This document shows, one piece after another, positions 1-64,000 of a stretch of 64,000 nucleotides of DNA; positions within the stretch are counted from its first letter, which is position 1, and every line of letters begins with the position of its first letter. This DNA comes from an uncultured Clostridium sp. (lineage in GTDB: Bacteria; Bacillota; Clostridia; TANB77; CAG-508), in contig CAMMDS010000006.1 of NCBI GenBank assembly GCA_946495655.1, positions 1,858-65,857 of the forward strand. Direction: 5' to 3'. The position numbers were made by a program, and so were the translations under genes. The notes beneath the pieces were generated by a model. The model searched no databases and was not told the DNA's origin. It saw only the letters and a program-made list of their open reading frames with translations.

Positions 1-1
1 A

Positions 2-109
2 AAAATTATTGCTGAAGAAATGAATATAAACGAAAATGCAGTAAAACAGTTGAAATTACGAGCAATAAATAATTTGAAAAAATATATGGAGGGAAATTAT
101 GAAAAATAG
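2..109 (+). CDS. C-terminal end (partial) of a sigma-70-family / region-4 HTH regulator
   Basis: Frame 2 reads KIIAEEMNINENAVKQLKLRAINNLKKYMEGNYEK* (stop 107-109). The pattern 'I A e . l . i s . . t V k . . l . R A . . . L k' is the sigma-70 region 4.2 HTH. Truncated by the window edge. Confidence 0.55.
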   Translation, partial: KIIAEEMNINENAVKQLKLRAINNLKKYMEGNYEK

Positions 110-311
110 AACAAAATTTTATGAAATATTAGTAAAGGCAAGAACAGATGAAGTGTCAATGATTTTAGTAATAGGAAAGATAATGCCTCTTATTGATAAA
201 TATTCCTTAAATGAAAAAAATGTTATAGACCAAGATTTAAAGAGTATTTTAATTGAATACGCAATTAGTGTAGTAAAAGAAGAAAATTTTGCAGAAAAAT
301 TGGCTAAATAA
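99..311 (+). CDS. Hypothetical small helical protein (70 aa), sits where Tn916 orf8-like genes sit
   Basis: ORF in the track. Its ATG overlaps the stop of the upstream sigma-like gene (coupled). No recognisable motif. Confidence 0.4.
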   Translation: MKNRTKFYEILVKARTDEVSMILVIGKIMPLIDKYSLNEKNVIDQDLKSILIEYAISVVKEENFAEKLAK

Positions 312-682
312 AAAAATTTATAAAAAAAACGTAACCTTTTTCGTTTTCAAGTGCTGTTCATAGTAGAAGCGTAAAAAACTTCTGGTATGGATTGCACATT
401 GAAAATTGAATAATGTATTTGTTAGATCATACAAGAACTGTGTTTTAGGTGGGTTAGCAACCACTTAAATTAACAATAAGAATGTTATCTTATTGTGAAT
501 ACAGTTTAGGAAACTTTTGTATAGTCACAGCACGAGCGTAAAGTTATAAAGGTAGTCCATAATACTTTTATAATGGTGCGTCACACGCAATGAGTACAAG
601 CCAGAGTTCTGGTTGGTGAAATTCCAATGTTGCTAGAAACAATAGCAGTCTGACAAATGGGAAAAGTAAGAAAATAATAATA

Positions 683-720
683 TCTAAATTAGGGCTATTC
701 CCCCAATAGCCCTAATTAGA
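683..720 (+). terminator. Strong hairpin closing the 312-720 non-coding block
   Basis: ttagggctatt-ccccc-aatagccctaa is an 11-bp perfect stem, extendable to about 17 bp with one bulge. There is no long T-run after it. Confidence 0.4.
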
Positions 721-738
721 AAATCGGAGGCAAAAGAA

Positions 739-909
739 ATGTTAGATATTATTTCAATGGCTATATTAATGTTTATATTAATTGGATTACCTTTAATTCT
801 AATTATTATAGGTGGGAGTAAAAAAACCCCAGAAGAACAAGAATTAGAAGATGAAGAACAGATTAAATATTTGAATGAATATCAAGAAAAGAAAATAAAT
901 AAAAAATAA
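739..909 (+). CDS. Small membrane protein (56 aa), not in the supplied track
   Basis: ATG at 739 preceded by the RBS ggagg (726-730). Translation is MLDIISMAILMFILIGLPLILIIIGGSKKTPEEQELEDEEQIKYLNEYQEKKINKK*. One hydrophobic helix plus a charged tail. Confidence 0.45.
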   Translation: MLDIISMAILMFILIGLPLILIIIGGSKKTPEEQELEDEEQIKYLNEYQEKKINKK

Positions 910-920
910 TTTTGGAGGTT

Positions 921-1112
921 ATGATGGAGAGAAAAATATATAATTGGAAACAAGTTGTTTCATACGGTTTAATTGCATTACATAATTTACTAAATTCTGC
1001 AAATGAAGTAAATATAAAAAATATGCAAATATTTTATGAGCCTTTACAAGAATTACATTCTAAAAAAGAGGCAGAAAAATATGCAGAAATTTTATTAAAT
1101 AAAGAAAAATAA
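921..1112 (+). CDS. Hypothetical protein (63 aa)
   Basis: The track ORF is 912-1112. ATG 921 sits 3 nt after the ggagg at 914-918. A hairpin follows the stop. Confidence 0.4.
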   Translation: MMERKIYNWKQVVSYGLIALHNLLNSANEVNIKNMQIFYEPLQELHSKKEAEKYAEILLNKEK

Positions 1113-1151
1113 AAAGTTGGCAAATGCTGACTTTTTTATTTTGGAGAGGAA

Positions 1152-1394
1152 ATGATAATAATGAGTGAAAGATTAATTTATACAGTTCAAGAAGTGGCTA
1201 AAATTTTACATTCTAGTCCTAACTATATATACACTTTAATAGAAAAAGGTTACCTACCTGCTTTAAAACTTGGAAGTACAAAAATATTAAAATCTACATT
1301 AGAAAAATTTTTGATTGAAAACGAAGGAAATGATCTTTCAGATTTGACAAATATTAAAAAGTTAACTGCTAATGTAGGAGATGATAATATATAA
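1152..1394 (+). CDS. xis: Excisionase-family HTH DNA-binding protein (Xis)
   Basis: YTVQEVAKILHSSPNYIYTLIEKGYLPALKLGSTKI matches the MerR-like excisionase HTH pattern. Its stop overlaps the integrase start (ataATGg). Confidence 0.75.
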   Translation: MIIMSERLIYTVQEVAKILHSSPNYIYTLIEKGYLPALKLGSTKILKSTLEKFLIENEGNDLSDLTNIKKLTANVGDDNI

Positions 1395-2668
1395 TGGCTA
1401 ATGTAAATATAAAAAAGAGAGGTAAAGTATATCAATATCAATTTGAAATAGCTCCTGCAAAAGGAAAGCGAAAATGGATAACAAAATCGGGATTCAAAAC
1501 AAAAGCAGAGGCACAAGAAGAAGGAAATAAAGCATATACGGAATATTTGAACGCAGGTATTCCATTTAAAGAATGTAATATATCATATACTGATTATTTA
1601 GATTATTGGTTAGAAAATTATTGTAAAATAAATTTAAAATACAACACAATACAAGCATATAAGAATATAATAAAAAATCACATAGTTCCTAAATTAGGCA
1701 AATATAGATTATCAACATTGACAAGTGTAAAACTTAATTCATTTATAACTGAAATTTGTGAAGAAAATAATTTTGCACCAGCATATTTTAAAAATATTTT
1801 AAAGGTACTAAAAGGATCTTTTAGAGATGCTTGTAATATTTATGGATTTATAAAGTATAATCCTGCTAGAGATTTACGATTGCCACGATTCGACAAAATG
1901 CAAGAAAATATAAAACATTTATATACTCAAGAAGAAATAGATAAAATATTAAACAAATTTAAAGATAACGATACATTTACTTGTGTGTTCTTAACAGCTT
2001 GTTATACAGGAATGAGAACAGGAGAAGTATGTGCATTAGCTTGGGACGATATAGATTTTAGTAACGGAACTATAAATATTAAGCACAATGTATATGATAA
2101 ACCAAAAGATGATAAGGGAAGATGGTTTTTGGGAAGCACAAAAACTAAATCAGGAACAAGGAAAATTCATATAAGCAATACTTTATTGTTTGCATTGCGA
2201 AATTACAAAAATAAACAAGATTATTTGAAAAAACTTTATGGAGATAGATATGTCTATTACCATATTGAATATGTAAAAAATACTTCTGGCAAAATAAAAG
2301 AAATGCGAATAGTAAAAAATAATCCTAACGAAAAATATGAAAACGATATAGATTTAGTTTTTACTAAAGAAGATGGGACTTATACAGGAACAGATATAAC
2401 TCGTTCACCATTTAAGATTATTCGTAATGAATTAGGAATTAAGAGTAGGTTTTATGATTTAAGAGGAAGTTATGCAACTAAAATATTAAAAAATGGAGTT
2501 GAAATCAGAGATGTTGCAGATATTTTAGGACATAAAAATATCGAAACAACAGAAAATTTTTACATATCAAGCACAGAAGAATCTCGCAAATATGCAACTG
2601 ATATATATGACAGCATAATACAATCAAAAACCATAAAAGAAATAATTAAATATAAAATTGATTTATGA
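1394..2668 (+). CDS. int: Site-specific tyrosine integrase with N-terminal arm-type DNA-binding domain
   Basis: N-terminus KKRGKVYQYQFEI (AP2-like arm-binding domain), a SAM-like core-binding region, and a catalytic domain with TGMRTGE, YDLRGSYAT and LGHKNIETTENFY. Confidence 0.9.
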   Translation: MANVNIKKRGKVYQYQFEIAPAKGKRKWITKSGFKTKAEAQEEGNKAYTEYLNAGIPFKECNISYTDYLDYWLENYCKINLKYNTIQAYKNIIKNHIVPKLGKYRLSTLTSVKLNSFITEICEENNFAPAYFKNILKVLKGSFRDACNIYGFIKYNPARDLRLPRFDKMQENIKHLYTQEEIDKILNKFKDNDTFTCVFLTACYTGMRTGEVCALAWDDIDFSNGTINIKHNVYDKPKDDKGRWFLGSTKTKSGTRKIHISNTLLFALRNYKNKQDYLKKLYGDRYVYYHIEYVKNTSGKIKEMRIVKNNPNEKYENDIDLVFTKEDGTYTGTDITRSPFKIIRNELGIKSRFYDLRGSYATKILKNGVEIRDVADILGHKNIETTENFYISSTEESRKYATDIYDSIIQSKTIKEIIKYKIDL

Positions 2669-2707
2669 TTTCTTGTAATTTTCTTATGATTTCTTGTAAT
2701 TTTCTTA
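2666..2707 (+). repeat. Perfect 21-bp tandem direct repeat (2 copies) starting on the integrase stop codon
   Basis: tgatttcttgtaattttctta occurs at 2666-2686 and again at 2687-2707. Confidence 0.95.
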
Positions 2708-2970
2708 CTCATTGACTATTGTTTAAAAAAATAATATAATAAGAACGAATAATGTATAAAAAGATAATTTATACATTTGATTATATTTGGTAATAGAATA
2801 TAATGAGTGTGGTAAACGGATGTTGACATTGTCCACGATTTGTCCACAGAAAAATGATATTTATAATAAAAATAATACTAATAATATTGATAATTTTAAT
2901 GTTACTTAGTCCTCAAAAAGCCTGAAATATCAATAATATTATAAATATTAAATATATTGATAATACATAA

Positions 2971-3030
2971 GCAGCTACTTCATGCGGTTCGGGAAAGAAA
3001 TATAAGAATTGCTGCGGAAAGAACTCATAG
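2971..3030 (+). pseudogene. secA: 3'-terminal fragment of secA (C-terminal zinc-binding SEC-C motif), probable attR-side remnant
   Basis: Reads AATSCGSGKKYKNCCGKNS*. CGSGKKYKNCCG matches the SecA C-terminal CPCGSGKKYKNCCG motif as I recall it from B. subtilis. The first Cys is missing, an in-frame taa sits at 2968-2970, and prfB (the usual secA neighbour) is downstream. Confidence 0.6.
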
Positions 3031-3127
3031 CACTTGTGTTTAAAGCATTTTACAAAAATCTAAAATTTGATGTCAAAATTAGGTTGACACCTAAACTTAA
3101 ATAAAAATTCATAAAAGGCTTAAAATT

Positions 3128-3169
3128 AAAGAAGTGTAACCTAAATAAAATAGGGAACACTTCTTTTTT
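3128..3169 (+). terminator. Rho-independent terminator after the secA remnant
   Basis: aaagaagtgt ... acacttcttt is a 10-bp stem followed by a T-run. Confidence 0.6.
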
Positions 3170-3206
3170 ATCCATATAGAGTATAAAATAAAAGGAGATT
3201 AAAAAA

Positions 3207-6200
3207 ATGCCAAAGTTTGTAGAAGATGATGACATCGCTTTGAATATAAAAGCGACAAAACAATTTACTGATAGAGAAGAACCAAGAAAAGTATTTTGGG
3301 AAAAATATAACCAGATGTTAAATAATATGGGGAATAATAAAAATCCAATTCAAATAATTTCATATTATGGATTTGGGGGAATTGGAAAAAGTTCTTTGCT
3401 ACATAAAATAAGTGAAGAATTAGAAGAGCAAGCTAGTAATTCTAAAATAGAATTTATAGATTTCGAAAAATTAGTAGAGCTAAATAATAATGTATTAGAT
3501 GTTTTAAAAGTAATTAGACAGGATTTAAAAGATAAATATAAATTTTCGTTTCCAATTTTTGATTTAGTAGTTTATGTGTATGAAACTAAAATGGGAAAAA
3601 CCGCAACTAAGCCAGAGTTAAGCAGTATATTTGATGAAAATAAGGAGCTTGGATTTTTAAAAGATGTAATTGGAGAAATCCCACTAATTGGAACATTCGC
3701 AAAAGTAATTTATTATGCAGATGCAGGAAGAAATATGCTACAAGATAGATTAAAAAACCGTAAACTACGTGAACGTTTATTAGATATTGAAAATACATCA
3801 ATAGAAAATATAAAAGAACATTTAGCATATTATTTTGCTATAGATTTAAAAGAAAATTTAAAAAACGAAAAAGCACCATTTGTATTCTTTATAGATACAT
3901 ATGAAAAATTAGTTAATGAATTATCACAAATAGGCGATCCTTTAAAAAATGATTTATGGTTAAGATCTGATGAAGGATTGATTTGCAGAATACCTAATAC
4001 TTTATGGGTAATTGCAGGTAGAGAAAAACTAAAATGGGAAGAGCTTGATTCTAGTTGGAAAGGGACATTAGAACAACATTTATTAGGCACTTTATCTTTT
4101 GCTGATACAATGCAATTTTTAAAAACTGCAGGCATTGAAAATGAAGATTTAATTCATCAATTATATGCTTTAACACATGGGAATCCTATGTATTTAGATA
4201 TGTGTGTAGATACATATATCAAAGTGGCAGAAAAAGGTAAAACTCCAACCATAGAAGACTTTGGAGGAGATACAACAAAGTTAATAAAACGATTTTTAAT
4301 GTATATGAATGATATGGAAAGAGATTTTTCTATAATGCTTGCGTATGTTCCAGAATGGACAGATGAGACAATAGAAGATATATCAATAAAAATGAATGGT
4401 ACTTTTTCATTCTCACTCTATGAAAAAGTAAAGAAATTTTCTTTTATTGTTAATGAAAATGGAAAATATAAAATGCATGAAAATGTTAAAGATATTATTA
4501 TAGCAAATACTCCAGAAATACAGAAAAATAAATATCAACGAATCCTTCAAGAGGATACTAATATAAAATTAAATGAAGCAACCCAAATAGAGGAAAAGAG
4601 AATTAATGAAATTTTAAAAACAGAAAATAATGGAAAATCCGATGAAAAAATCGCATTTATAGATAACTATGAATCTAAATATACATACAGTCAGATTATC
4701 CGAAATTTGTATAATGAAATTTTAGAAGAAAAAGAAGAAAATTCTTTTAATGGTAAAGTATTATTTTTAATAGAAAAAATAAATGAATATGAGGATAGAT
4801 TTAATGAGCCAATTTATTTTAATGATTGGCAAAAAGTGCCTTTCCCAAAATCTAAATATAATAAATTATTAAAATCATTTAATAAATATGTTACATCAGA
4901 AATGATATATGAATATTATGAAGAATTGAAGGAATTATGGGGAAAATATAGTGAAGAAGCTATATTACCAATAAAGCATAATTTAAGATGGGATAATATA
5001 AAATTTAGTGAAAAAGAAATAAATCCTTTTCTAAATGCTATTGAAAGTAGTATAGGAAAAAATAATCTATACTATATATCAGTATATGGATTATGTGAGA
5101 AATCGCAAGAAGCAGCATTAGAGTTTGTAAAAAGTATAAAAGAATATAATGGTTCTAAAAATAGCTTTTATATGAAATTAATTTTAAGAGCATCATCTGA
5201 ATATATGTTAGAGCAATGTTATTTTAAAAATACGGCTCTTACACATGAATTTTATGAGCATTATTATCTCCACGAAAAAGATATCGCAGTAACAGCAATG
5301 GAAAATTTCTCAATTGCAATTAATACTTTAAAAGAAAATCCAGATCTTTTAGATTTAGATATATTAAAAAGACTTTATGGTGTATATGTAGGTTTTGATA
5401 TGCATAAAGAAAGGCCATTAACTAGCTTATTGTTTGAATATATTTATTCAATTAGATATATTGCACTAAAAACTAGTAATCAAGAAGTAATAGATTGTTT
5501 TTTACGAATCTTTAAAGAGTTTATGGGAGGAGATAATAATGAGAAAAATTCAATCTCAATCGATAAAATCCTATTATCTAAAACTTTAGACTTTTTAAGA
5601 GAATTAAAGTTGCGTTATGAAGAGCTTTATGGTAAAGACCATTACAATGTAAATGAAATGGAAGATTTTATAGATAAATTTGAAGATTTAACACCTGCAA
5701 AATTAGAAAGAATAATGAGAAGTAAAGTAGAACGATACGGATTTGGAGATAGAAGGACCCAGAGATCTTTAGAAACATATGCAATTGAAGTAAAAAATAC
5801 ATCTAAAAGTGGGGAAGAGGCTAAAGCATTTTTTGATATTATATTCTGCAATCTTAAAGATATGATTAAAACTTTTAATAAAGAAGAATTATATGAAAAG
5901 TCTGAACCATATAAAGATGCTCCAATCATTGCGTTTTGTAAATGGGTGGAAAATATAAAAGATTGTTTAGAAGAAATATGTAAAGATGAATATTACAATA
6001 GAATATTAGAAATTGATAGTATTTTATATAAATATTACGATGATTCAAAATTTGACGCATACTATATAGCATCATTGATTGAATATGATATTACACAATT
6101 TATTGAAACCTCTTCAAGACTAAAAGATGAGGCTCAAATTACTAATGCTATACAAATAGTTAAAGATATAATAGAACACAGATATACTAATGATTGTTTT

Positions 6201-6785
6201 CAAAAACCTATAATTGCATACGCATTATATAAAGTATATCATTTTATAAATAATAAAAAAATTAGTAGCTTAGATTATAAAGAATTGAAAGATACTTATT
6301 ACAATCAAATTGATACTTTAGAACAAGTAATAAAATATGAATTAAATGAAAATTTTGGACTAAGCTATGAATACGAATGGACTGAGAAAATATTTGCAAT
6401 ATTATCTGAAAAAGATGCTAATGCTTTTCATAATTATGATGCGGAAAAGCTAGAAAAATTCCTAAAAATAATAGAAGACATGAAAATGCTCCATGAAATA
6501 TATGTAAAAGAATATGGTAAAAAATCACGTAAATCTATTTTAGCTCAAGCTTATACAGGTCTTCTTGAAATTATAACTTTTTTAAAAAATGGAAACGACA
6601 TTTTAGATAAAGCTTTAATATTAGCAGATTCTGAAGATGAAGATTTAAAGTTAGAGTTAACAGAAATTAAAAATATAGCTGATACATATATTGCAATTCA
6701 AAAAAATTCTAAAAATTTTAATGGTTTAGTATTATTTGATTATAAATTAACAGATTTGCATAATATAACAAATGAATCAAAATAA
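3207..6785 (+). CDS. NB-ARC/STAND-class P-loop NTPase with long TPR-like (TPR_12-type) C-terminal region, no recognisable effector domain
   Basis: RBS aaaggag. FTDREEP pre-P-loop motif. Walker A GFGGIGKS (aa 55-62). Walker B FVFFIDTYE (D230). TLWVIAGRE. LLGTLSFADTMQFL. GNPMYL (GLPLAL-like, aa 325-330). About 800 aa of helical repeats follow, with LYGKDHYNV / EYGKKSRKS-type TPR signatures. Confidence 0.75.
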   Translation: MPKFVEDDDIALNIKATKQFTDREEPRKVFWEKYNQMLNNMGNNKNPIQIISYYGFGGIGKSSLLHKISEELEEQASNSKIEFIDFEKLVELNNNVLDVLKVIRQDLKDKYKFSFPIFDLVVYVYETKMGKTATKPELSSIFDENKELGFLKDVIGEIPLIGTFAKVIYYADAGRNMLQDRLKNRKLRERLLDIENTSIENIKEHLAYYFAIDLKENLKNEKAPFVFFIDTYEKLVNELSQIGDPLKNDLWLRSDEGLICRIPNTLWVIAGREKLKWEELDSSWKGTLEQHLLGTLSFADTMQFLKTAGIENEDLIHQLYALTHGNPMYLDMCVDTYIKVAEKGKTPTIEDFGGDTTKLIKRFLMYMNDMERDFSIMLAYVPEWTDETIEDISIKMNGTFSFSLYEKVKKFSFIVNENGKYKMHENVKDIIIANTPEIQKNKYQRILQEDTNIKLNEATQIEEKRINEILKTENNGKSDEKIAFIDNYESKYTYSQIIRNLYNEILEEKEENSFNGKVLFLIEKINEYEDRFNEPIYFNDWQKVPFPKSKYNKLLKSFNKYVTSEMIYEYYEELKELWGKYSEEAILPIKHNLRWDNIKFSEKEINPFLNAIESSIGKNNLYYISVYGLCEKSQEAALEFVKSIKEYNGSKNSFYMKLILRASSEYMLEQCYFKNTALTHEFYEHYYLHEKDIAVTAMENFSIAINTLKENPDLLDLDILKRLYGVYVGFDMHKERPLTSLLFEYIYSIRYIALKTSNQEVIDCFLRIFKEFMGGDNNEKNSISIDKILLSKTLDFLRELKLRYEELYGKDHYNVNEMEDFIDKFEDLTPAKLERIMRSKVERYGFGDRRTQRSLETYAIEVKNTSKSGEEAKAFFDIIFCNLKDMIKTFNKEELYEKSEPYKDAPIIAFCKWVENIKDCLEEICKDEYYNRILEIDSILYKYYDDSKFDAYYIASLIEYDITQFIETSSRLKDEAQITNAIQIVKDIIEHRYTNDCFQKPIIAYALYKVYHFINNKKISSLDYKELKDTYYNQIDTLEQVIKYELNENFGLSYEYEWTEKIFAILSEKDANAFHNYDAEKLEKFLKIIEDMKMLHEIYVKEYGKKSRKSILAQAYTGLLEIITFLKNGNDILDKALILADSEDEDLKLELTEIKNIADTYIAIQKNSKNFNGLVLFDYKLTDLHNITNESK

Positions 6786-6826
6786 AAATGAACGTTAATA
6801 GAATGCGTAAATGTAAGAATATTAAC

Positions 6827-6855
6827 TTGCTTATTCTTAATAGTTATAGTATAAT
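6827..6855 (+). promoter_or_regulatory. SigA-type promoter for prfB
   Basis: ttgctt (6827-6832), a 17-nt spacer, then tataat (6850-6855). Confidence 0.45.
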
Positions 6856-6902
6856 ACCGCTAGTAAAAGATATTTGATTTATGATAGATAGGAAGTGATA
6901 TT

Positions 6903-8019
6903 TTGATAGATTTACAAGAAATAAGTAGTAAACTAGAAAATTTAGATAATAAATTAAATCAAATAGGTGATTCACTTTGACATAAACAACTTAGAAAAAG
7001 AATTGACTAATTTAGAACAGCAAACTACCGAAACTAGTTTCTGGGAAGATTTTAAGAATAGTTCAAAAGTTTTAAAAAGAATAAATGAAATCAAAAGTAG
7101 AGTAGAGCAGTTTAAAAAAATAAAAAGTGAAATTTCAAATCTAATCGAATTAGTAGAATTGTTAAAACAAGAAGATGATGAAGATTTAGAAAAAGAAGTG
7201 CAAAATAGAAGTAAAAAACTTGAAGAAGAGATTGAAAAACTTGAAATTTCTACACTTCTATCAGGAAAATATGATATAAATAATGCAATTTTAACTCTCC
7301 ATCCAGGTGCTGGGGGAACAGAGGCTCAAGATTGGGTTGAAATGCTATATCGAATGTATACAAGATGGGCTAATGCAAATGGATATAAAATAGAAGAGCT
7401 AGATTATTTAGCAGGAGATGAAGCTGGAATAAAAAGCGTTACTTTTTCAGTTTCAGGAGATTATGCATATGGATATCTAAAAGGAGAACAAGGTGTTCAT
7501 AGATTAGTTAGGATTTCTCCATTTGATGCAGGGGGGAGGAGACATACTTCTTTTGCATCAGTAGAAGTCCTTCCAGAAATAACAGATGATATTGAAATTG
7601 ACATTAATCCAGATGATTTAAAAATAGACACATATAGAGCATCAGGTGCAGGAGGACAACATGTAAACAAAACTTCATCTGCTGTAAGAATCACACACAT
7701 TCCCACAGGAATAGTTGTTGCATGTCAAACAGAGAGATCACAAATTCAAAATAGGGAAACGGCTATGAAAATGCTCAAATCTAAATTGTTACACATAAAA
7801 GAACAAGAGCACAAAGATACAATAGATGAACTTAAAGGTATTCAGATGGAAATAGCATGGGGAAGTCAGATTCGTTCTTATGTTTTTTGCCCATATACTT
7901 TGGTAAAAGATCATCGAACTAATTATGAAGTAGGTAATGTACAATCTGTAATGGATGGAGATTTAAATGGATTCATTGACAGTTTTCTAAAATATAATAA
8001 TACAAATGGAAACAATTAA
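6903..8019 (+). CDS. prfB: Peptide chain release factor 2, with programmed +1 frameshift
   Basis: The zero frame runs TTG 6903 ... ggt gat tca ctt tga (stop 6978-6980). The +1 frame continues gac ata aac... to 8019. GGQ motif (SGAGGQHVNKT) and SPF motif (RISPFD) are present. Total length is 3n+1. Confidence 0.92.
6965..6981 (+). promoter_or_regulatory. prfB recoding site: internal SD-like aggtga plus CTT TGA C slip site
   Basis: aggtga at 6965-6970, then ctt tga c at 6975-6981. This is the canonical RF2 autoregulatory signal. Confidence 0.85.
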
Positions 8020-8100
8020 TTAAAACAAAAATATAATATATTATAGGTAAAATATGATTATATTTATGCCTTTTACATTTACATTAAAGGACTGTTCATA

Positions 8101-9282
8101 ATGGAAACTATAGTATTAAAATTTGGAGGGAGTTCTCTTGCAGACAATATTAAATTAAATATTGTGGCAAATAAAATTATTGATTTTTACAACAAAAAAA
8201 ACAAAGTAATTGTTGTTCTTTCTGCGCAAGGAAAAACAACAGACAACTTAATAAAAGAAGCTAAAGAATTATCATACGAGCCAGACAAAAGAGAAATGGA
8301 TGTATTACTTAGTACAGGTGAGCAAGTTTCTATTTCTAAACTTGCAATATTATTAAAAAGATTAGGATATAAATCTATTTCTCTAACTGGTTGGCAAGCA
8401 GGAATTTATACATCAAACACAAATGAAGAATCTAAAATAGAGTATATAAATACAGAAAGAATTCAAAAAGAATTAGAGAATGACAATATAGTGATTATTG
8501 CTGGATTTCAAGGAATAAATGACAATAAAGACATTACTACACTTGGAAGAGGTGGTTCTGATACAACTGCTGTTGCAGTTGCTGCTGCCATGAAAGCTGA
8601 TCATTGTTATATTTTCTCTGATGTAGATGGCGTATATTCTACAGATCCAAATAAAATTACAGATGCAAAGAAAATAGAAGAATTATCATATGACGAAATG
8701 CTCGATTTATCTAATGAAGGAGCAAAAGTTCTTCATAATAGATGTGTAGAAATAGCTCAAAAATATAATGTTTTGATTGAAACAGGTTCTACTTTTAATA
8801 ATAATATTGGTACTCAAATCAATGATAAAATAGAAGAAAGTACTGTCAAAAGTATTGTTAAGAATGATAATATTTTTTTAATAACATTAAAATATGAGAA
8901 TTACAATGAAGATATATTAAATAAATTATATAATTCATTATTAAATAACGATATTATTCCTACAAATATAATAAATAATAGTACAAATAGTTTTAATATT
9001 AGTTTTACAATTAAAACTTCAGACCTAGGTAAATTTCAGGAATTATTAGAATCAGAACTTAGTATGTTTAGTTCATCATTCACTAATATTTCTAGGATTT
9101 CTCTTGTAGGTTATGGAATAATGAATAATAAAAATATAATGAAAAAAACAATAGAACTATTAAATTTAAATTCAGTTGAGATATTTTCTACTCAATTAGA
9201 GGAATGCAAATTTTCTATAATGCTTAAAGAAAAAATAAGTAATAAAGTATTAGAACAATTACACCATGAATTAATAAAATAA
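8101..9282 (+). CDS. Aspartate kinase (DapG-like, with ACT-domain C-terminus)
   Basis: KFGGSSL, GFQG...TTLGRGGSDTTAVAVAAA, FSDVDGVYSTDP. Confidence 0.85.
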   Translation: METIVLKFGGSSLADNIKLNIVANKIIDFYNKKNKVIVVLSAQGKTTDNLIKEAKELSYEPDKREMDVLLSTGEQVSISKLAILLKRLGYKSISLTGWQAGIYTSNTNEESKIEYINTERIQKELENDNIVIIAGFQGINDNKDITTLGRGGSDTTAVAVAAAMKADHCYIFSDVDGVYSTDPNKITDAKKIEELSYDEMLDLSNEGAKVLHNRCVEIAQKYNVLIETGSTFNNNIGTQINDKIEESTVKSIVKNDNIFLITLKYENYNEDILNKLYNSLLNNDIIPTNIINNSTNSFNISFTIKTSDLGKFQELLESELSMFSSSFTNISRISLVGYGIMNNKNIMKKTIELLNLNSVEIFSTQLEECKFSIMLKEKISNKVLEQLHHELIK

Positions 9283-9408
9283 ATATTAAAATATAATCAC
9301 ATTAAACACATGTTATATATTAGTAATAAACATAAAAAAGTATAAATTTTTAAATAAATAGCAATAATTAAAATAAATAAATGAAATATGGAAGGAGAAC
9401 ATAAGAAA

Positions 9409-10410
9409 ATGGCTTTTTACTCATATATATTTTCAGCAAATTATAAAAGATTTCTAGATAACCTAAAAAAAGTAGCAAAAAAAGAAAAGAAAAATTATTT
9501 TAGATTAATATTAGATACAGGATATTGTGTATTTAGATATGGATTTTGTCTTAGCGATTATTTAAATTATAAGTTATACAACAAAAACAAAATTGAAAGA
9601 AAAAAATATGTTAGCACTAGAACAGAAAATAAATTCTATGAAACTGTATCTCCAAGTGCATATAAGCAAAGATATACTATTAAGCCAAACTTCTTGGCCG
9701 ATTTCAAAGAATATACTAAAAGAGACTTTATAGTACCAAAAGAAGATAATTACGAAGAATTTAATAAGTTTTTAGACAGTCATGAAGTATTTATGTCTAA
9801 ACCTTATGATGGATTAGGTGGGGCAGACGTTAAGAAAGAATATACAAAAGATATTTCAGATAGAAAAGAATATTTTTATAATGCAATAAAAAATAGAATC
9901 TTTTTAGAAGAGCTTGTTATACAACATCATGATATGAATAAGTTATGTAGTAAAAGTGTAAATACAATGCGTATAATGACATTTAATAATAATGGCACTC
10001 CTCAAATTATTTGGATGGGATTACGTGTAGGAAACGGAGTAAATTCAATAGACAATTTCCATGCAAAAGGAATGGGGGTAAATATAGATATCAATACTGG
10101 TAAACTTATTGGTAATGCCATAGATAAAGACTTAAATGAATATTCTGAACATCCTGTAACTCATGTAAAATTTGATGGTTTTCAGATTCCTTGTTTTGAA
10201 GAAGCAAAGAAAATGGTTTTAAAAGCTAGTTTAGAATCAGATAAAATATTAGTAGTTGGATGGGATGTTGCAATATCTGAAAATGGTCCTGTTATTATAG
10301 AGGGGAATAGAAGACCCGGTTTTGACATAGTACAAGTATTATCTGGTGGAAGAATGGATATAGTTAATAATGTTTTAAATTGTATAGATAAAATCAATAA
10401 CAATAAATAA
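9409..10410 (+). CDS. ATP-grasp fold protein (sugar-transfer-associated ATP-grasp family)
   Basis: SKPYDGLGGADV, FLEELVIQH, NTMRIMTF, GWDVAISENGPVIIEGNRRPG. Start moved to ATG 9409, 11 nt after ggaaggag. Confidence 0.5.
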   Translation: MAFYSYIFSANYKRFLDNLKKVAKKEKKNYFRLILDTGYCVFRYGFCLSDYLNYKLYNKNKIERKKYVSTRTENKFYETVSPSAYKQRYTIKPNFLADFKEYTKRDFIVPKEDNYEEFNKFLDSHEVFMSKPYDGLGGADVKKEYTKDISDRKEYFYNAIKNRIFLEELVIQHHDMNKLCSKSVNTMRIMTFNNNGTPQIIWMGLRVGNGVNSIDNFHAKGMGVNIDINTGKLIGNAIDKDLNEYSEHPVTHVKFDGFQIPCFEEAKKMVLKASLESDKILVVGWDVAISENGPVIIEGNRRPGFDIVQVLSGGRMDIVNNVLNCIDKINNNK

Positions 10411-10582
10411 ATTACAATAAATAATAAATTTGAGACACTGTAATATACAGTGTCTCTTTCTTATAGTAGATTTTGGTCAACCAACTCTTCTAGAGGAAAA
10501 GCTTTCAATATTAGTTCTAAAAAGACAAGTTGTGAATATAATATTTTATATAAGTTTATTATATTATATTGGAGGTTTTTTT

Positions 10583-10894
10583 ATGACTATTGATGAGAGA
10601 AAGAATAATAATATTTCTCAAAATAATAATGTTATACAAAATTTAATTCTAGAAAATAGAGAAAAATTAAGTATTTCTGGAGCACTAGATGTACTTAGTT
10701 TTGATGATCAAATAGTAATTTTAGAGACGGAATTAGGATTATTAACTGTCAAAGGAGAAAATTTAAGAATAAATAAACTTAGTTTGGATACTGGAGAGGT
10801 AATTGTTGATGGAGAAATATCTAGCTTAGGATATAGTGAAAAGGATTTTGAAAAAAAGAATTCTGGAGGTATCTTAGGTAAAATCTTTAGATAG
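10583..10894 (+). CDS. yabP: Sporulation protein YabP
   Basis: LSISGALDVLSFDDQIVILETELGLLTVKGENLRINKLSLDTGEVIVDGEI ... GKIFR. RBS ggagg, then ATG at 10583. The track's N-terminal extension is rejected. Confidence 0.85.
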   Translation: MTIDERKNNNISQNNNVIQNLILENREKLSISGALDVLSFDDQIVILETELGLLTVKGENLRINKLSLDTGEVIVDGEISSLGYSEKDFEKKNSGGILGKIFR

Positions 10895-10905
10895 GAGGCT
10901 CCAAT

Positions 10906-11358
10906 TTGAATCAACTATATATTTTTTTTAATTTTATATTAACAGGATTTATTATTGGAATATTATATGATATTTTTAGAATTATTAGAAAAAGTTTTAA
11001 AACATTAGATTTAGTAACATATATACAAGATTTCATATTTTGGATTTTAACAGGTATAATTCTTTTATATAGTATTTTTACATTTAACAATGGAGAATTA
11101 AGAGGATATGTTTTTATAGGTATTCTAATAGGCATATTATTATATATACTTCTTATTAGTAAATATTTTGTAAATCTAGCAGTGAAATTAATAAAATTAA
11201 TAAAGCGAATATTATATTATCCATTTAATAAAATATATAATTTTAGCTTAAAATACATTTTTAGACCAATTTATAAAAAAATTTCTAAAATTAATATTAA
11301 ATTACCTAAAATAAATCTAAAAAAGAAAGAAAATGACAATTTATCTAATAAAATTTAG
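10906..11358 (+). CDS. yabQ: Spore cortex biosynthesis protein YabQ
   Basis: FILTGFIIGILYDIFRIIRK motif, membrane protein, directly after yabP. TTG start with RBS aggagg. Confidence 0.75.
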   Translation: MNQLYIFFNFILTGFIIGILYDIFRIIRKSFKTLDLVTYIQDFIFWILTGIILLYSIFTFNNGELRGYVFIGILIGILLYILLISKYFVNLAVKLIKLIKRILYYPFNKIYNFSLKYIFRPIYKKISKINIKLPKINLKKKENDNLSNKI

Positions 11359-11428
11359 TAATATAAGAAGGATTTTTTGGAAAAATGTAGAAAAATATAA
11401 ATAGATTAATTCTGGAGTGAAAATACAT

Positions 11429-11710
11429 ATGAAAAATAAAAAAATAAATAATTTATTAAAAAAGATATTAGTATTAGCTTTTATTGTATATTTTATTTAT
11501 ACATTAATTGCACAACAAAAAACTTTAAATTCGTATGCACAAGAAAAAGATAAATATAATAATGAAATAGAAGTTGCTGAAGATGAACAAGCAGAACTTA
11601 AAAAAATGAAAGAAAACATAAATTCAGACGAATATATTGAACAAATTGCACGAGAGAAATTGGATATGTACTATCCTAATGAGAGAGTTTATATTGATAT
11701 CGAAAAATAG
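11429..11710 (+). CDS. divIC: Septum formation initiator (DivIC/FtsB family)
   Basis: Single TM helix plus coiled coil, IAREKLDMYYPNERVY C-terminal motif, and the yabP-yabQ-divIC synteny known from Bacillus. Confidence 0.75.
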   Translation: MKNKKINNLLKKILVLAFIVYFIYTLIAQQKTLNSYAQEKDKYNNEIEVAEDEQAELKKMKENINSDEYIEQIAREKLDMYYPNERVYIDIEK

Positions 11711-11841
11711 AGAAAATTATAAGAGGCATAATAAATGCCTCCATATTTGCTTTTTTCATTTTATTTTAATTTCTTATAAAATTTCACAATTAATTAAAAA
11801 CAATTATATAGTAAAAATAAATATATAGGGGGCTTTTAGTA

Positions 11842-13182
11842 ATGGATTTAAAAGATTATACTTTAGTTGAATTACGCCAGTTAGCAAAGGAAAACGGTGC
11901 TAAAAATGTATCTAAATTAAAAAAAGATGAATTATTAGAGTTTTTAAAAAATATTGAAGAAGATAAAAATAATTTAATAAATCAAAATCAAGAGGAATCG
12001 AGTGAAATACAAGTTGAGTCAACTGATGAAAGTGATAATGAATCTGGTTACAAATTAACTAACGCTGATGATGAAATAGTAGAAGGTGTATTAGAAGTTT
12101 TGCCAGATGGCTATGGCTTTTTAAGAGGTGAAAATTATTTATCAACTGCAAAAGATGTATATATATCGCCTGTACAAATTAGAAGATTCAAATTAGATAA
12201 TGGTGATAAAGTTAAAGGTATTGCTAGAATGCCAAAAGAAGGAGAAAAATTTCCTGCTTTAATATATGTTGGAGAAGTAAACGGAGATGCTCCAGAAATG
12301 GCTTTTAGAAGAAGAAAATTTGATGATTTAATTCCTATTCATCCAAATGAAAGAATTCATTTAGAAACCTCTCCAAATGAATATGCCATGAGAATAATTG
12401 ATTTAATGTCTCCAATTGGTAAAGGACAAAGAGGAATGATTGTTGCTCCTCCAAAAGTTGGAAAAACTACTCTTATTAAGAAAATCGCTAATAGTATAAG
12501 TATAAATAATCCTGAAATTGAATTAATAGTACTTCTAATAGATGAAAGACCTGAAGAAGTTACTGATATGAAACGTTCAATTAAAGGAGATGTTATATAT
12601 TCTACTTTTGATGAATTACCAGAACATCATGTAAAAGTAGCTGAAATGGTATTGGAGAGAGCCAAAAGATTAACAGAGCAAAATAAAGATGTTGTTATAT
12701 TATTAGATAGTATAACAAGACTTGCTAGAGCATACAACTTAGTAATTCCATCTTCAGGAAGAACATTGTCCGGCGGATTAGATCCTAGTGCTTTACATAA
12801 ACCAAAAAAATTCTTTGGTGCTGCTAGAAACATAGAGAATGGGGGAAGCCTTACAATTCTTGCTACAGCATTAATTGAAACAGGTAGTAGAATGGATGAT
12901 GTAATATTTGAAGAGTTTAAAGGTACTGGTAATATGGAAGTTCATCTTGACAGAGGACTTTCTGAAAAAAGAATATTCCCAGCAATCGACATAAATAAAT
13001 CTGGTACAAGACGTGAAGAATTATTATTATCACCAAAAGAATTAGAAGTTGTATTCGCTTTAAGAAAAGCATTATCAACTAGATCAGTTGCAGATATTAC
13101 AGAGCAATTAATTGAGCAAATGATGTTAACAAAGAATAACTCAGAATTCTTAGATAAGATGTCAGAATTTTTAAAAATGTAA
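11842..13182 (+). CDS. rho: Transcription termination factor Rho
   Basis: Rho_N ([28 protein letters not shown]), a CSD-like RNA-binding domain, the P-loop [10 protein letters not shown], and [24 protein letters not shown]. Confidence 0.93.
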
Positions 13183-13321
13183 ATAATTTAATAAATAATA
13201 AAAATTGGGAAGAGGCTATTAATATAAAATTTCCTCCCAATTTTTTCATTATTTTAAAAATGTATCTTTCCACACACTATATAAAATAATAAATATATTA
13301 AAATAAAAAAGGAGAGGAGGG

Positions 13322-13570
13322 ATGCTTATGTTAAAGAGATTTAATAATAAAAAGAATCTTACCGGCAATTCTATAAAAGAAGCACGAGAAAGAAAAGGAT
13401 TGAGTAGAATTCAATTATCAATTAAATTAGAATTGTTGGGGATTTATCTAGACAGAATTCAAATTTACAGGATAGAAGGAAATAAATTAATGATAAAAGA
13501 TTTTGAACTAATCGGGATTGCGAAAATTTTAGATCTAGATTTAAATAGACTTAAAGATTTATTAGATTAA
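13322..13570 (+). CDS. XRE-family HTH transcriptional regulator (82 aa)
   Basis: IKEARERKGLSRIQLSIKL is an HTH_3 pattern. The start could be ATG 13328 (better RBS spacing). Confidence 0.65.
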   Translation: MLMLKRFNNKKNLTGNSIKEARERKGLSRIQLSIKLELLGIYLDRIQIYRIEGNKLMIKDFELIGIAKILDLDLNRLKDLLD

Positions 13571-13610
13571 AACTTATTATAATGTATATAAATTAAGAAG
13601 GAAGAGGAAA

Positions 13611-13655
13611 GTGCAATAACATATTTCTATTTTTTTTAGAGATATGTTATTGCAC
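13611..13655 (+). terminator. Long hairpin downstream of the XRE gene
   Basis: gtgcaataacatat / atatgttattgcac is a 14-bp perfect stem, extendable by tcta/taga. No clear T-run follows. Confidence 0.4.
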
Positions 13656-14627
13656 AAAATCAAAGTTTTGCGCAATAAGGTATAGGGGCAAAAATATATA
13701 ACCACATACATAGCTATTTCTCGTAATCCTTGCTATCAGCCTTGTACAAAGCCTTCATACTCATTTATTTAGACTAATAACTATATTACTTTCTTATAAA
13801 ATCCCCTTAAAACTGATTCTGAAGACTCATTATTTGGGTTGGATTTTTTTTCATTATTGTAACCAGTTTTTTTATTTAAAAAATTATAAGATTTTTATTT
13901 TTTTCTTTAATTTTTTAAAAACCTTATATTTCAGTATTTTGCCTTATTTCACGGACAACAAACTATATGTCTAAAAAATAAAAACGCCTTAAAATCGATT
14001 CTCGTGCGTCATATTTTTGGCACTTTTCTTATAATTAATATATCTCTTGCTAATTACTATAATTTGCATATTTATATCATATATTATAGTATTTTTTATT
14101 ATTTCTATAATTATCAGACTTTTATATATCTTTAAATAAATAACTTTTAATTATAAATGAATAATTTTATTACTTTATTATTAAATTGCCTTAGAAACGA
14201 TTTTAGAGCCTTGTAAATGTATTACTAATATTCAATTTCAAAATATAATTTATAATAAATACTATTATAAAGATATTATATTAATTGCTATTAAATATAC
14301 TAAATTTTATATTTATAACAAATGTTCGTTTTTAAAAATTACAATGTTTGTATTACAAAATTATAATTTTTAAAAATTTAAATATTTATAAATTTCTAAA
14401 AATTAATTTTTTATATTTAAAAAAGTTTTTATTTATAAAATTTATTATTTTTCAAATAGAAGATTGTACAAAATTTTATTTAATGCATTTAAAAATTTTA
14501 CATATCTTTATATATCCTATAAAAATGTGCTGTTCCCCCCTACTCTACTGTTCTAACCAAATAAAAAAAGATTAGTTGTATTTCAAACTAATCTATATTT
14601 TGCAATTAAATTTGTTGTAACTAATAA

Positions 14628-15479
14628 TTACTCATTATTTAAGAAATTCATTACTAAATCTATAATTACATCTTTTTCCTTAGGATTTGACTCAGCAATA
14701 AGTAATGTTAATGCAGCTAATGTATTATTATCAATTGTTTGCTTTCCATTTTTATATAAAATTCCATAAAAGTTTAGAAAATATATAAATAAAGTTGCTG
14801 CAATTCTTTTGTTTCCATCTGCAAAAACATGATTTTTTACGATTAAATATAGAAAATTTGCAGCTTTTTCTTCTATGCTTTTATAAATATCTTGTCCATC
14901 AAAACTTTGGTATATATTACCTATTATTGATTCTAAACCTTTATCTCTTTCTACTGCAAATAAAGAACTTTCTTCATTAAATCTAAGTTTATTAATAACT
15001 TCTATACAATTACTATACTCTATTTTTCTTTCGTCTACATTTCCATTTACTTTCTTTAATGTTCTATGATCATAATCATCTAATAAATCTAATGCTATTG
15101 AATATTCGCCAATTACTTTTAATATTTCTTTCGCATCAGATTCTTCAAGTCTTTCATCAATTCTATTAGCAATATCAATTAGTTTAACTGTTTTTTCTAA
15201 ATATTCTAATCTTTTTTGATTGACTGCATATCCTTTTAACATATAATCTTTTAAAACTTTGTTTGCCCAACGTCTAAATATGATTCCCTTATTAGATTTT
15301 ACTCTATAGCCAATGCTGACTATCATATCTAAATTATAATATTCAATATTCCTTGTAACTTTTCTATCTCCTTCTTTTTGAACTGTCGCAAATTTTGCGA
15401 CAGTTGGAACATCCTGTAATTCTTCGTTTAAAGCATTATTAATATGTTTTCCAATAGTTTTTACATCTCTATCAAACAA
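14628..15479 (-). CDS. RhuM-like N-terminal region fused to a Fic/DOC domain, 5' end apparently damaged
   Basis: The Fic motif HVFADGNKRIAA is present, with RhuM-like TVWLNREQLAELFDRDVKTIGKHI upstream. The frame is open to 15524 with no start codon there, and the track start is an internal TTG. An out-of-frame LKIYKN just upstream resembles the usual RhuM N-terminus. Confidence 0.6.
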   Translation of the reverse strand: MFDRDVKTIGKHINNALNEELQDVPTVAKFATVQKEGDRKVTRNIEYYNLDMIVSIGYRVKSNKGIIFRRWANKVLKDYMLKGYAVNQKRLEYLEKTVKLIDIANRIDERLEESDAKEILKVIGEYSIALDLLDDYDHRTLKKVNGNVDERKIEYSNCIEVINKLRFNEESSLFAVERDKGLESIIGNIYQSFDGQDIYKSIEEKAANFLYLIVKNHVFADGNKRIAATLFIYFLNFYGILYKNGKQTIDNNTLAALTLLIAESNPKEKDVIIDLVMNFLNNE

Positions 15480-15725
15480 TTCAGCTAATTGTTCTCTGTT
15501 TAGCCATACTGTTTTTATATATTTTCAATAAATATGTATAAAAAATCAAAAAAATTATACATGTTTTAAAAATATGTATAATTTTTTGTTTGTATTTTCA
15601 AAGTATTAAAATTAAATATCAATAAATTGTATATTTTACTATTGAATTTTTTTATTTCTTAGTATAATATATTATTATATTTTGTGCAATTAGAAAAATA
15701 TATTATATATAAAGGAGTAAAATTT

Positions 15726-16742
15726 ATGATTAATCCTGATCAAAATCCTGAATTCGTAAATTCATTTTTGGATTATTCAATTACAATATTAAATAAATCT
15801 GCAAATTCAGTCAAAGAATATAATTATGATTTAAATATGTTTCTTAAATATATGAAAATTCATTTTAAATTGACAAAAGAAACTGATTTTAAAAAAATAT
15901 CTATTAAAGATTTTTCATTAGATACATTAAAGAAAATCACTTTAGACGATATTCATGCTTTTCTCTCCTACCTAGCACTTAACCAGAGAAGTAAACCAGC
16001 GACAAGAGCAAGAAAAATATCAACAATTCGTATTTTCTTTTCTTACTTGTCTCAAAAAGCCAATTTGTTAGACCATAACCCTGCTCAGAACTTAGAAACT
16101 CCTAAGCTTGATAAACGTTTGCCCAAATATTTATCTTTAGATGATAGTAAAAAACTTTTATACGTATCTGAAGATGATAATGATGCAAACAAAGAAAGGG
16201 ATTTTGCAATCATTACTCTATTTCTTAATTGCGGATTACGTTTATCCGAATTAATTGGAATAAATGTTCAAGATATAGATTTTAATGAATATAAATTAAA
16301 TGTAATTGGTAAAGGTAATAAAGAACGTACAATATATTTAAATAAAGCATGTATTGATGCAATAAATGATTATATTAAGGTTAGACCAACAGAAGGTCTT
16401 AAAAACGATTCTAAGGCTTCTAATAAAGCATTATTTTTAAGTAAGAGGCGTGAACGTATTAGTAATAGAATGGTACAATATATTGTAGAAAAAGAACTTA
16501 GAAAAGCAGGTCTTGATACTTCAAAATATTCTACACACAAATTAAGACATACTGCTGCAACATTAATGTATCAATATGGTCAAGTTGATATTCGTGCTTT
16601 ACAAGAACTACTTGGTCATAAAAGCATATCTACAACAGAGATATATACCCACGTAAGTAATGAACAAGTAAGAAATGCTATAGAAAATAACCCTTTAGCA
16701 GATATTTCAATGAACAAGGAGAGAAAAACTCATGACAAATGA
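15726..16742 (+). CDS. Tyrosine recombinase, XerC/XerD-like
   Basis: ARKISTIRIFFSYL, NCGLRLSEL, HKLRHTAATLMY, LGHKSISTTEIYTHV. RBS aaaggag 8 nt before ATG 15726. The 3' end overlaps the next gene. Confidence 0.8.
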   Translation: MINPDQNPEFVNSFLDYSITILNKSANSVKEYNYDLNMFLKYMKIHFKLTKETDFKKISIKDFSLDTLKKITLDDIHAFLSYLALNQRSKPATRARKISTIRIFFSYLSQKANLLDHNPAQNLETPKLDKRLPKYLSLDDSKKLLYVSEDDNDANKERDFAIITLFLNCGLRLSELIGINVQDIDFNEYKLNVIGKGNKERTIYLNKACIDAINDYIKVRPTEGLKNDSKASNKALFLSKRRERISNRMVQYIVEKELRKAGLDTSKYSTHKLRHTAATLMYQYGQVDIRALQELLGHKSISTTEIYTHVSNEQVRNAIENNPLADISMNKERKTHDK

Positions 16743-18081
16743 AACTATAACAAATAAAGTAATGAATAAAACAATATATGTAATTATCTTTTTAGTACCG
16801 TTATTAATGCTGCCTTCACAGCTTGAATCAATACCATCTAACATATTAAAATATATAGTATTGCTTGTATGTGGAACTATTTTGTTAGTAACATTATTTT
16901 TAAAAAGAAAAGAACTAAAATTTGATTTAATAGACAAAACACTAATTGCATTTTATATTTTTATTGTTATTAGTACAATCTTTTCAATGGATATACTAAA
17001 ATCCATATTAGGAGAATACAATAGATTCGAAGGTTTGTTAACCTTCACTGTATATTTTCTTACATATTATTGTGGAGAATATTATTTTAAATATGATAAA
17101 CAATTAAAGCTTTTCGCTATTATAACCATATGCATTACATCAATTATTGGTATTTTGCAATATTACAATATCTATCCTCTATATTATCTTTATGATTTGC
17201 TTAACATAGAATATAGAGCAGGATTTGCATCTTCAACATTTGGTAATACTAATTTTTTCGGTAGTTTTCTCTCAATGGCAGTAACAATTCTTATGGCTTT
17301 GTATATTGTAAAAAATAAAAAAGTTTATTTAATAACTAGTTATTTAGCTTTCTATATACTTATACTCACAATGACTAGAAGTGCATGGGTTGGATTTTTG
17401 GTTGCTTCAATTTTTGGTATTATATATGTCATTAAAAACAGAAATAAAGAACTTATAAAAAGAACTCTTTATGTTATTATAGGTTTTGTTGTTATTTTTG
17501 TTTGGATACTTTTTGCACCATCCTTCATAACTGATTCACTACCCGATTATTCTAAAATGATGTCTTTAAGTAATAGATTAGGATTAATAAATAGTGAAAT
17601 ACAAACAGCTATAAATGATGGAGAATTGAAAAATACTTTTGGTAGTGGTAGGATTGAAATCTGGTCAATGGTTCTTAAAGTAATTGCTATGAAACCAATG
17701 CTTGGATCTGGTCCAGATACATTAGCACGCTCACTTTTACATAATGTTCCTGCTGATGCTATAGAATATATTGAAAGAACAAATACATATGTTGATAAAG
17801 CACATAATGAATATTTACAGATTGCTGCAACAATTGGCATTCCAGCTTTAATTATTTATTTAGCATTTCTCGCTCAAATTCTAACAAAGCAAAGTGATAT
17901 GTTTAAAAATAGTGCAACTTTTATTTTACTAATACCAATTATCGCTTATTTAGTACAAGCATTTTTTAATATTAGTACAATAGGTGTAGCCCCTATATTT
18001 TGGTTTCTTTTAGGATTAATTCAGAACGAAGATTTTAAAAATAAATTATCTTTTCAACCTCTATTAAAAGATAAAACATAA
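16732..18081 (+). CDS. O-antigen ligase/polymerase family membrane protein (Wzy_C)
   Basis: Polytopic membrane protein with the loop motifs TRSAWVGFL, GSGRIEIW, GSGPDT and AHNEYLQI. Confidence 0.6.
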   Translation: MTNETITNKVMNKTIYVIIFLVPLLMLPSQLESIPSNILKYIVLLVCGTILLVTLFLKRKELKFDLIDKTLIAFYIFIVISTIFSMDILKSILGEYNRFEGLLTFTVYFLTYYCGEYYFKYDKQLKLFAIITICITSIIGILQYYNIYPLYYLYDLLNIEYRAGFASSTFGNTNFFGSFLSMAVTILMALYIVKNKKVYLITSYLAFYILILTMTRSAWVGFLVASIFGIIYVIKNRNKELIKRTLYVIIGFVVIFVWILFAPSFITDSLPDYSKMMSLSNRLGLINSEIQTAINDGELKNTFGSGRIEIWSMVLKVIAMKPMLGSGPDTLARSLLHNVPADAIEYIERTNTYVDKAHNEYLQIAATIGIPALIIYLAFLAQILTKQSDMFKNSATFILLIPIIAYLVQAFFNISTIGVAPIFWFLLGLIQNEDFKNKLSFQPLLKDKT

Positions 18082-18083
18082 TA

Positions 18084-18106
18084 CCCCCTATATACCTTAT
18101 AGGGGG
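18084..18106. terminator. Bidirectional hairpin at the convergent gene junction
   Basis: ccccctata-tacct-tataggggg, lying between the + gene ending at 18081 and the - gene ending at 18115. Confidence 0.6.
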
Positions 18107-18114
18107 ATTTAAAT

Positions 18115-18715
18115 TCATAATAAAATTGGTTCTATTTGTTCTTTTTCTAATGCTAATTCAATAGTCGGAATCATATAACTAAAATCCGCAACTAAGGAAC
18201 GAGGCTTAGTTATCGGATTATCTTGTTTAAATGGTACAAAATAGTAATTTTTTCTATTAAGCAGTTTTCCAATATTTTCAGCACTACCTGATAATCCATC
18301 ATTGGTAGATATAGCTAAAACAACAGGATTATTATTTCTTAAATGCGATTTAGCTGCCATAAGTACAGGTGTATCTGTTATACCATTTGCAAGCTTAGCC
18401 AAAGTATTTCCGAGAACAAGGTGCAATTACCATTATATCGGTTAATTTTTTTGGTCCAATCGGTTCTGCTCCTTGTATAGTATGGATAATTTCTTCATTT
18501 TCAGAAATATCTTTTAATTCTTTTATATAATCTTCTGCATCTCCGAATTTAGTATCTAAATTATAAGAACTAAAAGACATAATTGGTAGTATTTCTGCTT
18601 TCTCTTTCTTTATTTTTCTAAGCTCTTCTAGTACTTTTTTGAAAGTACAAAAAGAACCTGTAAGAGCAAATCCTATTTTTTTCCCTTCTAATTTCAAAAT
18701 AACACTCCCTTTCAC
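18115..18715 (-). pseudogene. dpaB: Dipicolinate synthase subunit B (SpoVFB/DpaB), interrupted by a 1-nt insertion
   Basis: The two track ORFs (18395-18715 and 18115-18426) join as ...DIMVIAPCS|GNTLAKLANGITDTPVLMAAK..., colinear with B. subtilis SpoVFB as I recall it. The junction is tgt tct [c] gga aat at about 18412. The span is 601 nt (3n+1). No dpaA is adjacent. Confidence 0.75.
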
Positions 18716-18841
18716 GATAACATATTTTGATTTTCGGATAATTAAAATTTTCCTACTATCTTATATATAATATGCTATTATGTAAAGTGGAGTGTTGAAA
18801 TTATTATTAGTAATTTGCTTAAAAATCAATTAAATATTTCC

Positions 18842-20665
18842 TTATTTCAAATAATTATTAAATATATTTCTTACTTTAGGTAAAAGATAATGACTACCTC
18901 CCCTATTTTCTACATTTTCAATCATATTTATTGTTAATAACTGTTCTTCTTTTACATCGCTAACTACGAAAGCATTGAACCATCCAAGTTCTTCTCCTTC
19001 TTCTTCTCCAGCACCTTTAAGTTCTGCAGTTCCTGTTTTTCCAGCAAGAGTTATACCGTTAATTCTAGTTTCATGTCCTGTTCCATTTGGATTTTCAACT
19101 ACTTGGATTAAATCATCTTTTATTTCTTCAGCAGATTCTTCCGAAAAAGCATTTTCTATCCAATACTCTGTTTCTTCTGAATATTCAATATGTGGTTTTA
19201 TCATATTTCCATCATTTACAAATGCCGAATATATAGATGCAACATGTAATGGATTAACTAATATTTTCCCTTGACCATATCCAGAATCTGCAAGATCTAT
19301 TTCTGATGAAAATTCACTATTTTCACCAAATTGAGATTTTGACATTGTGAGTGGAAAATCCATACTTTTATCAAATCCAATTTTTAATAATTGTTCTGCG
19401 AAAGTATTACTTCCAATTTTAAGAGCTGCTTTTGCAAAATATATGTTATCTGAATATATTAATGCATTCCTCAAATTGGCTGTTCCTCCATATGTAGTAA
19501 GAGTTGTAATTCTATAGTCTCCCCAGCTTTCATCTTTTTGCCAACTCAAACCACTAGATTCAAAATTTTCATTAGCTGTGAAGCTATTTGTTGTTAATCC
19601 TACTGCACCTGTAATTGGCTTAAATGATGAACCAGGTGCCCATGTATTTTCATATCTAGCAAACATTGGAGTGTTTTCATCTGAACTTAAATCATTCCAT
19701 TCTTCATCTGTAAATCCAGTAATAAATTTATTTGAATCAAAACTTGGCGTACTTACCATAGCCAAAACTTCACCGTTTTTTGGATTAATTGCTACTGAAA
19801 AACCATTATCTCCATCCAATTCTTCATATATATCTTTTTGTAAATCTATATCAATTGTAGTTCTAATATCTTCTCCGTCTTCCATATCTGTTTCTGCAAT
19901 TGTCTCTATTACTTCTTCATTTTCATTTACTATGTATATACCACTTCCATTTTTGCCTTTTAATCTATCCTCAAATGCAAGTTCAAGTCCTGTTTTTCCT
20001 ATTAAACTACTTTCAGTATATCCTTCTCCTTTATGTGCTTCTAATTCTTCACTACTAATTCCTCTAATGTATCCTACTAAATGAGCAGCTATTTTTCCGT
20101 AAGGGTATTCTCTATTTCCATCTTCATCATTAGTTGCTAATATTTTTCCATTTCTATCTAGTATATCCCCTCTTGCTCCTGTATTTGAATAAACTCTTAC
20201 TTTATATTCTTCTTTCAAGCTTGGAATTATTAAATTCGAATACCAATTTAAATAATATTTATTATCTTCTTGTCTATCAAATGTGGCAGTATAATTATAT
20301 GATAAATTTCCTGCTAATGTATCAAATGATAAATTATACGTTACAGCTTTTGTATCCTCATTTACTAAAACATTGCTAATTACAATATTTGTTGCTTCAA
20401 TGCCTTCAAAAATATTTTTATTTCTAGATATATATGTATCATGATCTACACGAGTTTTTGTAGATTCTGATAACAATGAATACATTCCCTCATAATCTTC
20501 ACTACTTAAATAATTTATGTACTGCATTAAAACTTCGTCAGGCTTGTTTTGATCCATATTTGATATAATATACCAAGCCACGCAACCTGCGATTACTATT
20601 AATAGCAACAAAATTATAACTATTATTAATACTTTTCTGGATTTTTTATTTTCTTCATTCTCCAT
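18842..20665 (-). CDS. Class B penicillin-binding protein (transpeptidase) with NTF2-like N-terminal domain
   Basis: N-terminal TM helix, then SSFKP (SxxK), YSDN (SxN) and KTGTA (KTG). Start set to ATG 20665, 7 nt after aaggag. Confidence 0.8.
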   Translation of the reverse strand: MENEENKKSRKVLIIVIILLLLIVIAGCVAWYIISNMDQNKPDEVLMQYINYLSSEDYEGMYSLLSESTKTRVDHDTYISRNKNIFEGIEATNIVISNVLVNEDTKAVTYNLSFDTLAGNLSYNYTATFDRQEDNKYYLNWYSNLIIPSLKEEYKVRVYSNTGARGDILDRNGKILATNDEDGNREYPYGKIAAHLVGYIRGISSEELEAHKGEGYTESSLIGKTGLELAFEDRLKGKNGSGIYIVNENEEVIETIAETDMEDGEDIRTTIDIDLQKDIYEELDGDNGFSVAINPKNGEVLAMVSTPSFDSNKFITGFTDEEWNDLSSDENTPMFARYENTWAPGSSFKPITGAVGLTTNSFTANENFESSGLSWQKDESWGDYRITTLTTYGGTANLRNALIYSDNIYFAKAALKIGSNTFAEQLLKIGFDKSMDFPLTMSKSQFGENSEFSSEIDLADSGYGQGKILVNPLHVASIYSAFVNDGNMIKPHIEYSEETEYWIENAFSEESAEEIKDDLIQVVENPNGTGHETRINGITLAGKTGTAELKGAGEEEGEELGWFNAFVVSDVKEEQLLTINMIENVENRGGSHYLLPKVRNIFNNYLK

Positions 20666-20678
20666 AATTAATCTCCTT

Positions 20679-21809
20679 TTATTCAAATATATAACTATTT
20701 AATTTTGAACTTATGTTATCTAATCTATTATTTAATTTATTAATACATCTATTAATAATAGGAATTTTCTTTATTCCATAACATATACCTCTTATTATTA
20801 AATCTATTAATAAGCAAGCGATAAATACAGAAATTATCATAAGTACAATATATGGTAACATTAACCAAGAATCAGCATAATTCATAATTCCCATTTTTAG
20901 CCACATTATATCTCTTATGTTTATACTTTGATGTATTAAATATATAGAAAACATAGAAGGTGAAATTATTGTAATTAATTTCGTCATGAATTTTGATTTT
21001 ATTGTAATCGTTTTAAATTTCATAAATATAAGTATGGTCATTATAATTACTAAAATGCAATTATATTCTCTAATTCCTATAAGTACAGTTTTTATTTTTG
21101 AATAGAAAATATTGTTGTCAATTGAAAGAGAAATTATATATATTACTATATATAACAGAGCTGTAATTGCTGTAAATAAAATATATTTAACAAAATATTT
21201 TTGATTAGGTTTTATTGAAACATATTTTCTTATATATGCGCCAATCATATACATTAATGTAAATGGTAAAATCCCTCCTGAAAATATACCTGCAGGATTA
21301 AATAATACTCTTATTATGCCTACCATAATAGTTAAAGTTATTAATAGATATTTAAATTGTTTTTGATTTAGCTTATTTACAACAATGTTAATAATAGGTT
21401 GTAAAAAGTAGAATGCTATATAAGCAGTAATAAACCAATATTCTCCTGATAGAATAGGAAATATCGAATCAAAAACTACTGTCCTCATGTTTAAAAGATT
21501 GCAAATAATAAATATTGCCCAAGAATAAAAGATTGTTTTTCCCCACAAAGTTAATATTCTTTTTAGATTAAATTTCTTGTTAATTGAATAATAACCAGTA
21601 ATTATTAGAAAAATTGCGTTGGCGGTTAAAGAAAACGTATTTAACAACGTTATTAATACCGTATTGTATACATTAATGTATGGATTTTCTAACAACTTTC
21701 CATTTCCTAAACAGTGTAATGTAACTACCATTAACATCGCTACAATTCTTAATAACTCTATATTTAATTCTCTATTTGTTTCTTTTTTTATTACATTTGC
21801 TTGTTCCAT
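20679..21809 (-). CDS. Acyltransferase-3 family membrane O-acyltransferase
   Basis: NIELLRIVAMLMVVTLHCLG N-terminal signature and about 10 TM helices. Confidence 0.7.
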   Translation of the reverse strand: MEQANVIKKETNRELNIELLRIVAMLMVVTLHCLGNGKLLENPYINVYNTVLITLLNTFSLTANAIFLIITGYYSINKKFNLKRILTLWGKTIFYSWAIFIICNLLNMRTVVFDSIFPILSGEYWFITAYIAFYFLQPIINIVVNKLNQKQFKYLLITLTIMVGIIRVLFNPAGIFSGGILPFTLMYMIGAYIRKYVSIKPNQKYFVKYILFTAITALLYIVIYIISLSIDNNIFYSKIKTVLIGIREYNCILVIIMTILIFMKFKTITIKSKFMTKLITIISPSMFSIYLIHQSINIRDIMWLKMGIMNYADSWLMLPYIVLMIISVFIACLLIDLIIRGICYGIKKIPIINRCINKLNNRLDNISSKLNSYIFE

Positions 21810-21920
21810 GTTTGTATTTATCCTTTCATATTAAACTGCATTTATAATTTAATATATGTTTCATATTTGAATTTAAGCATTAAATAGTTAATTCTACTTA
21901 ATGCTTAAACCAGATTAGAT

Positions 21921-23114
21921 TTATTTAATTACTAAGTCTCTTGTTTCTCTTGCAATCATTAATTCCTCATTTGTAGGAACAACATATACTTTTACTTTTG
22001 AATCTGGTGTAGAAATCTCAACTTCTTTTCCTCTATAATTATTCTTTTCTTCATCAATTTTTACGCCTAAGAATCCTAAATAATCACAAATTTCTTTTCT
22101 TACAGCTATACCATTTTCTCCAATGCCTGCTTCAAATGTTATTACATCTACTCCATTCATTTGAGCTGCAAATCTTCCTATATAGCCTGCGACTTGGTAT
22201 ACAAAGTTATCTATAGCAAGTCTAGCTCTTTTATTTCCTTGTTCTGCTGCAGCTTCTATATCTCTATCATCAATACTAACACCAGATAATCCTAATTTAC
22301 CTGATTTTTTATTAAGTATTGTGTTCATTTCCTCTGGAGATATATTTTCTTTTTCCATTAAAAATGTTACCACTGATGGATCAATATCACCTGATCTAGA
22401 TCCCATAGGGACACCTGCAAGTGGTGTTAATCCCATAGAGGTGTCAACTGATTTGCCATCTTTTACAGCACATAAACTAGCACCTTGACCTAAATGACAA
22501 GAAATTATTTTTAAATCTTCGATAGGTTTATTCATGATTTCAGCAACTCTTTGAGATACAAATTTATGAGATGTACCATGAGCACCATATTTACGAATTT
22601 TATATTTTTCATAATATTCATATGGTATTGCATACATATATGCTTTTTCAGGAATAGTTTGATGAAATGCTGTATCAAATACAACTACATTTGGCTTTCC
22701 TGGTAAAGCTTTTTGACATGCATAAATTCCTTGCAAATGAGCTGGATTATGTAATGGTGCAAACTGAATCGCATCTTCTATTCCCTTTACAACTTCATCA
22801 TCTACTAAAACAGACTTAGTAAATCTCTCTCCTCCATGAACTATTCTATGGCCTATAGCGTCTATCTCATCTAAGCTTGATATTACTCCATAATCTTTAT
22901 GTAATAATTGTTCAATAACAAGTTCCATTCCATCTGCATGGTTTTTTATATCCTTCTCTATTTTATATTTATCTTCTCCTACTCTATGAGTTAAGAAAGA
23001 ACCTTCTATTCCTATTCTTTCTAAATACCCTTTTGCCATTACTTCTTCTGTTTCCATATCAATTAATTGATATTTTAATGATGAACTTCCACAGTTTACT
23101 ACTAATACTTTCAT
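21921..23114 (-). CDS. ackA: Acetate kinase
   Basis: MKVLVVNCGSSSLKYQL, HRIVHGG, AFHQT, ITFEAGIGEN, and adjacency to pta. Confidence 0.95.
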   Translation of the reverse strand: MKVLVVNCGSSSLKYQLIDMETEEVMAKGYLERIGIEGSFLTHRVGEDKYKIEKDIKNHADGMELVIEQLLHKDYGVISSLDEIDAIGHRIVHGGERFTKSVLVDDEVVKGIEDAIQFAPLHNPAHLQGIYACQKALPGKPNVVVFDTAFHQTIPEKAYMYAIPYEYYEKYKIRKYGAHGTSHKFVSQRVAEIMNKPIEDLKIISCHLGQGASLCAVKDGKSVDTSMGLTPLAGVPMGSRSGDIDPSVVTFLMEKENISPEEMNTILNKKSGKLGLSGVSIDDRDIEAAAEQGNKRARLAIDNFVYQVAGYIGRFAAQMNGVDVITFEAGIGENGIAVRKEICDYLGFLGVKIDEEKNNYRGKEVEISTPDSKVKVYVVPTNEELMIARETRDLVIK

Positions 23115-23197
23115 TATATAACCTCCTAAAATTTAATTACTAATTTTACTTAAAACATGTAAAAACATATAAAATTAGAATAATATTAATTAATTTA

Positions 23198-24199
23198 TTA
23201 ATCCATACTATTTGCTTGAACAGCTGTTATAGCTACAACTCCAGCTATATCATCACTATTACATCCTCTAGACAAGTCATTAACAGGTTTTGCAATTCCT
23301 TGGCAAAGAGGACCATAAGCTTCTGCTTTTCCAAGTCTTTGTACTAATTTATATCCAATATTTCCAGCATCTAAGTTTGGGAATATCAATGTATTTGCTT
23401 CTCCTTTTACTGGGCTTCCTGGTGCTTTACTTGCTGCAATTTCCGGAATTATAGCAGCATCTAATTGAAGCTCTCCATCGCATATTAAATCAGGCATTTT
23501 TTCTTTTAATAATTTAGTACCTTCAATAACCTTTTCTGTTAATTCTGAATGCGCACTTCCATATGTAGAATATGATAACATTGCAACCTTTGATTCTTTT
23601 CCTGTTAATTGCTCAAAACTCTTACTTGATGATATAGCTATTTCTGATAACTCTTCAGGAGTAGGATTTTCGACTAATCCGCTATCACCAAATACAAATA
23701 TACCATTTTCTCCATATTCGCAATTTGGAACCACCATTAAGAAAAATGCTGAAACAAGCTTTGTTCCAGGTGCAGTTTTTAAAATTTGAAGTGCTGGTCT
23801 TAACGTGTTTGCTGTAGAATGACAAGCACCAGACACCAAACCATCTGCATCACCTTGTTTTACCATCATTGTACCAAAATACATATTATCTTTTACCATT
23901 TCTCTTGCTTTTTCAATTGTAATTCCTTTAGCTTTTCTTAATTCATAAAATGCATTTACATATTCTTCAAATTTTTCAGATGTCTCTGGATCTATAATTT
24001 TTATACCAGATATATCAATATTATTTTCTTCAGCTAATTTCTTAGCATCTTCTTCTTTGCCTATAAGTATAATATTGGCAAATCCTTCTTCTTTAACCTT
24101 TTGTGCTGCTTTTAATACTCTTTTATCTTCACTTTCTGTTAATATTATTGTTTTAATATTTTGTTTCGCTTTATTTTTTATTTCATTTATAAATGACAT
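23198..24199 (-). CDS. pta: Phosphate acetyltransferase
   Basis: 333-aa PTA_PTB domain with LTESEDKRVLKAA, ADGLVSGA and SRGCNSDDI. Confidence 0.9.
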   Translation of the reverse strand: MSFINEIKNKAKQNIKTIILTESEDKRVLKAAQKVKEEGFANIILIGKEEDAKKLAEENNIDISGIKIIDPETSEKFEEYVNAFYELRKAKGITIEKAREMVKDNMYFGTMMVKQGDADGLVSGACHSTANTLRPALQILKTAPGTKLVSAFFLMVVPNCEYGENGIFVFGDSGLVENPTPEELSEIAISSSKSFEQLTGKESKVAMLSYSTYGSAHSELTEKVIEGTKLLKEKMPDLICDGELQLDAAIIPEIAASKAPGSPVKGEANTLIFPNLDAGNIGYKLVQRLGKAEAYGPLCQGIAKPVNDLSRGCNSDDIAGVVAITAVQANSMD

Positions 24200-24282
24200 T
24201 AAAAAGTACCTCCCTAAAATAACAAAATAATACCTATATTATATATGTTATTTTAGAAAAGTACAAGTATTTTTTGCGAAAA

Positions 24283-24313
24283 TGAGAAATTGGGGACAGA
24301 CCCCAATTTCTCA
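24283..24313. repeat. 31-nt palindromic hairpin (copy 1 of 2), terminator position after gerQ
   Basis: tgagaaattgggg-acaga-ccccaatttctca, abutting the gerQ stop. A near-identical copy lies at 63509-63539. Confidence 0.8.
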
Positions 24314-24718
24314 TTAATAATATCTGTAATTATTTCCTGCATTAGGAATAGTTTGATTATTCATGCTACTTAAATAATTATTATTCTGATTCATATTGTT
24401 ACTATTATTAAAATCGAATAACATGTTATATGGCAAATTTGAAATTGTTATAAATTTAATTGAATAAATATCAGCATATGTTATGACATCACTTTCTAAA
24501 GCTCTAAGTAAAATGTAACTTGCACCTACGTCTATTAATATTCCAGTTCTATCTACTAAGTTATTTGTTCCTATTAAAAATTCTACTCTCATTAATTTTC
24601 CTATGTTTTCTCTTAAAAAGGCTGGTGTATATATATTATTAGTAAGTATTTCTGGTGAATTTGCATTTATGTTCACGTTTCTATTTTCTTTTGTTTCAAG
24701 TTCTTTATCGTTATCCAC
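24314..24718 (-). CDS. gerQ: Spore coat protein GerQ-like
   Basis: The core FLRENIGKLMRVEFLIGTNNLVDRTGILIDVGASYILLR...YADIYSIKFITI resembles GerQ (YwdL), and it sits next to cwlJ as in Bacillus. Confidence 0.55.
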   Translation of the reverse strand: MDNDKELETKENRNVNINANSPEILTNNIYTPAFLRENIGKLMRVEFLIGTNNLVDRTGILIDVGASYILLRALESDVITYADIYSIKFITISNLPYNMLFDFNNSNNMNQNNNYLSSMNNQTIPNAGNNYRYY

Positions 24719-24811
24719 AGCACATCATCCTTTCTCTATATTAAATTATTTTTTTATTAATAGTTGTTTCAAAATATTATATGAAATAAATATATTATTT
24801 GTTATCATTAA

Positions 24812-25259
24812 TTAAGTATCTGCATAACTACTAGTAGGCCTATAAAAACAATGGTCTCCTAATCTCGTGTGAAATGTACCAGAACCATTTGTTGGAAAAG
24901 TGCTTCCACAATTAGGTCTAAACGGATTTAAATACCATAAGCACTCACCTATTTCATTTAGTTTATTACCAGATAATGCCCAGTCTGCTATTTCATAATG
25001 TACATCAGTTGGATTCATATTATAGATGTTTTGCGGATTGTACTGACCATTTATAGTTTCTCTTACACAATCAAATTGACCTGGTTGAAAAACAATATTT
25101 CGAATATTTCCGCCTTGTGAAACTCTAGCATATTCTCCTTCTGATGCCTGTACTCTATTCATAATAACTGTCGCAACTGCTTTCATTCCGATTGTCTCCT
25201 TCTCCCCCAGCTTCACATTGTATTAGTCTCGCAATTAATTCTCTATCTGAATATGCCAT
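24812..25259 (-). pseudogene. cwlJ: Spore cortex-lytic cell wall hydrolase CwlJ/SleB family, interrupted by a 1-nt insertion
   Basis: The ATG 25259 frame gives MAYSDRELIARLIQCEAGGEGDN..., then shifts. The track ORF continues GMKAVATVIMNRVQ.... The junction is gga gac aat [c] gga atg at about 25190. The joined GGEGDNGM has the same spacing as the CwlJ motif EGEGKQGM. The span is 448 nt (3n+1). Confidence 0.7.
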
Positions 25260-25363
25260 ATAAAACACCTCATGTTATTATATTCATCAATATATCTTTG
25301 GGTGTGAAAATTATTTATAACATTTATTGAATTCTTTCATATTATGTAAAGAGGTGAGGCTTT

Positions 25364-26005
25364 ATGATATTAAACGCCCTTATTTTAGCATTATCTGCAA
25401 GTATAGATTCGCTTGGTGTTGGAATTACTTATGGTCTAAAGAAAACTAAAATATCTATTTCTTCATTTTTTATTCTTTTCATACTTAGTATTATAATTAC
25501 AAGTTTATCTGTTTCCATAGGAAATATTATAACTTTATTTATCTCTACTTATGTAACAAAATTAATTGGTGCTTTTGTTCTATTTGGAATTGGTATATTT
25601 ATAATATATGAGGCTACTTTAAAAAAAGAAAAAAAGACAAAGAAAGCAAAAACAAATCATAGAGAATATAATATATTCATAAAGTTTTTAGGAATAACTA
25701 TAAACATCATAAAAGATCCAATAAACTCAGATATTGATAAATCAAATAGAATTGATATAAAAGAAGCCATATTTTTAGGGCTTGCTATGTCTATTGATTC
25801 TATTAGTATTGGATTTGGTGCTAGTGCAATAGGAATAAACAATGTTATTTTTCCTTTATTAATAAGCTTTTTCCAAATCATATTTTTAAGTATTGGAAGA
25901 ATTATAGGAAATAACATAAGTGATGTTTCCAAGTTACCTAAAAATATTTGGAGTATTATTTCAGGAATATTACTTATTTGTATAGGAATATCTAAACTAA
26001 TTTAA
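25364..26005 (+). CDS. ytaF: YtaF-like sporulation membrane protein / MntP (DUF204) family
   Basis: Two DUF204-like halves (ALSASIDSLGVGITYG and GLAMSIDSISIGFGAS), about 6 TM helices, 213 aa. Confidence 0.55.
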   Translation: MILNALILALSASIDSLGVGITYGLKKTKISISSFFILFILSIIITSLSVSIGNIITLFISTYVTKLIGAFVLFGIGIFIIYEATLKKEKKTKKAKTNHREYNIFIKFLGITINIIKDPINSDIDKSNRIDIKEAIFLGLAMSIDSISIGFGASAIGINNVIFPLLISFFQIIFLSIGRIIGNNISDVSKLPKNIWSIISGILLICIGISKLI

Positions 26006-26248
26006 ATAAGAAAATAAGCCGATTACTTTTATGAAGTGCACCCAAAATGTTAGATATTTTATCTAATCTTTTGGATACACTTTATTATCAAAATTCACTT
26101 ATTTTTCATTTAAAATATTGATATTTTATAGTTTGACCCTAAATATTGTTTTTCGTGTCTAATTGTATACAGCTTTTATAGTACCTTTAGATTTTTTATT
26201 TCTACACTAGATTTTTTTCTCACTTTACTGTATAATATATTTGTATAT

Positions 26249-26334
26249 GCGAGTATGCTGGAACTGGCAGACAGGCACGTTTGAGGGGCGTGTGTCTAAA
26301 AGACGTATGGGTTCAAGTCCCATTACTCGCACCA
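26249..26334 (+). tRNA. tRNA-Leu, anticodon GAG, long variable arm, encoded CCA
   Basis: Acceptor gcgagta/tactcgc. Anticodon arm cacgt-ttGAGgg-gcgtg. Variable arm tgtctaaaagacgta. T arm atggg-ttcaagt-cccat, then a-cca. A tataat lies at 26231-26236. Confidence 0.9.
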
Positions 26335-26351
26335 AAACATGGAGATACTTT

Positions 26352-27236
26352 ATGAGATTAATATATAAAATAAAAGAGAATGAAAATTATATAAATGTAA
26401 AAGAATTACTAAAAGCCTATTTCAACATTTCTGATAGGCTTTTACTTAAGTTAAAGAAGAATAAAAAAATATTAATTAATGGAATCAGTTCAAATATTAA
26501 TTCTAAACTTTCTACTAATGATATTGTAGAAGTTTTAATTGATTTTGAAGAAGACAACTCTAATATAATACCAACAAAAATGGATTTAGATATTATTTAT
26601 GAAGATGATGCATATATAGTTATAAATAAACCAGCAGGAATTCCTATTCATCCTTCAATGGATCATTTTACAGATAGTTTATCAAATGGTGTAAGATATT
26701 ACTTTGATCAAATAAAATTGAAGAAAAAAATTCGACCTGTAAATAGGTTGGATAAAAATACATCTGGATTAGTTATATTTGCTAAAAACGAATATATCCA
26801 AGAGTCTCTTGTAAAGCAAATGAAATCAAATATATTCTATAAAGAATATATCGCTATTTGTGAAGGTGAATTTGAAAAAGAAAGTGGAATTATAAATGCC
26901 CCTATTGCAAGAAAAGAAAATAGCATAATTGAAAGATGTGTCAGTAAATCTGGTGATAATGCAATAACTGAATATGAAGTTATCAAATATAATCAAGAAA
27001 AAGATTACTCTATTGTTAAATGTATTCTAAAAACAGGACGAACACATCAAATTAGAGTTCATATGAGTTATATTGGTCATCCTATACTTGGAGATACACT
27101 GTACGGAAATTCTTCTAAATTAATTGATAGACAAGCTCTTCATTCATATAGAATAGAATTTATTCATCCAATAATCCAAAGAAAAGTTTCATATGTAGCA
27201 AAATTATATAATGATATGAATAATTTAATAATATAA
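26352..27236 (+). CDS. RluA/RluD-family pseudouridine synthase
   Basis: S4-like N-terminus, catalytic RPVNRLDKNTSGLVIFAK, and RTHQIRVHMSYIGHPILGD. Start ATG 26352 follows a ggag. The track's upstream extension reads through the tRNA. Confidence 0.85.
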   Translation: MRLIYKIKENENYINVKELLKAYFNISDRLLLKLKKNKKILINGISSNINSKLSTNDIVEVLIDFEEDNSNIIPTKMDLDIIYEDDAYIVINKPAGIPIHPSMDHFTDSLSNGVRYYFDQIKLKKKIRPVNRLDKNTSGLVIFAKNEYIQESLVKQMKSNIFYKEYIAICEGEFEKESGIINAPIARKENSIIERCVSKSGDNAITEYEVIKYNQEKDYSIVKCILKTGRTHQIRVHMSYIGHPILGDTLYGNSSKLIDRQALHSYRIEFIHPIIQRKVSYVAKLYNDMNNLII

Positions 27237-27384
27237 ATTAGTAAAGAACTATAGAAAGTTAATTCAAATCTATAGTTCTTTTACTCGAAATCTTTGATTT
27301 TGTTAGTATCCCATTTTCTTATTGTATAGGAAAAATCGACTTTTCTCTTGATATTTCAGTATCTTTAGCGATTTTTCCGTATAC

Positions 27385-27484
27385 AACAAGGTTAGGTTTC
27401 CTTGGACTGTGCATATTCGCGAAGCGAAATGCACATGTGTGCGTCGAAAGCTTTGCTTTCGCTAACGCACACCTTTCTTATATA
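27385..27484 (+). repeat. Structured intergenic repeat, copy A (three hairpins, terminator-like 3' end)
   Basis: 55 nt (27385-27439) match 35649-35703 with 3 mismatches. A GC hairpin follows (gtgtgcgt...acgcacac), then tttcttatata, which is shared with copy B. Overlaps the last codons of the ATPase gene on the other strand. Confidence 0.8.
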
Positions 27485-29774
27485 TCTTTTGCTTTATAGT
27501 AAGTATTACAGTACTAATTAAAGCAAATACAACAAATATTCCAAATTCTCGTGTATTTATATTAGTAATTTGTAGTAAATTTCTAAATAAATAAACTGCT
27601 ACGAAAAATCCTACAAATGTCGTACTAAACAAAAATGCATGTAATTTATTAAATGGTATACATACTTCAAGAACTGCAAGTATACTTACAAATCCTATTA
27701 ATAAATACATAATTGTTACTAATTGACCTTGAGCTATGTTTAAAACTGGTGCTAAGAATGTTAGGAATATTATATTAAGCATAATTACTATTGCAAACGG
27801 TGCTGCGTTTCTAAGAACTGTATGTAAGAACACTCCTCTTACAGGCTTACTGTTTGGTTCAAATGATATAAAGAATGATGTATATGCTTCAATTACTAAA
27901 TCTATTAATGTAATTTGTATTGGTATAAATGGAAAAGCAGTATTTGTTAATATACAGAAAAGTGATAATAGAATTGAATATATAGTTTTTATAAAGAATA
28001 TTCTTGCAACACTTGTTAAGTTATTTACTACTCTTCTACCTTCCATTAATACATCTTTTAATACACTAAAATCTTGGTTTAATAAAACAATTTGTGATAC
28101 TTGTTTTGCTGCATCATTTGCTTCTGGAAGTGTAATGCTTAAATCTGCCTCTCTTAACGCTATTACATCATTTACCCCATCACCTGTCATTGCTACTTGA
28201 TGTCCTTTTGCTTGAAGCGCTTTAACTATTATACTTTTTTGGTGTGGTAATACTCTTGCAAATATACTGTACTTATCTACTATATCAACAATCTCTGCAT
28301 CAGAACTTAAAGTTGATAAATCTATATATGATTTATAATCTTCTAAACCTGCTCTTTTTGCAATAGTTGAAACTGTAATCGGATTATCTCCTGATATAAT
28401 TTTTATATCAACTTCTTGATCTTTAAAATATCCAAGCATCTCTTTTGCATTTTTTCTTAAAGGATCAGCCAAGATAACTGATGCAACTATTGTTAAATCT
28501 GGTAATTGTTCATCTATTATATCGTTTTTTGCATATGCAATGCATAAAGCTCTTTTTCCATCTTCTTGAGCTTCAGAAACAATTTTAGGTAATTCTATTC
28601 CAGCTTTTAAAATTAATCTTTCTGGAGCACCAACCACAATTGTTCCTAAATCTTTAAATGTAACACTACTCCATTTTCTTTCAGAAGAAAAAGATATATC
28701 ACTTATTTTTTTATATTTAGATTCACCCTTAAAATATTCTTTTAATGCCATAAAAGTACTATTGCTATCATCTGTTTCATTTACATATGTGCTCATTATA
28801 TTTTCAAATGTATCTGGCAAAATATCTTCACTATATTTTTCAACATCTATAACTTTCATTTTTCCTTCTGTTATTGTTCCGGTTTTGTCCAAACACAAAG
28901 TATCAACATGAGCCAATGTTTCTACACTATATAAATCTTGAACTAATACTTGTTTCTTAGCAAGTTTAATTACTCCAGACTCTAATGCAATACTAGTTAA
29001 AAGTACGAATCCTTTTGGTAGCATTCCAAGAAGTGCTGCAGCTGTTGCAATAACTGATTGTTGTATATTTACTTCTCTAAATACATAAGCTTGTACAAAT
29101 AATATTACTCCTACTGGTATAATTACGAAACTAGTAAAATTAGTAACTTTTTTCATAGAATTTAAAAGTTCAGAATTTACTTTTTTATGCTTTTTAGTAG
29201 CATTTATTATTTGGTTTGCAAAATTATCATCTCCGACTTTCTCAATTTTTGCATAACACTTTCCACTAACTACATAACTACCAGAAAGAAGTTTATCATC
29301 TTTTTCTTTTAATATTGTATCTGACTCCCCTGTTAATAGAGATTCATTAACTTCTATCTCCCCATCTATAACATATGCATCAGAAGGTATTTGATCGCCC
29401 TGTGCAAGAAGAATCACATCATCTAATACAATTTCATTAATATCTATTTCATTTTCTTTTCCATTTCTAATAACTTTAGCTTTAGATGCTGTCAAAATTG
29501 ATAATTTTTTAACTAAATTTTTACCATGAATTTCCTGAATAATTCCTATTAATACATTAACAATTATTATTAGAATAAATACCATGTTGGTATATGCATG
29601 AACACATGCTAAAGAAATTGCAATAATTAAATTAAATAAGTTAAATAATGTGCATACATTATCTCTAACAATTTGCCAATTGGATTTTAAATTATTTGTG
29701 TTTGAACTATTTATTTTTCCTTCTTCTACTCTTTTCTTTACTTCTTCATCATTTAAACCATTAATCTTTTCCAT
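27462..29774 (-). CDS. Cation-translocating P-type ATPase (type II-like)
   Basis: TGES, DKTGTIT, MTGDGVNDV, and about 10 TM helices. Confidence 0.88.
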   Translation of the reverse strand: MEKINGLNDEEVKKRVEEGKINSSNTNNLKSNWQIVRDNVCTLFNLFNLIIAISLACVHAYTNMVFILIIIVNVLIGIIQEIHGKNLVKKLSILTASKAKVIRNGKENEIDINEIVLDDVILLAQGDQIPSDAYVIDGEIEVNESLLTGESDTILKEKDDKLLSGSYVVSGKCYAKIEKVGDDNFANQIINATKKHKKVNSELLNSMKKVTNFTSFVIIPVGVILFVQAYVFREVNIQQSVIATAAALLGMLPKGFVLLTSIALESGVIKLAKKQVLVQDLYSVETLAHVDTLCLDKTGTITEGKMKVIDVEKYSEDILPDTFENIMSTYVNETDDSNSTFMALKEYFKGESKYKKISDISFSSERKWSSVTFKDLGTIVVGAPERLILKAGIELPKIVSEAQEDGKRALCIAYAKNDIIDEQLPDLTIVASVILADPLRKNAKEMLGYFKDQEVDIKIISGDNPITVSTIAKRAGLEDYKSYIDLSTLSSDAEIVDIVDKYSIFARVLPHQKSIIVKALQAKGHQVAMTGDGVNDVIALREADLSITLPEANDAAKQVSQIVLLNQDFSVLKDVLMEGRRVVNNLTSVARIFFIKTIYSILLSLFCILTNTAFPFIPIQITLIDLVIEAYTSFFISFEPNSKPVRGVFLHTVLRNAAPFAIVIMLNIIFLTFLAPVLNIAQGQLVTIMYLLIGFVSILAVLEVCIPFNKLHAFLFSTTFVGFFVAVYLFRNLLQITNINTREFGIFVVFALISTVILTIKQKIYKKGVR

Positions 29775-29951
29775 CGTTCTCTCCTATCTCTTTGACTTTG
29801 TATATTATACATTTATACTTATTTTTTGACAAGCTTTTAAAACAAAAATATTATATTTTTTGTAAAATATACTAGACTTTTTTTATTTTTTTGTGTATGA
29901 TTATATAGTACTTATAGATAAAAGCAATTTTTATTGTGTGGAGGGATTTAA

Positions 29952-30293
29952 ATGTCAAAAATTTTTAAAATTTCAATTATATTATTTATAATTTTATTAT
30001 TAATTAATACAGTAGTTTTAGCTACAGATATTAACATGAATTTAGGATCAGAAAACAATAACTCAATAGATACAAACAATATTGACACTAATAATACGGA
30101 TTCAGATTTAAATACAATTGATGAACAACCTCAAGTATCAGATGGTATTAGTGGTACTGCTGCTCCTTCTGGTGTAAGCAGTATAGCTCAAGAAAATATG
30201 AGCTTTTCAAATATTTTAAATATATTAGTAATAACTGTAGGAGTTATATTAATATTACTTGCAATTGCGATTTTAATCAGATTAAAAGGATAG
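29952..30293 (+). CDS. Small secreted/anchored protein (signal peptide plus C-terminal TM helix)
   Basis: Hydrophobic N-terminus ending VLA-TD, an Asn/Asp/Thr-rich middle, and a C-terminal hydrophobic helix followed by RLKG. Confidence 0.5.
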   Translation: MSKIFKISIILFIILLLINTVVLATDINMNLGSENNNSIDTNNIDTNNTDSDLNTIDEQPQVSDGISGTAAPSGVSSIAQENMSFSNILNILVITVGVILILLAIAILIRLKG

Positions 30294-30445
30294 TTAAAGA
30301 AATTTTAATTTAAAATAATTATTATTAATTTTTTATATCACAAATTAAATTTGTGATATTTTTTTGTATATTTTATTTTAAATTAGAAATAATATAAATA
30401 GAAACTCTTTTTTAAGTGCATGAAATCATTCAAGGAGGTTTTTTT

Positions 30446-30907
30446 ATGAAAAAAAGATTTTTATTTATTTCAATTGTAACAATCTTATTTATATCTATTG
30501 CTATTCCAGTATTTGCTACGGACAATGTTGCTAATGGTATTAGAAATTTTGTTGGTGGTACTGAAAATGTAATAGAAAATGCTGGAAACAATATTGCAGG
30601 CGGTATAAAAAACGGACTTAACACAGTTGGACATGGAACAGAAAATGTTGTTACAGATGTAAGAGATGGTATGCAAAATACAGGAAATTCAATGATGGGA
30701 TCTATGACAGATAATAACAATAATGATAATGATGGATATACTGCAACAAGAACTTCAACTGATAATATTACTGTAGCGGGAATGACTTCAAATACATGGA
30801 CATGGATCATAGTTGGTATTACCATAGCTGCTATCGGAATTCTTATTTGGTCATATATGAAACAAAGAAATAAAAATGACATATATATTGATTCCGATGA
30901 TTTATAA
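30446..30907 (+). CDS. Small secreted/anchored protein with Gly/Asn-rich repeats and C-terminal TM helix
   Basis: RBS aaggagg, ATG at 30446, signal peptide ending VFA-TD, and repeated G(T)ENV(I/V) units. Confidence 0.5.
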   Translation: MKKRFLFISIVTILFISIAIPVFATDNVANGIRNFVGGTENVIENAGNNIAGGIKNGLNTVGHGTENVVTDVRDGMQNTGNSMMGSMTDNNNNDNDGYTATRTSTDNITVAGMTSNTWTWIIVGITIAAIGILIWSYMKQRNKNDIYIDSDDL

Positions 30908-31001
30908 TATTTATTTAATAGCTAGTAATTTTTACTAGCTATTTTATTATTTAAATGATATAATTAAATAGTAATGAAAATTTAAGAATGTGAGGTTATA
31001 T

Positions 31002-31463
31002 ATGTCAAAAAAGATTGTAGCAACAAATCCAACTGCTAGACATAATTATACAATAGAAGATACATATGAAGCTGGTATTGTTCTAACTGGTACAGAAATA
31101 AAATCAATACGAAATGGTAAAGTAAATTTGAAAGATAGTTATGCCAATATTAAAAATGGAGAAGTATTTATATATGGCATGCATATAAGTCCATATGAAC
31201 ACGGAAATATTTACAATAAAGATCCTTTACGAACCAGGAAATTACTTTTAACAAGAAGAGAAATAAACAAACTAACAGGATTAATAAAACAAAAAGGATT
31301 AACATTAGTACCTATTTCTCTTTATTTTAATGGAAATTTTCTAAAAATAGAGCTTGGAGTTGGAAAAGGGAAAAAATTATATGATAAGAGGCAAGACATT
31401 GCTAAAAAAGATGCTGAACGTAGAATACAAAAATCAATGAGAGCTAATGAAAAAAGCTTATGA
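31002..31463 (+). CDS. smpB: SsrA-binding protein SmpB
   Basis: [44 protein letters not shown]. Confidence 0.92.
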
Positions 31464-31504
31464 AATAAGTGAACACACAATTTGTTTCAAAAAATATTAA
31501 ACAA

Positions 31505-31536
31505 GACAGACATATAATTATTTTAATATGTCTGTC
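31505..31536. terminator. Bidirectional terminator between smpB and fba
   Basis: gacagacatat / atatgtctgtc is an 11-bp stem flanked by A/T runs. Confidence 0.65.
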
Positions 31537-31549
31537 CTTTAGTTTTAAT

Positions 31550-32506
<957 letters not shown>

Positions 32507-32652
32507 CTAATTATATATCAACTAAAAACTTTTATCAAGTAAAGAAATAGAAAATTTACTTTTTTGCTAATAAGATGTCGAAACATAATATTTTATTAAC
32601 AATTTAATTCAATTAAAAGTTATCCCTACCTAAATTAGGTAGGGATGAAATT

Positions 32653-34092
32653 TTACCTATAAGACGTAGAGAAACTTCGTATCAATCCATATGGATTGAT
32701 ACGGAAGAGATAATCTCTTCCGAGAATCGCGATGTTCTTGGGATTAACTTCTTCGTCAACTCTGATAGAGAATTTTTCTTTGGCGATAATTTCTCCATGG
32801 TTGACTAAAACGAGTTTCAGATTCTTAAACTGTTTCAAGAAATCAATCATTTCATCTGCTTTTGCATGAGCAGAAAGTTCAGTTGTGTATTGGACATTTG
32901 CCAATTTCTTTTTTATCAACCCTCCAATTGTAGTAACTTCACCTTTGCTATCTCTGATAATTTCTCCTTCAGGAGTTTCCTTAAGACACCTACCCAAAGT
33001 TCCTTCTGCCGTATATCCTGTGAACTGAATTAAACAGTCCTTCTTCGTAATATATGCAGGAATATATACTTGGGCTGGTCCATAAGTTCCCATACCAGAA
33101 GTTGTTACCACGATTTTACGCGTATTATCTTCTAGCAAAGAATCTCTTAAAGTTTTGTCCACATAACAAAAGTTATCGGGCAAGAAGTCTTCCATATCTT
33201 CCTTTAGTCCCAAATCAGCTTTGCGATACATTTCAGTATACGCAATAGCCAATTTCCCATCTAAATAAATGGGAACATCAAGAGGAATTTTTCCCTCAAT
33301 CTGCATTCTTTTTAGAATGTAAAGAACTTCTTGACATCTTCCTAAAGAAAAGACCAACAGTACAGCTGTTTTTTGTTTTTCCATACAAGAAACAATATTC
33401 TCTTGTAAAGAAGGAACAATTTCACTTGAATCCATATAGCCATATGTGGATTCCTGTACTACAGTCAAAGGAAGATTAATAACCCATTCAGGTAACTGTG
33501 GCACATCAAAGAACATATTTTTGTTGTTGTAATCACCAGTAAAGAGGATATTAATATCTTCGTATCCAGGATAACTTATTTGTACGAGAATTAACGCTGC
33601 TCCTATCAGATGACCATTTACAAAAAATGTTGCTTTGATATTTGGAGTAATATAGTTTGGAACTTCATACTCACATCCAACTACTCTGCTTAAGGTTTTT
33701 TCAACATCGACCTCTGAATAAAGTTGCTTTGTATGACTCCTTTTAGCGGTATCTTTCAATACTTTGTAAGAGTCATTTAAAGCATTACCAATTAAAAGGC
33801 TAGTTGCTTTCGTTGTAAAAACCTCTCCTTGAAAGCCTTTCTTAACCAGTAGCGGTAACCGACCAATATGGTCGACATGATTGTGAGTAATAAGAACAAA
33901 TTCCAAGTTATCGCAGTCAAAAGGAAATGTTGCATTATACTCTTGATATTCCTTTTCTTGAAAAAGTCCACAGTCAACGATGAATTTGGTAGACATTCCA
34001 TTTGGATATTTAACGATTATTAGGTTGCATGATCCTGTAACTTCAGGCTGCAAAGCCATGATGTCTACATAGAACCGATCTTTTTGTCCCAT
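32653..34092 (-). CDS. MBL-fold beta-CASP family hydrolase (RNase J/CPSF-like RNA-metabolising nuclease)
   Basis: THNHVDHIGRLP (HxHxDH), ESTYG, LSAHAKADE and VNHGE. Visibly GC-richer codon usage than its neighbours, including CGG Arg codons. Confidence 0.75.
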   Translation of the reverse strand: MGQKDRFYVDIMALQPEVTGSCNLIIVKYPNGMSTKFIVDCGLFQEKEYQEYNATFPFDCDNLEFVLITHNHVDHIGRLPLLVKKGFQGEVFTTKATSLLIGNALNDSYKVLKDTAKRSHTKQLYSEVDVEKTLSRVVGCEYEVPNYITPNIKATFFVNGHLIGAALILVQISYPGYEDINILFTGDYNNKNMFFDVPQLPEWVINLPLTVVQESTYGYMDSSEIVPSLQENIVSCMEKQKTAVLLVFSLGRCQEVLYILKRMQIEGKIPLDVPIYLDGKLAIAYTEMYRKADLGLKEDMEDFLPDNFCYVDKTLRDSLLEDNTRKIVVTTSGMGTYGPAQVYIPAYITKKDCLIQFTGYTAEGTLGRCLKETPEGEIIRDSKGEVTTIGGLIKKKLANVQYTTELSAHAKADEMIDFLKQFKNLKLVLVNHGEIIAKEKFSIRVDEEVNPKNIAILGRDYLFRINPYGLIRSFSTSYR

Positions 34093-34184
34093 AGTAGAAC
34101 CTCCTATAATAAAATTATTTATTTATAGTGATGCTATAAACATATATAAATTATACACTATATTACTATTATATACAAGTTTAT

Positions 34185-34355
34185 TTATTGATTTTTTCCG
34201 TTTCTATAGCTACTACACATAGATTCATCTGATTGCTTAGTGTTGCATCCAATAATCGGTGTAACAATAATCTGCTCTAATTTACATTCTTGACATCCTT
34301 CATCATTATACTTACAGCTAGTAACTGTACAATTTATTTTTTGATTTTTTTCCAT
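34185..34355 (-). CDS. DUF1540-like Cys-rich small protein (56 aa), not in the supplied track
   Basis: RBS aaaggagg. Translation is MEKNQKINCTVTSCKYNDEGCQECKLEQIIVTPIIGCNTKQSDESMCSSYRNGKNQ*. The C-V-x-x-C-x-Y-N ... C pattern is typical of DUF1540. Confidence 0.6.
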   Translation of the reverse strand: MEKNQKINCTVTSCKYNDEGCQECKLEQIIVTPIIGCNTKQSDESMCSSYRNGKNQ

Positions 34356-34464
34356 AAAAAATAGCCTCCTTTATATTTTATAATATTAGTATGGCTATTT
34401 TATTAAATTTTATGAAATTTAATTTCTATTATTAAATATTAAAATTAAATAATTCAAATTTAAT

Positions 34465-35160
34465 TTATTTTTTATCATTTTTTTCTTCAATGCAATTACA
34501 ATTTTGAGGTTGTTTAAAACTTAAGTACCAGTTAATTCCATTTCTATTTTGATTTAATTGATTATTTCTTTCCAAAAGTTCTTCAAACGTAGTTGGTGAA
34601 GGCATTATTATAGGTTCACATGGTACCCAATTTGCTGGCATAGCAACATTATTACTATCTGAAACCTGAAGTGCTTGCAGACTCCTTAAAATTTCAGGAA
34701 TACATCTTCCAACATTCATTGGATAAACTAAAATAAGCCTTATAATACTTTTATCATCTATAATATATACATTTCTTACTGTTTCTGTATTGCTTACATC
34801 ATTAGAAATCATTCCATATTTTCTTGCAATTTCACCATTTCTATCTGCTATGATTGGAAAAGGAATTCTTATTCCTGTTCTACAATAAATATCATATACC
34901 CAAGCAAGATGTGAGCTATTACTATCTACACTTAATCCAATTAAACAAGCATTAAGATTTTCGAAATATGTATTTGTCCTTGCAAATGAAATCATTTCTG
35001 TTGTACATACGGGGGTGAAATCTCCTGGATGTGAAAATAGCACTACCCATTTTCCTTTATAATCATTTAATGATATATTTCCCATCGTAGTAGTCGCATC
35101 AAAATCAGGTGCTCTCTGCCCTATTCTTACATTGCCATTCATCATTATTTCGTAATCCAT
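34465..35160 (-). CDS. Peroxiredoxin (Prx6/1-Cys-like AhpC-TSA family)
   Basis: FSHPGDFTPVCTTE. Start set to ATG 35160, after aaaggag. Confidence 0.85.
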   Translation of the reverse strand: MDYEIMMNGNVRIGQRAPDFDATTTMGNISLNDYKGKWVVLFSHPGDFTPVCTTEMISFARTNTYFENLNACLIGLSVDSNSSHLAWVYDIYCRTGIRIPFPIIADRNGEIARKYGMISNDVSNTETVRNVYIIDDKSIIRLILVYPMNVGRCIPEILRSLQALQVSDSNNVAMPANWVPCEPIIMPSPTTFEELLERNNQLNQNRNGINWYLSFKQPQNCNCIEEKNDKK

Positions 35161-35235
35161 AAAATATACTCCTTTCAAGTTTCTAAACTTAAATTGAAAC
35201 ATTTTGTATATTTTATGTTTTAAAATTTAATAATG

Positions 35236-35289
35236 TTACATGACCTTATCTTCATCTCTAGACAATCTACAATATCCTACAACTGTCAT
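35236..35289 (-). pseudogene. 5' fragment (17 codons) of a serine recombinase gene with intact RBS
   Basis: aaaggaggaaaa, then ATG: MTVVGYCRLSRDEDKVM*. (A/G)YCRLSRD(D/E) is the N-terminal catalytic-Ser motif of Clostridial large serine recombinases. The body of the gene is missing. Confidence 0.55.
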
Positions 35290-35648
35290 TTTTCCTCCTT
35301 TTGCCTGATATTGTTTATCGTCTATGTTAAAATACATTGTCTGATAATTTCACTTGTTTTGTAACAATTTTATTAAGAACTTCGGATAATTCTCTTTTCC
35401 AGTTACAAATATTCCTACCTTGTACTTTTGTTCTTTATATTTCTCAATTGATTCTTTTGTTTCCTGTCTTTCTAATTCTTCACTGCACAAATAAATTTGC
35501 ACATAATTATATGTTTAAACTTCTGAAATTTTACTATGTATTATTCTTGAACTCCTTTATAACATTTCTAATAAATGTTATTCCCAATAGAGGTTGTCTT
35601 AGACATTTTTATTTGTTATCTAGAAAAAGTTATAAATTTTTTCTAGAT

Positions 35649-35725
35649 AACAAGGTTAAGTTTCCTTGGACTGTGCATATTCGAAAAGCGAAATGCACAT
35701 GTGGCGAAGCCACTTTTCTTATATA
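35649..35725 (+). repeat. Structured intergenic repeat, copy B
   Basis: 35649-35703 match copy A with 3 mismatches. A short GC hairpin follows (gtggc-gaa-gccac), then ttttcttatata. Confidence 0.8.
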
Positions 35726-35881
35726 AGTCCAAGATATTATGATATTTTCTCATTTTGAGAAAAAGGAATTGCTTTGCTACAAAGTTAAAAGGCTTATGTC
35801 ACTATCAGAATAGCCTGAATATATATATAAACAAGAAGAATTCAATTTAGAATCCTTCTTGTTTAGATCACACATTAAGGG

Positions 35882-36367
35882 TTAGTTACTTATTGATTCA
35901 ATCTTGATGAAAATGTCGTTGCCATTAACAGTGTATTTACCTTCAAACCCTACTTTCTTACCCATAATACATTCTCCAATTGGAGAATTTACAGATACAT
36001 ACTTAGAGCTAGTATCACCAAAATTTCCAGTTAAGCAAAAACTACGTATTTTGACCTCTCCTTTTATAGAACGCTTTATAGAAACTGTAACTTGTGAACC
36101 TATTTTAACAGTATCACTTGTTTGAACAGAATCAGTCGGTATAATTTCTGCTGTATTTATGCTTATTTGTAATTCATGAATTTGTCTGATTAGGCCTCTT
36201 TCCTTAATCTCAGTTTGCTCAAAAGCAAAATTGTCATGCCAAGTATCACCTTCATTAGCTGCTGCCTGGCCTTTATATTTTCCTAACTCCCGTAATTCCT
36301 CCTTTTTGCTTTCCAATTCCCGAGTTAATTTTTCCAAACCTTCTTGTGTTAATTTTAGTCTTTTCAT
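35882..36367 (-). CDS. GreA/GreB-family transcription elongation factor paralogue
   Basis: N-terminal coiled coil (LTQEGLEKLTRELE...EGDTWHDNFAFEQ) plus a C-terminal FKBP-like domain (SVNSPIGECIMGKKVG). Confidence 0.7.
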   Translation of the reverse strand: MKRLKLTQEGLEKLTRELESKKEELRELGKYKGQAAANEGDTWHDNFAFEQTEIKERGLIRQIHELQISINTAEIIPTDSVQTSDTVKIGSQVTVSIKRSIKGEVKIRSFCLTGNFGDTSSKYVSVNSPIGECIMGKKVGFEGKYTVNGNDIFIKIESISN

Positions 36368-36404
36368 GACTAGTAACCTCCTAAAAATGTGATTTTTTAT
36401 ATAT

Positions 36405-36424
36405 AAAAAGCATTTCTGCTTTTT
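36405..36424 (-). terminator. Rho-independent terminator closing the ten-gene nucleotide operon
   Basis: On the minus strand aaaaagca-gaaa-tgcttttt is followed by atatat. It lies 29 nt after the U32 stop. Confidence 0.65.
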
Positions 36425-36452
36425 AGCTATGTTAGAATATTCTTGTAACTAC

Positions 36453-38540
36453 TTATGCTCTTGTAACTATTAAATTATTCTCATATGACTCTTTCCATAA
36501 ATCAGTTTTTAATAGTTTTTCTACATAGTTACTATCTTTAAGTATATCTATTGTCATTTTAACATCTTTTGGTTTTTGAGAATATGTAATATACCTAAAT
36601 TTTACATTTTTATTTATATTAAATTTCGAGTAATCATTTAATATTGGTCTATTAAACAATATCATTCTATAATCTTTTTTGCATATTATTTCAAAATCTA
36701 AGTCTTTACTTATATTCTTTATTTTCTTTGCTTTTTGTAAATCAATATTGCAACTTTGGCAACCAAATACTTTTTTAAAACAATTTCTTGTATATACTAA
36801 TGGTAATTTTCCTCCTAATATATACTGTACTTTTTGATTTGCAAATATATTTTCGTTCTGCTCAAAATTTAACTCTGGAGAAGCAGTAAATTCTTCCACT
36901 TCATATTTTCTTAAGAAATTTAATGTTTCTTTATTCCATACATATATAGAATAATCTATATATTTCTTTTTCAATTTTATGTTTTTAAAAGCTTCCAGTT
37001 GAGATATTCTAGTAAACATAACCTCTTTGTTGTAAAGTTTCTTATATAGCTCATTATAATTATCACTATTCCAATTAAATAATGGCAATTTATATATTAT
37101 TTTATTTTCATATTTATTTACTATTTTTTCTAAATTTTCCATATAGTCTAAATTATAAATTATTTTTACAAACTTATCATCTTTTAGATTATCTACAACT
37201 TCTAAATTATCTGTTTCAACATATATCATATCTAATTGTATTTCATTCTTTCTATTATTAGTAGTAGTTTTAATGTTATTATTTTCTTCGACATACTTTA
37301 ATACTTCTAGCAACATACTATTAGAAATCATATATTTGTTATCTAAATTTCTAATATACCTAACTTTATATACGTTAATATTATTACTTATTTCTTTTAT
37401 TTTATTTATATATTCATCAATTGAAATACTAATTAAATCATTTGTATTATTAATAAAAAATGATTTAAACTCACCTTTATAATTTGTATAATCTATTCTT
37501 ACTATTTTATTATCTTTAATTTCTAATACAAAAAATATATTATTTTTTTCTATCTTATAACTATCTTTATATTCCGAATATACATACTTTATGTTCTCGT
37601 TTTCTTTATCTAATTCATTAGTAAATTTGTACGGTACGCCATGTTTATATTCAATAAACACATCCTTTTCATCTATTTCTTTAATGTCTTTAAGATTATA
37701 AATTGGTTTTATCCTATGATTTATATTTTCATACATCTTATTTTCTTCTGGTTTGCTACCATATAAGTATCCTTTTTGTTCATCTTCTGAATATTTATTC
37801 TTTATTTCATTTATTACTTTCTGTAATTCTTCCTTTGTTCTCCTTCTACCTTCTATCTTTAACGAATCAATTTCACCTAATTCTTTAGTTAAATTAATAC
37901 AATTCATATCAGGTACATATAAAAAAGTTCCTTTCTCACTATTTACTTCATAAACATCTCTACAAAGTATACTACATTTACCTCTATTACCACTTCCTCC
38001 ATTTATAAAGGAGCCAAAGAAGCATAATCCCGAATAACTTAAACATTGAGACCCCCATATAAAAGTTTCTATCTCTAATGTTGTATTTTTCTTTAATTTA
38101 TTTATTTCGTTCAAAGTTAATTCTCTCGCTAATATTACTCTTTTTACGCCTAGCTTTTCTAAAAATATCAAATCTTCTATATTATGAGCTCCAAATTGAG
38201 TTGATATGTGTAAATCAACATTTGGAAATTCTCTTTTTAATCTTAAAATTAATCCTATATCAGCTACAATAAATGAATCTGGTAATTCAATTTCTCCACT
38301 TTTTAATAGAGTAATAATATTTTCTATCTCTTCATCTAGCATAAGTGTATTTAATGTTAAATAAAACTTTATGTTATTTTCATGCAAATTCTTAATATTT
38401 CTATTGTATTCATCTATTGAAAAGTTTACAGCATTATTTCTTGCATTCCATTTCTTCAAACCACCATATACAGCATTTGATTTTTCCTCAATTGCTACAT
38501 TAATATGTATATTATTTCCAGCAGGGCTAAGTATTTCCAC
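36453..38540 (-). CDS. U32-family protein (peptidase U32 / anaerobic hydroxylase family) with a roughly 400-aa Asn/Lys-rich C-terminal extension
   Basis: EILSPAGN...AVYGG N-terminus. U32 signature WGSQCLSYSGLCFFGSFINGGSGNRGKCSILCR, with four Cys at aa 166, 173, 189 and 193. GTG start overlaps the upstream stop by 1 nt, with RBS gggagg. Confidence 0.75.
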   Translation of the reverse strand: MEILSPAGNNIHINVAIEEKSNAVYGGLKKWNARNNAVNFSIDEYNRNIKNLHENNIKFYLTLNTLMLDEEIENIITLLKSGEIELPDSFIVADIGLILRLKREFPNVDLHISTQFGAHNIEDLIFLEKLGVKRVILARELTLNEINKLKKNTTLEIETFIWGSQCLSYSGLCFFGSFINGGSGNRGKCSILCRDVYEVNSEKGTFLYVPDMNCINLTKELGEIDSLKIEGRRRTKEELQKVINEIKNKYSEDEQKGYLYGSKPEENKMYENINHRIKPIYNLKDIKEIDEKDVFIEYKHGVPYKFTNELDKENENIKYVYSEYKDSYKIEKNNIFFVLEIKDNKIVRIDYTNYKGEFKSFFINNTNDLISISIDEYINKIKEISNNINVYKVRYIRNLDNKYMISNSMLLEVLKYVEENNNIKTTTNNRKNEIQLDMIYVETDNLEVVDNLKDDKFVKIIYNLDYMENLEKIVNKYENKIIYKLPLFNWNSDNYNELYKKLYNKEVMFTRISQLEAFKNIKLKKKYIDYSIYVWNKETLNFLRKYEVEEFTASPELNFEQNENIFANQKVQYILGGKLPLVYTRNCFKKVFGCQSCNIDLQKAKKIKNISKDLDFEIICKKDYRMILFNRPILNDYSKFNINKNVKFRYITYSQKPKDVKMTIDILKDSNYVEKLLKTDLWKESYENNLIVTRA

Positions 38541-39151
38541 TATCTTTCCTCCCTATCCTTTCTTGGTACTAAATCTATTTTTCTTTCTTTTAATAATTTT
38601 TCAGTTTCATATATTACTTCTTCAATTGATTTGTTTTCTGTATTAATAGCCACATAAGGAATGTTAAATTTTTTCACAAAATATGACATTTTGTCATATC
38701 CAAACTTAATTGCATCTACATCTGTCAAATCTCTATCTGTTTTGTCTCTATTAGCTATTCTTCTCATTCTTGTCTCTATAGATGCATACAATACTACTGT
38801 TATGTCTGGTACTCCAACTAAATCAATCATTGTTTGAAATATCTTTTCCGTTTCTTCATCTCCAGCCCAAACAAAATTTGATAAATAATTTCTATCTAAA
38901 ATATAATTACCTTCTTTCATTAAAGAATATAAGTTCCCCAATCCTGTTAGCCAAGCTCTTAAAATATTGTTATCACTATTATAAATTATATTTTCTTGAT
39001 TATCTATATAGCTATATTCATTTGTTCCTTCTTTTAAGTTAAACATATGTTTTATTGGTCTGGCTATATAATCAAAATTATACTTCTGCACCAGATATTT
39101 TGCCAATGTCGTTTTCCCCACTCCATCCATTCCTTCTATAGCTATCTTCAC
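38540..39151 (-). CDS. P-loop (deoxy)nucleoside / (d)NMP kinase (Tmk/dNK superfamily)
   Basis: IAIEGMDGVGKTTLAKYL, ILDRNYLSN (DR motif), and the lid RMRRIANRDKTDRD. Confidence 0.65.
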   Translation of the reverse strand: MKIAIEGMDGVGKTTLAKYLVQKYNFDYIARPIKHMFNLKEGTNEYSYIDNQENIIYNSDNNILRAWLTGLGNLYSLMKEGNYILDRNYLSNFVWAGDEETEKIFQTMIDLVGVPDITVVLYASIETRMRRIANRDKTDRDLTDVDAIKFGYDKMSYFVKKFNIPYVAINTENKSIEEVIYETEKLLKERKIDLVPRKDREER

Positions 39152-39165
39152 GAAAAAATCTCCTT

Positions 39166-40110
39166 CTATTTAAATATATATTTTATTTTTGGAACTCCAT
39201 TAAAATTATTATTCCATTGATAACCATATGTACTAATATTATTAAATACGAGTTCTTCTCCTTTTTTCATTTCTTTACATTTAATATTTGCTAGATAAGT
39301 ATCAACTTCACAACATGAATTGCCATAAAAAGTAGTTGTAAAAGTTCCTTCATATATCTTATTCAATTTCGGATGTACCCACCTTTGATTAGCCATTTGA
39401 GAGAAATTTAATATTATTATTTGTTTTCTATCTATTATTTTGCTATCTATTACTTGACAATACAATACACCACAGTCTTTAAAAAGAAAATCTCCAATTT
39501 CAGTAACTAAATTTATATTATTAGGTAGTATTTCTCTTATTTTTTTTAAGTATCCTATACCCTCTTCCCAAGTTAAATCCTCTAAATGTCCCCCTATATT
39601 TAAAATTTCTAAATTACTAAACTGTTTTACTATACTTTTAATTTGTTCATAGATCTGCTCACATTTTAATTTATCCTTATAATCGGAATTATGAAAATGT
39701 AAGTATTTTATAGAATCCTTTATTTCTTTGTTGCAAAGAGAAATCGGCGTTCCAAAATGGCTCTCTTGAAAGTTTGTATTATCATTAAAATTTATTCTTA
39801 TTCCGTGTTTTTTATCCCAATCATTGATGTTATTAAATGCAACATTTACATTTTTTTTATCTTTTAATTCATATGACAATGGTCCACTAGAACATATTAG
39901 TTTGTTCTTTTGATATTTCTTAATTAATTGATACTCATTATTGTTTGAAATATCAAATCCATCCATATTTTTGCAAACTATCTTTAAAACTCGTCTATTT
40001 GTGCAACATTTTACTGGAAATATAAAACTTACTCCTTTACAAGTACTTTTTATTTTTTTTATATTTTCCTCAAACTTTTTTAAGTCAACGATTACAACTG
40101 GTAAATTCAT
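39166..40110 (-). CDS. Type III PLP-dependent decarboxylase-fold protein (Orn/DAP/Arg decarboxylase family), divergent
   Basis: Ordered family motifs: FPVKCCTN (PLP Lys), GFDISNNNE, SHFGT, LHFHNSD, NIGGHL, TEIGDFL, YGNSCCEVD, GEELVF...STYGY. Shorter than usual at 314 aa. Confidence 0.55.
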   Translation of the reverse strand: MNLPVVIVDLKKFEENIKKIKSTCKGVSFIFPVKCCTNRRVLKIVCKNMDGFDISNNNEYQLIKKYQKNKLICSSGPLSYELKDKKNVNVAFNNINDWDKKHGIRINFNDNTNFQESHFGTPISLCNKEIKDSIKYLHFHNSDYKDKLKCEQIYEQIKSIVKQFSNLEILNIGGHLEDLTWEEGIGYLKKIREILPNNINLVTEIGDFLFKDCGVLYCQVIDSKIIDRKQIIILNFSQMANQRWVHPKLNKIYEGTFTTTFYGNSCCEVDTYLANIKCKEMKKGEELVFNNISTYGYQWNNNFNGVPKIKYIFK

Positions 40111-40127
40111 GTTCTATTACTCCTCTT

Positions 40128-40496
40128 CTATAATTCAGGTAATAAATATTCCATTCTCACGGTCTTATCTTTCAATATTATTTCTGTATTAATATTATCA
40201 TTATTAATTTGATAGATATATTCTCTACATTTTCCACATGGTGAATATATTTTTCCTTCTTCATTTACAGCAATAAGTTTTATTATTCTCGTTTCTCCAT
40301 CTTGTACCATACTAGCTATTGCATTATATTCTGCACATGTTCCTAATGAACATCCAGTTTCTATTGACACACCAGTATAAATTTTTTTATTTTGTGCAAT
40401 TAGAGCTACTGAAACATGTCCAATTCTTGTTACTTTATTCGGCTTATATGATGTAGCATTTTTTTTAGCAATTTTATACAACTCATTATTTTCCAT
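40128..40496 (-). CDS. cdd: Cytidine/deoxycytidine deaminase (small homotetrameric CDA type)
   Basis: Zinc motifs CAEYNAI and SPCGKCREY, 122 aa. Confidence 0.8.
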   Translation of the reverse strand: MENNELYKIAKKNATSYKPNKVTRIGHVSVALIAQNKKIYTGVSIETGCSLGTCAEYNAIASMVQDGETRIIKLIAVNEEGKIYSPCGKCREYIYQINNDNINTEIILKDKTVRMEYLLPEL

Positions 40497-41406
40497 ATTT
40501 TTCTCTCACAATCTTTACAATTTCTTTTCTAGTTAAAAACTGATTTGCCTTTGCTTTTCCATTAGAAAAATTAATATTTAATAAATCAGAAATCAACTCT
40601 TCTGTTTTCTTATTTTGTGCTATTATAATAGAATATCCATTTAAAATATCTACACAGTTTATTGATAAGTATTCTACATTTTTTTCTGATTGAACTTCAT
40701 CTAAAATCTTTCTAATTTTTTTTTCTTCTTTTTCTAAGAAGCCATCTACATTAGCCACTTCGAGTTGTCCCATAGACCAGCTTATTTTTAAAAATGGATC
40801 CTTATATTCAACTTCCATTTCTTCTCTTAAAGAATTTTCAAATATAGATTTTTTTTCAAATATTTCCTTTATTTTTTCTTCTGAAATATCTGTGCAAGAT
40901 TTTTCTAACCATTCTACCATTTTTCTATCTCGCTCTGTTGTGATTTTTGAATTTAGATTTACTGTATTAGATATAATTCCATAATATAACAATATTGCCG
41001 CATTTCTTGAAATCTCATAATTAAATAATTTATATTTTTCGGCAACTAAAGTTGCTGCCGCTCCTACCTCTTCAATTTGTATTTTTGCATTAGGCATTTT
41101 ATCTAGTTCTTCAGACTTTTTGTGATGGTCTATAATTTCTATAACATTGTTCAATTTGATTTTCTGATTCAATTCAAATGGTTGATTTGTATCTACTAAT
41201 ATTATTTTATCTTCATCACTAATACTCTTTTCGCTTTCTAATTTAATATTAAACATTTCACAAACGATTTTAACTTCTTTTTTAGGCTCTCCATTAATAA
41301 AATATCCAGTTTTTTGTTCTTGTTTATTTAATAATTCTGAATATGCATACATACATGCTACTCCATCCATATCTGGCATATTATAAGATAATATTATATT
41401 TTTCAT
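40486..41406 (-). CDS. DHH/DHHA2 phosphoesterase (family II pyrophosphatase-like)
   Basis: NMPDMDGVAC, LVDTN, IIDHHK, ISNT, and a C-terminal DHHA2-like domain. Overlaps cdd by 11 nt. Confidence 0.7.
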   Translation of the reverse strand: MKNIILSYNMPDMDGVACMYAYSELLNKQEQKTGYFINGEPKKEVKIVCEMFNIKLESEKSISDEDKIILVDTNQPFELNQKIKLNNVIEIIDHHKKSEELDKMPNAKIQIEEVGAAATLVAEKYKLFNYEISRNAAILLYYGIISNTVNLNSKITTERDRKMVEWLEKSCTDISEEKIKEIFEKKSIFENSLREEMEVEYKDPFLKISWSMGQLEVANVDGFLEKEEKKIRKILDEVQSEKNVEYLSINCVDILNGYSIIIAQNKKTEELISDLLNINFSNGKAKANQFLTRKEIVKIVREKYGK

Positions 41407-41480
41407 TTTATTTTATTCCTTTCTCATTCTTATAATAACACATATTTATTCAAAGATGTTTTACTTTTTACTTATATTTT

Positions 41481-42197
41481 TTATTTTTCTTTTATAGCTA
41501 ATAAATATCCAAATCTATGAAAATGATCATAAGATGTAACAACATGTGCTGCTTCAAATACAGGTTTCTTTTGCTCATAATTTGATATGATTTTCCAGCC
41601 ATCTCCTAGAAATTTAGCTGCTTCTCCATTTCTAAAAAATTTATAATTTGGAAAACTTTCAAAATCTTCTTCTTCGAGTGCCATCATATAATCTATGTAT
41701 AATATACCACCATTCTCCACAATATTCTTTAATTTATTAATTTTATCTTGTAATGAAAATTTATTATTTATTGTATAATGTAATGAACAACTTGTAAAAA
41801 CGACATTAAATTTTTCTTTTGGTGGGTTTTCATAAAAATTTCTTTCTTCAATTCTAGCATAATCTTCTAATTTTTCTATTTCTATTCTTTCCTGTAATCC
41901 TCTTATTTTCCTTGTTTCAAGTGGGTAATTGGGTGATTTGAAATTTCTATCATATTTTGGAATCTTTTTCCTTTTTTCATATATTGGAAAATCCTTTTCT
42001 CCTCCAAACAAATCAATTGTATCAATATCATATCCTACCACTTTATGATGAGCTCTAGCAAACGGGATTAAAAATTTTCCATCTGAACAGCCTACAATAC
42101 AAGCTGTCCAATTCTCATTTTTAAATCTTTCATCTGCTAGTTTAATTAATCTATATAACCTTGATGGTGTTTGCCCCCAAATACTTTTTGTTTTCAT
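41481..42197 (-). CDS. Class I SAM-dependent methyltransferase-like protein
   Basis: IVGCSDGKFLIPFARAHHKVVGYDID fits motif I plus the acidic loop. FTSCSLHY fits motif II/III. Substrate unknown. Confidence 0.5.
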   Translation of the reverse strand: MKTKSIWGQTPSRLYRLIKLADERFKNENWTACIVGCSDGKFLIPFARAHHKVVGYDIDTIDLFGGEKDFPIYEKRKKIPKYDRNFKSPNYPLETRKIRGLQERIEIEKLEDYARIEERNFYENPPKEKFNVVFTSCSLHYTINNKFSLQDKINKLKNIVENGGILYIDYMMALEEEDFESFPNYKFFRNGEAAKFLGDGWKIISNYEQKKPVFEAAHVVTSYDHFHRFGYLLAIKEK

Positions 42198-42215
42198 TAA
42201 AACTCTCCTTTTCTA

Positions 42216-42806
42216 TTATAATACTGATTTTATAAAATTAACACATTCTATGTCAAAAGTACAATTTCTCTTTTTTATATCTTCTTCTGTCAATTCACAT
42301 ATATACTTTTGTAATTTAGGATCAATTTGAATTCTAGATAGGCCATCATATTTTGAAGGTTTGTCACTTACTTTTGAAGTAAAAATGAATGTATCTTCTT
42401 TAATTTCTTTTGTATATTCTTGACCGTCTTTTATAATCGCAAGTCCTGTATAATAATAAGCTTCGCTTTCTCCTCCTACTTTCTTTAGTGCTTCAACATA
42501 ATAATCTTGAGTTTCTTCCATAGTCAATTCTTTTCCATTTATTCTGTGAACATATAAGCCTGGTTGCTTTTCAAATTCTTTTATATATAAAGCTGTATCT
42601 CCTGCTATTGTTGGTATTTTTGCTATCTTATAGTATGCTTGTGCTTTTATCATAGCATTTTCTGTAACTGTTTTTCCGTCTTCATTTACTTTAATATTAA
42701 TGTTTAACTCCTTTGGCGAAATTATTTCAATGTCCATTCCTTCTAATCTTTTTTTCATTGATTCTATTTTGTATTTATTTCCAGTTGCATACAATAGTTT
42801 TTTCAT
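42216..42806 (-). CDS. Ham1/RdgB-family non-canonical NTP pyrophosphatase (paralogue 1)
   Basis: LLYATGNKYKIESM, GDTALYIKEFEKQPGLYVHR. Confidence 0.65.
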   Translation of the reverse strand: MKKLLYATGNKYKIESMKKRLEGMDIEIISPKELNINIKVNEDGKTVTENAMIKAQAYYKIAKIPTIAGDTALYIKEFEKQPGLYVHRINGKELTMEETQDYYVEALKKVGGESEAYYYTGLAIIKDGQEYTKEIKEDTFIFTSKVSDKPSKYDGLSRIQIDPKLQKYICELTEEDIKKRNCTFDIECVNFIKSVL

Positions 42807-42827
42807 AAACTTACCTCCTATATTTTA

Positions 42828-43865
42828 TTATATACTATAATATATTTCTCCTTGATTTTTGAAATTTAAAATTTCTTTATTTATTTCATCATCTAATTCT
42901 GCAACTCTATAAATATTGTCTCTAATTTTTACCAAAGGATTTATATATCTTTTCTTTCCTTTAGCCTCTATACTATATTTTCCTTTTATTCTTTCTTTGC
43001 TCTTATAAACTTTATCGAAATTTTTAAATTTTTCCCATTGTTCTTTTATTTTTGCATTTCCTGTTTCATCTAGTATTCTAACAATATCTTCTTCTTTTTG
43101 CTTCATAAACATCTTAGGCTCTAATATGCCCTCATACACCGCCATTCTTAAAATATCTGATAAAAAATTATTTGTTATAGTAGAAACACCACCACTCATA
43201 AATTTGCCATTATCTAAAACAGCTTTTGTCATTTTCTTAGCTAGCTCTATATCTTGAAAGCACATTTCTTCTGATCCATATTCGTTTTTTGTTATTGATA
43301 TATCTTTATATATTTTATTTACTTCTTTCCAAGTAAGAATTCCTCTAGCTGTACCTGTATATAAATTATATTCCAATCTATCTGATGATAATTGTGGCAT
43401 ATCATTATCTGCGATTGGATATATTGCATAATCTGATACTTCTTCTACTTTTATATTATACTTTTTTAATATATCATTTATTTCTTTTGATTCTCTTATA
43501 ATTTCTTCTGTAGCATTCTCTGTGCTTGTCTGTGTTTCTGCATCATTATTATAATAATCAATTACATGTGAAAAAGTAGGAGTAGCTATGTCATGTAATA
43601 GCCCAGCTATAGATTGCTTTATATCGTTGGTAAAATTCCATACAATCAACCCTACACCAACCGAATGTTCAAATCTTGAATAATTGTATTCGAATGTCTG
43701 TAATTTATTTGATATATAGTCTCTACCACAGTTCTGTCCAACATATTTTAACCTTTTCATCTCTTTTGTCTGAATAATTTCATTCATAAAATCCGGCATA
43801 CTCTGCGAGTATATGCTATGTAATTTTTTTATATTTTCTAAATCTTTCTCCGTTAACTCTTTCAT
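42828..43865 (-). CDS. HD-domain phosphohydrolase, SAMHD1/dNTP-triphosphohydrolase-like
   Basis: SRFEHSVGVG, LLHDIATPTFSH, SDRLEYNLYTG. Confidence 0.65.
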   Translation of the reverse strand: MKELTEKDLENIKKLHSIYSQSMPDFMNEIIQTKEMKRLKYVGQNCGRDYISNKLQTFEYNYSRFEHSVGVGLIVWNFTNDIKQSIAGLLHDIATPTFSHVIDYYNNDAETQTSTENATEEIIRESKEINDILKKYNIKVEEVSDYAIYPIADNDMPQLSSDRLEYNLYTGTARGILTWKEVNKIYKDISITKNEYGSEEMCFQDIELAKKMTKAVLDNGKFMSGGVSTITNNFLSDILRMAVYEGILEPKMFMKQKEEDIVRILDETGNAKIKEQWEKFKNFDKVYKSKERIKGKYSIEAKGKKRYINPLVKIRDNIYRVAELDDEINKEILNFKNQGEIYYSI

Positions 43866-43868
43866 TTC

Positions 43869-45557
43869 TCATCTTTCCTTTTCTTCCATATCTATATTTC
43901 TTTCCTCTAAGCATCTATCTCGAAAAAAAGTAATTCCATTTAATCCTTTATTATATGCTTGTAATATATAATTCTGAATTTGTTCTACTGAAGTCTTGTT
44001 GGGTAAATTAACTGTTTTGGAAATAGATTCATCTATACAGCTGTTTATAATAGCCATTACTTCTATATGATCTTCTGCATTTATTTCTCTTGCTGTTTTA
44101 TAAATTTCTTTCAGTTCTATAAATCTATCATCTAATTGTGAACAATCTCCAGTTTTTAAAACTGTTTTTATAATCTCTTCTTGTTCATTATTAGAATACC
44201 TATTTCTTATATAATCAATAAATATAGGATTTAATCCTGTTTGTGATGATGAGTCATAAAGTGTAAAATATGGTTCTATGCTATATGAAGCATTAACTAT
44301 ACTTGCTGATCTTCCTGTAGGTGGAACAGCAGTAGTCGAAGAATTTCTAATCCCATATTTTTGAATTCCATTTATTAATGCTTGCCAATCTATATCGCTA
44401 ACCCATTCGTTTTTGTTTTTTCTAAAGCGATTGTACCAATTTTCTTGGCCACATAAGCTATCATTATATTTTCTAAAACTACCTCTTTCCCTTGACAAGT
44501 TTACAGATTCCACTTTACTATAGAAATTAATAAATGTAAATAAATCCTTAGTTAATTCTCTTGTTTCTATGGAATCATATGGAAGTTTAAGTTTAGCTAA
44601 CATGTCAGCAAAGCCACAAACTCCGACACCAATTCTCCTTTTATCTTCAATTATTTCTGGGTTAGATTTTGCATTTCTTATAGATATATCACATAAATTG
44701 TCTAACATTCTTGTAATTACTTGAACTGATAATTTCAATTCTTCTTTGTCTATATTTCCATTTTCATCTATCATTTTAGCTAAATTAATATATGAGAATT
44801 GGCATACTTCCCCTTCTGACATAGCTATCTCTGCACATGGAGCAACACTTTTGTATTCATATTGCTTTTGTGGTAAAGGATTAGTTTGGTTGAACCTATC
44901 CACAAAAATTATTCCTGGTTCCGCACAATAATGTATTGCTTCTGAGATCTTTCTTAGAATTTCTAGATTTGTTAACCTTACTTTTACTCCATTTTTAAGA
45001 ACCTCATATTCTTTTTCTCCATCAAAAAAATCATCTGGTATTTTTATAGATATATTATAATGGCATGTGTTAAAATCTCTTTTCTTCTTTAAATCAATGA
45101 AATCCAATATATATGGAGAATTAACATCTAATGTTCCCATTGCTGACAATCTATTTGGATAAATTTGAATCAAATCATGTATTACCGAATTAATTTTTTC
45201 TATTGTGTCACATGGATCATCTACTAGGTTAAGGTCATATCCAGACCCCATTGTGGTAGCAGCATAAGGTTCTAAAATAGCCTTAAGATTATTTATATCT
45301 TTTCTTAAATCTACTGGTACTATTGTACAAGAACTTACAGGCTCGTTGTCATCCAGTAAATTCTTTAATATTGGCGTTCCTAATACGATTTTATTTTCTA
45401 TTATTAATCTTTCTATATTTTCTAAATAAGTAGTATTTCTTCTATCATACTTTAATTCTAATTCTTTTAACTTTGATATTATTTTTCTTATGAATTCTTC
45501 TGAATTATCATTAGTGTCAATTATTTTCATCGATTTCATCAATTCATAATTAAACAT
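43869..45557 (-). CDS. Class II (B12-type) ribonucleotide reductase-like protein, short form, atypical active-site loop
   Basis: VSSCTIVP (C77), CAEPGIIFVD, the finger loop VAPCAEI (C241, E243), CQFSYINL (C252, same 11-residue spacing as NPCGE...CNLGSINL), and TAVPPTGRSASIVNASYSIEPYF. Confidence 0.7.
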   Translation of the reverse strand: MFNYELMKSMKIIDTNDNSEEFIRKIISKLKELELKYDRRNTTYLENIERLIIENKIVLGTPILKNLLDDNEPVSSCTIVPVDLRKDINNLKAILEPYAATTMGSGYDLNLVDDPCDTIEKINSVIHDLIQIYPNRLSAMGTLDVNSPYILDFIDLKKKRDFNTCHYNISIKIPDDFFDGEKEYEVLKNGVKVRLTNLEILRKISEAIHYCAEPGIIFVDRFNQTNPLPQKQYEYKSVAPCAEIAMSEGEVCQFSYINLAKMIDENGNIDKEELKLSVQVITRMLDNLCDISIRNAKSNPEIIEDKRRIGVGVCGFADMLAKLKLPYDSIETRELTKDLFTFINFYSKVESVNLSRERGSFRKYNDSLCGQENWYNRFRKNKNEWVSDIDWQALINGIQKYGIRNSSTTAVPPTGRSASIVNASYSIEPYFTLYDSSSQTGLNPIFIDYIRNRYSNNEQEEIIKTVLKTGDCSQLDDRFIELKEIYKTAREINAEDHIEVMAIINSCIDESISKTVNLPNKTSVEQIQNYILQAYNKGLNGITFFRDRCLEERNIDMEEKER

Positions 45558-46397
45558 TTATCTTTCAAATACACCTTCCTTTTTAACCATTTTATCTTTT
45601 AACTTCAATATTCCGTAATCATCTATTGATAGTGTTGCTACCTCTACAGCTTTCTTTAATGCATATTCTTCGCTAAAACCATTGGCAATCAAATTCATAA
45701 ACACACCATTTAAGCAATCTCCTGCTCCTAATTTATCTACAACATTTTTCTTTACAACTGCTGGTTGGTAAAACTCTTTATTTTTTGCTTTATATATGCA
45801 CCCTTCTTCTCCTAGTTTAATTATTTTTGTTTTAGCTTTACAATTTAATAACTCTTTAAATTCTTTATCAATAAATGCAATATCAACTATATCAAAAATT
45901 TCTTTAGTTTTCTTCATTCTTGAAAACCAATTATTTGTATCAACACTTAATATTGCATTTGAATTTTGTTTTACCTGTTTTATCATTTCTAATAAATATT
46001 TGGGATCACTTGTGGTGAAATGTATAAACTTTGCTTCCAAAAAATTCTTAGGAATGTCTTTAAAACTAATTATCATTTTGTTTTCAACTTCTCCATATGT
46101 AGTTGAATCTTGTCCATCTTTACTAAAAAATTTAGTATAAAAATGTGTTGTTTTAGTGTTTATTGACTGTAATCCTGATATATTTAAATTAAAAGCTTTT
46201 AATAAGTTTATATCAAAATCATTACCTATTTTAGTTACTATACCTACATTAAAAAATATACTTGCTGGAATTGCAGAATATAGGCAAGCTCCACCAACAT
46301 CTCTTTCTCTTACTGCATTATCAATTACATATTCTTTAGTATCATAGGCTGTGTTTCCGATAATTATTAAATTGGGACATCCTCTTGTTTTTTTCAT
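45558..46397 (-). CDS. PfkB-family (ribokinase/nucleoside kinase-like) kinase
   Basis: DVGGACLYSA N-terminal motif and the C-terminal DKLGAGDCLNGVF. First gene of the operon, directly abutting the RNR-like gene. Confidence 0.75.
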   Translation of the reverse strand: MKKTRGCPNLIIIGNTAYDTKEYVIDNAVRERDVGGACLYSAIPASIFFNVGIVTKIGNDFDINLLKAFNLNISGLQSINTKTTHFYTKFFSKDGQDSTTYGEVENKMIISFKDIPKNFLEAKFIHFTTSDPKYLLEMIKQVKQNSNAILSVDTNNWFSRMKKTKEIFDIVDIAFIDKEFKELLNCKAKTKIIKLGEEGCIYKAKNKEFYQPAVVKKNVVDKLGAGDCLNGVFMNLIANGFSEEYALKKAVEVATLSIDDYGILKLKDKMVKKEGVFER

Positions 46398-46429
46398 TTT
46401 ACTCCTTACTCTCTCTTTTACCTTTTAAG

Positions 46430-46458
46430 AGTATACTATAATCTACTAATTTTGTCAA
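46430..46458 (-). promoter_or_regulatory. SigA-type promoter of the ten-gene operon
   Basis: On the minus strand: ttgaca (46458-46453), a 17-nt spacer, then tatact (46435-46430). It lies about 33 nt upstream of ATG 46397. Confidence 0.6.
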
Positions 46459-46567
46459 TAATTTCCATAATTTTTGTTTTTTATTTAAATATCAGTAAAC
46501 AGCCATTTATAATACATTTAATATTGTATAATCAATTTTAGAGTAATTAACAAATTTATTCATTTCA

Positions 46568-47195
46568 CTATTTTATTTGTTCTAAATTGACTAATTTTTC
46601 TTTTCTAAAAGTCATTTTTAGTAAACAAGGAGATGTTATATCTAAAACTGTATTATTATATACTAATCTTACATCTTCATTTACTTCACACCAGTTTAAT
46701 AAGAAGAATTTTATTGAACCACCAATGGCTTATAACAGCAATTTTCTTACCTTCATATTCTTTTAATATTCTATCAAAGAACTCTGTCATTCGTTTTTTT
46801 GTTTCTTCTGCGCTTTCTCCATCAGAAGTCTTAAAATTTCTATCTAATAATTGTTCTTGCGAAGGATCTCTTGTTTTTTTGTCTTTCATAAATTCTCCTA
46901 GTTCTTTTAAATTTCCTAGTTTTCTTTCACTTAAATTACTATCTAAATTAATAGGTAATTGATTTGAATTAGCAATATATTTAGCAGTAGCTTTTGCTCT
47001 AGTATAACTACTCGACCAAATAACATCAATATTAGTTAATTCTTCATTTTCACTTAATCTTTTAGATTGTTCTTCTCCATATACGGATAAAATTTCCTTT
47101 TCATTAATCATTTGTGAATCTTCATTTGTATTTCTAATTCCGTTTTCTTGGGCCGTTTCAGCATGCCTAATTAAATAAACTATAGTATCTAACAT
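46568..47195 (-). pseudogene. Histidine phosphatase (phosphoglycerate-mutase-like) family protein, interrupted by a 1-nt insertion
   Basis: VYLIRHAET (RHG motif). The track ORF ends ISHWWFNK...*. Shifting one base gives ISH|GGSIKFFLLNWCEVNEDVRLVYNNTVLDITSPCLLKMTFRKEKLVNLEQIK*. The junction is agc cat [t] ggt ggt at about 46724. The span is 628 nt (3n+1). Confidence 0.65.
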
Positions 47196-47481
47196 TTTCT
47201 GTAACTCCTTTTCTCTTTTTTATAATTTATATTATATCAATACAAATTACTTTTTACTACCGTTACAGTAAATTTTTACAACAAATTCAACATTAGTATT
47301 TTAATGTTTTTGCAGGATCAGGGAGTCTACTCGACTCCCGATAACTGCCTAAAAGCGGGGCTTTTAGCGGTGGACTCTTTTGTTTTAGAGTAGACTATCG
47401 GACGACTCTTTTTTTATTAAAAAACAAGCATAAAATGTCTAACTTTTTGATTTTAGTTCATTCTATACTTGCTTTTCAATC

Positions 47482-47787
47482 TTATTTAATTTCTTCTTTT
47501 AAATTAATTCCGTCATTTAGTCCTGCTAGATAATACTTTTTGCATAAGTACCAACTCTCACGATTAACTGTTTCTATATAGTCCTCTAATTTTGTTTTGA
47601 TAGTCTCTTTTAACTGTTTAAAGTCTTTTGGCATTTTTTCTAACTCTGCCTCTAAAGAATCACGTCTTGCACTCCTATCAATGTTATGACCTTTGAAGAA
47701 AATTTTATCCTCACTAGTAAGACTTGCTAATTTTTCTTCTCTTGCTTTAAATATTATTTCTAACATTTTTCTTCTTTTCCTATCCAA
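47482..47787 (-). CDS. Hypothetical protein (101 aa)
   Basis: TTG start 9 nt after ggagg. Charged helical protein with no recognised motif. Confidence 0.4.
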   Translation of the reverse strand: MDRKRRKMLEIIFKAREEKLASLTSEDKIFFKGHNIDRSARRDSLEAELEKMPKDFKQLKETIKTKLEDYIETVNRESWYLCKKYYLAGLNDGINLKEEIK

Positions 47788-47900
47788 AATAATATCACCT
47801 CCACTTGGTGTGTGATATTAACTCTGTTTGAAATTTTATGCAAGTCCTTTCTCAAAAATTATTTGCATATAAGCTAGTCCAATCGAAATTACTATAATCC

Positions 47901-48488
47901 CTACCACTTTTTATATAAATAGTTCTCTTTATACCATTTAGCAAATTGGTCTTTCGCATCTCCCCAAAAAGTAGCTTCTCTTTCATAATCGATATCTCTT
48001 AATTCACTCAAAGTCATATTTTCACCATCTGGAATATAAAATTTATCATGCCAACGACCTTTTATTCCTCTTGATTCATATGCAATTGTTCCAGTTCCTC
48101 CACCTGAAAAAACTATTGATTTTTTTCCTGGTTCACAAAATGCAAAACAATGCTCTATTCTTGCTTTTCTGTTTTTTTCATTTTTAAATAACTCTAAAAA
48201 TTTTTCTATTCCTATCTGCTTATCAAAATAATGGTTATATGGTCCTGGTAATCCTCCCAATGCTTCTATATATAATCCACTATCAGATTTTAATACTGGT
48301 TTTTTTAATTTGTTTGCAGCATACTCAGCACTAAATGCTGCAACTTCCTTACAAGTCTTTGCTTGTATTTCTATTATTTCAAAGTCTGGATTAACTATTT
48401 CAATATTAAAGCCATATTTTTCTCCAAAAAACTTATTAGCTTCATTAACTTTGTTTTGGTTAGTTGTTAAATAGATTAATTTTTCCAT
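47901..48488 (-). CDS. Ham1/RdgB-family non-canonical NTP pyrophosphatase (paralogue 2)
   Basis: LIYLTTNQNKVNEANKFF, SDSGLYIEALGGLPGPYNHYF. Confidence 0.65.
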   Translation of the reverse strand: MEKLIYLTTNQNKVNEANKFFGEKYGFNIEIVNPDFEIIEIQAKTCKEVAAFSAEYAANKLKKPVLKSDSGLYIEALGGLPGPYNHYFDKQIGIEKFLELFKNEKNRKARIEHCFAFCEPGKKSIVFSGGGTGTIAYESRGIKGRWHDKFYIPDGENMTLSELRDIDYEREATFWGDAKDQFAKWYKENYLYKKW

Positions 48489-48701
48489 TTTCCCTCCTTA
48501 TTTTATTCATATCAGTTTGACTCTTCTTCCACATTATTAATTTTATCCCAACTAATTTATTGTAAATATATTTCATATTATCACTCCAAATTATTTTTTG
48601 CAACACAAAAACAAATGTTTTGATTGTCAATAATCTTCATATATTTATCTTTTATTATACTAATAAATTATCTATTGTTAAAATACAATACATATGATAG
48701 A

Positions 48702-49508
48702 ATGATTAAAAAAATAATGAATGGAGGAAAAACTATATGCGATTTCGGTATGCCCGCACTTGTTGAATTTTATTCACTTGAAGATAACATTGAATTGTGC
48801 CATAGACTTAATTTAGATTTTATAGAATTAAATTTAGATATTCCCTATTGTTTTTTAGAAAATTTGGATACCAAATTATTAAATAACAATAATTTTACTA
48901 TTCACCTATCAGAAAAATTTGATGTAGGTGAGCTTAATAGCTCTTTACGTGAACTCTATTTAAATGAAATAGAAAAAATAATATTCTTTGGAACAAAATT
49001 TAATATTTTTAAATATAATCTTCATCTCGATCCAGGTATTCATTTTTCATTACCTGACAAAAAAATATTTATCTATCAAGAATACCTAAGTGATTATTTA
49101 AAGGCTTATAAAAGTTCTTGTGATATTCTTTCAAATATAGCAAATAAATATAATGCTACTATTTTATTTGAAAATGTTAAAATAGAATCATATACCTTAA
49201 AAGCCATTGAAATAATTTCAAATTATGATAATTTATTTTTTACATTAGATTTGGGTCATAATATTAAGCATGGAAATGTTGCAAAAGAACAATTTTTAAA
49301 ATTCGAAAATAAAATTAGGCATATTCATTTACATGATTTTGACGGTTCAAAAGATCACCAAGAGTTATTTTCTGGAATACTTAATGTTAAAGAAGAATTA
49401 AATTTTTGTAGTAAGAATAACTTAGATGTAGTTATAGAGGTAAAACGTAAAGAAGAACTAGTTAACTCTGTTAATAAACTTAAAACAAATGGATATATTG
49501 CAAAATAG
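48702..49508 (+). CDS. Xylose-isomerase-like TIM-barrel protein (sugar phosphate isomerase/epimerase or AP-endonuclease-2 family)
   Basis: LNLDFIELNLD, LHLDPG, LFENV, DLGHN, HIHLHD. The start is uncertain (48702, 48717 or 48750). Confidence 0.55.
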   Translation: MIKKIMNGGKTICDFGMPALVEFYSLEDNIELCHRLNLDFIELNLDIPYCFLENLDTKLLNNNNFTIHLSEKFDVGELNSSLRELYLNEIEKIIFFGTKFNIFKYNLHLDPGIHFSLPDKKIFIYQEYLSDYLKAYKSSCDILSNIANKYNATILFENVKIESYTLKAIEIISNYDNLFFTLDLGHNIKHGNVAKEQFLKFENKIRHIHLHDFDGSKDHQELFSGILNVKEELNFCSKNNLDVVIEVKRKEELVNSVNKLKTNGYIAK

Positions 49509-49541
49509 GGAGACATCGTTTTTCTCCCTATTATTTATTTT

Positions 49542-50660
49542 TTATACTAAATTCTCTGGGTTTAGTGGCTTTAATTCCTCTAATACAAAAACTCCATTTT
49601 TTCTAATAAGAACATCATCAAACCAAATTTCTCCGCCACCATATTCTGGCGTCTGAATGCACACTATATCCCAATGAATGCTCGAACGATTTCCATTATC
49701 ACTCTCTTCTAAGCTATCTCCTGGTGTAAAATGAAAACTTCCCTTTATCTTCTCATCAAATAAAGTATCGCCTATAGGCTTTTCTATATATGGGTTTAAA
49801 CCTAAAGCAAATTCTCCAATATATCTGCTTCCTTCATCTGTATCTAAAATCTCATTAAGTTCTTTTGTTTTATTTGCCGTTGCTTTAATTATTTTTCCAT
49901 TTTCAAATTCAAACCTAATGTTATTAAATAATATTCCATTATACCTCGTTTCCGTATTATATGTTATATATCCATTTACACTTGTTTTCACTGGCGCTGT
50001 TGCAACTTCCCCATCTGGTATATTAAATATTCCCATATATTTCTCAGAAAGTATTCCATCTATACTAAATCTTAAATCTGTTCCTTCTCCTTTTATATGA
50101 ACATTTTTTGTTTTATTCATTAAATCGACCAAATTATCCATTGCTCTGGACATTTTATCATAATCCAATGTACAAACATTAAAATAAAAGTCTTCAAATT
50201 CTTCTGTATTCATATTGCTCATTTGCGCCATAGAAGCATTTGGATATCTTAATATACACCATTTGGTATTTTTTACCCTTTCTTCAAAATGCACTGGTAA
50301 TGTATAATATTTATTATATAGCTCCATTTTCTCTTTTGGAATTCCATTTAATTCTGCAGTATTTGTACTAGCTCTTACTCCAATATATACATCCATATCC
50401 TTCATTCTCTGCAAATCATGTTTTCCATAAATTTGTATTTGCTCTTCTGTTGCATTTATGAGCATTTCTCGTATTATTTCATGATCTAGTATATTAAAGA
50501 ATGGAAGTGCACCTATTCCTTCTGCTTGCCTTATTAATTCTTTACCTAAAGGAATAGCGTCCATTCCAATTATTTCTATTAAGATTTTTTCATTTTTTTG
50601 TAATTTAACAGAATGATTTAATAAATTGCTAGCTAATCTCTCTATTCTTATATCTTTCAT
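49542..50660 (-). CDS. M29-family aminopeptidase (AmpS/PepS-like)
   Basis: MKDIRIERLASNLLNHSVKLQKNEKILIE N-terminus, GEFALGLNP, HFTPG...IHWDIV. Confidence 0.75.
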   Translation of the reverse strand: MKDIRIERLASNLLNHSVKLQKNEKILIEIIGMDAIPLGKELIRQAEGIGALPFFNILDHEIIREMLINATEEQIQIYGKHDLQRMKDMDVYIGVRASTNTAELNGIPKEKMELYNKYYTLPVHFEERVKNTKWCILRYPNASMAQMSNMNTEEFEDFYFNVCTLDYDKMSRAMDNLVDLMNKTKNVHIKGEGTDLRFSIDGILSEKYMGIFNIPDGEVATAPVKTSVNGYITYNTETRYNGILFNNIRFEFENGKIIKATANKTKELNEILDTDEGSRYIGEFALGLNPYIEKPIGDTLFDEKIKGSFHFTPGDSLEESDNGNRSSIHWDIVCIQTPEYGGGEIWFDDVLIRKNGVFVLEELKPLNPENLV

Positions 50661-50848
50661 CTTCCACCTCTATCTACTTAAAAACAATACCTATGTGTTA
50701 TTCTTTTTATACCAATCTGCAAATACTTTTAAAGCACTAACTGAACCATCTTTCTTTCTTCTTTCTTCTCTTTCAATCGAATCCATCTCAGCTAATGTTT
50801 TATTAAAATTTTCTGGAATAAATACATACCATAAATCAGACCATTTTT

Positions 50849-51388
50849 TTAAACATACCTCTTCTCTTCCAAAATATTTCCATCTATATCTTTTAAAAAT
50901 ACTTTTTCTTCATCAATAATCAAATAGCTGTTTTTAGTATTATTCTTAGGAAGTGTAATTGATCCAGCATTTACGAATATTATACCTTCTTTCTCTTTTA
51001 TAAAGCCAGTATGAAAATGTCCATATACAAGCATATCAATTCTTTCATTTGGTAAATTATCCATGTTATATTTATGTCCATGAGTAAAGAATATTTTTTT
51101 ACCACTCATCTCTAAAACTAAGTTTTCCTCTATTTTAAATTCTGATATAGTTTGATCTACCTCTGCGTCGCAATTTCCTCTTACTGCTAAGATTTCTTCT
51201 TTATATGAATTCAAAATTTCAGCAACTCTCTTTGGCTCATATTCTTTTGGTAATGGATTTCTTGGTCCATGATAATATAAATCTCCAAGTAGTATAATCT
51301 TATCTGGTTTTTCTTCATTTATTATATTATCCAATTTTTCAGTATAATATCTTGACCCATGAATATCTGATACTATTAGATATTTCAT
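50849..51388 (-). CDS. YfcE/MJ0936-family metallophosphoesterase
   Basis: VSDIHGS, LGDLYYHG, RGNCD, FTHGH, GHFH. Confidence 0.8.
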   Translation of the reverse strand: MKYLIVSDIHGSRYYTEKLDNIINEEKPDKIILLGDLYYHGPRNPLPKEYEPKRVAEILNSYKEEILAVRGNCDAEVDQTISEFKIEENLVLEMSGKKIFFTHGHKYNMDNLPNERIDMLVYGHFHTGFIKEKEGIIFVNAGSITLPKNNTKNSYLIIDEEKVFLKDIDGNILEEKRYV

Positions 51389-51483
51389 ATTTTTAGCTCC
51401 TTTCTATATAAATTTATTTTAATATACCTCATGTAGTCCTTTCCACATGAGGCATATTACATATTTTTTAATTACATAAAACA

Positions 51484-53070
51484 TTATATTCTTGTAAAAA
51501 GTGGTTCAATATTTTCTAATTTTAAACCTTTCTCTGGTTCTATTAAGCTCCAGCTTTTTTCATTTATTTGTAAATAGTTACGAATCTTTTGACATGCATT
51601 TGGCATAAATGGTTCAAAAATATTAGCTAAATTTGCTATAATAACTGAACACGTATAAATTGTATTATTAAACTCTTCTATATTTTCTTTTTTCTGAATC
51701 CATGGCTTTTGCTCGTCATAATATTTATTTGCAGTTTCCACAAGATCCATTGCTATATCTGATGCTTCCTTAAATTCCAATTTCTCAATACTTTCTCCAA
51801 CCAATTTATATGTTTCTTCTATTTTTTCTTTTATATTAGAATCTAATTTTCCATCTGGAATTTCTTCTAATTCTTTAAATTTCAATGTTCTATTAACTAA
51901 ATTTCCAAATTTATTTAATAATTCTCCGTTGTTTGTAGCAATCAATGAATCTATAGTAAAATTAGAATCTTTTTTCTCTGGACCATTATTTATTAAATGG
52001 AAACGTAATGGATCTACTCCATATTGTTCTACTAGTTCTATTGCAGGGATACCATTTCCTTTACTTTTTGAAATTTTCTCATCATTTATATTTAAGTATT
52101 CTGATGAAACAATTGTATTTACAAGATGATAATTTTCTTTCATTGCCAAAAGCAAGCTATTTAAAATAATGCTGTGGAAAACAATATTATCTTTTCCATG
52201 AACCATATATATAGTTGGGTTATATTCTTCTTTCCAAAATTCTTCCCAATTCTGCCCTGTTTCTTCGCATTTTTTCATTGTAGCTGTAATATATCCTAAT
52301 ACTGCCTCTATCCATACATACATTTTCTTACTTTCATAACCTTCAAGTGGTATATCAACACCCCAGTCAAGGTCTCTCGTTACGGCTCTATCTACCAAGC
52401 CCTGGCTTAAATATTTATTTGTTTCATTCTTAGCATTGACTCTCCATAAAGTATCGTTTTCTTTAACATAGTTTTCTATATCTCTTTGGAATTTAGATAA
52501 TTCTAAATATAGATTCTTATTGTCTCTTAGAACTATTTTTGAGCCACATTCTAAACAAATTCCATCCTTCATATCTTCTATAGTAGGAACATATTGGCAA
52601 TTATCACATTGCTCAGCTTTAGTAGTTTGTCCACATTTTGGACAACTTATTTGCAATTCTCTATCTGATAAAAATTTATTACATTTTTCACAAAAAGCTT
52701 GTGGCTCAATTTTCTCATATATATATCCATTATCATATATTTTTTTAAAAATTCTCATTACTTCTTGTTTATGAAATTCTGTATCAGTATTAGTATATAA
52801 ATCATATGAAAAGTCAAACTTTTCTAATGTTTCTTTATCTCTTTTATGATAATACTCTGCTATGTCTTTTGGATTTTTATGTTCTTTTTTTGCTCTTTCT
52901 GTTATTGGTGTTCCATGGCAATCAGTTCCAGAAACGAACATCACATTATATCCTTTTGCTCTAAAATATCTTGCAAGGATATCTCCTGAAATAAGACCTG
53001 CTATATGTCCTAAATGCAAATCACTATTAGCATATGGCCATGCTCCACCTATCAATATGTTTTTGCTCAT
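51484..53070 (-). CDS. metG: Methionyl-tRNA synthetase (short form, no C-terminal tRNA-binding domain)
   Basis: HLGHI (HIGH), zinc knuckles CPKCG..CDNC and CLECG, and KISKSKGN (KMSKS). Start ATG 53070, 9 nt after aaagga. Confidence 0.92.
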   Translation of the reverse strand: MSKNILIGGAWPYANSDLHLGHIAGLISGDILARYFRAKGYNVMFVSGTDCHGTPITERAKKEHKNPKDIAEYYHKRDKETLEKFDFSYDLYTNTDTEFHKQEVMRIFKKIYDNGYIYEKIEPQAFCEKCNKFLSDRELQISCPKCGQTTKAEQCDNCQYVPTIEDMKDGICLECGSKIVLRDNKNLYLELSKFQRDIENYVKENDTLWRVNAKNETNKYLSQGLVDRAVTRDLDWGVDIPLEGYESKKMYVWIEAVLGYITATMKKCEETGQNWEEFWKEEYNPTIYMVHGKDNIVFHSIILNSLLLAMKENYHLVNTIVSSEYLNINDEKISKSKGNGIPAIELVEQYGVDPLRFHLINNGPEKKDSNFTIDSLIATNNGELLNKFGNLVNRTLKFKELEEIPDGKLDSNIKEKIEETYKLVGESIEKLEFKEASDIAMDLVETANKYYDEQKPWIQKKENIEEFNNTIYTCSVIIANLANIFEPFMPNACQKIRNYLQINEKSWSLIEPEKGLKLENIEPLFTRI

Positions 53071-53154
53071 AAAACTCATTCCTTTCTTATTGTAAAACAA
53101 ATAAATATAGATAATAAAAGATGTTTAAAAATATTAAAATATCATATTATGAAT

Positions 53155-53186
53155 TATAGCAAAGTAATGAGAGTTACTTTGCTATA
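53155..53186. terminator. Hairpin downstream of the 112-aa membrane protein gene
   Basis: tatagcaaagtaa-tgagag-ttactttgctata is a 13-bp stem. Confidence 0.5.
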
Positions 53187-53196
53187 ATTCTTTATT

Positions 53197-53535
53197 TTAA
53201 ACTTTATCCCAAAACCAATCTAAACTATTGTCTATGCTTTTTTTCTTTTTAACTTTTGCCTCAATATCATCTATCCACAAATAGGATATAAATGAAAGAA
53301 GTACAAAAATCAAATCAAATACCATTGTAAATACCAAATCAGAAGTTATTTCTTCTGCCAAACCTGCTCCTGTAATATACATAACTGTATGTGTTACCAA
53401 CAACGCAACAAATATAAAAAGCATTACAGCAGTAATTACACTTCTTTTTGTTTCTTTTGATAGTATCAACACTAATACGAATAATAATGCCACTATTAAA
53501 AGTGTTAATGGATTTGTGAAATTTATCATTGGCAT
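53197..53535 (-). CDS. Small membrane protein (3 TM helices), hypothetical
   Basis: RBS gggagg 7 nt before the ATG. Hydrophobic helices and a KKKK tail. Confidence 0.45.
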   Translation of the reverse strand: MPMINFTNPLTLLIVALLFVLVLILSKETKRSVITAVMLFIFVALLVTHTVMYITGAGLAEEITSDLVFTMVFDLIFVLLSFISYLWIDDIEAKVKKKKSIDNSLDWFWDKV

Positions 53536-53558
53536 ATTAAAACCTCCCTTTATATTAA

Positions 53559-54923
53559 TTAATTTAATTTCTCCTCAATTAATTTTGCAAGTTCTTTTGC
53601 TTTTGTTCCAATATATTCTTTATCAGTACCTTCAATCATAACCCTTACCAATGGTTCTGTTCCAGAAGGTCTAATTAAAACTCTTCCATTTTCTGAAAAT
53701 TCTTTTTCTAGTTTTTCTATTTCTTTCTTTATTTCTTCATCTTTATCATAATCATATTTTTTCTCACTTGATACTTTTGCATTTACTAAAACTTGTGGAT
53801 ATATATTTATTATATCACAAACTTTAGAAGCTGAAACATTTTTTTCTAAAATTATTTTTGTAAGCATTAAAGATGTTAAAATTCCATCTCCTGTAGGATT
53901 ATAATCTAACATAATTATGTGTCCTGATTGTTCTCCTCCTAAATTATAACCCTCTTTTAACATTTTTTCAAGTACATATCTGTCTCCAACTTTTGTTTCT
54001 TCAAAATTAATATTATTTTCTTGTGCATATTTTTTTAGACCCAAATTACTCATTACTGTTGCAACTAAAGTATTTTTATTTAATTTACCTTTTTCTTTCA
54101 TATAATTAGATATAACAGCAAGGATAATATCTCCATCAATTTCGTTTCCATTTTCATCTACTGCTAAACATCTGTCTCCATCCCCATCATAAGCTATACC
54201 CAAATTACATTTATTTTCTACCACATATTTCTTTAATACGTCAAGATGTGTTGAACCACAATTATCATTTATATTTGTTCCATTTGGTGTATTATTTAAA
54301 ATATAGTGCTTTATGCCAAGGGCTGAAAATACTTTTTCAGCAACTACAGAGGTTGCTCCATTAGCAGTATCTATAGCCACAACAAAGTTTGACATATCTA
54401 ATTTTTCAAAATCTTCTTCAAAATTCTTTCTGAAGAAATACACATATTCATCTAATAAGTCTGTACGAATTTCTGATACTCCTATTTTTTCATTTACAGC
54501 TGAAAAATCGTCTAGTTTTCCAGAGTCCATTACTTCTTCTATTTCTTCTTCTAATTCATCAGGAATTTTCATTCCTTTATTACTAAAATATTTCACACCA
54601 TTAAATTCATATGTATTATGTGATGCTGAAATAACAACACTAGCATCTGCTTTTAATTTTTTAGTAAGATATGCAACTCCAGGAGTTGGAAGTACTCCTA
54701 ATATTTTTACATTTGCTCCATAGCTTAAAAATCCTGCTACCATTGCACTCTCAATTAATGTTCCTGAAATACGAGTGTCTCTTCCTATTAAAATTGTAGG
54801 TGTATGATCAGTATGTTTTGATAAAACATATGCACCTGCTTTTGCAACTCTATATACTAAATTAGGTGATAATTCAGTATTAGCAATTCTTCTAATTCCA
54901 TCTGTTCCAAAATATTTTCTCAT
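53559..54923 (-). CDS. glmM: Phosphoglucosamine mutase
   Basis: MRKYFGTDGIRRIAN, ISASHNTYEFNGVK, DGDGDRC, GGEQSGH. Confidence 0.92.
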   Translation of the reverse strand: MRKYFGTDGIRRIANTELSPNLVYRVAKAGAYVLSKHTDHTPTILIGRDTRISGTLIESAMVAGFLSYGANVKILGVLPTPGVAYLTKKLKADASVVISASHNTYEFNGVKYFSNKGMKIPDELEEEIEEVMDSGKLDDFSAVNEKIGVSEIRTDLLDEYVYFFRKNFEEDFEKLDMSNFVVAIDTANGATSVVAEKVFSALGIKHYILNNTPNGTNINDNCGSTHLDVLKKYVVENKCNLGIAYDGDGDRCLAVDENGNEIDGDIILAVISNYMKEKGKLNKNTLVATVMSNLGLKKYAQENNINFEETKVGDRYVLEKMLKEGYNLGGEQSGHIIMLDYNPTGDGILTSLMLTKIILEKNVSASKVCDIINIYPQVLVNAKVSSEKKYDYDKDEEIKKEIEKLEKEFSENGRVLIRPSGTEPLVRVMIEGTDKEYIGTKAKELAKLIEEKLN

Positions 54924-55065
54924 ACTTTTACCTCTTTCTTTTTTTGTTATTCATTTCTTATTATAATAAATTATATGATAAAACATATTATACTATATAT
55001 TATAAAATATTCAAGTATTTGTGTGATATTATTCTTCAGTTTTATTTGATATTTATAATTACTAT

Positions 55066-56523
55066 TTAATTTCCGCAAAACAAAAGTACATCTCCATCTA
55101 TTGCAATTTGATCTTTTGAAAATCCATCCCACTCTTTGCCTGCAAAGTATTTCATAAATTGTTCATATGTAACCTTTTCAAAACTCATTTTTCTTCCAGT
55201 ATAAAATATTATTGCTTCTCTAGCAGCCCATGAAGTCAAAGCACTTTGAGTCATATCACCAACTTCAATAAATCCTGGATAATATTCCCTGCCGCCTTCT
55301 CGTAATACAACTGCTATTTTATTTACTTCTATATTATTCTCTTTTTCGTATTCAGTTATTACTTCGTTAATTATTTCACAATTTTTCTCGTCTAATTTAT
55401 TAACCATAATATGCTGATATGTAATTATTAAATATACTGCAAAATTTAGTACAAAAACTATAGAAATAAAAACATATGCTAATGTTTTTAAATATTTATT
55501 AGATTTTTGAACCATATATAGTATAAATAATAAAGAGATACCTATTGTTGTTCCAAATGCCATACATATACGTGGCTCCATATCAAGACCTGACCCGATA
55601 ATTGTTGGTGTTATGCATATTCCAATTGATGCAATAATTATAAATAAATAGCTTAATAATAATTTGATTTTATCTTTTTTTGCAAAACAGATGCAAATAA
55701 CTGTAAATAATATTATTCCTATATGTACATAAGACGGTATTACATCTAATGAATCTATAACTAATATTTTAATGCGGTTTAACAAATCCGCAAAATCAAA
55801 ATCTAAGAAACTTACTCTTATTCTTGTAGCTGCAAATAAAACATTTGAGTATATTATTGTTAAAAGCATTGAAAATCCATATATTAGTGCTACTTTTATT
55901 ATATTTACTATATTTTCTTTTAGATTATCTTTTTCAAATAACAAAAAATATGTAACAGCTAGCATTGGAAATATCGCAATTGATCCTTGATAGCAAAATG
56001 CTGCAATTATCATTATGATGCATGATTTTATATAACCATATTTTTCTTTATTTATTATAACTCCAAATGCTAGTACACTTAGCAATATACCTAAAGCTAA
56101 CATAAAACTTTCTAAATAATAAATATATTCTATTGATAAGTAGTTATAAATTATAATAAATGATATCAAAATTAGCATTATATTAAATATTTTACTATTT
56201 TCTGCTAACTTACTTTTAAACATTTTATATATAATAACAACTGAGCAAGATAAGAAAATTAATGCAAGTATAAGTGATAATATCATATAAACTTCAATTG
56301 GCATATTAACCATATCTGCTAGCACTGTTAGTATTGCAGTAAATGGTCTTCCATCTTGTAGAAATCTTTCGTATGAATGGTGAGTCAATCCATCTCTAAT
56401 TATTTTATAAGTATCATGTGGATAATGAGGTCTTAAGAATGCCGAACACATTATCAAAGATATAATTAATATTACCAAAAATGTTAAAATATCTTTCTTA
56501 TGTTCTTTTATTTTTTCTATCAT
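55066..56523 (-). CDS. Polytopic membrane protein, glycosyltransferase-like (GtrII/ArnT-like topology), function uncertain
   Basis: About 12 TM helices, the N-terminal loop FLRPHYPHDTYKI...RPFTA, and a soluble C-terminal domain. The family assignment is from pattern memory only. Confidence 0.35.
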   Translation of the reverse strand: MIEKIKEHKKDILTFLVILIISLIMCSAFLRPHYPHDTYKIIRDGLTHHSYERFLQDGRPFTAILTVLADMVNMPIEVYMILSLILALIFLSCSVVIIYKMFKSKLAENSKIFNIMLILISFIIIYNYLSIEYIYYLESFMLALGILLSVLAFGVIINKEKYGYIKSCIIMIIAAFCYQGSIAIFPMLAVTYFLLFEKDNLKENIVNIIKVALIYGFSMLLTIIYSNVLFAATRIRVSFLDFDFADLLNRIKILVIDSLDVIPSYVHIGIILFTVICICFAKKDKIKLLLSYLFIIIASIGICITPTIIGSGLDMEPRICMAFGTTIGISLLFILYMVQKSNKYLKTLAYVFISIVFVLNFAVYLIITYQHIMVNKLDEKNCEIINEVITEYEKENNIEVNKIAVVLREGGREYYPGFIEVGDMTQSALTSWAAREAIIFYTGRKMSFEKVTYEQFMKYFAGKEWDGFSKDQIAIDGDVLLFCGN

Positions 56524-56576
56524 TTTTTATTTCTCCCCTTGTTTCTTCTATTAATTAATCTATTTGCTTTTGATTT

Positions 56577-58280
56577 CTACATCTTGTCCGGCATTTGTAT
56601 TCCTAAAAGTCCAGCACCTGTTTTTAAAATTATATTAGTACAATATGTTAAATAAATTCTTGCATTTTGTGTATCTTTATCATCACAAATTATTTTGTTT
56701 TCATTATAGAAACTACTAAATAATTGAGCTACATTTATTAAATATCTTGATATAATATATGGTTCATTTTTTTCTGCTGCTTGTTTAATATAATCATTAA
56801 ATGAATACATCTCTTTTATCAAGTTGATAGAAGTACTATCTTGTAAAAGTGAAATGTTTACATCTGAAACATTTGGGATTCTTTCTATTTTTTCTAATAT
56901 ACTATTCGTACGTACATACATGTATTGTAAATATGGTCCTGTTTCGCCATTGAAGTTAAGCATTGTATCCCAATCAAATATTTCGTCTTTTATTCTACTA
57001 TTATATAAATCATTAAATATTACAGCACCAATACCTACTTTTTTTGCAACATCTTCTTTATTTTCTAAGTTTGGATTTTTCTCTTCAATGATTTTTTTCA
57101 CCCTTGAGATTGCTTCATTTAATAATTCTTCTAATTTAATTACATTTCCATCACGTGTCGAGAATTTTCCTGTTTTTGATAGTACCATTCCAAAAGGAAT
57201 GTGTATTAAATTGTCAGTATATTTTTTGTCTAATCCTAATAATTTTGCAGTTTCAAAAACTTGTTTAAAATGAAGTATTTGCTCATATGATGTTACATAA
57301 AGTGCTTTATCAAAATCATATGTTCTTGCTCTATACATTATAGCTGCTAAATCACGTGTTGCATATGTGGTTGAGCCATTTGTTTTTTCTATTATACAAG
57401 GAGGCATATCATCTTTATCTAAGTTTATAACTCGAGCTCCTTCTGATTCAACTAATTTACCACTTTTTTCTAATATTTGTATTACCTCAGGCATTTTGTC
57501 TGAATAAAAAGCTTCTCCATTCCATGAATCAAATTGCACGTCTAATAAATCATATACTTTTTGGAATTCTTTTAAGCTTAAATCTCTAAATTTTTGCCAT
57601 AATTCTGTACAATACGAATCTCCATCTTCTAGTTTTTTAAAATTATTTCTACACTCTTCTAAAACACTTTCATCTTCTTTACATAAATTATTTATACGAA
57701 TATATATTTTTGTAAGTTCATCGATTGGATTTTCTTCTATGTTATATTCATTTCCCCATCTTTTATATCCTTCAATAAGTTTTCCAAATTGAGTACCATA
57801 ATCTCCTAGATGATTTATTCCAACTACATTATATCCTAAAAATTTATATATTTTATATAAAGAACTTCCTATAACTGTAGAACGTAAATGTCCTATATGG
57901 AATGGCTTTGCAATATTAGGAGAAGAATAATCTATTACTACAGTTTTATTTTCTCCTATATTACTACTTCCATATTTTTCTTTATTATTAGCAACTTCGT
58001 CAAATACTGTTTTAATTAATGTTTGAGGATTTAAATAAAAGTTTAAATATCCATTTACTACTTCTATTTTTGATACAATATCTTCTGAAATACCCAATTT
58101 TTCTTTTATTTCATTTGCTATCATTTGTGGTGCTTTTTTCATCTCTTTTGCAAGTTTAAAACATGGAAGAGAATAATCCCCCATTTCTTTATTTGAAGGC
58201 ACTTCTATATATTCTCCAATGTTTTCAATATTTGTTACCTTGTTTAATTCGTCTGCTATTATATTTTTAAAGTCTAACAT
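56577..58280 (-). CDS. argS: Arginyl-tRNA synthetase
   Basis: Arg_tRNA_synt_N region, SSPNIAKPFHIGHLRST, and a DALR anticodon-binding C-terminus. Start ATG 58280 follows gggag. Confidence 0.92.
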   Translation of the reverse strand: MLDFKNIIADELNKVTNIENIGEYIEVPSNKEMGDYSLPCFKLAKEMKKAPQMIANEIKEKLGISEDIVSKIEVVNGYLNFYLNPQTLIKTVFDEVANNKEKYGSSNIGENKTVVIDYSSPNIAKPFHIGHLRSTVIGSSLYKIYKFLGYNVVGINHLGDYGTQFGKLIEGYKRWGNEYNIEENPIDELTKIYIRINNLCKEDESVLEECRNNFKKLEDGDSYCTELWQKFRDLSLKEFQKVYDLLDVQFDSWNGEAFYSDKMPEVIQILEKSGKLVESEGARVINLDKDDMPPCIIEKTNGSTTYATRDLAAIMYRARTYDFDKALYVTSYEQILHFKQVFETAKLLGLDKKYTDNLIHIPFGMVLSKTGKFSTRDGNVIKLEELLNEAISRVKKIIEEKNPNLENKEDVAKKVGIGAVIFNDLYNSRIKDEIFDWDTMLNFNGETGPYLQYMYVRTNSILEKIERIPNVSDVNISLLQDSTSINLIKEMYSFNDYIKQAAEKNEPYIISRYLINVAQLFSSFYNENKIICDDKDTQNARIYLTYCTNIILKTGAGLLGIQMPDKM

Positions 58281-58309
58281 TATTTTCTCCCTTCTTTGCA
58301 CAAAATTCA

Positions 58310-59452
58310 TTAATCACCTAAATTGATTCCTATAGCTCTTGCTGTTTTTACAAGTTCGTCATCCATAGTTACTTTTCTTAAATTACTTTCTTTAGTATTT
58401 CCTGAGACTGCTCCAATCTTAGTATTATTTCCTACAACATCTTCAAGAGAAACACTATCTAATTTTCCATTTTTTATAACTGTTAGCACATTGAATTTCC
58501 CTTCTAGTGCAAGTTCCATAGCTTTTGTTCCATACTTCGTTGAAAGTACTCTATCAAAAGCTGTTGGTGTTCCTCCTCTTTGCATATATCCTAAAACTGT
58601 ACATCTAGCTTCTAATCCCGTTAATTCCTCTAGTTGTTTTGCTACTTGTTCTCCAATTCCTCCAAGCTTTGTATTGTCTACTCCAGCCCCATTATTTCTT
58701 ATATTTTTAATTTCCATTTTTCCACCTTTTGGCTTTGCTCCTTCTGCAACCACAACTATGCTAAAAGATTTTCCTCTGTTTTTTCTATTTAGTATTTTTC
58801 TTGCTGCACTATTAATATCATAAGGTATCTCTGGAATTAATGCCACATCTGCACCACCTGCAATTGCTGATTCCAAAGCAATCCATCCTGCATACCTTCC
58901 CATTACTTCTAGTACCATAATTCTATGATGTGTCTCACCTGTTGAATGAAGTCTATCAATTGCTTCTGTTGCAACAGATACAGCTGTATTGTATCCAAAT
59001 GTAATTTCTGTACATGCTACATCATTATCTATTGTTTTTGGAACGCCAATTACATTTATACCTTTTAATGATAAATCTCTAGCAGATTTTTGAGTTCCAT
59101 CTCCACCCAATGTAAATAAGCAATCTATTTCATCTTTCATTATATTCTCTACGCATATATCAGACAAATCCTTATATACAGTTTGTCCATTTTCCTCTAC
59201 TGGATAATTAAATACATTTGCATTTGTAGAAGAACCAATTATTGAACCACCTTTAGGTAATATACCTACTGCATTACCTGTAGAACTCGTTCCTAATCTT
59301 ATAATATTATTATTTAATAATCCTCTATAACCATCAATATAACCATAACATTCTATATTTTTATTTTCAGCAGTTTTAATTATTGCTCTTATAACTGCAT
59401 TAAATCCTGACACGTCTCCACCATTAGCCAAAATAGCTACTTTTTTTATCAT
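58310..59452 (-). CDS. pfkA: 6-phosphofructokinase (PfkA family, long form)
   Basis: ANGGDVSGFNAVIR, LGGDGT, PKTIDNDV, MGRYAGW. Confidence 0.85.
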   Translation of the reverse strand: MIKKVAILANGGDVSGFNAVIRAIIKTAENKNIECYGYIDGYRGLLNNNIIRLGTSSTGNAVGILPKGGSIIGSSTNANVFNYPVEENGQTVYKDLSDICVENIMKDEIDCLFTLGGDGTQKSARDLSLKGINVIGVPKTIDNDVACTEITFGYNTAVSVATEAIDRLHSTGETHHRIMVLEVMGRYAGWIALESAIAGGADVALIPEIPYDINSAARKILNRKNRGKSFSIVVVAEGAKPKGGKMEIKNIRNNGAGVDNTKLGGIGEQVAKQLEELTGLEARCTVLGYMQRGGTPTAFDRVLSTKYGTKAMELALEGKFNVLTVIKNGKLDSVSLEDVVGNNTKIGAVSGNTKESNLRKVTMDDELVKTARAIGINLGD

Positions 59453-59492
59453 AATAATCTTTCCTTTCTTAAGACAAAATTTTACATATATT

Positions 59493-59520
59493 ATTATACC
59501 AATAAATAAAAAAATTACAA
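59493..59520 (-). promoter_or_regulatory. SigA-type promoter (extended -10) for pfk
   Basis: On the minus strand: ttgtaa, a 16-nt spacer ending in tgg, then tataat. Confidence 0.45.
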
Positions 59521-59590
59521 CTAAAAAATTGCAATTTTATCAATTTACTATTTATTGTGTGTTATAATTATCTGATTGTAGATTATATAC

Positions 59591-59692
59591 TAGCTGAGAG
59601 TAATATTTTATAAAAATTTCTTTTAGAAGTTGTATGAAAATCAGCTTGACCGACATGTTCGATATACTTTTATAAAATATTACTCTCAGCTA
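59591..59692. repeat. Perfect 25-bp inverted repeat with a 52-nt loop between spoIIIAH and pfk
   Basis: tagctgagagtaatattttataaaa (59591-59615) is the exact reverse complement of 59668-59692. Confidence 0.95.
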
Positions 59693-59729
59693 AAATTAAT
59701 GAATTTTCTTCCTGCTATGAATTGTAACT

Positions 59730-60425
59730 TTATTCTTTATTCATTATATGTATATTAGATATATCCGCTTTAAGCTCTCTAGTAATAATGTTCTGTATTT
59801 GTGCAATCTCTTCTTTTTCCAAATCATCACCTTTTACTATAACATTTACACTATCTTCATTAATAAATATAACTAAATCCTCTATTCCTTTAGTCTTAAT
59901 TAAATTTTCTGCTATCATAATAGCATTTTGCTCATTGTTTAATTTTGTTATTTCCTCTTGTGCTGTTTTCTTTTGAGCCTCACTTACATTTGTATTATTC
60001 AAAATATCCTGATAATTTTCTATCCTCTGCGAATACATTGTATTTCTTTCCAAACGAGAACTTGTAAAATATTCATCCACACTAATTGTACTGGTTTCTG
60101 CAGAGTTTAATATTGTATTAGCGTCAATTTCACCATTCTCATTACTAATTATAGTATTTGTCGTATCTGCCTCTATATTATTACTAATAGTATTTTCAGA
60201 ATTAGATTCTTTCACACTATTTGTTTCTATAATATTTCCTTCTATTGCATTTGCACTAACAAGTTTTGCATCACCTATACTTGCCATTTCTTCTGAGTCA
60301 ATCACTGCTCCAGTTTCTAGGATATTATTATTAGAATTGTTCGAATAACTAAAATATCCAGCTGTTATAATCATAATACCAATTACAAAAACCACTATTT
60401 GATTTTTCTTTATTATATTTTTCAT
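59730..60425 (-). CDS. spoIIIAH: Stage III sporulation protein AH
   Basis: N-terminal TM helix, and a C-terminal YscJ/FliF-like domain (LVIFINEDSVNVIVKGDDL...). Last gene of the spoIIIA cluster. Confidence 0.8.
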   Translation of the reverse strand: MKNIIKKNQIVVFVIGIMIITAGYFSYSNNSNNNILETGAVIDSEEMASIGDAKLVSANAIEGNIIETNSVKESNSENTISNNIEADTTNTIISNENGEIDANTILNSAETSTISVDEYFTSSRLERNTMYSQRIENYQDILNNTNVSEAQKKTAQEEITKLNNEQNAIMIAENLIKTKGIEDLVIFINEDSVNVIVKGDDLEKEEIAQIQNIITRELKADISNIHIMNKE

Positions 60426-60470
60426 AAACTTTCCTCCATTTTTCTTTATTAACCATATATCATATTCACA

Positions 60471-61097
60471 CTAGTTTGCCATTTGAAAAACTTGAATTTT
60501 ATGTGTTGCAAGCCCTGTAACAGCACCTACCGCTTGAATTATATTAGTCTTAACTGTAGGATCATTTGCACCTTCAGCAGTTATAATGGCACCTTCAATC
60601 GTAGGACTTATCACACTTTGAGTTACTAACTTTTTTCCACTATCATCTTCTTCATATATAACTTCTTTTCTAACATCCGTTTGAGTAACTGTTCTTGTCC
60701 CTCCTTCACTATCTGTTTCCTCTGTATTTTCTTCTGTACTCTCTTCATTATATATAGGCATAGTTTTACTTGTTTCAGCATATGTAATCATCACTTTCAC
60801 TTTTCCAACTCCATTGATATTAGATAAAATTTCTTCTAAATCTACAATCATATCATCTTTAGTAGAACTATCAGTCTCATCACTATTTACAATCAAATTT
60901 GTTTGAGCTAATCTTTTATTTGCATCTGTTGTTTGTTTGTCATTGTCTTCACTTTTATTATCACTATTCCAAATAACATTTATAACTATTAATGTTATTA
61001 TTAATATAACTATAAATACTACAATATTCTCTAATCTTTTTTTACTAGGTTCCCCTTCTTTTTTTGAAAAAAAGTTTTTCATTTTATCTTTTAACAT
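60471..61097 (-). CDS. spoIIIAG: Stage III sporulation protein AG
   Basis: TM helix, VKVMITYAETS..., and ISPTIEGAIITAEGANDPTVKTNIIQAVGAVTGLATHKIQVFQM. Confidence 0.85.
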   Translation of the reverse strand: MLKDKMKNFFSKKEGEPSKKRLENIVVFIVILIITLIVINVIWNSDNKSEDNDKQTTDANKRLAQTNLIVNSDETDSSTKDDMIVDLEEILSNINGVGKVKVMITYAETSKTMPIYNEESTEENTEETDSEGGTRTVTQTDVRKEVIYEEDDSGKKLVTQSVISPTIEGAIITAEGANDPTVKTNIIQAVGAVTGLATHKIQVFQMAN

Positions 61098-61153
61098 AAC
61101 TTCTCTCCTTATAATATAATTAGATTTTTAAGATTGCTACCTATAAACTTTTA

Positions 61154-61828
61154 TTAATTTATAGTTATATCATCTTCACTAACTTCATATACACTACTAA
61201 GATATTCTTTTAAATCTTTTTTCTCTGAATAAGATAATTTATTTTTCTTACTATCGTCATTTTCATTATCTTCTTTTATAGTATTAGAAGATTCATTATT
61301 AATATTTATATCTACTTTTTCTATTGATTCAATTGGTTCAACTATATTTCCTATATTATTTTCTTTACTATTATTCTCTGTTTCTTCATTAGTATTTTTA
61401 GAATCCTCGTTTTTTTCCACCTCTAAAGATATATATTGTATTATATAAGATTCATCATCAGCCACACCAATATCTATACTATTTACAATATAGCCTTTTG
61501 CTTTTATTTTGGCTTTCATATCATCTTTTATTCCAGATGCATACATATTCATGATACTACTTTGATTATTATTTTGGATTGTATTTTGTACTTTAACAGA
61601 TTCTTCTGCTTCTTCTATATATTTATCTAATTCTAATATGTCTGATACTTCAATATTTTTTCCTGTAAATTTTGTAATTATTGGAGATACAATGGTAAAA
61701 AGCACATACACTCCTATAACTACTTTGATATATTTTTTGCTATTTCCTTCTGGAAGAATCATTTCTATAATTGTTCCAATAATTACTGCAACAATTATTC
61801 CTCCCGCCCAATCACTAATCCAATCCAT
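61154..61828 (-). CDS. spoIIIAF: Stage III sporulation protein AF
   Basis: MDWISDWAGGIIVAVIIGTIIEMILPEGNSKKYIKVVIGV is the characteristic N-terminus. Confidence 0.85.
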   Translation of the reverse strand: MDWISDWAGGIIVAVIIGTIIEMILPEGNSKKYIKVVIGVYVLFTIVSPIITKFTGKNIEVSDILELDKYIEEAEESVKVQNTIQNNNQSSIMNMYASGIKDDMKAKIKAKGYIVNSIDIGVADDESYIIQYISLEVEKNEDSKNTNEETENNSKENNIGNIVEPIESIEKVDININNESSNTIKEDNENDDSKKNKLSYSEKKDLKEYLSSVYEVSEDDITIN

Positions 61829-61883
61829 ATCTAATTCCTCCTATTAAGAACATAAATAAAGGATATCCAAGAATCCTCTCTTC

Positions 61884-63048
61884 TCATCGGTACATCATCC
61901 CGCTATTAGATATCTTTATAACCAAGGTTGTACCAATAATAAACATTACGGATATACTACACATTATTGCTAGTAATACTTTAAAAGTGTCCCCCATTTG
62001 TTCTAATAGAGAAATAATCTTTCCATCTGCTATTGGCTGGCATAATGCTGCTCCCAGATAATATATTGCCATCAGGACTACTAGCTTAACTATTGGCAAA
62101 ATTGCTATTCCTATTAGAATAATTATTCCAACAATTCCAGTTGCATTTTTTAATATAGAACTGCAACCTATTACAGTATCTACCGCATCTCCTAATATCT
62201 TTCCTACTACAGGAATAAAACTAGATACTGCTGCTTTTGCAGTTTTAGCAGTAATCCCATCTACACTACTACTTAAAGTTCCTTCTACTGATACAATACC
62301 TACAAATAAAGTAAGGGTTACTCCTAGAATCCATACCACACTACTTTTAAAAAATTTAGATAATTTATCTATTTGTACTTTATCTGAAATTTTAGATACT
62401 ATTCCTAGTGCCGTAGATATTAATACTATCGGTATTACAATACCTGTGATAAAGTTTCCTATAAAAGTGATTACAAATAATATTATTGGTTGTAATAGAT
62501 TGGCTGAAACGATACTACCTGTAGTAATCATAAGTGTTATCATTATTGGAATTAGAGAATTCATAAAACCTACTAAACTTTGTATTGATTCTTTTACAAT
62601 ATCTAAAATTTGTACAAAATTAGTCATTATCAATGTTACTATAAGTATATATTGTACATAATATGTAATTTGAGCTATGCCTTTGTTTTCTAATCCTTCA
62701 CTTATATTTTTTAAAATACTATGTATTACAACTATAACTAAAATGCTTACAAGTACTGTTATCGCATCTATTGCTTCCCCACCGTATGGCTTTTAATATA
62801 CTTTTTATAATAGTCTCATTGTCTACATTACCAGTTATTGCAGAAGAAAACAGTTCTCCCATGTCTATGTCTTCATAAATATCTTCTGTATACTTGTCCG
62901 CTTCTTCTATAAATGAATCAATATCCAATGAATCTTGTTGAGATTCTAAAATATCTTCTGTGCTAATACTTTCTTCAGTAGCATATGTAATGTTTGGAAT
63001 AAAGATTATTAAAATTAAAATTGCAATTAATACAAAAACTTTTTTCAT
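61884..63048 (-). pseudogene. spoIIIAE: Stage III sporulation protein AE, interrupted by a 1-nt insertion
   Basis: The track ORFs 62719-63048 and 61884-62633 join through an unlisted frame as ...IIKSILKAI|GGEAIDAITVLVSILVIVVIHSILKNISEGLENKGIAQITYYVQYILIVTLIMTNFVQ.... The junction is gcc ata [c] ggt ggg at about 62784. The span is 1165 nt (3n+1). Confidence 0.8.
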
Positions 63049-63100
63049 TTATTAACCTTTCTTATTATTTTTAACCTGAAGAAGATTTATTTTTATTTTC

Positions 63101-63493
63101 CTATGGTAATATTTCCACAATCGTTTCTAATAGACTTGAAATTATAGGGATTGACATGGATACTATAATTACTTTTCCTCCCATATCTACTTTGCTCGCA
63201 ATTGCTGATTCACCAGTATCTTTGCAAATACTTACTGCAAATTCTGTTAAAAAAGCAATTCCTGTTATTTTTATCAATAGAGTCAAAAATTCGTTATTTA
63301 TTGCTGTCTTATTGGATAGAGAAGTAAGTAAATCTATTATGCCTCCTATTTTGTCCATAATAAACAAAAGAATTAATGCACCTGCAAGCAATGAAACATA
63401 TAGAGTAAATTCCGGTTTATATTGCCTTACTATAATTATAATTATAAGTGAAATTAGTCCTATGCCTATTATTTTAACAACATCCATAAGCAT
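63101..63493 (-). CDS. spoIIIAD: Stage III sporulation protein AD
   Basis: VVKIIGIGLISLIIIIIVRQYKPEF...ITGIAFLTEFAVSICKDTGESAIASKVDMGGKVII. Confidence 0.88.
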   Translation of the reverse strand: MLMDVVKIIGIGLISLIIIIIVRQYKPEFTLYVSLLAGALILLFIMDKIGGIIDLLTSLSNKTAINNEFLTLLIKITGIAFLTEFAVSICKDTGESAIASKVDMGGKVIIVSMSIPIISSLLETIVEILP

Positions 63494-63508
63494 TTAATTT
63501 CCTTTCAA

Positions 63509-63539
63509 TGAGAAATTAGGGACAGACCCCAATTTCTCA
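63509..63539. repeat. 31-nt palindromic hairpin (copy 2 of 2), inside the spoIIIA operon between AC and AD
   Basis: tgagaaattagggacagaccccaatttctca is identical to 24283-24313 except for one base (a in place of g). Confidence 0.8.
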
Positions 63540-63546
63540 AAATTTA

Positions 63547-63741
63547 TCATAATCCAAACATTGTCCTAACTGAATCAAATAATGTGCTAATTTCTTTTAT
63601 AACTAATGTAAGTACAATAACTAATCCAGCAAGTGTTGTCATCATTGCTTGATCTTCTCTACCAGCTCTTACTAATACCTGATGCAATACTGCTACCAAT
63701 ATTCCTATTGCAGCTATTTTAAACAATAAATCAATTTGCAT
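63547..63741 (-). CDS. spoIIIAC: Stage III sporulation protein AC
   Basis: 64-aa two-TM protein with LFKIAAIGILVAVLHQVL, in the expected position. Confidence 0.85.
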   Translation of the reverse strand: MQIDLLFKIAAIGILVAVLHQVLVRAGREDQAMMTTLAGLVIVLTLVIKEISTLFDSVRTMFGL

Positions 63742-63807
63742 TTTTTATCCTCACTTTTCTTTTGGATTTTAATATAATGTTTCATTAAAAAATATTTCAT
63801 TGATTGT

Positions 63808-64000
63808 CTAAACAAGTATAATGACTATTGCAAGTCCTACAACTCCTCCTAATGTTTTGTATAATTTTTCATTTTTTTGTTTTTCTTTTTCTGCTAACTC
63901 TATTTGTGTATTTAAAAAATTCTGTACTAATTTAATTTCACTGACTTGTCCTTCTAAATCTGTTTTTCCAAGCATTCTTCCTAAATTTTTTATAATACTT
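63808..64000 (-). CDS. spoIIIAB: Stage III sporulation protein AB, C-terminal part (partial at window edge)
   Basis: The minus strand reads ...IIKNLGRMLGKTDLEGQVSEIKLVQNFLNTQIELAEKEKQKNEKLYKTLGGVVGLAIVIILV* (stop 63808-63810), directly upstream of spoIIIAC. Confidence 0.7.
   Translation of the reverse strand, partial: SIIKNLGRMLGKTDLEGQVSEIKLVQNFLNTQIELAEKEKQKNEKLYKTLGGVVGLAIVIILV

Follow-up and report, generated by a model that had tools for sequence, protein, structure and literature searches.

The window analysed here, a 64,000-nucleotide stretch of a contig from an uncultured Clostridium sp., carries on its forward (+) strand, as is the case for all features described below, an open reading frame of 1192 aa at 3207..6785 with an ATG start codon, which the open reading frame list returned exactly as it had been placed in the initial annotation. 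On the basis of its homologues (n=249 in a sequence search) and an AF2 model (mean pLDDT 81.8), the product is a STAND-like NTPase joined to an alpha-solenoid, without an effector domain. The gene does have its own ribosome-binding site, a Shine-Dalgarno AGGAG at 3193..3197, 9 nt before the ATG, and in alignments the DNA homology between the window and L001-type copies begins at this same element (window 3193). The first 20 residues (aa 1-20) are predicted to be disordered, and 54 residues precede the P-loop, close to the 50 or so originally estimated.

Upstream of the gene, 2971..3030 translates to AATSCGSGKKYKNCCGKNS*, which matches the secA C-termini of relatives and so bears out the secA remnant proposed earlier. 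This secA 3' tail forms the right junction (attR) of an integrase element, whose tyrosine integrase (1394..2668, given for context) has a protein 100% identical to that in contig L019 and a Phage_integrase Pfam match on its L009 orthologue. The element, shared with L019 at 99.2% identity, ends at window 3023, right at the secA remnant; the STAND gene lies 540 bp downstream of the integrase and is absent from L019. A terminator-like hairpin followed by a U-run (3128..3172) separates the secA remnant from the STAND gene, with a folding energy of -16.7 kcal/mol for the hairpin proper (3128-3166; z -4.57; 0/200 shuffles fold as well). Flanking terminators and a promoter had been suggested; the upstream terminator stands, whereas no convincing terminator hairpin is seen downstream (z -0.07) and promoter-like matches are no more frequent than in shuffles (43 vs 39+/-6). 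On the other side lies prfB (6903..8019), with a TTG start at 6903 and a +1 frameshift site CTT TGA C (6975-6981), the orthologue of which has PCRF and RF-1 Pfam matches.

The STAND gene is accessory and occupies a variable secA-prfB slot. Conservation of the gene at this locus as a housekeeping gene, the outcome that the initial annotation had named as speaking against its reading, was not observed, as none of 80 related reference genomes, 62 of which have at least 4 kb of upstream flank, carries it near prfB. Between secA and prfB, the close clade has a median gap of 2189 bp with differing cargo, vs 108 bp in distant Clostridia, so that the proposed insertion into a secA-prfB hotspot is upheld as a variable slot beside, but not within, the integrative element. 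Neither a clean empty site sharing its flanks with this locus nor flanking direct repeats were found, the 723-bp interval of L019 being unrelated DNA.

Although the short distance to the integrase and the decayed flanks in L001 could be taken to indicate that the gene is cargo of the integrase element, or else a decaying and functionless remnant, we regard both as exceedingly improbable. The cargo version is refuted by the L019 element, nearly identical up to window 3023 and yet devoid of the gene, and the remnant version by the strong purifying selection on the N-terminal NOD module (dN/dS 0.04-0.09), all catalytic motifs of which are invariant; the open reading frame is, moreover, intact in at least 20 contigs. 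Since the element is present without the gene in L019, and the gene without the element in L001 and L011-L017, a partner encoded on the adjacent element, as had also been suggested, is unlikely.

The NOD module and its helical insertion

Conservation, Foldseek matches and dN/dS delimit the NOD module at aa 1-445 (3207..4541), comprising a nucleotide-binding domain, a helical lid and a winged helix. The six motifs listed in the initial annotation, FTDREEP (aa 20-26), GFGGIGKS (aa 55-62), FVFFID (aa 225-230), WVIAGRE (aa 267-273), LLGTLSFADTMQFL (aa 292-305) and GNPMYL (aa 325-330), are all present in that order, and their key residues are invariant or at least 90% conserved in 95 relatives, far above chance; the motif set is also invariant in a further comparison of 28 relatives. 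FTDREEPR (aa 20-27; 3264..3287), upstream of the P-loop, is a variant of the STAND hhGRExE motif, whose full equivalent is QFTDREEPR (aa 19-27) with D replacing G; F20, R23 and R27 are invariant in the 95 sequences, and D22 and P26 are conserved in at least 90%. It is followed by Walker A (3369..3392; G55, G58, G60 and K61 invariant), Walker B FVFFIDTYE (aa 225-233; 3879..3905; D230, Y232 and E233 invariant, with T231 after D230 conserved in 96%), WVIAGRE with the sensor-1 arginine R272 (4005..4025; G271 and R272 invariant, E273 96%) and HGNPMYL, the GxP motif of the helical lid (aa 324-330; 4176..4196; G325 and P327 invariant). The winged-helix hairpin with YKMHEN (aa 414-434; 4446..4508), whose strands 414-417 and 420-423 are present in both AF2 models, contributes an MHD-like histidine, H424 (86% conserved).

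All the features by which the STAND superfamily is recognized (Leipe et al. 2004), namely Walker A and B, hhGRExE, the sensor-1 Arg, the GxP lid, the winged-helix His and the NOD fold, can be identified here. Foldseek searches initiated with the NOD model (pLDDT 81.8) retrieved, at prob 1.00, Cdc6/Orc, CED-4, Sr35, ZAR1, NRC2, 6mfv, MalT, Apaf-1/Dark, Roq1/RPP1, Avs3 and NLRP2/7/9; Cdc6/Orc score as high as the STANDs, so that the fold alone does not separate them whereas the motifs do. On its motifs and predicted fold taken together, the N-terminal 445-aa region is a member of the STAND superfamily.

The motifs had been read more narrowly as diagnostic of NB-ARC/AP-ATPase STANDs. The STAND assignment holds, but membership of the NB-ARC/AP-ATPases is not demonstrable, as the Pfam NB-ARC profile (PF00931) scores 15.5 bits against a gathering threshold of 23.5 and aligns over aa 38-75 only, and the Walker B is D-T-Y-E and not the NB-ARC-typical hhhhDD. 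The NB-ARC/AP-ATPases (Apaf-1, CED-4, plant CNL/TNL) share the NBD-lid-winged-helix fold, GxP and MHD-like His with the window protein and supply its best marginal sequence matches (9h2l, E 0.002; ZAR1, E 0.15), but the window protein has no CARD, CC or TIR, and its tail is an alpha-solenoid instead of WD40 or LRR. The NACHT profile (PF05729) likewise remains below threshold (12.6 bits vs a cutoff of 26.7), which by this criterion places the protein outside bNACHT (Kibby et al. 2023). Every match in the Pfam, PADLOC, NCBIfam and PDB sequence searches is sub-threshold and confined to the P-loop, and in the PDB neither phmmer nor profile searches went beyond P-loop-level matches. The Walker B, in its D-[small]-x-E form, looks NACHT-like, a resemblance only.

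A helical insertion of about 125 residues (aa 96-218; 3492..3860), with about nine helices according to the AF2 secondary structure, is present between strand beta2 and Walker B. It is a hallmark of the family and bears a conserved FxFPxFDL..Y.Y..K.G motif; conservation within it peaks at aa 121-160 (85%), F115 is invariant, and F118, K128, P159, L206, F210 and D213 are conserved in at least 90% of relatives down to 29% identity. Membrane insertion via the hydrophobic stretch aa 147-173 was considered and rejected, the maximum Kyte-Doolittle value over 19 residues being 1.24, and a hydropathy scan detected no transmembrane segment in the 1192-aa protein.

The solenoid tail and the search for an effector domain

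The rest of the protein (aa 446-1192; 4542..6782) measures 747 residues, short of the 800 or so given earlier, and is predicted to be an all-alpha solenoid and a putative ligand sensor, with Foldseek matches to Ctr9, Ski3, SA2 and karyopherins. It had been described as a KLC-type TPR tail; the helical repeats are borne out, whereas the KLC type is limited to two degenerate units near aa 790-865 (ELYGKDH, RYGFGDRRTQ). Pfam TPR families, TPR_10/TPR_12 included, do not match the tail even at E<=1, and hhalign against the TPR tails of cousin proteins aligns only aa ~790-865 (E 0.027). These cousins, annotated as 'tetratricopeptide repeat protein' (for instance MBR5868879.1, WP_297701713.1 and MBQ4581623.1), share with the window protein the NOD (39-45% identity over aa 15-442), the N-terminal start and the insertion, but their tails are true KLC/NPHP3-type TPR_10/TPR_12 arrays (E 1e-99) and the window tail is a different solenoid. 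The top Foldseek match of the full-length model is the PH0952-type archaeal STAND-TPR protein 6mfv (E 2.6e-5, prob 1.00; E 8e-6 with the NOD alone), which similarly consists of a NOD and helical repeats without an obvious effector, but differs in its identity of 12-14%, its length of 641 aa vs 1192 aa and its low TM-scores (0.17-0.31).

NOD and tail have evolved at very different rates. Identity among 33 homologues is 61-85% in the NOD vs 16-46% in the tail, and dN/dS in the tail is 0.31-0.33 vs 0.04-0.09 in the NOD, a rate 4-8x higher. A mosaic patch is observed in the tail at aa 601-800, and the same NOD carries at least three unrelated tail types. In terms of sequence, a fast, swapped and mosaic tail on a constrained NOD looks like the evolution of a sensor. 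Repeat tails evolve faster in non-immune proteins too.

The absence of a nuclease, TIR, protease or HTH module, asserted from the outset, was confirmed in Pfam, PADLOC and NCBIfam searches and from residue conservation in the tail, where conserved catalytic residues (HEPN Rx4-6H, HD, and conserved His/Asp/Cys/Arg) were sought and not found. No HTH family of Pfam or NCBIfam and no PHROG domain matches the protein, and the profile searches did not recover any known effector or regulatory domain, the other result that had been foreseen as contradicting the initial annotation. The NOD begins at about aa 15, with no N-terminal domain match before it. A similar arrangement is seen in the relatives, which form 549 clusters (50% identity) at E<=1e-30, as the module starts near residue 1 in 120/120 relatives and not more than about 20 residues from the N-terminus in nearly all of the best 150 of the 549 clusters. 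The missing effector is, as far as these sequences reveal, a property of the whole family. In the literature on effector-less STANDs we found nothing pertinent, and the bacterial NLR-like defence proteins characterised so far (Avs, bNACHT) have a tripartite build and lose their activity upon deletion or mutation of the effector.

Genomic neighbourhoods and candidate functions

Homologues reside at seven different loci. In L001-8 the STAND gene lies next to serine recombinases, together with a decayed prfB stub. The dS of the gene is lower than that of the neighbouring prfB. Among the neighbours of homologues are Abi_2 with RhuM, type I R-M, TIR, CARF-PD(D/E)xK nuclease, Schlafen/AlbA_2 and PIN genes, and some homologues are present as tandem paralogues (3 loci). 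A strict defence neighbour is found at no fewer than 4 of 24 non-redundant loci (6/24 by a looser count), corresponding to a binomial P of ~5e-4 for >=4/24 against a null of 1.5% (PMC13581612), a value from a small sample with criteria not identical to those of that null. This enrichment test is rough because it counts single HMM matches no more than 3 genes away on either side and takes its null from a different method. About 18 of the 24 neighbourhoods hold housekeeping or unannotated genes only. No Avs, AVAST or NLR defence HMM matches the protein, for which PADLOC gives only mad8 (E 0.0074, aa 54-105), and at the HMM level nothing ties it to a validated defence system; relatives were found neither in PHROGs nor, in a pattern scan, on IMG/VR viral contigs. 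From its genomic context, an anti-phage role of the 1192-aa protein is plausible.

A non-immune role is possible though rather unlikely, in which the protein would be a STAND scaffold or regulator whose solenoid senses an endogenous ligand or partner and acts via protein-protein interaction, like MalT/AfsR without a DNA-binding domain. MalT/LuxR-type regulators do combine a NOD with a superhelical-repeat sensor and a logic of ligand-driven oligomerisation, and MalT (8bob) is among the structural matches, but these carry an HTH output domain at the C-terminus, and neither this nor another regulatory output domain was found in the window protein. That the whole family is without an effector and that many members lie amid housekeeping genes (ftsY, tyrS, polA, prfB) is consistent with such a role, and non-defence STAND clades are common: 391/589 STAND clades were not called defence-associated, and effector-less clades are often non-immune (PMC13581612). 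A scaffold of this kind would, however, be difficult to reconcile with the patchy presence of the gene (0/80 related genomes at the secA-prfB locus), its hypervariable slot, its occurrence at seven loci with capture beside recombinases, the recurring defence-gene neighbours, and the swapped tail types with their raised dN/dS.

Some neighbourhoods are reminiscent of plant sensor/helper NLR pairs, in that one member (L122) has TIR on both sides, its immediate neighbours being a TIR-Sel1 gene and a gene with TIR alone, another (L146) sits after a CARF-PD(D/E)xK nuclease, and tandem paralogues are present in three loci (L110, L114 and L115). The protein could then be an NLR that supplies the sensor alone and depends on an effector or helper in trans (a TIR protein, a CARF nuclease or a helper STAND paralogue), which we consider improbable. 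When 109 neighbours from 24 loci were clustered all against all, no partner family recurred, and the tandem paralogues are themselves effector-less; in the window, the gene is flanked by the secA remnant with its terminator and by prfB, and the dissociation of gene and integrase element noted above applies here as well.

We favour, with a probability of roughly 0.55, the view that the gene product is an autonomous NLR-like STAND sensor of bipartite build, belonging to a family that is effector-less throughout, and that it is probably defensive against phage or mobile elements. On the model of Avs, bNACHT, Apaf-1 and plant NLRs, the protein would at rest be monomeric and loaded with ADP, with H424 and R272 positioned at the nucleotide; a foreign phage or mobile-element protein would be bound by the solenoid, upon which nucleotide exchange would open the NOD and lead to oligomerisation. 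As there is neither a fused effector nor a conserved partner gene, the output would most likely be made by the oligomer itself, perhaps through trapping of an essential invader protein or through the action of the 125-aa helical insertion once clustered by oligomerisation, the next option being recruitment of a host factor. The end result would be a block to phage or element propagation.

Such a bipartite sensor would be close in organization to Avs/AVAST (Gao 2020, 2022; Lee et al. 2026, PMC13581612), also a single large gene in which a STAND NOD precedes an alpha-solenoid sensor, this sensor being >400 aa and mostly TPR-like in Avs. Both are horizontally mobile and have diversified in their sensors, both may tend to lie near defence genes, and Avs3 (8dgc) is a structural match to the NOD (prob 1.00). 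In contrast, Avs has an N-terminal effector (nuclease, protease, SIR2, TIR or others) that is needed for cell death and that the window family lacks, and the window NOD, with its 125-aa insertion in the nucleotide-binding domain, is not alignable to Avs by sequence past the P-loop.

A more far-reaching proposal, to which we assign a low probability, is that the family of ~550 clusters consists of NLR-like immune receptors devoid of an enzymatic effector, in which oligomerisation by the ligand would be the defence itself. Such oligomers may trap an essential phage protein, or the clustered insertion may serve as the execution module in the manner of the N-terminal helices of plant CC-NLRs. Among low-GC gut Clostridia, one clade has a cargo hotspot in the secA-prfB interval, and the effector-less accessory family that is found near defence genes would represent either a non-immune offshoot of the STANDs or a prokaryotic immune output not yet described.

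The N-terminal module and its place among P-loop NTPases

The gene (3207..6785, + strand) starts with an ATG 9 nt after a Shine-Dalgarno AGGAG (3193-3197) and encodes 1192 aa. When 33 full-length homologues are aligned, conservation drops sharply at ~aa 440-445, and per 40-residue block the identity to the query is 61-85% in the N-terminal module (NOD; aa 1-445) and 16-46% in the remainder. The six motifs on which the initial annotation relied are all present (aa 20-26, 55-62, 225-230, 267-273, 292-305 and 325-330). In two sets of relatives (95 and 28 sequences, with identities as low as 29%), the hhGRExE-type motif (F20/D22/R23/P26/R27), Walker A (G55/G58/G60/K61), Walker B (D230/T231/Y232/E233), sensor 1 (G271/R272/E273) and the GxP motif (G325/P327) are invariant or nearly so, and the MHD-like His (H424, within YKMHEN on the predicted winged helix) is 86% conserved.

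Library searches with the query gave only sub-threshold Pfam matches at the P-loop, viz., Bac_DnaA (22.2 bits, cutoff 23), NB-ARC (15.5 bits, cutoff 23.5, covering just aa 38-75) and NACHT (12.6 bits, cutoff 26.7). NCBIfam and PHROGs returned no match, PADLOC a single marginal one (mad8, E 0.0074), and sequence and profile searches of the PDB P-loop-level similarity only, the best being the NB-ARC protein 9h2l (E ~0.002). AlphaFold2 models of the full length and of aa 1-451 (mean pLDDT 81.8 in each case) predict an alpha/beta nucleotide-binding domain followed by a helical lid, a winged helix and an unbroken all-alpha region (aa 437-1192). Foldseek could match the N-terminal model to 58 PDB structures at E<=1e-3, with probability 1.00 for all 50 listed, including Cdc6/Orc, CED-4, Sr35, ZAR1, NRC2/3/4, 6mfv and MalT, as well as Dark/Apaf-1, Roq1/RPP1, Avs3 and NLRP2/7/9; the best match of the full-length model is 6mfv, an archaeal STAND-TPR protein. 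The fold alone does not separate STAND proteins from the sister Cdc6/Orc clade, and it is the hhGRExE-like, GxP and MHD-like motifs that do so. As these motifs discriminate where the fold cannot, we place the protein in the STAND superfamily. It lies outside NACHT and, contrary to the initial annotation, outside NB-ARC/AP-ATPase, because both profiles are sub-threshold and its Walker B reads D-T-Y-E and not DD.

The nucleotide-binding domain carries a helical insertion of ~125 aa (aa 96-218, ~nine helices) after strand beta2 and before the Walker B strand. Conservation in the protein peaks within this insertion, which also holds a motif, FxFPxFDL..Y.Y..K.G, kept down to 29% identity. A membrane-spanning role for this insertion was considered and rejected, its hydrophobicity being too low. 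A word-indexed search retrieved 249 homologues of the query, and an exhaustive search of 50%-identity representatives using aa 1-445 recovered 1858 clusters at E<=1e-3, of which 1207 are at <=1e-10 and 549 at <=1e-30.

The effector-less architecture and the tail

Residues 1-20 are predicted to be disordered and the conserved module begins at ~aa 15; the match likewise starts within ~20 residues of the N-terminus in all 120 relatives listed and in nearly all of the best 150 representatives. Thus, the protein has no effector domain, as initially annotated, and neither does the family. The tail (aa 446-1192) is exchangeable between the NODs of the family, on which at least three unrelated types are seen: that of the window, a second unmodelled type (P0021-29), and genuine KLC/NPHP3-type TPR_10/TPR_12 arrays. 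Foldseek matches of the query tail are TPR/HEAT solenoids such as Ctr9, Ski3, SA2 and karyopherins. The KLC-type TPR repeats attributed to it earlier survive in part: no Pfam TPR is matched even at E<=1, and profile-profile comparison with the TPR tails of its cousins (E 0.027) aligns only two degenerate units at ~aa 790-865 (ELYGKDH and RYGFGDRRTQ). A search of the tail for conserved His, Asp, Cys or Arg and for HEPN or HD motifs found none, and a cryptic enzyme there is therefore unlikely.

The dN/dS of the window gene is 0.086 in the NOD and 0.312 in the tail against the L001 copy (93% identical), and 0.042 and 0.332, respectively, against the L009 orthologue (87% identical), with tail values of up to 0.6 in 100-codon windows. 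From these values the gene is functional, with a tail that evolves in the manner of sensor domains.

The secA-prfB interval and the mobility of the gene

A secA remnant had been reported upstream of the gene, and the translation of 2971-3030 (AATSCGSGKKYKNCCGKNS*) indeed resembles the intact secA C-termini of relatives, which identifies it as the SecA zinc-finger tail. Downstream, prfB starts at TTG 6903, with a canonical +1 frameshift site (CTT TGA C) at 6975-6981; the 350-aa ORF listed from 6967 does not mark its true start. Of the terminators and promoter described as flanking the gene, only a strong terminator-like hairpin with a trailing U-run, between the secA remnant and the gene, could be recovered (3128-3166; -16.7 kcal/mol, z = -4.6); no comparable hairpin lies 3' of the gene (z = -0.07) and promoter-like matches are no more frequent in this 25% GC DNA than in shuffled controls. 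Further downstream, at ~13200-15500, right after a rho-like gene ending at 13182, a positive GC skew gives way to a negative one and coding passes from the + to the - strand, which may reflect a strand switch linked to replication (terminus or origin region).

The region 1-3030, with a tyrosine integrase at 1394-2668, looks like a recently transferred integrative element targeting the 3' end of secA, and window 1-3023 is 99.2% identical to positions 6179-9201 of another locus (L019), against just ~82% for the backbone starting at prfB. This locus has 723 bp of unrelated DNA in place of the window's 3.9 kb with the gene, and the integrase element is a separate entity from the gene. The element ends exactly at the duplicated secA 3' tail.

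For comparison, 80 prfB loci were taken from reference genomes; MAGs of uncultured gut Clostridia are the nearest, with prfB identities of 79-88%. In all 80, the flank fetched is free of homologues of the gene (upstream flank >=4 kb in 62 and >=8 kb in 55). In the loci with a detected upstream secA, more distant Clostridia have 91-232 bp (median 108) between it and prfB, and the clade of the window has 254-9474 bp (median 2189), with cargo that varies between genomes, for example, a MerR and a DXS-like gene, a gene opening with a RhuM/PDC-S05-like stretch, a PMT_2-like gene, or an eight-gene, 9.7-kb block (L018 194-9924). This makes the interval a hypervariable slot for cargo in this clade. 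L018, with a prfB 88% identical to that of the window, is the closest reference genome; its eight interval genes are essentially without family annotation and include membrane-like proteins and, directly upstream of prfB, a 714-aa protein with a weak TPR_8 match.

The 87%-identical orthologue (L009/L010) shares full synteny with the window. At 0.17-0.28, the dS of the gene falls well short of the 0.85 of the neighbouring prfB between the same two genomes (window 3207-6782 against L009 3962-7501, dS 0.28, NOD 0.21; prfB 6967-8016 against L009 7674-8723), which suggests that the gene was exchanged more recently than the backbone. L009 also has a hyper-divergent patch at aa 601-800 (dN 0.38, dS 0.84), and this together with the low gene dS points to recombination and a mosaic history. 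The 93%-identical copy (L001 4203-8558 with its prfB stub, also L002-L008; 20 contigs carry it) has DNA homology with the window only from the RBS onward; this spans the first ~150 prfB codons and then skips to the last ~50, leaving a decayed 157-aa stub, so that the gene travelled with a piece of its neighbour. Behind the stub, which is internally deleted and frameshifted, lie a sigma-factor gene, genes for His_Phos and DUF6076, and three that encode large serine recombinases; the region has the look of chromosomal DNA that was either captured by a mobile element or rearranged next to one. Upstream of this copy are dTMP kinase, MazG, nucleoside deoxyribosyltransferase and UDG. Full-length distant homologues lie between Abi_2/RhuM and polA (L011-14), ahead of ftsY (L015) or tyrS (L016), and near LonC (L017) or def (L098). 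A 122-aa GTP_EFTU_D2 fragment after nusA, just upstream of the family member (L016 7024-7389, also L101), may be an infB remnant; this would be another hint of an insertion that brought gene fragments along.

Neighbours, proposed mechanism and standing of the family

A metagenome scan added 64 loci of the family; no relatives were detected in the viral contigs scanned. When 109 neighbour proteins of 24 non-redundant loci were clustered, no partner family recurred, the sole recurrent neighbour being the family itself, as tandem paralogues with ~40% identity to the query NOD (L110 276-6794, L114 7971-13555 and L115 5081-10700). Defence-type neighbours recur, viz., Abi_2 and RhuM (L011-14), a complete type I R-M system after the tandem paralogues of L115, a Schlafen/AlbA_2-HATPase protein (L118), a PIN toxin (L106), and a CARF-PD(D/E)xK (Csx1/Can-like) nuclease (E 8e-107; L146 6711-7889) 100 nt upstream of a member at 7989-11087. 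In L122, a 1296-aa member (5838-9725) is adjoined by a TIR-Sel1/TPR protein upstream (692 aa, 3746-5821) and a ThsB-like TIR-only protein downstream on the opposite strand (173 aa, 9736-10254), an arrangement that could be a sensor with a trans effector. At least four of the 24 loci have a defence neighbour, P ~5e-4 against a null rate of 1.53% (Lee et al. 2026, PMC13581612), a rough figure as the neighbour criteria differ from those of that study. The gene behaves as accessory and mobile, with defence neighbours.

The analysis shows an intact NTP switch, a predicted variable binding solenoid, no fused output domain and no fixed partner. By analogy with Apaf-1, plant resistosomes, Avs3/4/7 and bNACHT, the protein would rest as an autoinhibited ADP-bound monomer; as in STAND/NLR biology generally, capture of a ligand by the solenoid would lead to nucleotide exchange and this to oligomerisation of the NOD. 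Most plausibly, the oligomer would provide the output itself, by sequestering the target or by clustering its conserved insertion; a recruited host factor ranks next, and an effector or helper from another locus last. Regulation outside immunity is a serious rival to such an immune function, albeit one that we consider less probable. The protein would work like Avs/NLR sensors but lacks two of the defining features of Avs that were examined, the effector domain and the HMM match.

Uncharacterised STANDs are common. The protein also fails the NB-ARC, NACHT and TPR_10/12 profile tests. The family is best described as an unnamed variant among the STANDs, effector-less throughout, with a hallmark insertion in its nucleotide-binding domain. 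It is probably already contained, uncharacterised, in the 2026 census of 589 STAND clades (PMC13581612), since its cousins stand in nr as 'tetratricopeptide repeat protein'. The interest of the family lies in its consistent lack of an effector together with its defence-like genomic behaviour.

What the first reader, a model, noticed from the sequence alone, without database searches (positions are those of the whole stretch)
36405..46458. Ten-gene, translationally coupled operon of nucleoside/nucleotide enzymes ending in a giant U32 protein: candidate pathway for a modified pyrimidine (deoxy)nucleotide
A near-consensus promoter (ttgaca, 17 nt, tatact) at 46430-46458 and a terminator at 36405-36424 bracket ten minus-strand genes. 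Gaps between them are 0-75 nt and there are two overlaps (1 nt and 11 nt). In order the genes are:
- PfkB nucleoside-type kinase
- short class II RNR-like protein
- SAMHD1-like HD phosphohydrolase
- Ham1 NTP pyrophosphatase
- SAM methyltransferase-like protein
- DHH/DHHA2 phosphoesterase
- cytidine deaminase
- PLP decarboxylase-fold protein
- Tmk/dNK-type P-loop kinase
- 695-aa U32 protein
I know of no described operon with this composition.
Established knowledge: U32 proteins include the O2-independent hydroxylases TrhP (tRNA ho5U34), RlhA (23S ho5C2501) and UbiU/UbiV. In B. subtilis the U32 genes yrrN/yrrO sit beside the O-methyltransferase trmR that makes mo5U.
Inference: U32 plus methyltransferase next to a deaminase, kinases, a reductase and house-cleaning (d)NTPases could build and police a 5-hydroxy/5-methoxy-type (or otherwise modified) pyrimidine nucleotide. 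The product could be destined for DNA or RNA, or could be a nucleoside natural product.
A mundane alternative is a nucleoside salvage plus dNTP-pool sanitation operon. A dNTP-depleting anti-phage role (deaminase plus dNTPase logic) is a third reading.
Basis: partly seen in the sequence, partly recalled or inferred. Interest (0 to 1): 0.8.

Follow-up and report, generated by a model that had tools for sequence, protein, structure and literature searches.

The report
Mosaic modified-nucleotide operon, viperin-cluster relative
The ten-gene array is real, but it is a patchwork of three swappable gene modules; its conserved core (a nucleotide kinase, a giant iron-sulfur U32 enzyme and a methyltransferase, plus an odd GreA-like factor) sits beside an antiviral viperin enzyme in other gut bacteria, so it most likely makes and controls an unusual nucleotide and is not ordinary salvage.

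Summary
The ten minus-strand genes, their spacing and all ten domain calls are confirmed. None of the ten reaches a curated housekeeping (equivalog) score. The ten genes are not one conserved unit.

- **Core.** The Tmk-like kinase, the 695-aa U32 protein and a dedicated 236-238-aa TehB-fold SAM methyltransferase are invariant in about 20 species of uncultured gut Bacillota.
- **Viperin link.** In 17 of about 20 species-level loci this core lies next to a prokaryotic viperin-like radical-SAM gene. The window kinase matches PADLOC's VakA model, whose accession sits beside the viperin (pVip) models.
- **Window lineage.** It has no viperin gene. It carries PfkB, an RNR-like protein, HD and Ham1 instead. 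The RNR-like protein belongs to a broad unnamed clade in which an Asn essential in class I RNR is replaced (NPCGE to APCAE).
- **Strain variation.** PfkB, RNR-like and HD are deleted in some strains between 12-bp repeats. DHH, CDA and the PLP-decarboxylase-like gene form a 2.3-kb cassette absent from the nearest relatives.

Best reading: a viperin-type pathway for a non-canonical, probably pyrimidine, nucleotide, with a B12-type RNR-like radical enzyme in the viperin slot. The chemistry and the purpose (defence or antagonism) are inferred, not shown.

The parts
46430..46458 (-). Sigma-70-like promoter candidate, TTGACA-17-TATACT, about 30 nt upstream of the PfkB start codon
   Evidence: Seen (11 of 12 matches). 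Such matches are not enriched over shuffles in this AT-rich region. The promoter is deleted together with module A in strains L001/L004.
45558..46397 (-). Module A: PfkB-family kinase (279 aa). The GAGD motif is present; the substrate is unknown (ribose or nucleoside type).
   Evidence: Pfam PfkB 77 bits. The best NCBIfam hit is ribokinase at 46 bits against a cutoff of 300. PfkB homologues recur in the cluster in L010, L011, L023, L025 and L027. A PfkB-family gene with no phmmer match to the window PfkB precedes the RNR-like gene in L033.
43869..45557 (-). Module A: class II-like RNR barrel protein (562 aa) of an Asn-less clade. It has APCAE...CQFSYINL where canonical RNRs have NPCGE...CNLGS(I/V)NL.
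   Evidence: - Ribonuc_red_lgC 261 bits; no N-terminal RNR domain.
- NrdJ_Z 325 bits against a cutoff of 400.
- 181 bits to T. maritima NrdJ 1xje. The thiyl Cys, the Glu and both redox Cys are kept, but Asn is replaced by Ala.
- The substitution is conserved across the clade.
42828..43865 (-). Module A: HD-domain phosphohydrolase (345 aa), distantly like SAMHD1/dGTPase
   Evidence: - Pfam HD 31 bits.
- PDB 2hek 27 bits; SAMHD1 about 15 bits.
- A 347-aa homologue (296 bits) follows an RNR-like gene and a kinase in the unrelated locus L032.
- Truncated by the strain deletion.
42216..42806 (-). Divergent Ham1/RdgB-like NTP pyrophosphatase (196 aa)
   Evidence: Pfam Ham1 77 bits, covering profile positions 2-150 of 186 only. 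TIGR00042 scores 65 bits against a cutoff of 145. A more canonical paralogue lies at 47901-48488 (124 bits). The two paralogues share only about 23 bits.
41481..42197 (-). Core: dedicated SAM-methyltransferase-fold protein (238 aa). Sequence shows VGCSDGK and GYDID, read here as SAM-binding motifs I and II.
   Evidence: - The family has only about 256 clusters, all about 236 aa and 55-66% identical.
- AF2 mean pLDDT 89.6.
- Best Foldseek matches are TehB, the OvoA/OvoM methyltransferases, UbiG and ChlM, with TM about 0.6.
- It is present next to the U32 gene in every locus that extends far enough.
40486..41406 (-). Module C (cassette): DHH/DHHA2 phosphoesterase (306 aa), like a family-II pyrophosphatase
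   Evidence: DHH 52 bits and DHHA2 17 bits. NF003877 scores 136 bits against a cutoff of 283. The gene lies in segment 39151-41468, which is absent from L013 and L010. CYTH-like proteins occupy the analogous place in L011, L020, L024 and L026; L025 carries a CYTH-domain gene next to its viperin-like gene.
40128..40496 (-). Module C: small tetrameric-type cytidine deaminase (122 aa). The CAE and PCGKC zinc motifs are present.
   Evidence: NF004064 scores 67.3 bits against a cutoff of 74. The motifs were read from the sequence. A CDA recurs in L011, L020, L024 and L026.
39166..40110 (-). Module C: compact fold-type-III PLP decarboxylase-like protein (314 aa). The sequence contains PVKC, LHFHNSD and NSCCEVD, which resemble the PLP-site motifs of ODC/DapDC (comparison from memory).
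   Evidence: Pfam N and C domains score 23.6 and 21.7 bits, at the thresholds. nspC scores 38 bits. The best PDB hit is carboxynorspermidine decarboxylase, E = 1.5e-4. The gene recurs in L011, L018, L020, L024 and L026.
38540..39151 (-). Core: Tmk-type P-loop NMP kinase (203 aa; GMDGVGKTT). Its stop overlaps the U32 start by 1 nt.
   Evidence: Thymidylate_kin 43 bits and dNK 34 bits. PADLOC VakA 53 bits over model positions 3-161 of 163, and PDC-M51B 58 bits. The gene is present just upstream of U32 in all loci whose upstream flank is held.
36453..38540 (-). Core: 695-aa U32 Fe-S protein. The N-terminal U32 barrel carries CX6CX15CX3C. The C-terminal third has a second beta/alpha domain with four more invariant Cys.
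   Evidence: - Peptidase_U32 159 bits.
- TrhP 146 bits (cutoff 534) and UbiU 134 bits (cutoff 440).
- More than 120 full-length homologue clusters at 48-98% identity.
- Invariant C166, C173, C189, C193, C587, C594, C597 and C620.
- AF2 mean pLDDT 84.8.
- The best PDB fold is the U32 protein Mk0906, 5d88.
36405..36424 (-).
   Evidence: Centroid -5.5 kcal/mol and z = -2.35. It was not reported by the terminator scan.
35882..36367 (-). Cluster-associated divergent GreA-like factor (161 aa). Its coiled-coil tip reads GDTWHDNF where canonical GreA has GDLKENAEY.
   Evidence: Full-length GreA architecture, but 59.5 bits against a cutoff of 139. The same GDxWHDN tip is found in the GreA-like and MBL-GreA fusion genes of the related loci. 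The gene is adjacent to U32 in L010, L013 and L001; in L025 it lies three genes downstream of U32.
35828..35865 (-). Strong intrinsic terminator, the probable 3' end of the unit
   Evidence: 16-bp stem followed by a T-rich tail. -24 kcal/mol, z = -6.3, and 0 of 200 shuffles fold as well.
43175..47853 (.). Strain-variable 4.68-kb segment: a 101-aa ORF, HisPhos, the promoter, PfkB, RNR-like and the N-terminal two thirds of HD. It is deleted in L001/L004 between 12-bp direct repeats (CAAATAATTTTT).
   Evidence: blastn of 99.6-99.98% identical contigs. Junction sequences. Gene lists.
39151..41468 (.). Strain-variable 2.3-kb DHH-CDA-PLPdc cassette. It is absent, with the same junctions, from L013 (same or sister species) and L010.
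   Evidence: blastn and synteny.

Best explanation
The array is a lineage-specific, mosaic version of a conserved gene-cluster family of uncultured gut Bacillota. I found no description of this family in the held literature.

**Shown**
- The invariant core is a Tmk-type NMP kinase, translationally coupled to a 690-700-aa U32 Fe-S enzyme, plus a dedicated TehB-fold SAM methyltransferase.
- A GreA-like factor with an altered tip is almost always present.
- In most species the core is flanked by a prokaryotic viperin-like radical-SAM enzyme.
- The window lineage has no viperin gene. It carries PfkB, an Asn-less class II-type RNR-like radical enzyme, an HD phosphohydrolase and a divergent Ham1.
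- This strain has also gained a DHH, cytidine deaminase and PLP-decarboxylase-like cassette.

**Inferred mechanism**
1. The kinases (PfkB, Tmk-like) charge a pyrimidine nucleoside or NMP up to the NDP/NTP level.
2. A radical enzyme alters the ribose. This is viperin in the relatives and the RNR-like protein here.
3. The U32 enzyme hydroxylates the base and the methyltransferase caps it. The U32 step may use a prephenate-derived oxygen, because several relatives carry a DAHP synthase between the U32 and methyltransferase genes.
4. HD, Ham1, DHH (or CYTH) and CDA dephosphorylate or deaminate the product. They either release it or keep its pool in check.
5. The product acts on nucleic-acid synthesis, most plausibly transcription. 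The GreA-like factor protects or rescues the host RNA polymerase.

Whether the purpose is anti-phage defence or antagonism by an antimetabolite is open.
For: **Layout and coupling.**

**No housekeeping assignment.** All ten proteins score below the NCBIfam equivalog cutoffs.

**Conserved core.**
- The U32 family is conserved over its full length.
- 19 species-level loci were found, all from uncultured gut MAGs.
- Kinase, U32 and methyltransferase are present in every locus.
- The methyltransferase family is small and confined to this context. It has a small-molecule MTase fold.

**Viperin link.**
- The neighbouring radical-SAM proteins score 157-160 bits on PADLOC pVip ('viperins associated with kinases') and 133-137 bits on NCBIfam viperin_w_prok. 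The next family, MoaA, scores 75-77 bits.
- A viperin-like gene is present in 17 of about 20 loci.
- The window kinase hits PADLOC VakA and PDC-M51B, as does its L025 orthologue.

**Swap at the same locus.** L025, the nearest viperin-bearing relative, has PfkB, kinase, U32, MT, viperin-like, CYTH and GreA-like. The window, L010 and L013 have RNR-like, HD and Ham1 instead.

**RNR-like enzyme.**
- It keeps the thiyl Cys, the Glu and the Cys pair, but Asn is replaced by Ala throughout a clade of at least about 100 clusters at 50% identity.
- Clade members sit beside kinases, HD, NUDIX (sometimes fused) and, in one case, a cob(I)alamin adenosyltransferase.

**Recurrent accessory genes.** CDA, PLPdc, CYTH and PfkB recur in distant versions of the cluster.

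**DAHP synthase.** It lies between the U32 and MT genes in several loci.

**GreA-like subfamily.** The GDxWHDN tip is shared across loci, including fusions to an MBL hydrolase.

**Accessory behaviour.** Modules are gained and lost between strains.
Against: - No viperin gene lies in the 64-kb window. The link to viperin rests on orthologous context in other species.
- No product, substrate or phenotype is known for any core gene.
- PADLOC recognises only the kinase among the ten proteins.
- The window's flanks are housekeeping genes (aldolase, SmpB, AhpC, Met-tRNA synthetase), not a defence island.
- Loss of PfkB, RNR-like and HD in some strains shows that this module is not needed by the rest.
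- The GreA-like gene could be the lineage's only GreA, kept nearby by synteny.
- The viperin-like proteins of the relatives are below NCBIfam's viperin cutoff of 180.
- The replacement of viperin by the RNR-like protein is positional inference only.
Confidence: 0.55

Rival explanations
1. Mundane salvage and sanitation. The genes are a nucleoside salvage operon (PfkB nucleoside kinase, CDA, Tmk, RNR) joined to dNTP-pool house-cleaning (Ham1, HD, DHH) in a small-genome gut bacterium. The U32 and methyltransferase genes are unrelated passengers.
For: Every domain has a textbook role in nucleotide metabolism. The flanks are housekeeping genes. The CDA nearly reaches its equivalog cutoff, 67.3 against 74 bits. 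The low GC content hints at a streamlined organism that may depend on salvage.
Against: - None of the ten reaches an equivalog cutoff. The kinase, RNR, Ham1 and PPase-like proteins are far below theirs.
- The RNR-like protein lacks the Asn that is essential in class I RNR, and it belongs to a separate clade.
- A better Ham1/RdgB lies just outside the array.
- Essential salvage genes would not be deleted or inserted between near-identical strains.
- Kinase, U32 and MT are invariant partners and lie beside viperin-like genes elsewhere.
Confidence: 0.15
2. RNA modification. The U32 protein and the methyltransferase install a ho5U/mo5U- or ho5C-type modification on tRNA or rRNA, like TrhP with TrmR or like RlhA. 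The nucleotide enzymes are neighbours without a shared function.
For: All characterised nucleic-acid U32 enzymes act on RNA (my own knowledge of TrhP and RlhA). The best NCBIfam hit is TrhP at 146 bits. The U32 Cys motif is intact. The DAHP synthase in relatives fits TrhP's dependence on prephenate.
Against: - The score is far below the TrhP cutoff of 534.
- The architecture differs: 695 aa, an extra C-terminal domain and four extra Cys.
- The methyltransferase resembles small-molecule MTases (TehB, OvoM, UbiG) and was not matched to an RNA methyltransferase.
- The U32 start overlaps the stop of a Tmk-type kinase in the window, and this kinase precedes U32 in every locus whose upstream flank is held.
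- The viperin-like, CYTH, NUDIX and HAD partners all act on free nucleotides.
Confidence: 0.12
3. Nucleotide-depletion defence. The HD dNTPase, the deaminase and the RNR-like protein destroy or divert (d)NTP pools on phage infection, like the dGTPase and dCTP-deaminase defence systems or SAMHD1.
For: The HD protein is distantly related to SAMHD1/dGTPase. Asn-less RNR-like proteins pair with NUDIX or HD hydrolases. One of them (Amycolatopsis, L034) lies near a weak ApeA_NTD1 hit and carries a NUDIX that matches PADLOC PDC-S07. Strain-level presence and absence is typical of defence genes.
Against: PADLOC gives no hit for the HD, CDA or RNR-like proteins. The deaminase is the small nucleoside-CDA type and did not match a dCTP deaminase. 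This reading does not explain the invariant U32, methyltransferase and kinase core or the two kinases, which build nucleotides and do not destroy them.
Confidence: 0.08

Closest known systems
Prokaryotic viperin (pVip) systems with an adjacent nucleotide kinase. These are PADLOC models pVip, pVip-kinase and VakA. The biology is from Bernheim et al. 2021 (Nature, my own knowledge). The kinase linkage is described in bioRxiv 10.1101/2023.09.13.557418.
   Same: - The window's Tmk-like kinase matches VakA over the whole model.
- The orthologous kinase, U32 and MT core lies beside a pVip-like radical-SAM gene in 17 of about 20 related loci.
- CYTH-type triphosphatase partners appear here. [quoted passage not shown]
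   Different: - The window has no viperin gene.
- The clusters are much larger than the known one- or two-gene pVip systems. They add U32, one or two methyltransferases, a GreA-like factor, and in relatives HAD, LysR, DAHP synthase and a second radical-SAM/SPASM protein.
- I found no paper linking viperin with U32 or GreA.
U32-family O2-independent hydroxylases: TrhP (tRNA ho5U34, with TrmR giving mo5U), RlhA (23S ho5C2501) and UbiU/UbiV
   Same: U32 domain at 159 bits. The CX6CX15CX3C motif is conserved. A methyltransferase partner is present. A DAHP synthase lies next to U32 in relatives, which fits a prephenate-derived oxygen donor. A possible two-barrel arrangement recalls the UbiU-UbiV and TrhP1-TrhP2 pairs.
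   Different: Scores are far below the equivalog cutoffs: 146 against 534 bits for TrhP, and 134 against 440 for UbiU. No DUF3656 domain is found, and four further invariant Cys are present. The methyltransferase is TehB-like. The obligatory partner is an NMP kinase, which points to a free-nucleotide substrate.
Class II (adenosylcobalamin) ribonucleotide reductase NrdJ, e.g. Thermotoga maritima 1xje
   Same: The ten-stranded barrel domain aligns at 181 bits. The thiyl-radical Cys, the catalytic Glu and both redox Cys align. One clade member lies next to a cob(I)alamin adenosyltransferase.
   Different: The Asn of NPCGE is replaced by Ala, Ser, Pro or Val in the whole clade. That Asn is essential in class I RNR (Kasrayan et al. 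2002, from memory). There is no Ribonuc_red_lgN, ATP-cone or TSCPD domain. The NrdJ_Z score of 325 is below the cutoff of 400. Partners are kinases and NUDIX or HD hydrolases.
Nucleoside-analogue pathways that pair a radical or redox sugar-editing enzyme with an HD phosphohydrolase and a kinase. Examples are oxetanocin A (OxsB, a B12-dependent radical-SAM enzyme, with OxsA, an HD protein) and cordycepin (Cns2, HD, with Cns3, a kinase). My own knowledge.
   Same: The logic is shared. The substrate is a phosphorylated nucleotide, a cobalamin-type radical enzyme acts on it, and an HD hydrolase strips the phosphates. The RNR-like, HD and kinase trio recurs as an independent module in L032.
   Different: No sequence relationship to OxsA, OxsB or the Cns proteins was detected; the PDB sequence search with the HD protein found only 2hek and SAMHD1. 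The radical enzyme here has an RNR barrel and is not a radical-SAM protein.
dNTP-pool defence and sanitation enzymes: SAMHD1/dGTPase, dCTP deaminase, RdgB/Ham1
   Same: HD and Ham1 domains and a deaminase are present.
   Different: There are no PADLOC hits. Ham1 and HD are divergent and sit in a building pathway with two kinases. A more canonical RdgB lies outside the array.

Membership tests
Prokaryotic viperin-kinase system (pVip) | A viperin-family radical-SAM gene in the locus | tested here: not met
   No radical-SAM homologue is present among the window ORFs (phmmer). A viperin-like gene is present in 17 of about 20 related loci.
Prokaryotic viperin-kinase system (pVip) | An adjacent NMP kinase of the type that PADLOC models as VakA | tested here: met
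   PADLOC VakA scores 53 bits (E = 1.4e-14) over model positions 3-161 of 163. PDC-M51B scores 58 bits. PADLOC states no cutoff. Reading 'VakA' as 'viperin-associated kinase' is my inference from its accession, which is adjacent to the pVip models.
Prokaryotic viperin-kinase system (pVip) | Makes ddhNTP-type chain terminators and protects against phage | not testable with these tools
   Needs LC-MS and phage assays.
Prokaryotic viperin-kinase system (pVip) | Lies in a defence island or mobile context | tested here: inconclusive
   The window flanks are housekeeping genes. L011 lies next to resolvase, Mob_Pre and TnpV genes. L012 lies next to DUF2357 and a recombinase. Modules come and go between strains.
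U32 O2-independent hydroxylases (TrhP/RlhA/UbiU-UbiV) | Peptidase_U32 domain | tested here: met
   159 bits against a gathering score of 22.4. The best PDB fold is the U32 protein 5d88.
U32 O2-independent hydroxylases (TrhP/RlhA/UbiU-UbiV) | Four conserved Cys, CX6CX15CX3C, for a 4Fe-4S cluster | tested here: met
   C166, C173, C189 and C193 are invariant in 22 sequences.
U32 O2-independent hydroxylases (TrhP/RlhA/UbiU-UbiV) | Orthology to a characterised member (equivalog score) | tested here: not met
   TrhP 146 bits (cutoff 534), UbiU 134 (cutoff 440) and UbiV 43 (cutoff 275). Only residues 1-274 match.
U32 O2-independent hydroxylases (TrhP/RlhA/UbiU-UbiV) | Prephenate-dependent hydroxylation of a pyrimidine C5 or a quinone ring | not testable with these tools
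   Only a hint is available: a DAHP synthase lies between the U32 and MT genes in several related loci.
Class II ribonucleotide reductase (NrdJ) | RNR barrel with the thiyl Cys, the Glu and the redox Cys pair | tested here: met
   Ribonuc_red_lgC 261 bits. The alignment to 1xje and the SSC...PCAE...C motifs are.
Class II ribonucleotide reductase (NrdJ) | Active-site Asn of the NPCGE motif | tested here: not met
   The window has APCAE. The change is conserved in L010 and in the clade, whereas the canonical sequences in the same alignment have NPCGE.
Class II ribonucleotide reductase (NrdJ) | Family score and N-terminal domain | tested here: not met
   NrdJ_Z 325 bits against a cutoff of 400. 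There is no Ribonuc_red_lgN or TSCPD domain.
RdgB/Ham1 ITP/XTP pyrophosphatase | Equivalog-level match over the whole profile | tested here: not met
   TIGR00042 65 bits against a cutoff of 145. The Pfam match covers profile positions 2-150 of 186. The neighbouring paralogue at 47901-48488 scores 124 bits.
Tetrameric cytidine deaminase | CAE and PCxxC zinc site, and the family score | tested here: inconclusive
   The motifs are present in the sequence. NF004064 scores 67.3 bits against a cutoff of 74. The substrate could be cytidine or an analogue, as with blasticidin-S deaminase (my own knowledge).
Family-II inorganic pyrophosphatase | DHH plus DHHA2 at the equivalog score | tested here: not met
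   NF003877 136 bits against a cutoff of 283. DHHA2 scores 17 bits against a gathering score of 27.
Fold-type III PLP decarboxylase (ODC/DapDC/CANSDC) | Both domains present and the PLP-binding Lys | tested here: inconclusive
   The domains score 23.6 bits (gathering 23.4) and 21.7 bits (gathering 23). PVKC, LHFHNSD and CCEVD were read from the sequence and compared with the ODC/DapDC motifs from memory. The protein is 314 aa, about 80 aa shorter than typical. No structure was predicted.
Transcript-cleavage factor GreA | Equivalog score and the acidic tip (D41, E44 of GDLKENAEY) | tested here: not met
   59.5 bits against a cutoff of 139. The tip reads GDTWHDNF, one residue longer, and is conserved as GDxWHDN in the cluster subfamily.
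Class I SAM-dependent methyltransferase | Rossmann-type MTase fold with SAM-binding motifs | tested here: met
   AF2 mean pLDDT 89.6. Foldseek probability 1.0 to TehB, OvoM and UbiG. G36, D39, G40 and D57 are invariant. The Pfam methyltransferase hits are below the gathering scores.

The most novel reading that the evidence does not exclude
The Asn-less, cobalamin-type RNR-like protein is a new kind of nucleotide-editing radical enzyme. It has taken the place of viperin in this lineage and makes a ribose-altered pyrimidine nucleotide. A free-nucleotide U32 hydroxylase and its methyltransferase further decorate the base. The GDxWHDN GreA-like factor gives the host RNA polymerase immunity by excising the incorporated analogue. 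Together these would form a multi-enzyme 'designer chain-terminator' system, for defence or antagonism, of a type not yet described.
Probability: 0.2. Interest if true: 0.9.

Novelty: new variant of a known kind. Interest (0 to 1): 0.7.

Why it matters
If this reading is right, four things follow.
- **U32 enzymes.** They would gain a substrate class, free nucleotides, beyond RNA and quinones.
- **RNR-like clade.** At least about 100 clusters at 50% identity lack the Asn of NPCGE. This would become a candidate family of radical nucleotide-editing enzymes.
- **Viperin systems.** In gut Bacillota they would be seen as embedded in 8-12-gene pathways that decorate, dephosphorylate and police the product. 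That implies antiviral or antibacterial nucleotide analogues more elaborate than ddhNTPs.
- **GreA-like factors.** They would suggest how a producer protects its own RNA polymerase from a chain terminator.

Each point can be tested directly by expressing small gene sets.

Tried and rejected
- **PADLOC on the ten proteins.** Only the kinase hit; no dGTPase or dCTP-deaminase-type hit was found. The depletion reading was therefore down-weighted.
- **Is the C-terminal part of U32 a duplicated U32 barrel?** hhalign of the N-terminal against the C-terminal third gave E = 0.027 and probability 1.8%. The register looks sensible (ARELT/SPELN, WGSQC../GGKLP..), but the result is not significant. Foldseek matched only the N-terminal barrel and generic TIM barrels. 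Left as inconclusive.
- **Are the L032 radical-SAM genes near an RNR-like gene viperins?** They score only 51-63 bits on the radical-SAM core. Not counted as viperin.
- **Phage or plasmid origin.** The MT-like protein has no phage hit. Full-length U32 is not on plasmids. Phage RNRs are canonical and 25-28% identical.
- **Riboswitch or RNA elements.** Rfam gave no hits in the window.
- **Literature.** Searches for U32 with viperin, GreA, kinase or defence, and for RNR-like with NUDIX, found nothing relevant.
- **Promoter statistics.** Not informative in this AT-rich DNA.

Full report

Pfam and NCBIfam reproduce every domain call:
- PfkB
- an RNR large-subunit barrel only
- HD
- Ham1
- a weak methyltransferase signal
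- DHH with a weak DHHA2
- a small cytidine deaminase
- both domains of the Orn/DAP/Arg decarboxylase fold, at threshold
- a Tmk/dNK-type P-loop kinase
- Peptidase_U32

The TTGACA-17-TATACT promoter is at 46458-46430. In this 26% GC DNA such matches are as common as in shuffles, 94 found against 95.8 expected.

The terminator scan does not report it. The only strong terminator (-24 kcal/mol, z = -6.3) lies after the next gene, a GreA-like ORF at 35882-36367. The unit therefore probably has eleven genes.

**2. None of the ten is a recognisable housekeeping orthologue.**

Every NCBIfam hit is below its curated cutoff:

| Model | Bits | Cutoff |
|---|---|---|
| NrdJ_Z | 325 | 400 |
| dTMP kinase | 45 | 83 |
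| RdgB | 65 | 145 |
| Family-II PPase | 136 | 283 |
| TrhP | 146 | 534 |
| Cytidine deaminase | 67 | 74 |

Only the deaminase comes close. A second, more canonical Ham1/RdgB (124 bits) lies just upstream at 47901-48488.

**3. The array is a mosaic.**

*Strain deletion.* Metagenome contigs that are 99.6-100% identical to the window carry the same U32 gene. Two of them, L001 and L004, lack window 43175-47853. That segment holds a 101-aa ORF, a histidine phosphatase, the promoter, PfkB, the RNR-like gene and two thirds of HD. The junction lies in a 12-bp direct repeat, CAAATAATTTTT, which is present at both ends in the window. This is therefore a deletion from a window-like ancestor.

*Cassette.* L013 is the GTDB representative of the same or a sister species (100% identical U32, 94-98% nucleotide identity). 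L010 is a more distant species (70% U32 identity). Both lack 39151-41468, the DHH, CDA and PLP-decarboxylase-like genes, with the same junctions. That segment is a cassette gained in this strain's line.

**4. What is conserved.**

The 695-aa U32 protein belongs to a tight full-length family: more than 120 clusters at 90% identity, 690-708 aa, 48-98% identical. A scan of one genome per GTDB species found 19 loci, all from uncultured gut MAGs labelled Bacilli, Bacillota or Clostridia; a few carry bin labels that look wrong.

I called ORFs in all loci and searched them with the window proteins and with proteins from two distant loci. The results:
- **Invariant trio.** A Tmk-like kinase lies upstream of U32, separated from it only by an MBL-GreA fusion gene in about half of the loci. 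The 236-238-aa methyltransferase-like gene lies downstream, or upstream in the window's lineage. The trio is present in every locus that extends far enough.
- **Methyltransferase-like family.** It is small (about 256 clusters), uniform in length and 55-66% identical, which is more conserved than U32 itself. An AlphaFold model (pLDDT 89.6) matches TehB, the OvoA/OvoM methyltransferases, UbiG and ChlM. This is a small-molecule class I SAM methyltransferase fold.
- **U32 protein.** It keeps the family's CX6CX15CX3C motif and has four further invariant Cys in a C-terminal beta/alpha domain. Whether that domain is a second, degenerate U32 barrel could not be settled.

**5. The link to viperin.**

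In 16 loci the gene after the methyltransferase-like gene is a 255-256-aa radical-SAM protein.
- Its best matches by a wide margin are PADLOC pVip 'viperins associated with kinases' (157-160 bits, nearly the full model) and NCBIfam viperin_w_prok (133-137 bits, cutoff 180). The next family, MoaA, scores 75-77 bits.
- L025, the closest viperin-bearing relative of the window lineage, has a 303-aa viperin-like gene that scores 86 bits on PADLOC pVip.
- The window's kinase matches PADLOC VakA over the whole model and also PDC-M51B, the kinase partner of a candidate radical-SAM system.
- Linkage between viperin and a kinase is established.
- I found no paper that links viperin with U32 or GreA.

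The typical distant cluster reads, in order:
1. small GreA-like gene
2. LysR regulator
3. Cof-type HAD phosphatase
4. kinase
5. an MBL (RNase Z/Apyc1-like) domain fused to GreA
6. U32
7. type I-beta DAHP synthase (in some loci)
8. methyltransferase-like gene
9. viperin-like gene
10. a second radical-SAM/SPASM gene (in some loci)
11. a second methyltransferase
12. a 263-aa protein of unknown family

Some loci add a CDA, a CYTH-like protein, a PLP-decarboxylase-like protein, PfkB or NUDIX. So CDA, the PLP-decarboxylase-like protein and PfkB, as well as the core genes, recur with this core in other species. DHH is unique to this strain. CYTH triphosphatase-type proteins occupy the analogous position elsewhere, which suggests non-homologous replacement of a phosphohydrolase step.

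**6. What the window lineage has instead of viperin.**

The window contains no radical-SAM homologue. L025 has PfkB, kinase, U32, MT, viperin-like, CYTH and GreA-like. The window, L010 and L013 have PfkB, RNR-like, HD, Ham1, MT, kinase, U32 and GreA-like.

*The RNR-like protein.*
- It aligns with T. maritima NrdJ at 181 bits and keeps the first redox Cys (VSSCT), the thiyl-radical Cys, the Glu and the second Cys.
- The Asn of NPCGE is Ala (APCAE). That Asn is essential in class I RNR according to Kasrayan et al. 2002, which I cite from memory.
- In an alignment of 33 homologues, the 520-705-aa relatives carry (A/S/P)PC(A/S)E...C(Q/H/R/E)F(S/G)Y. The canonical class II enzymes in the same alignment have NPCGE...C(N/L)LGS.
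- Among the best 150 representatives at 50% identity from 1.84 billion proteins, about 105 have a non-Asn residue at this position and 26 have Asn.
- The clade lacks the N-terminal RNR domain and the TSCPD domain. Where sources name its members, they are called 'hypothetical' or generically 'reductase'.

*Its neighbours elsewhere.*
- A P-loop kinase and a homologue of the window's HD protein (L032; the HD scores 296 bits).
- A PfkB-family gene (no phmmer match to the window PfkB) and several nucleoside enzymes (L033).
- A NUDIX hydrolase (L034 in Amycolatopsis; L036), or a NUDIX domain fused to it (L035 in Bacteroidaceae).
- In L036, a PduO-type cob(I)alamin adenosyltransferase.

RNR-like protein, phosphohydrolase and kinase therefore form an independent, mobile module, probably dependent on cobalamin.

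**7. The GreA-like gene.**

The 161-aa protein has the full GreA architecture but scores only 59.5 bits against a cutoff of 139. The same GDxWHDN(F/P) tip is shared by the small GreA-like genes and by the MBL-GreA fusions of the related loci. Those loci often carry two copies. This is a cluster-specific GreA subfamily, which points to RNA polymerase as a player.

**8. Mechanism.**

*Shown:*
- gene order and coupling;
- conservation of the core;
- the fold of the methyltransferase;
- the Fe-S motif of U32;
- the active-site change in the RNR-like protein;
- the viperin-like neighbours;
- modular gain and loss.

*Inferred:*
1. PfkB and the Tmk-like kinase raise a pyrimidine nucleoside or NMP to the NDP/NTP level.
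2. A radical enzyme edits the ribose. This is viperin in the relatives and the RNR-like protein here.
3. U32 hydroxylates the base and the methyltransferase methylates it. This follows the analogy with TrhP/TrmR and RlhA. The DAHP synthase hints at a prephenate-derived oxygen.
4. HD, Ham1, DHH or CYTH, HAD and CDA release, recycle or detoxify the product. The human 'extended viperin pathway', named in the abstract of PMC10913068, is an analogy. I did not read that paper beyond the abstract.
5. The GreA-like factor lets the host polymerase cut off an incorporated terminator. There is a precedent in a polymerase-associated nuclease that removes ddhCMP (title of PMC9415739).

I put about 0.55 on the general reading, a dedicated viperin-type non-canonical-nucleotide pathway. 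I put about 0.2 on the full specific scheme.

**9. Rivals.**
- **Salvage and sanitation, 0.15.** It fits the domain names and the housekeeping flanks. It does not fit the sub-threshold scores, the missing Asn, the extra canonical Ham1, the strain-level indels, or the invariant U32, MT and kinase core with its viperin-like neighbour.
- **RNA modification by U32 and MT, 0.12.** It fits the precedent for the family. It does not fit the obligatory kinase, the small-molecule methyltransferase fold, or the partners that act on free nucleotides.
- **dNTP depletion, 0.08.** It finds no PADLOC support and does not explain two kinases.

**10. Novelty and verdict.**

The nearest known kind is the prokaryotic viperin-kinase system. 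The window's version lacks viperin itself and adds components never described with it. No paper in the searchable library links them. The family is absent from the phage and plasmid collections.

I file it as a new variant of a known kind, with three parts that each deserve attention:
- a putative U32 enzyme for free nucleotides, with its own methyltransferase;
- the Asn-less RNR-like clade;
- the GDxWHDN GreA-like subfamily.

Interest: 0.7.

Noticed in passing
window 43163-43174 and 47854-47865: A 12-bp direct repeat (CAAATAATTTTT on the minus strand) marks both ends of the 4.68-kb segment that strains L001 and L004 have lost. This is a clean example of repeat-mediated deletion inside a gene cluster. 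It leaves a truncated HD ORF of 146 aa.
   Followed up: yes
window 32653-34092: A 479-aa beta-CASP metallo-beta-lactamase nuclease. NCBIfam scores are 221 bits for Cas14-like and 196 for aCPSF1, both far below their cutoffs, and there is a weak Apyc1 hit. About 500 bp of other sequence replaces it in strains L001 and L003. MBL domains fused to GreA occur inside the related clusters, so this gene may belong to the same functional neighbourhood.
   Followed up: partly
window 47901-48488: A second, more canonical Ham1/RdgB gene (TIGR00042 124 bits against 65 for the in-cluster copy) lies about 1.5 kb upstream of the array, so the in-cluster Ham1 is a specialised paralogue.
   Followed up: yes
window 46686-47195: A histidine-phosphatase gene lies directly upstream of the promoter. 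Its best NCBIfam match is alpha-ribazole phosphatase CobC (69 bits, cutoff 163). It is co-deleted with PfkB and the RNR-like gene, and a homologous stretch is present in L025. This could be a weak hint of a cobalamin link, or another nucleotide phosphatase.
   Followed up: partly
window 34465-35202: A 1-Cys peroxiredoxin/AhpC-like gene lies downstream of the GreA-like gene. AhpC-like sequences are also found close to the cluster in L025. It may be plain synteny or a redox partner for the Fe-S or radical enzymes.
   Followed up: no
window about 13183-14627: GC skew and gene orientation both switch sign near 14 kb: plus-strand genes lie to the left and minus-strand genes to the right. There is a 1.4-kb stretch of about 20% GC without an ORF of 100 aa or more. 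This looks like a replication terminus or origin switch point.
   Followed up: no
window 26249-26334: ARAGORN calls a tRNA-Leu (GAG) here, but Rfam's gathering-threshold scan reports no RNA family anywhere in the window. The call also overlaps the start of a 331-aa ORF (26241-27236). It may be a false positive.
   Followed up: no
L035 8001-10088; L034 8001-10192; L036 2966-5219: Asn-less RNR-like proteins are fused to a NUDIX hydrolase (Bacteroidaceae) or directly followed or preceded by one (Amycolatopsis, L036). In L036 a cob(I)alamin adenosyltransferase, a HIT protein and a UDG lie alongside. This two-gene module appears to be uncharacterised.
   Followed up: partly
L012 12048-12888 (also L014): The DAHP synthase between the U32 and methyltransferase genes is split into two ORFs (144 and 118 aa) in these loci. 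This could be a frameshift, a sequencing error or a real split. In L015, L020 and L028 only the N-terminal query half gave the best hit for a single ORF at that position.
   Followed up: no
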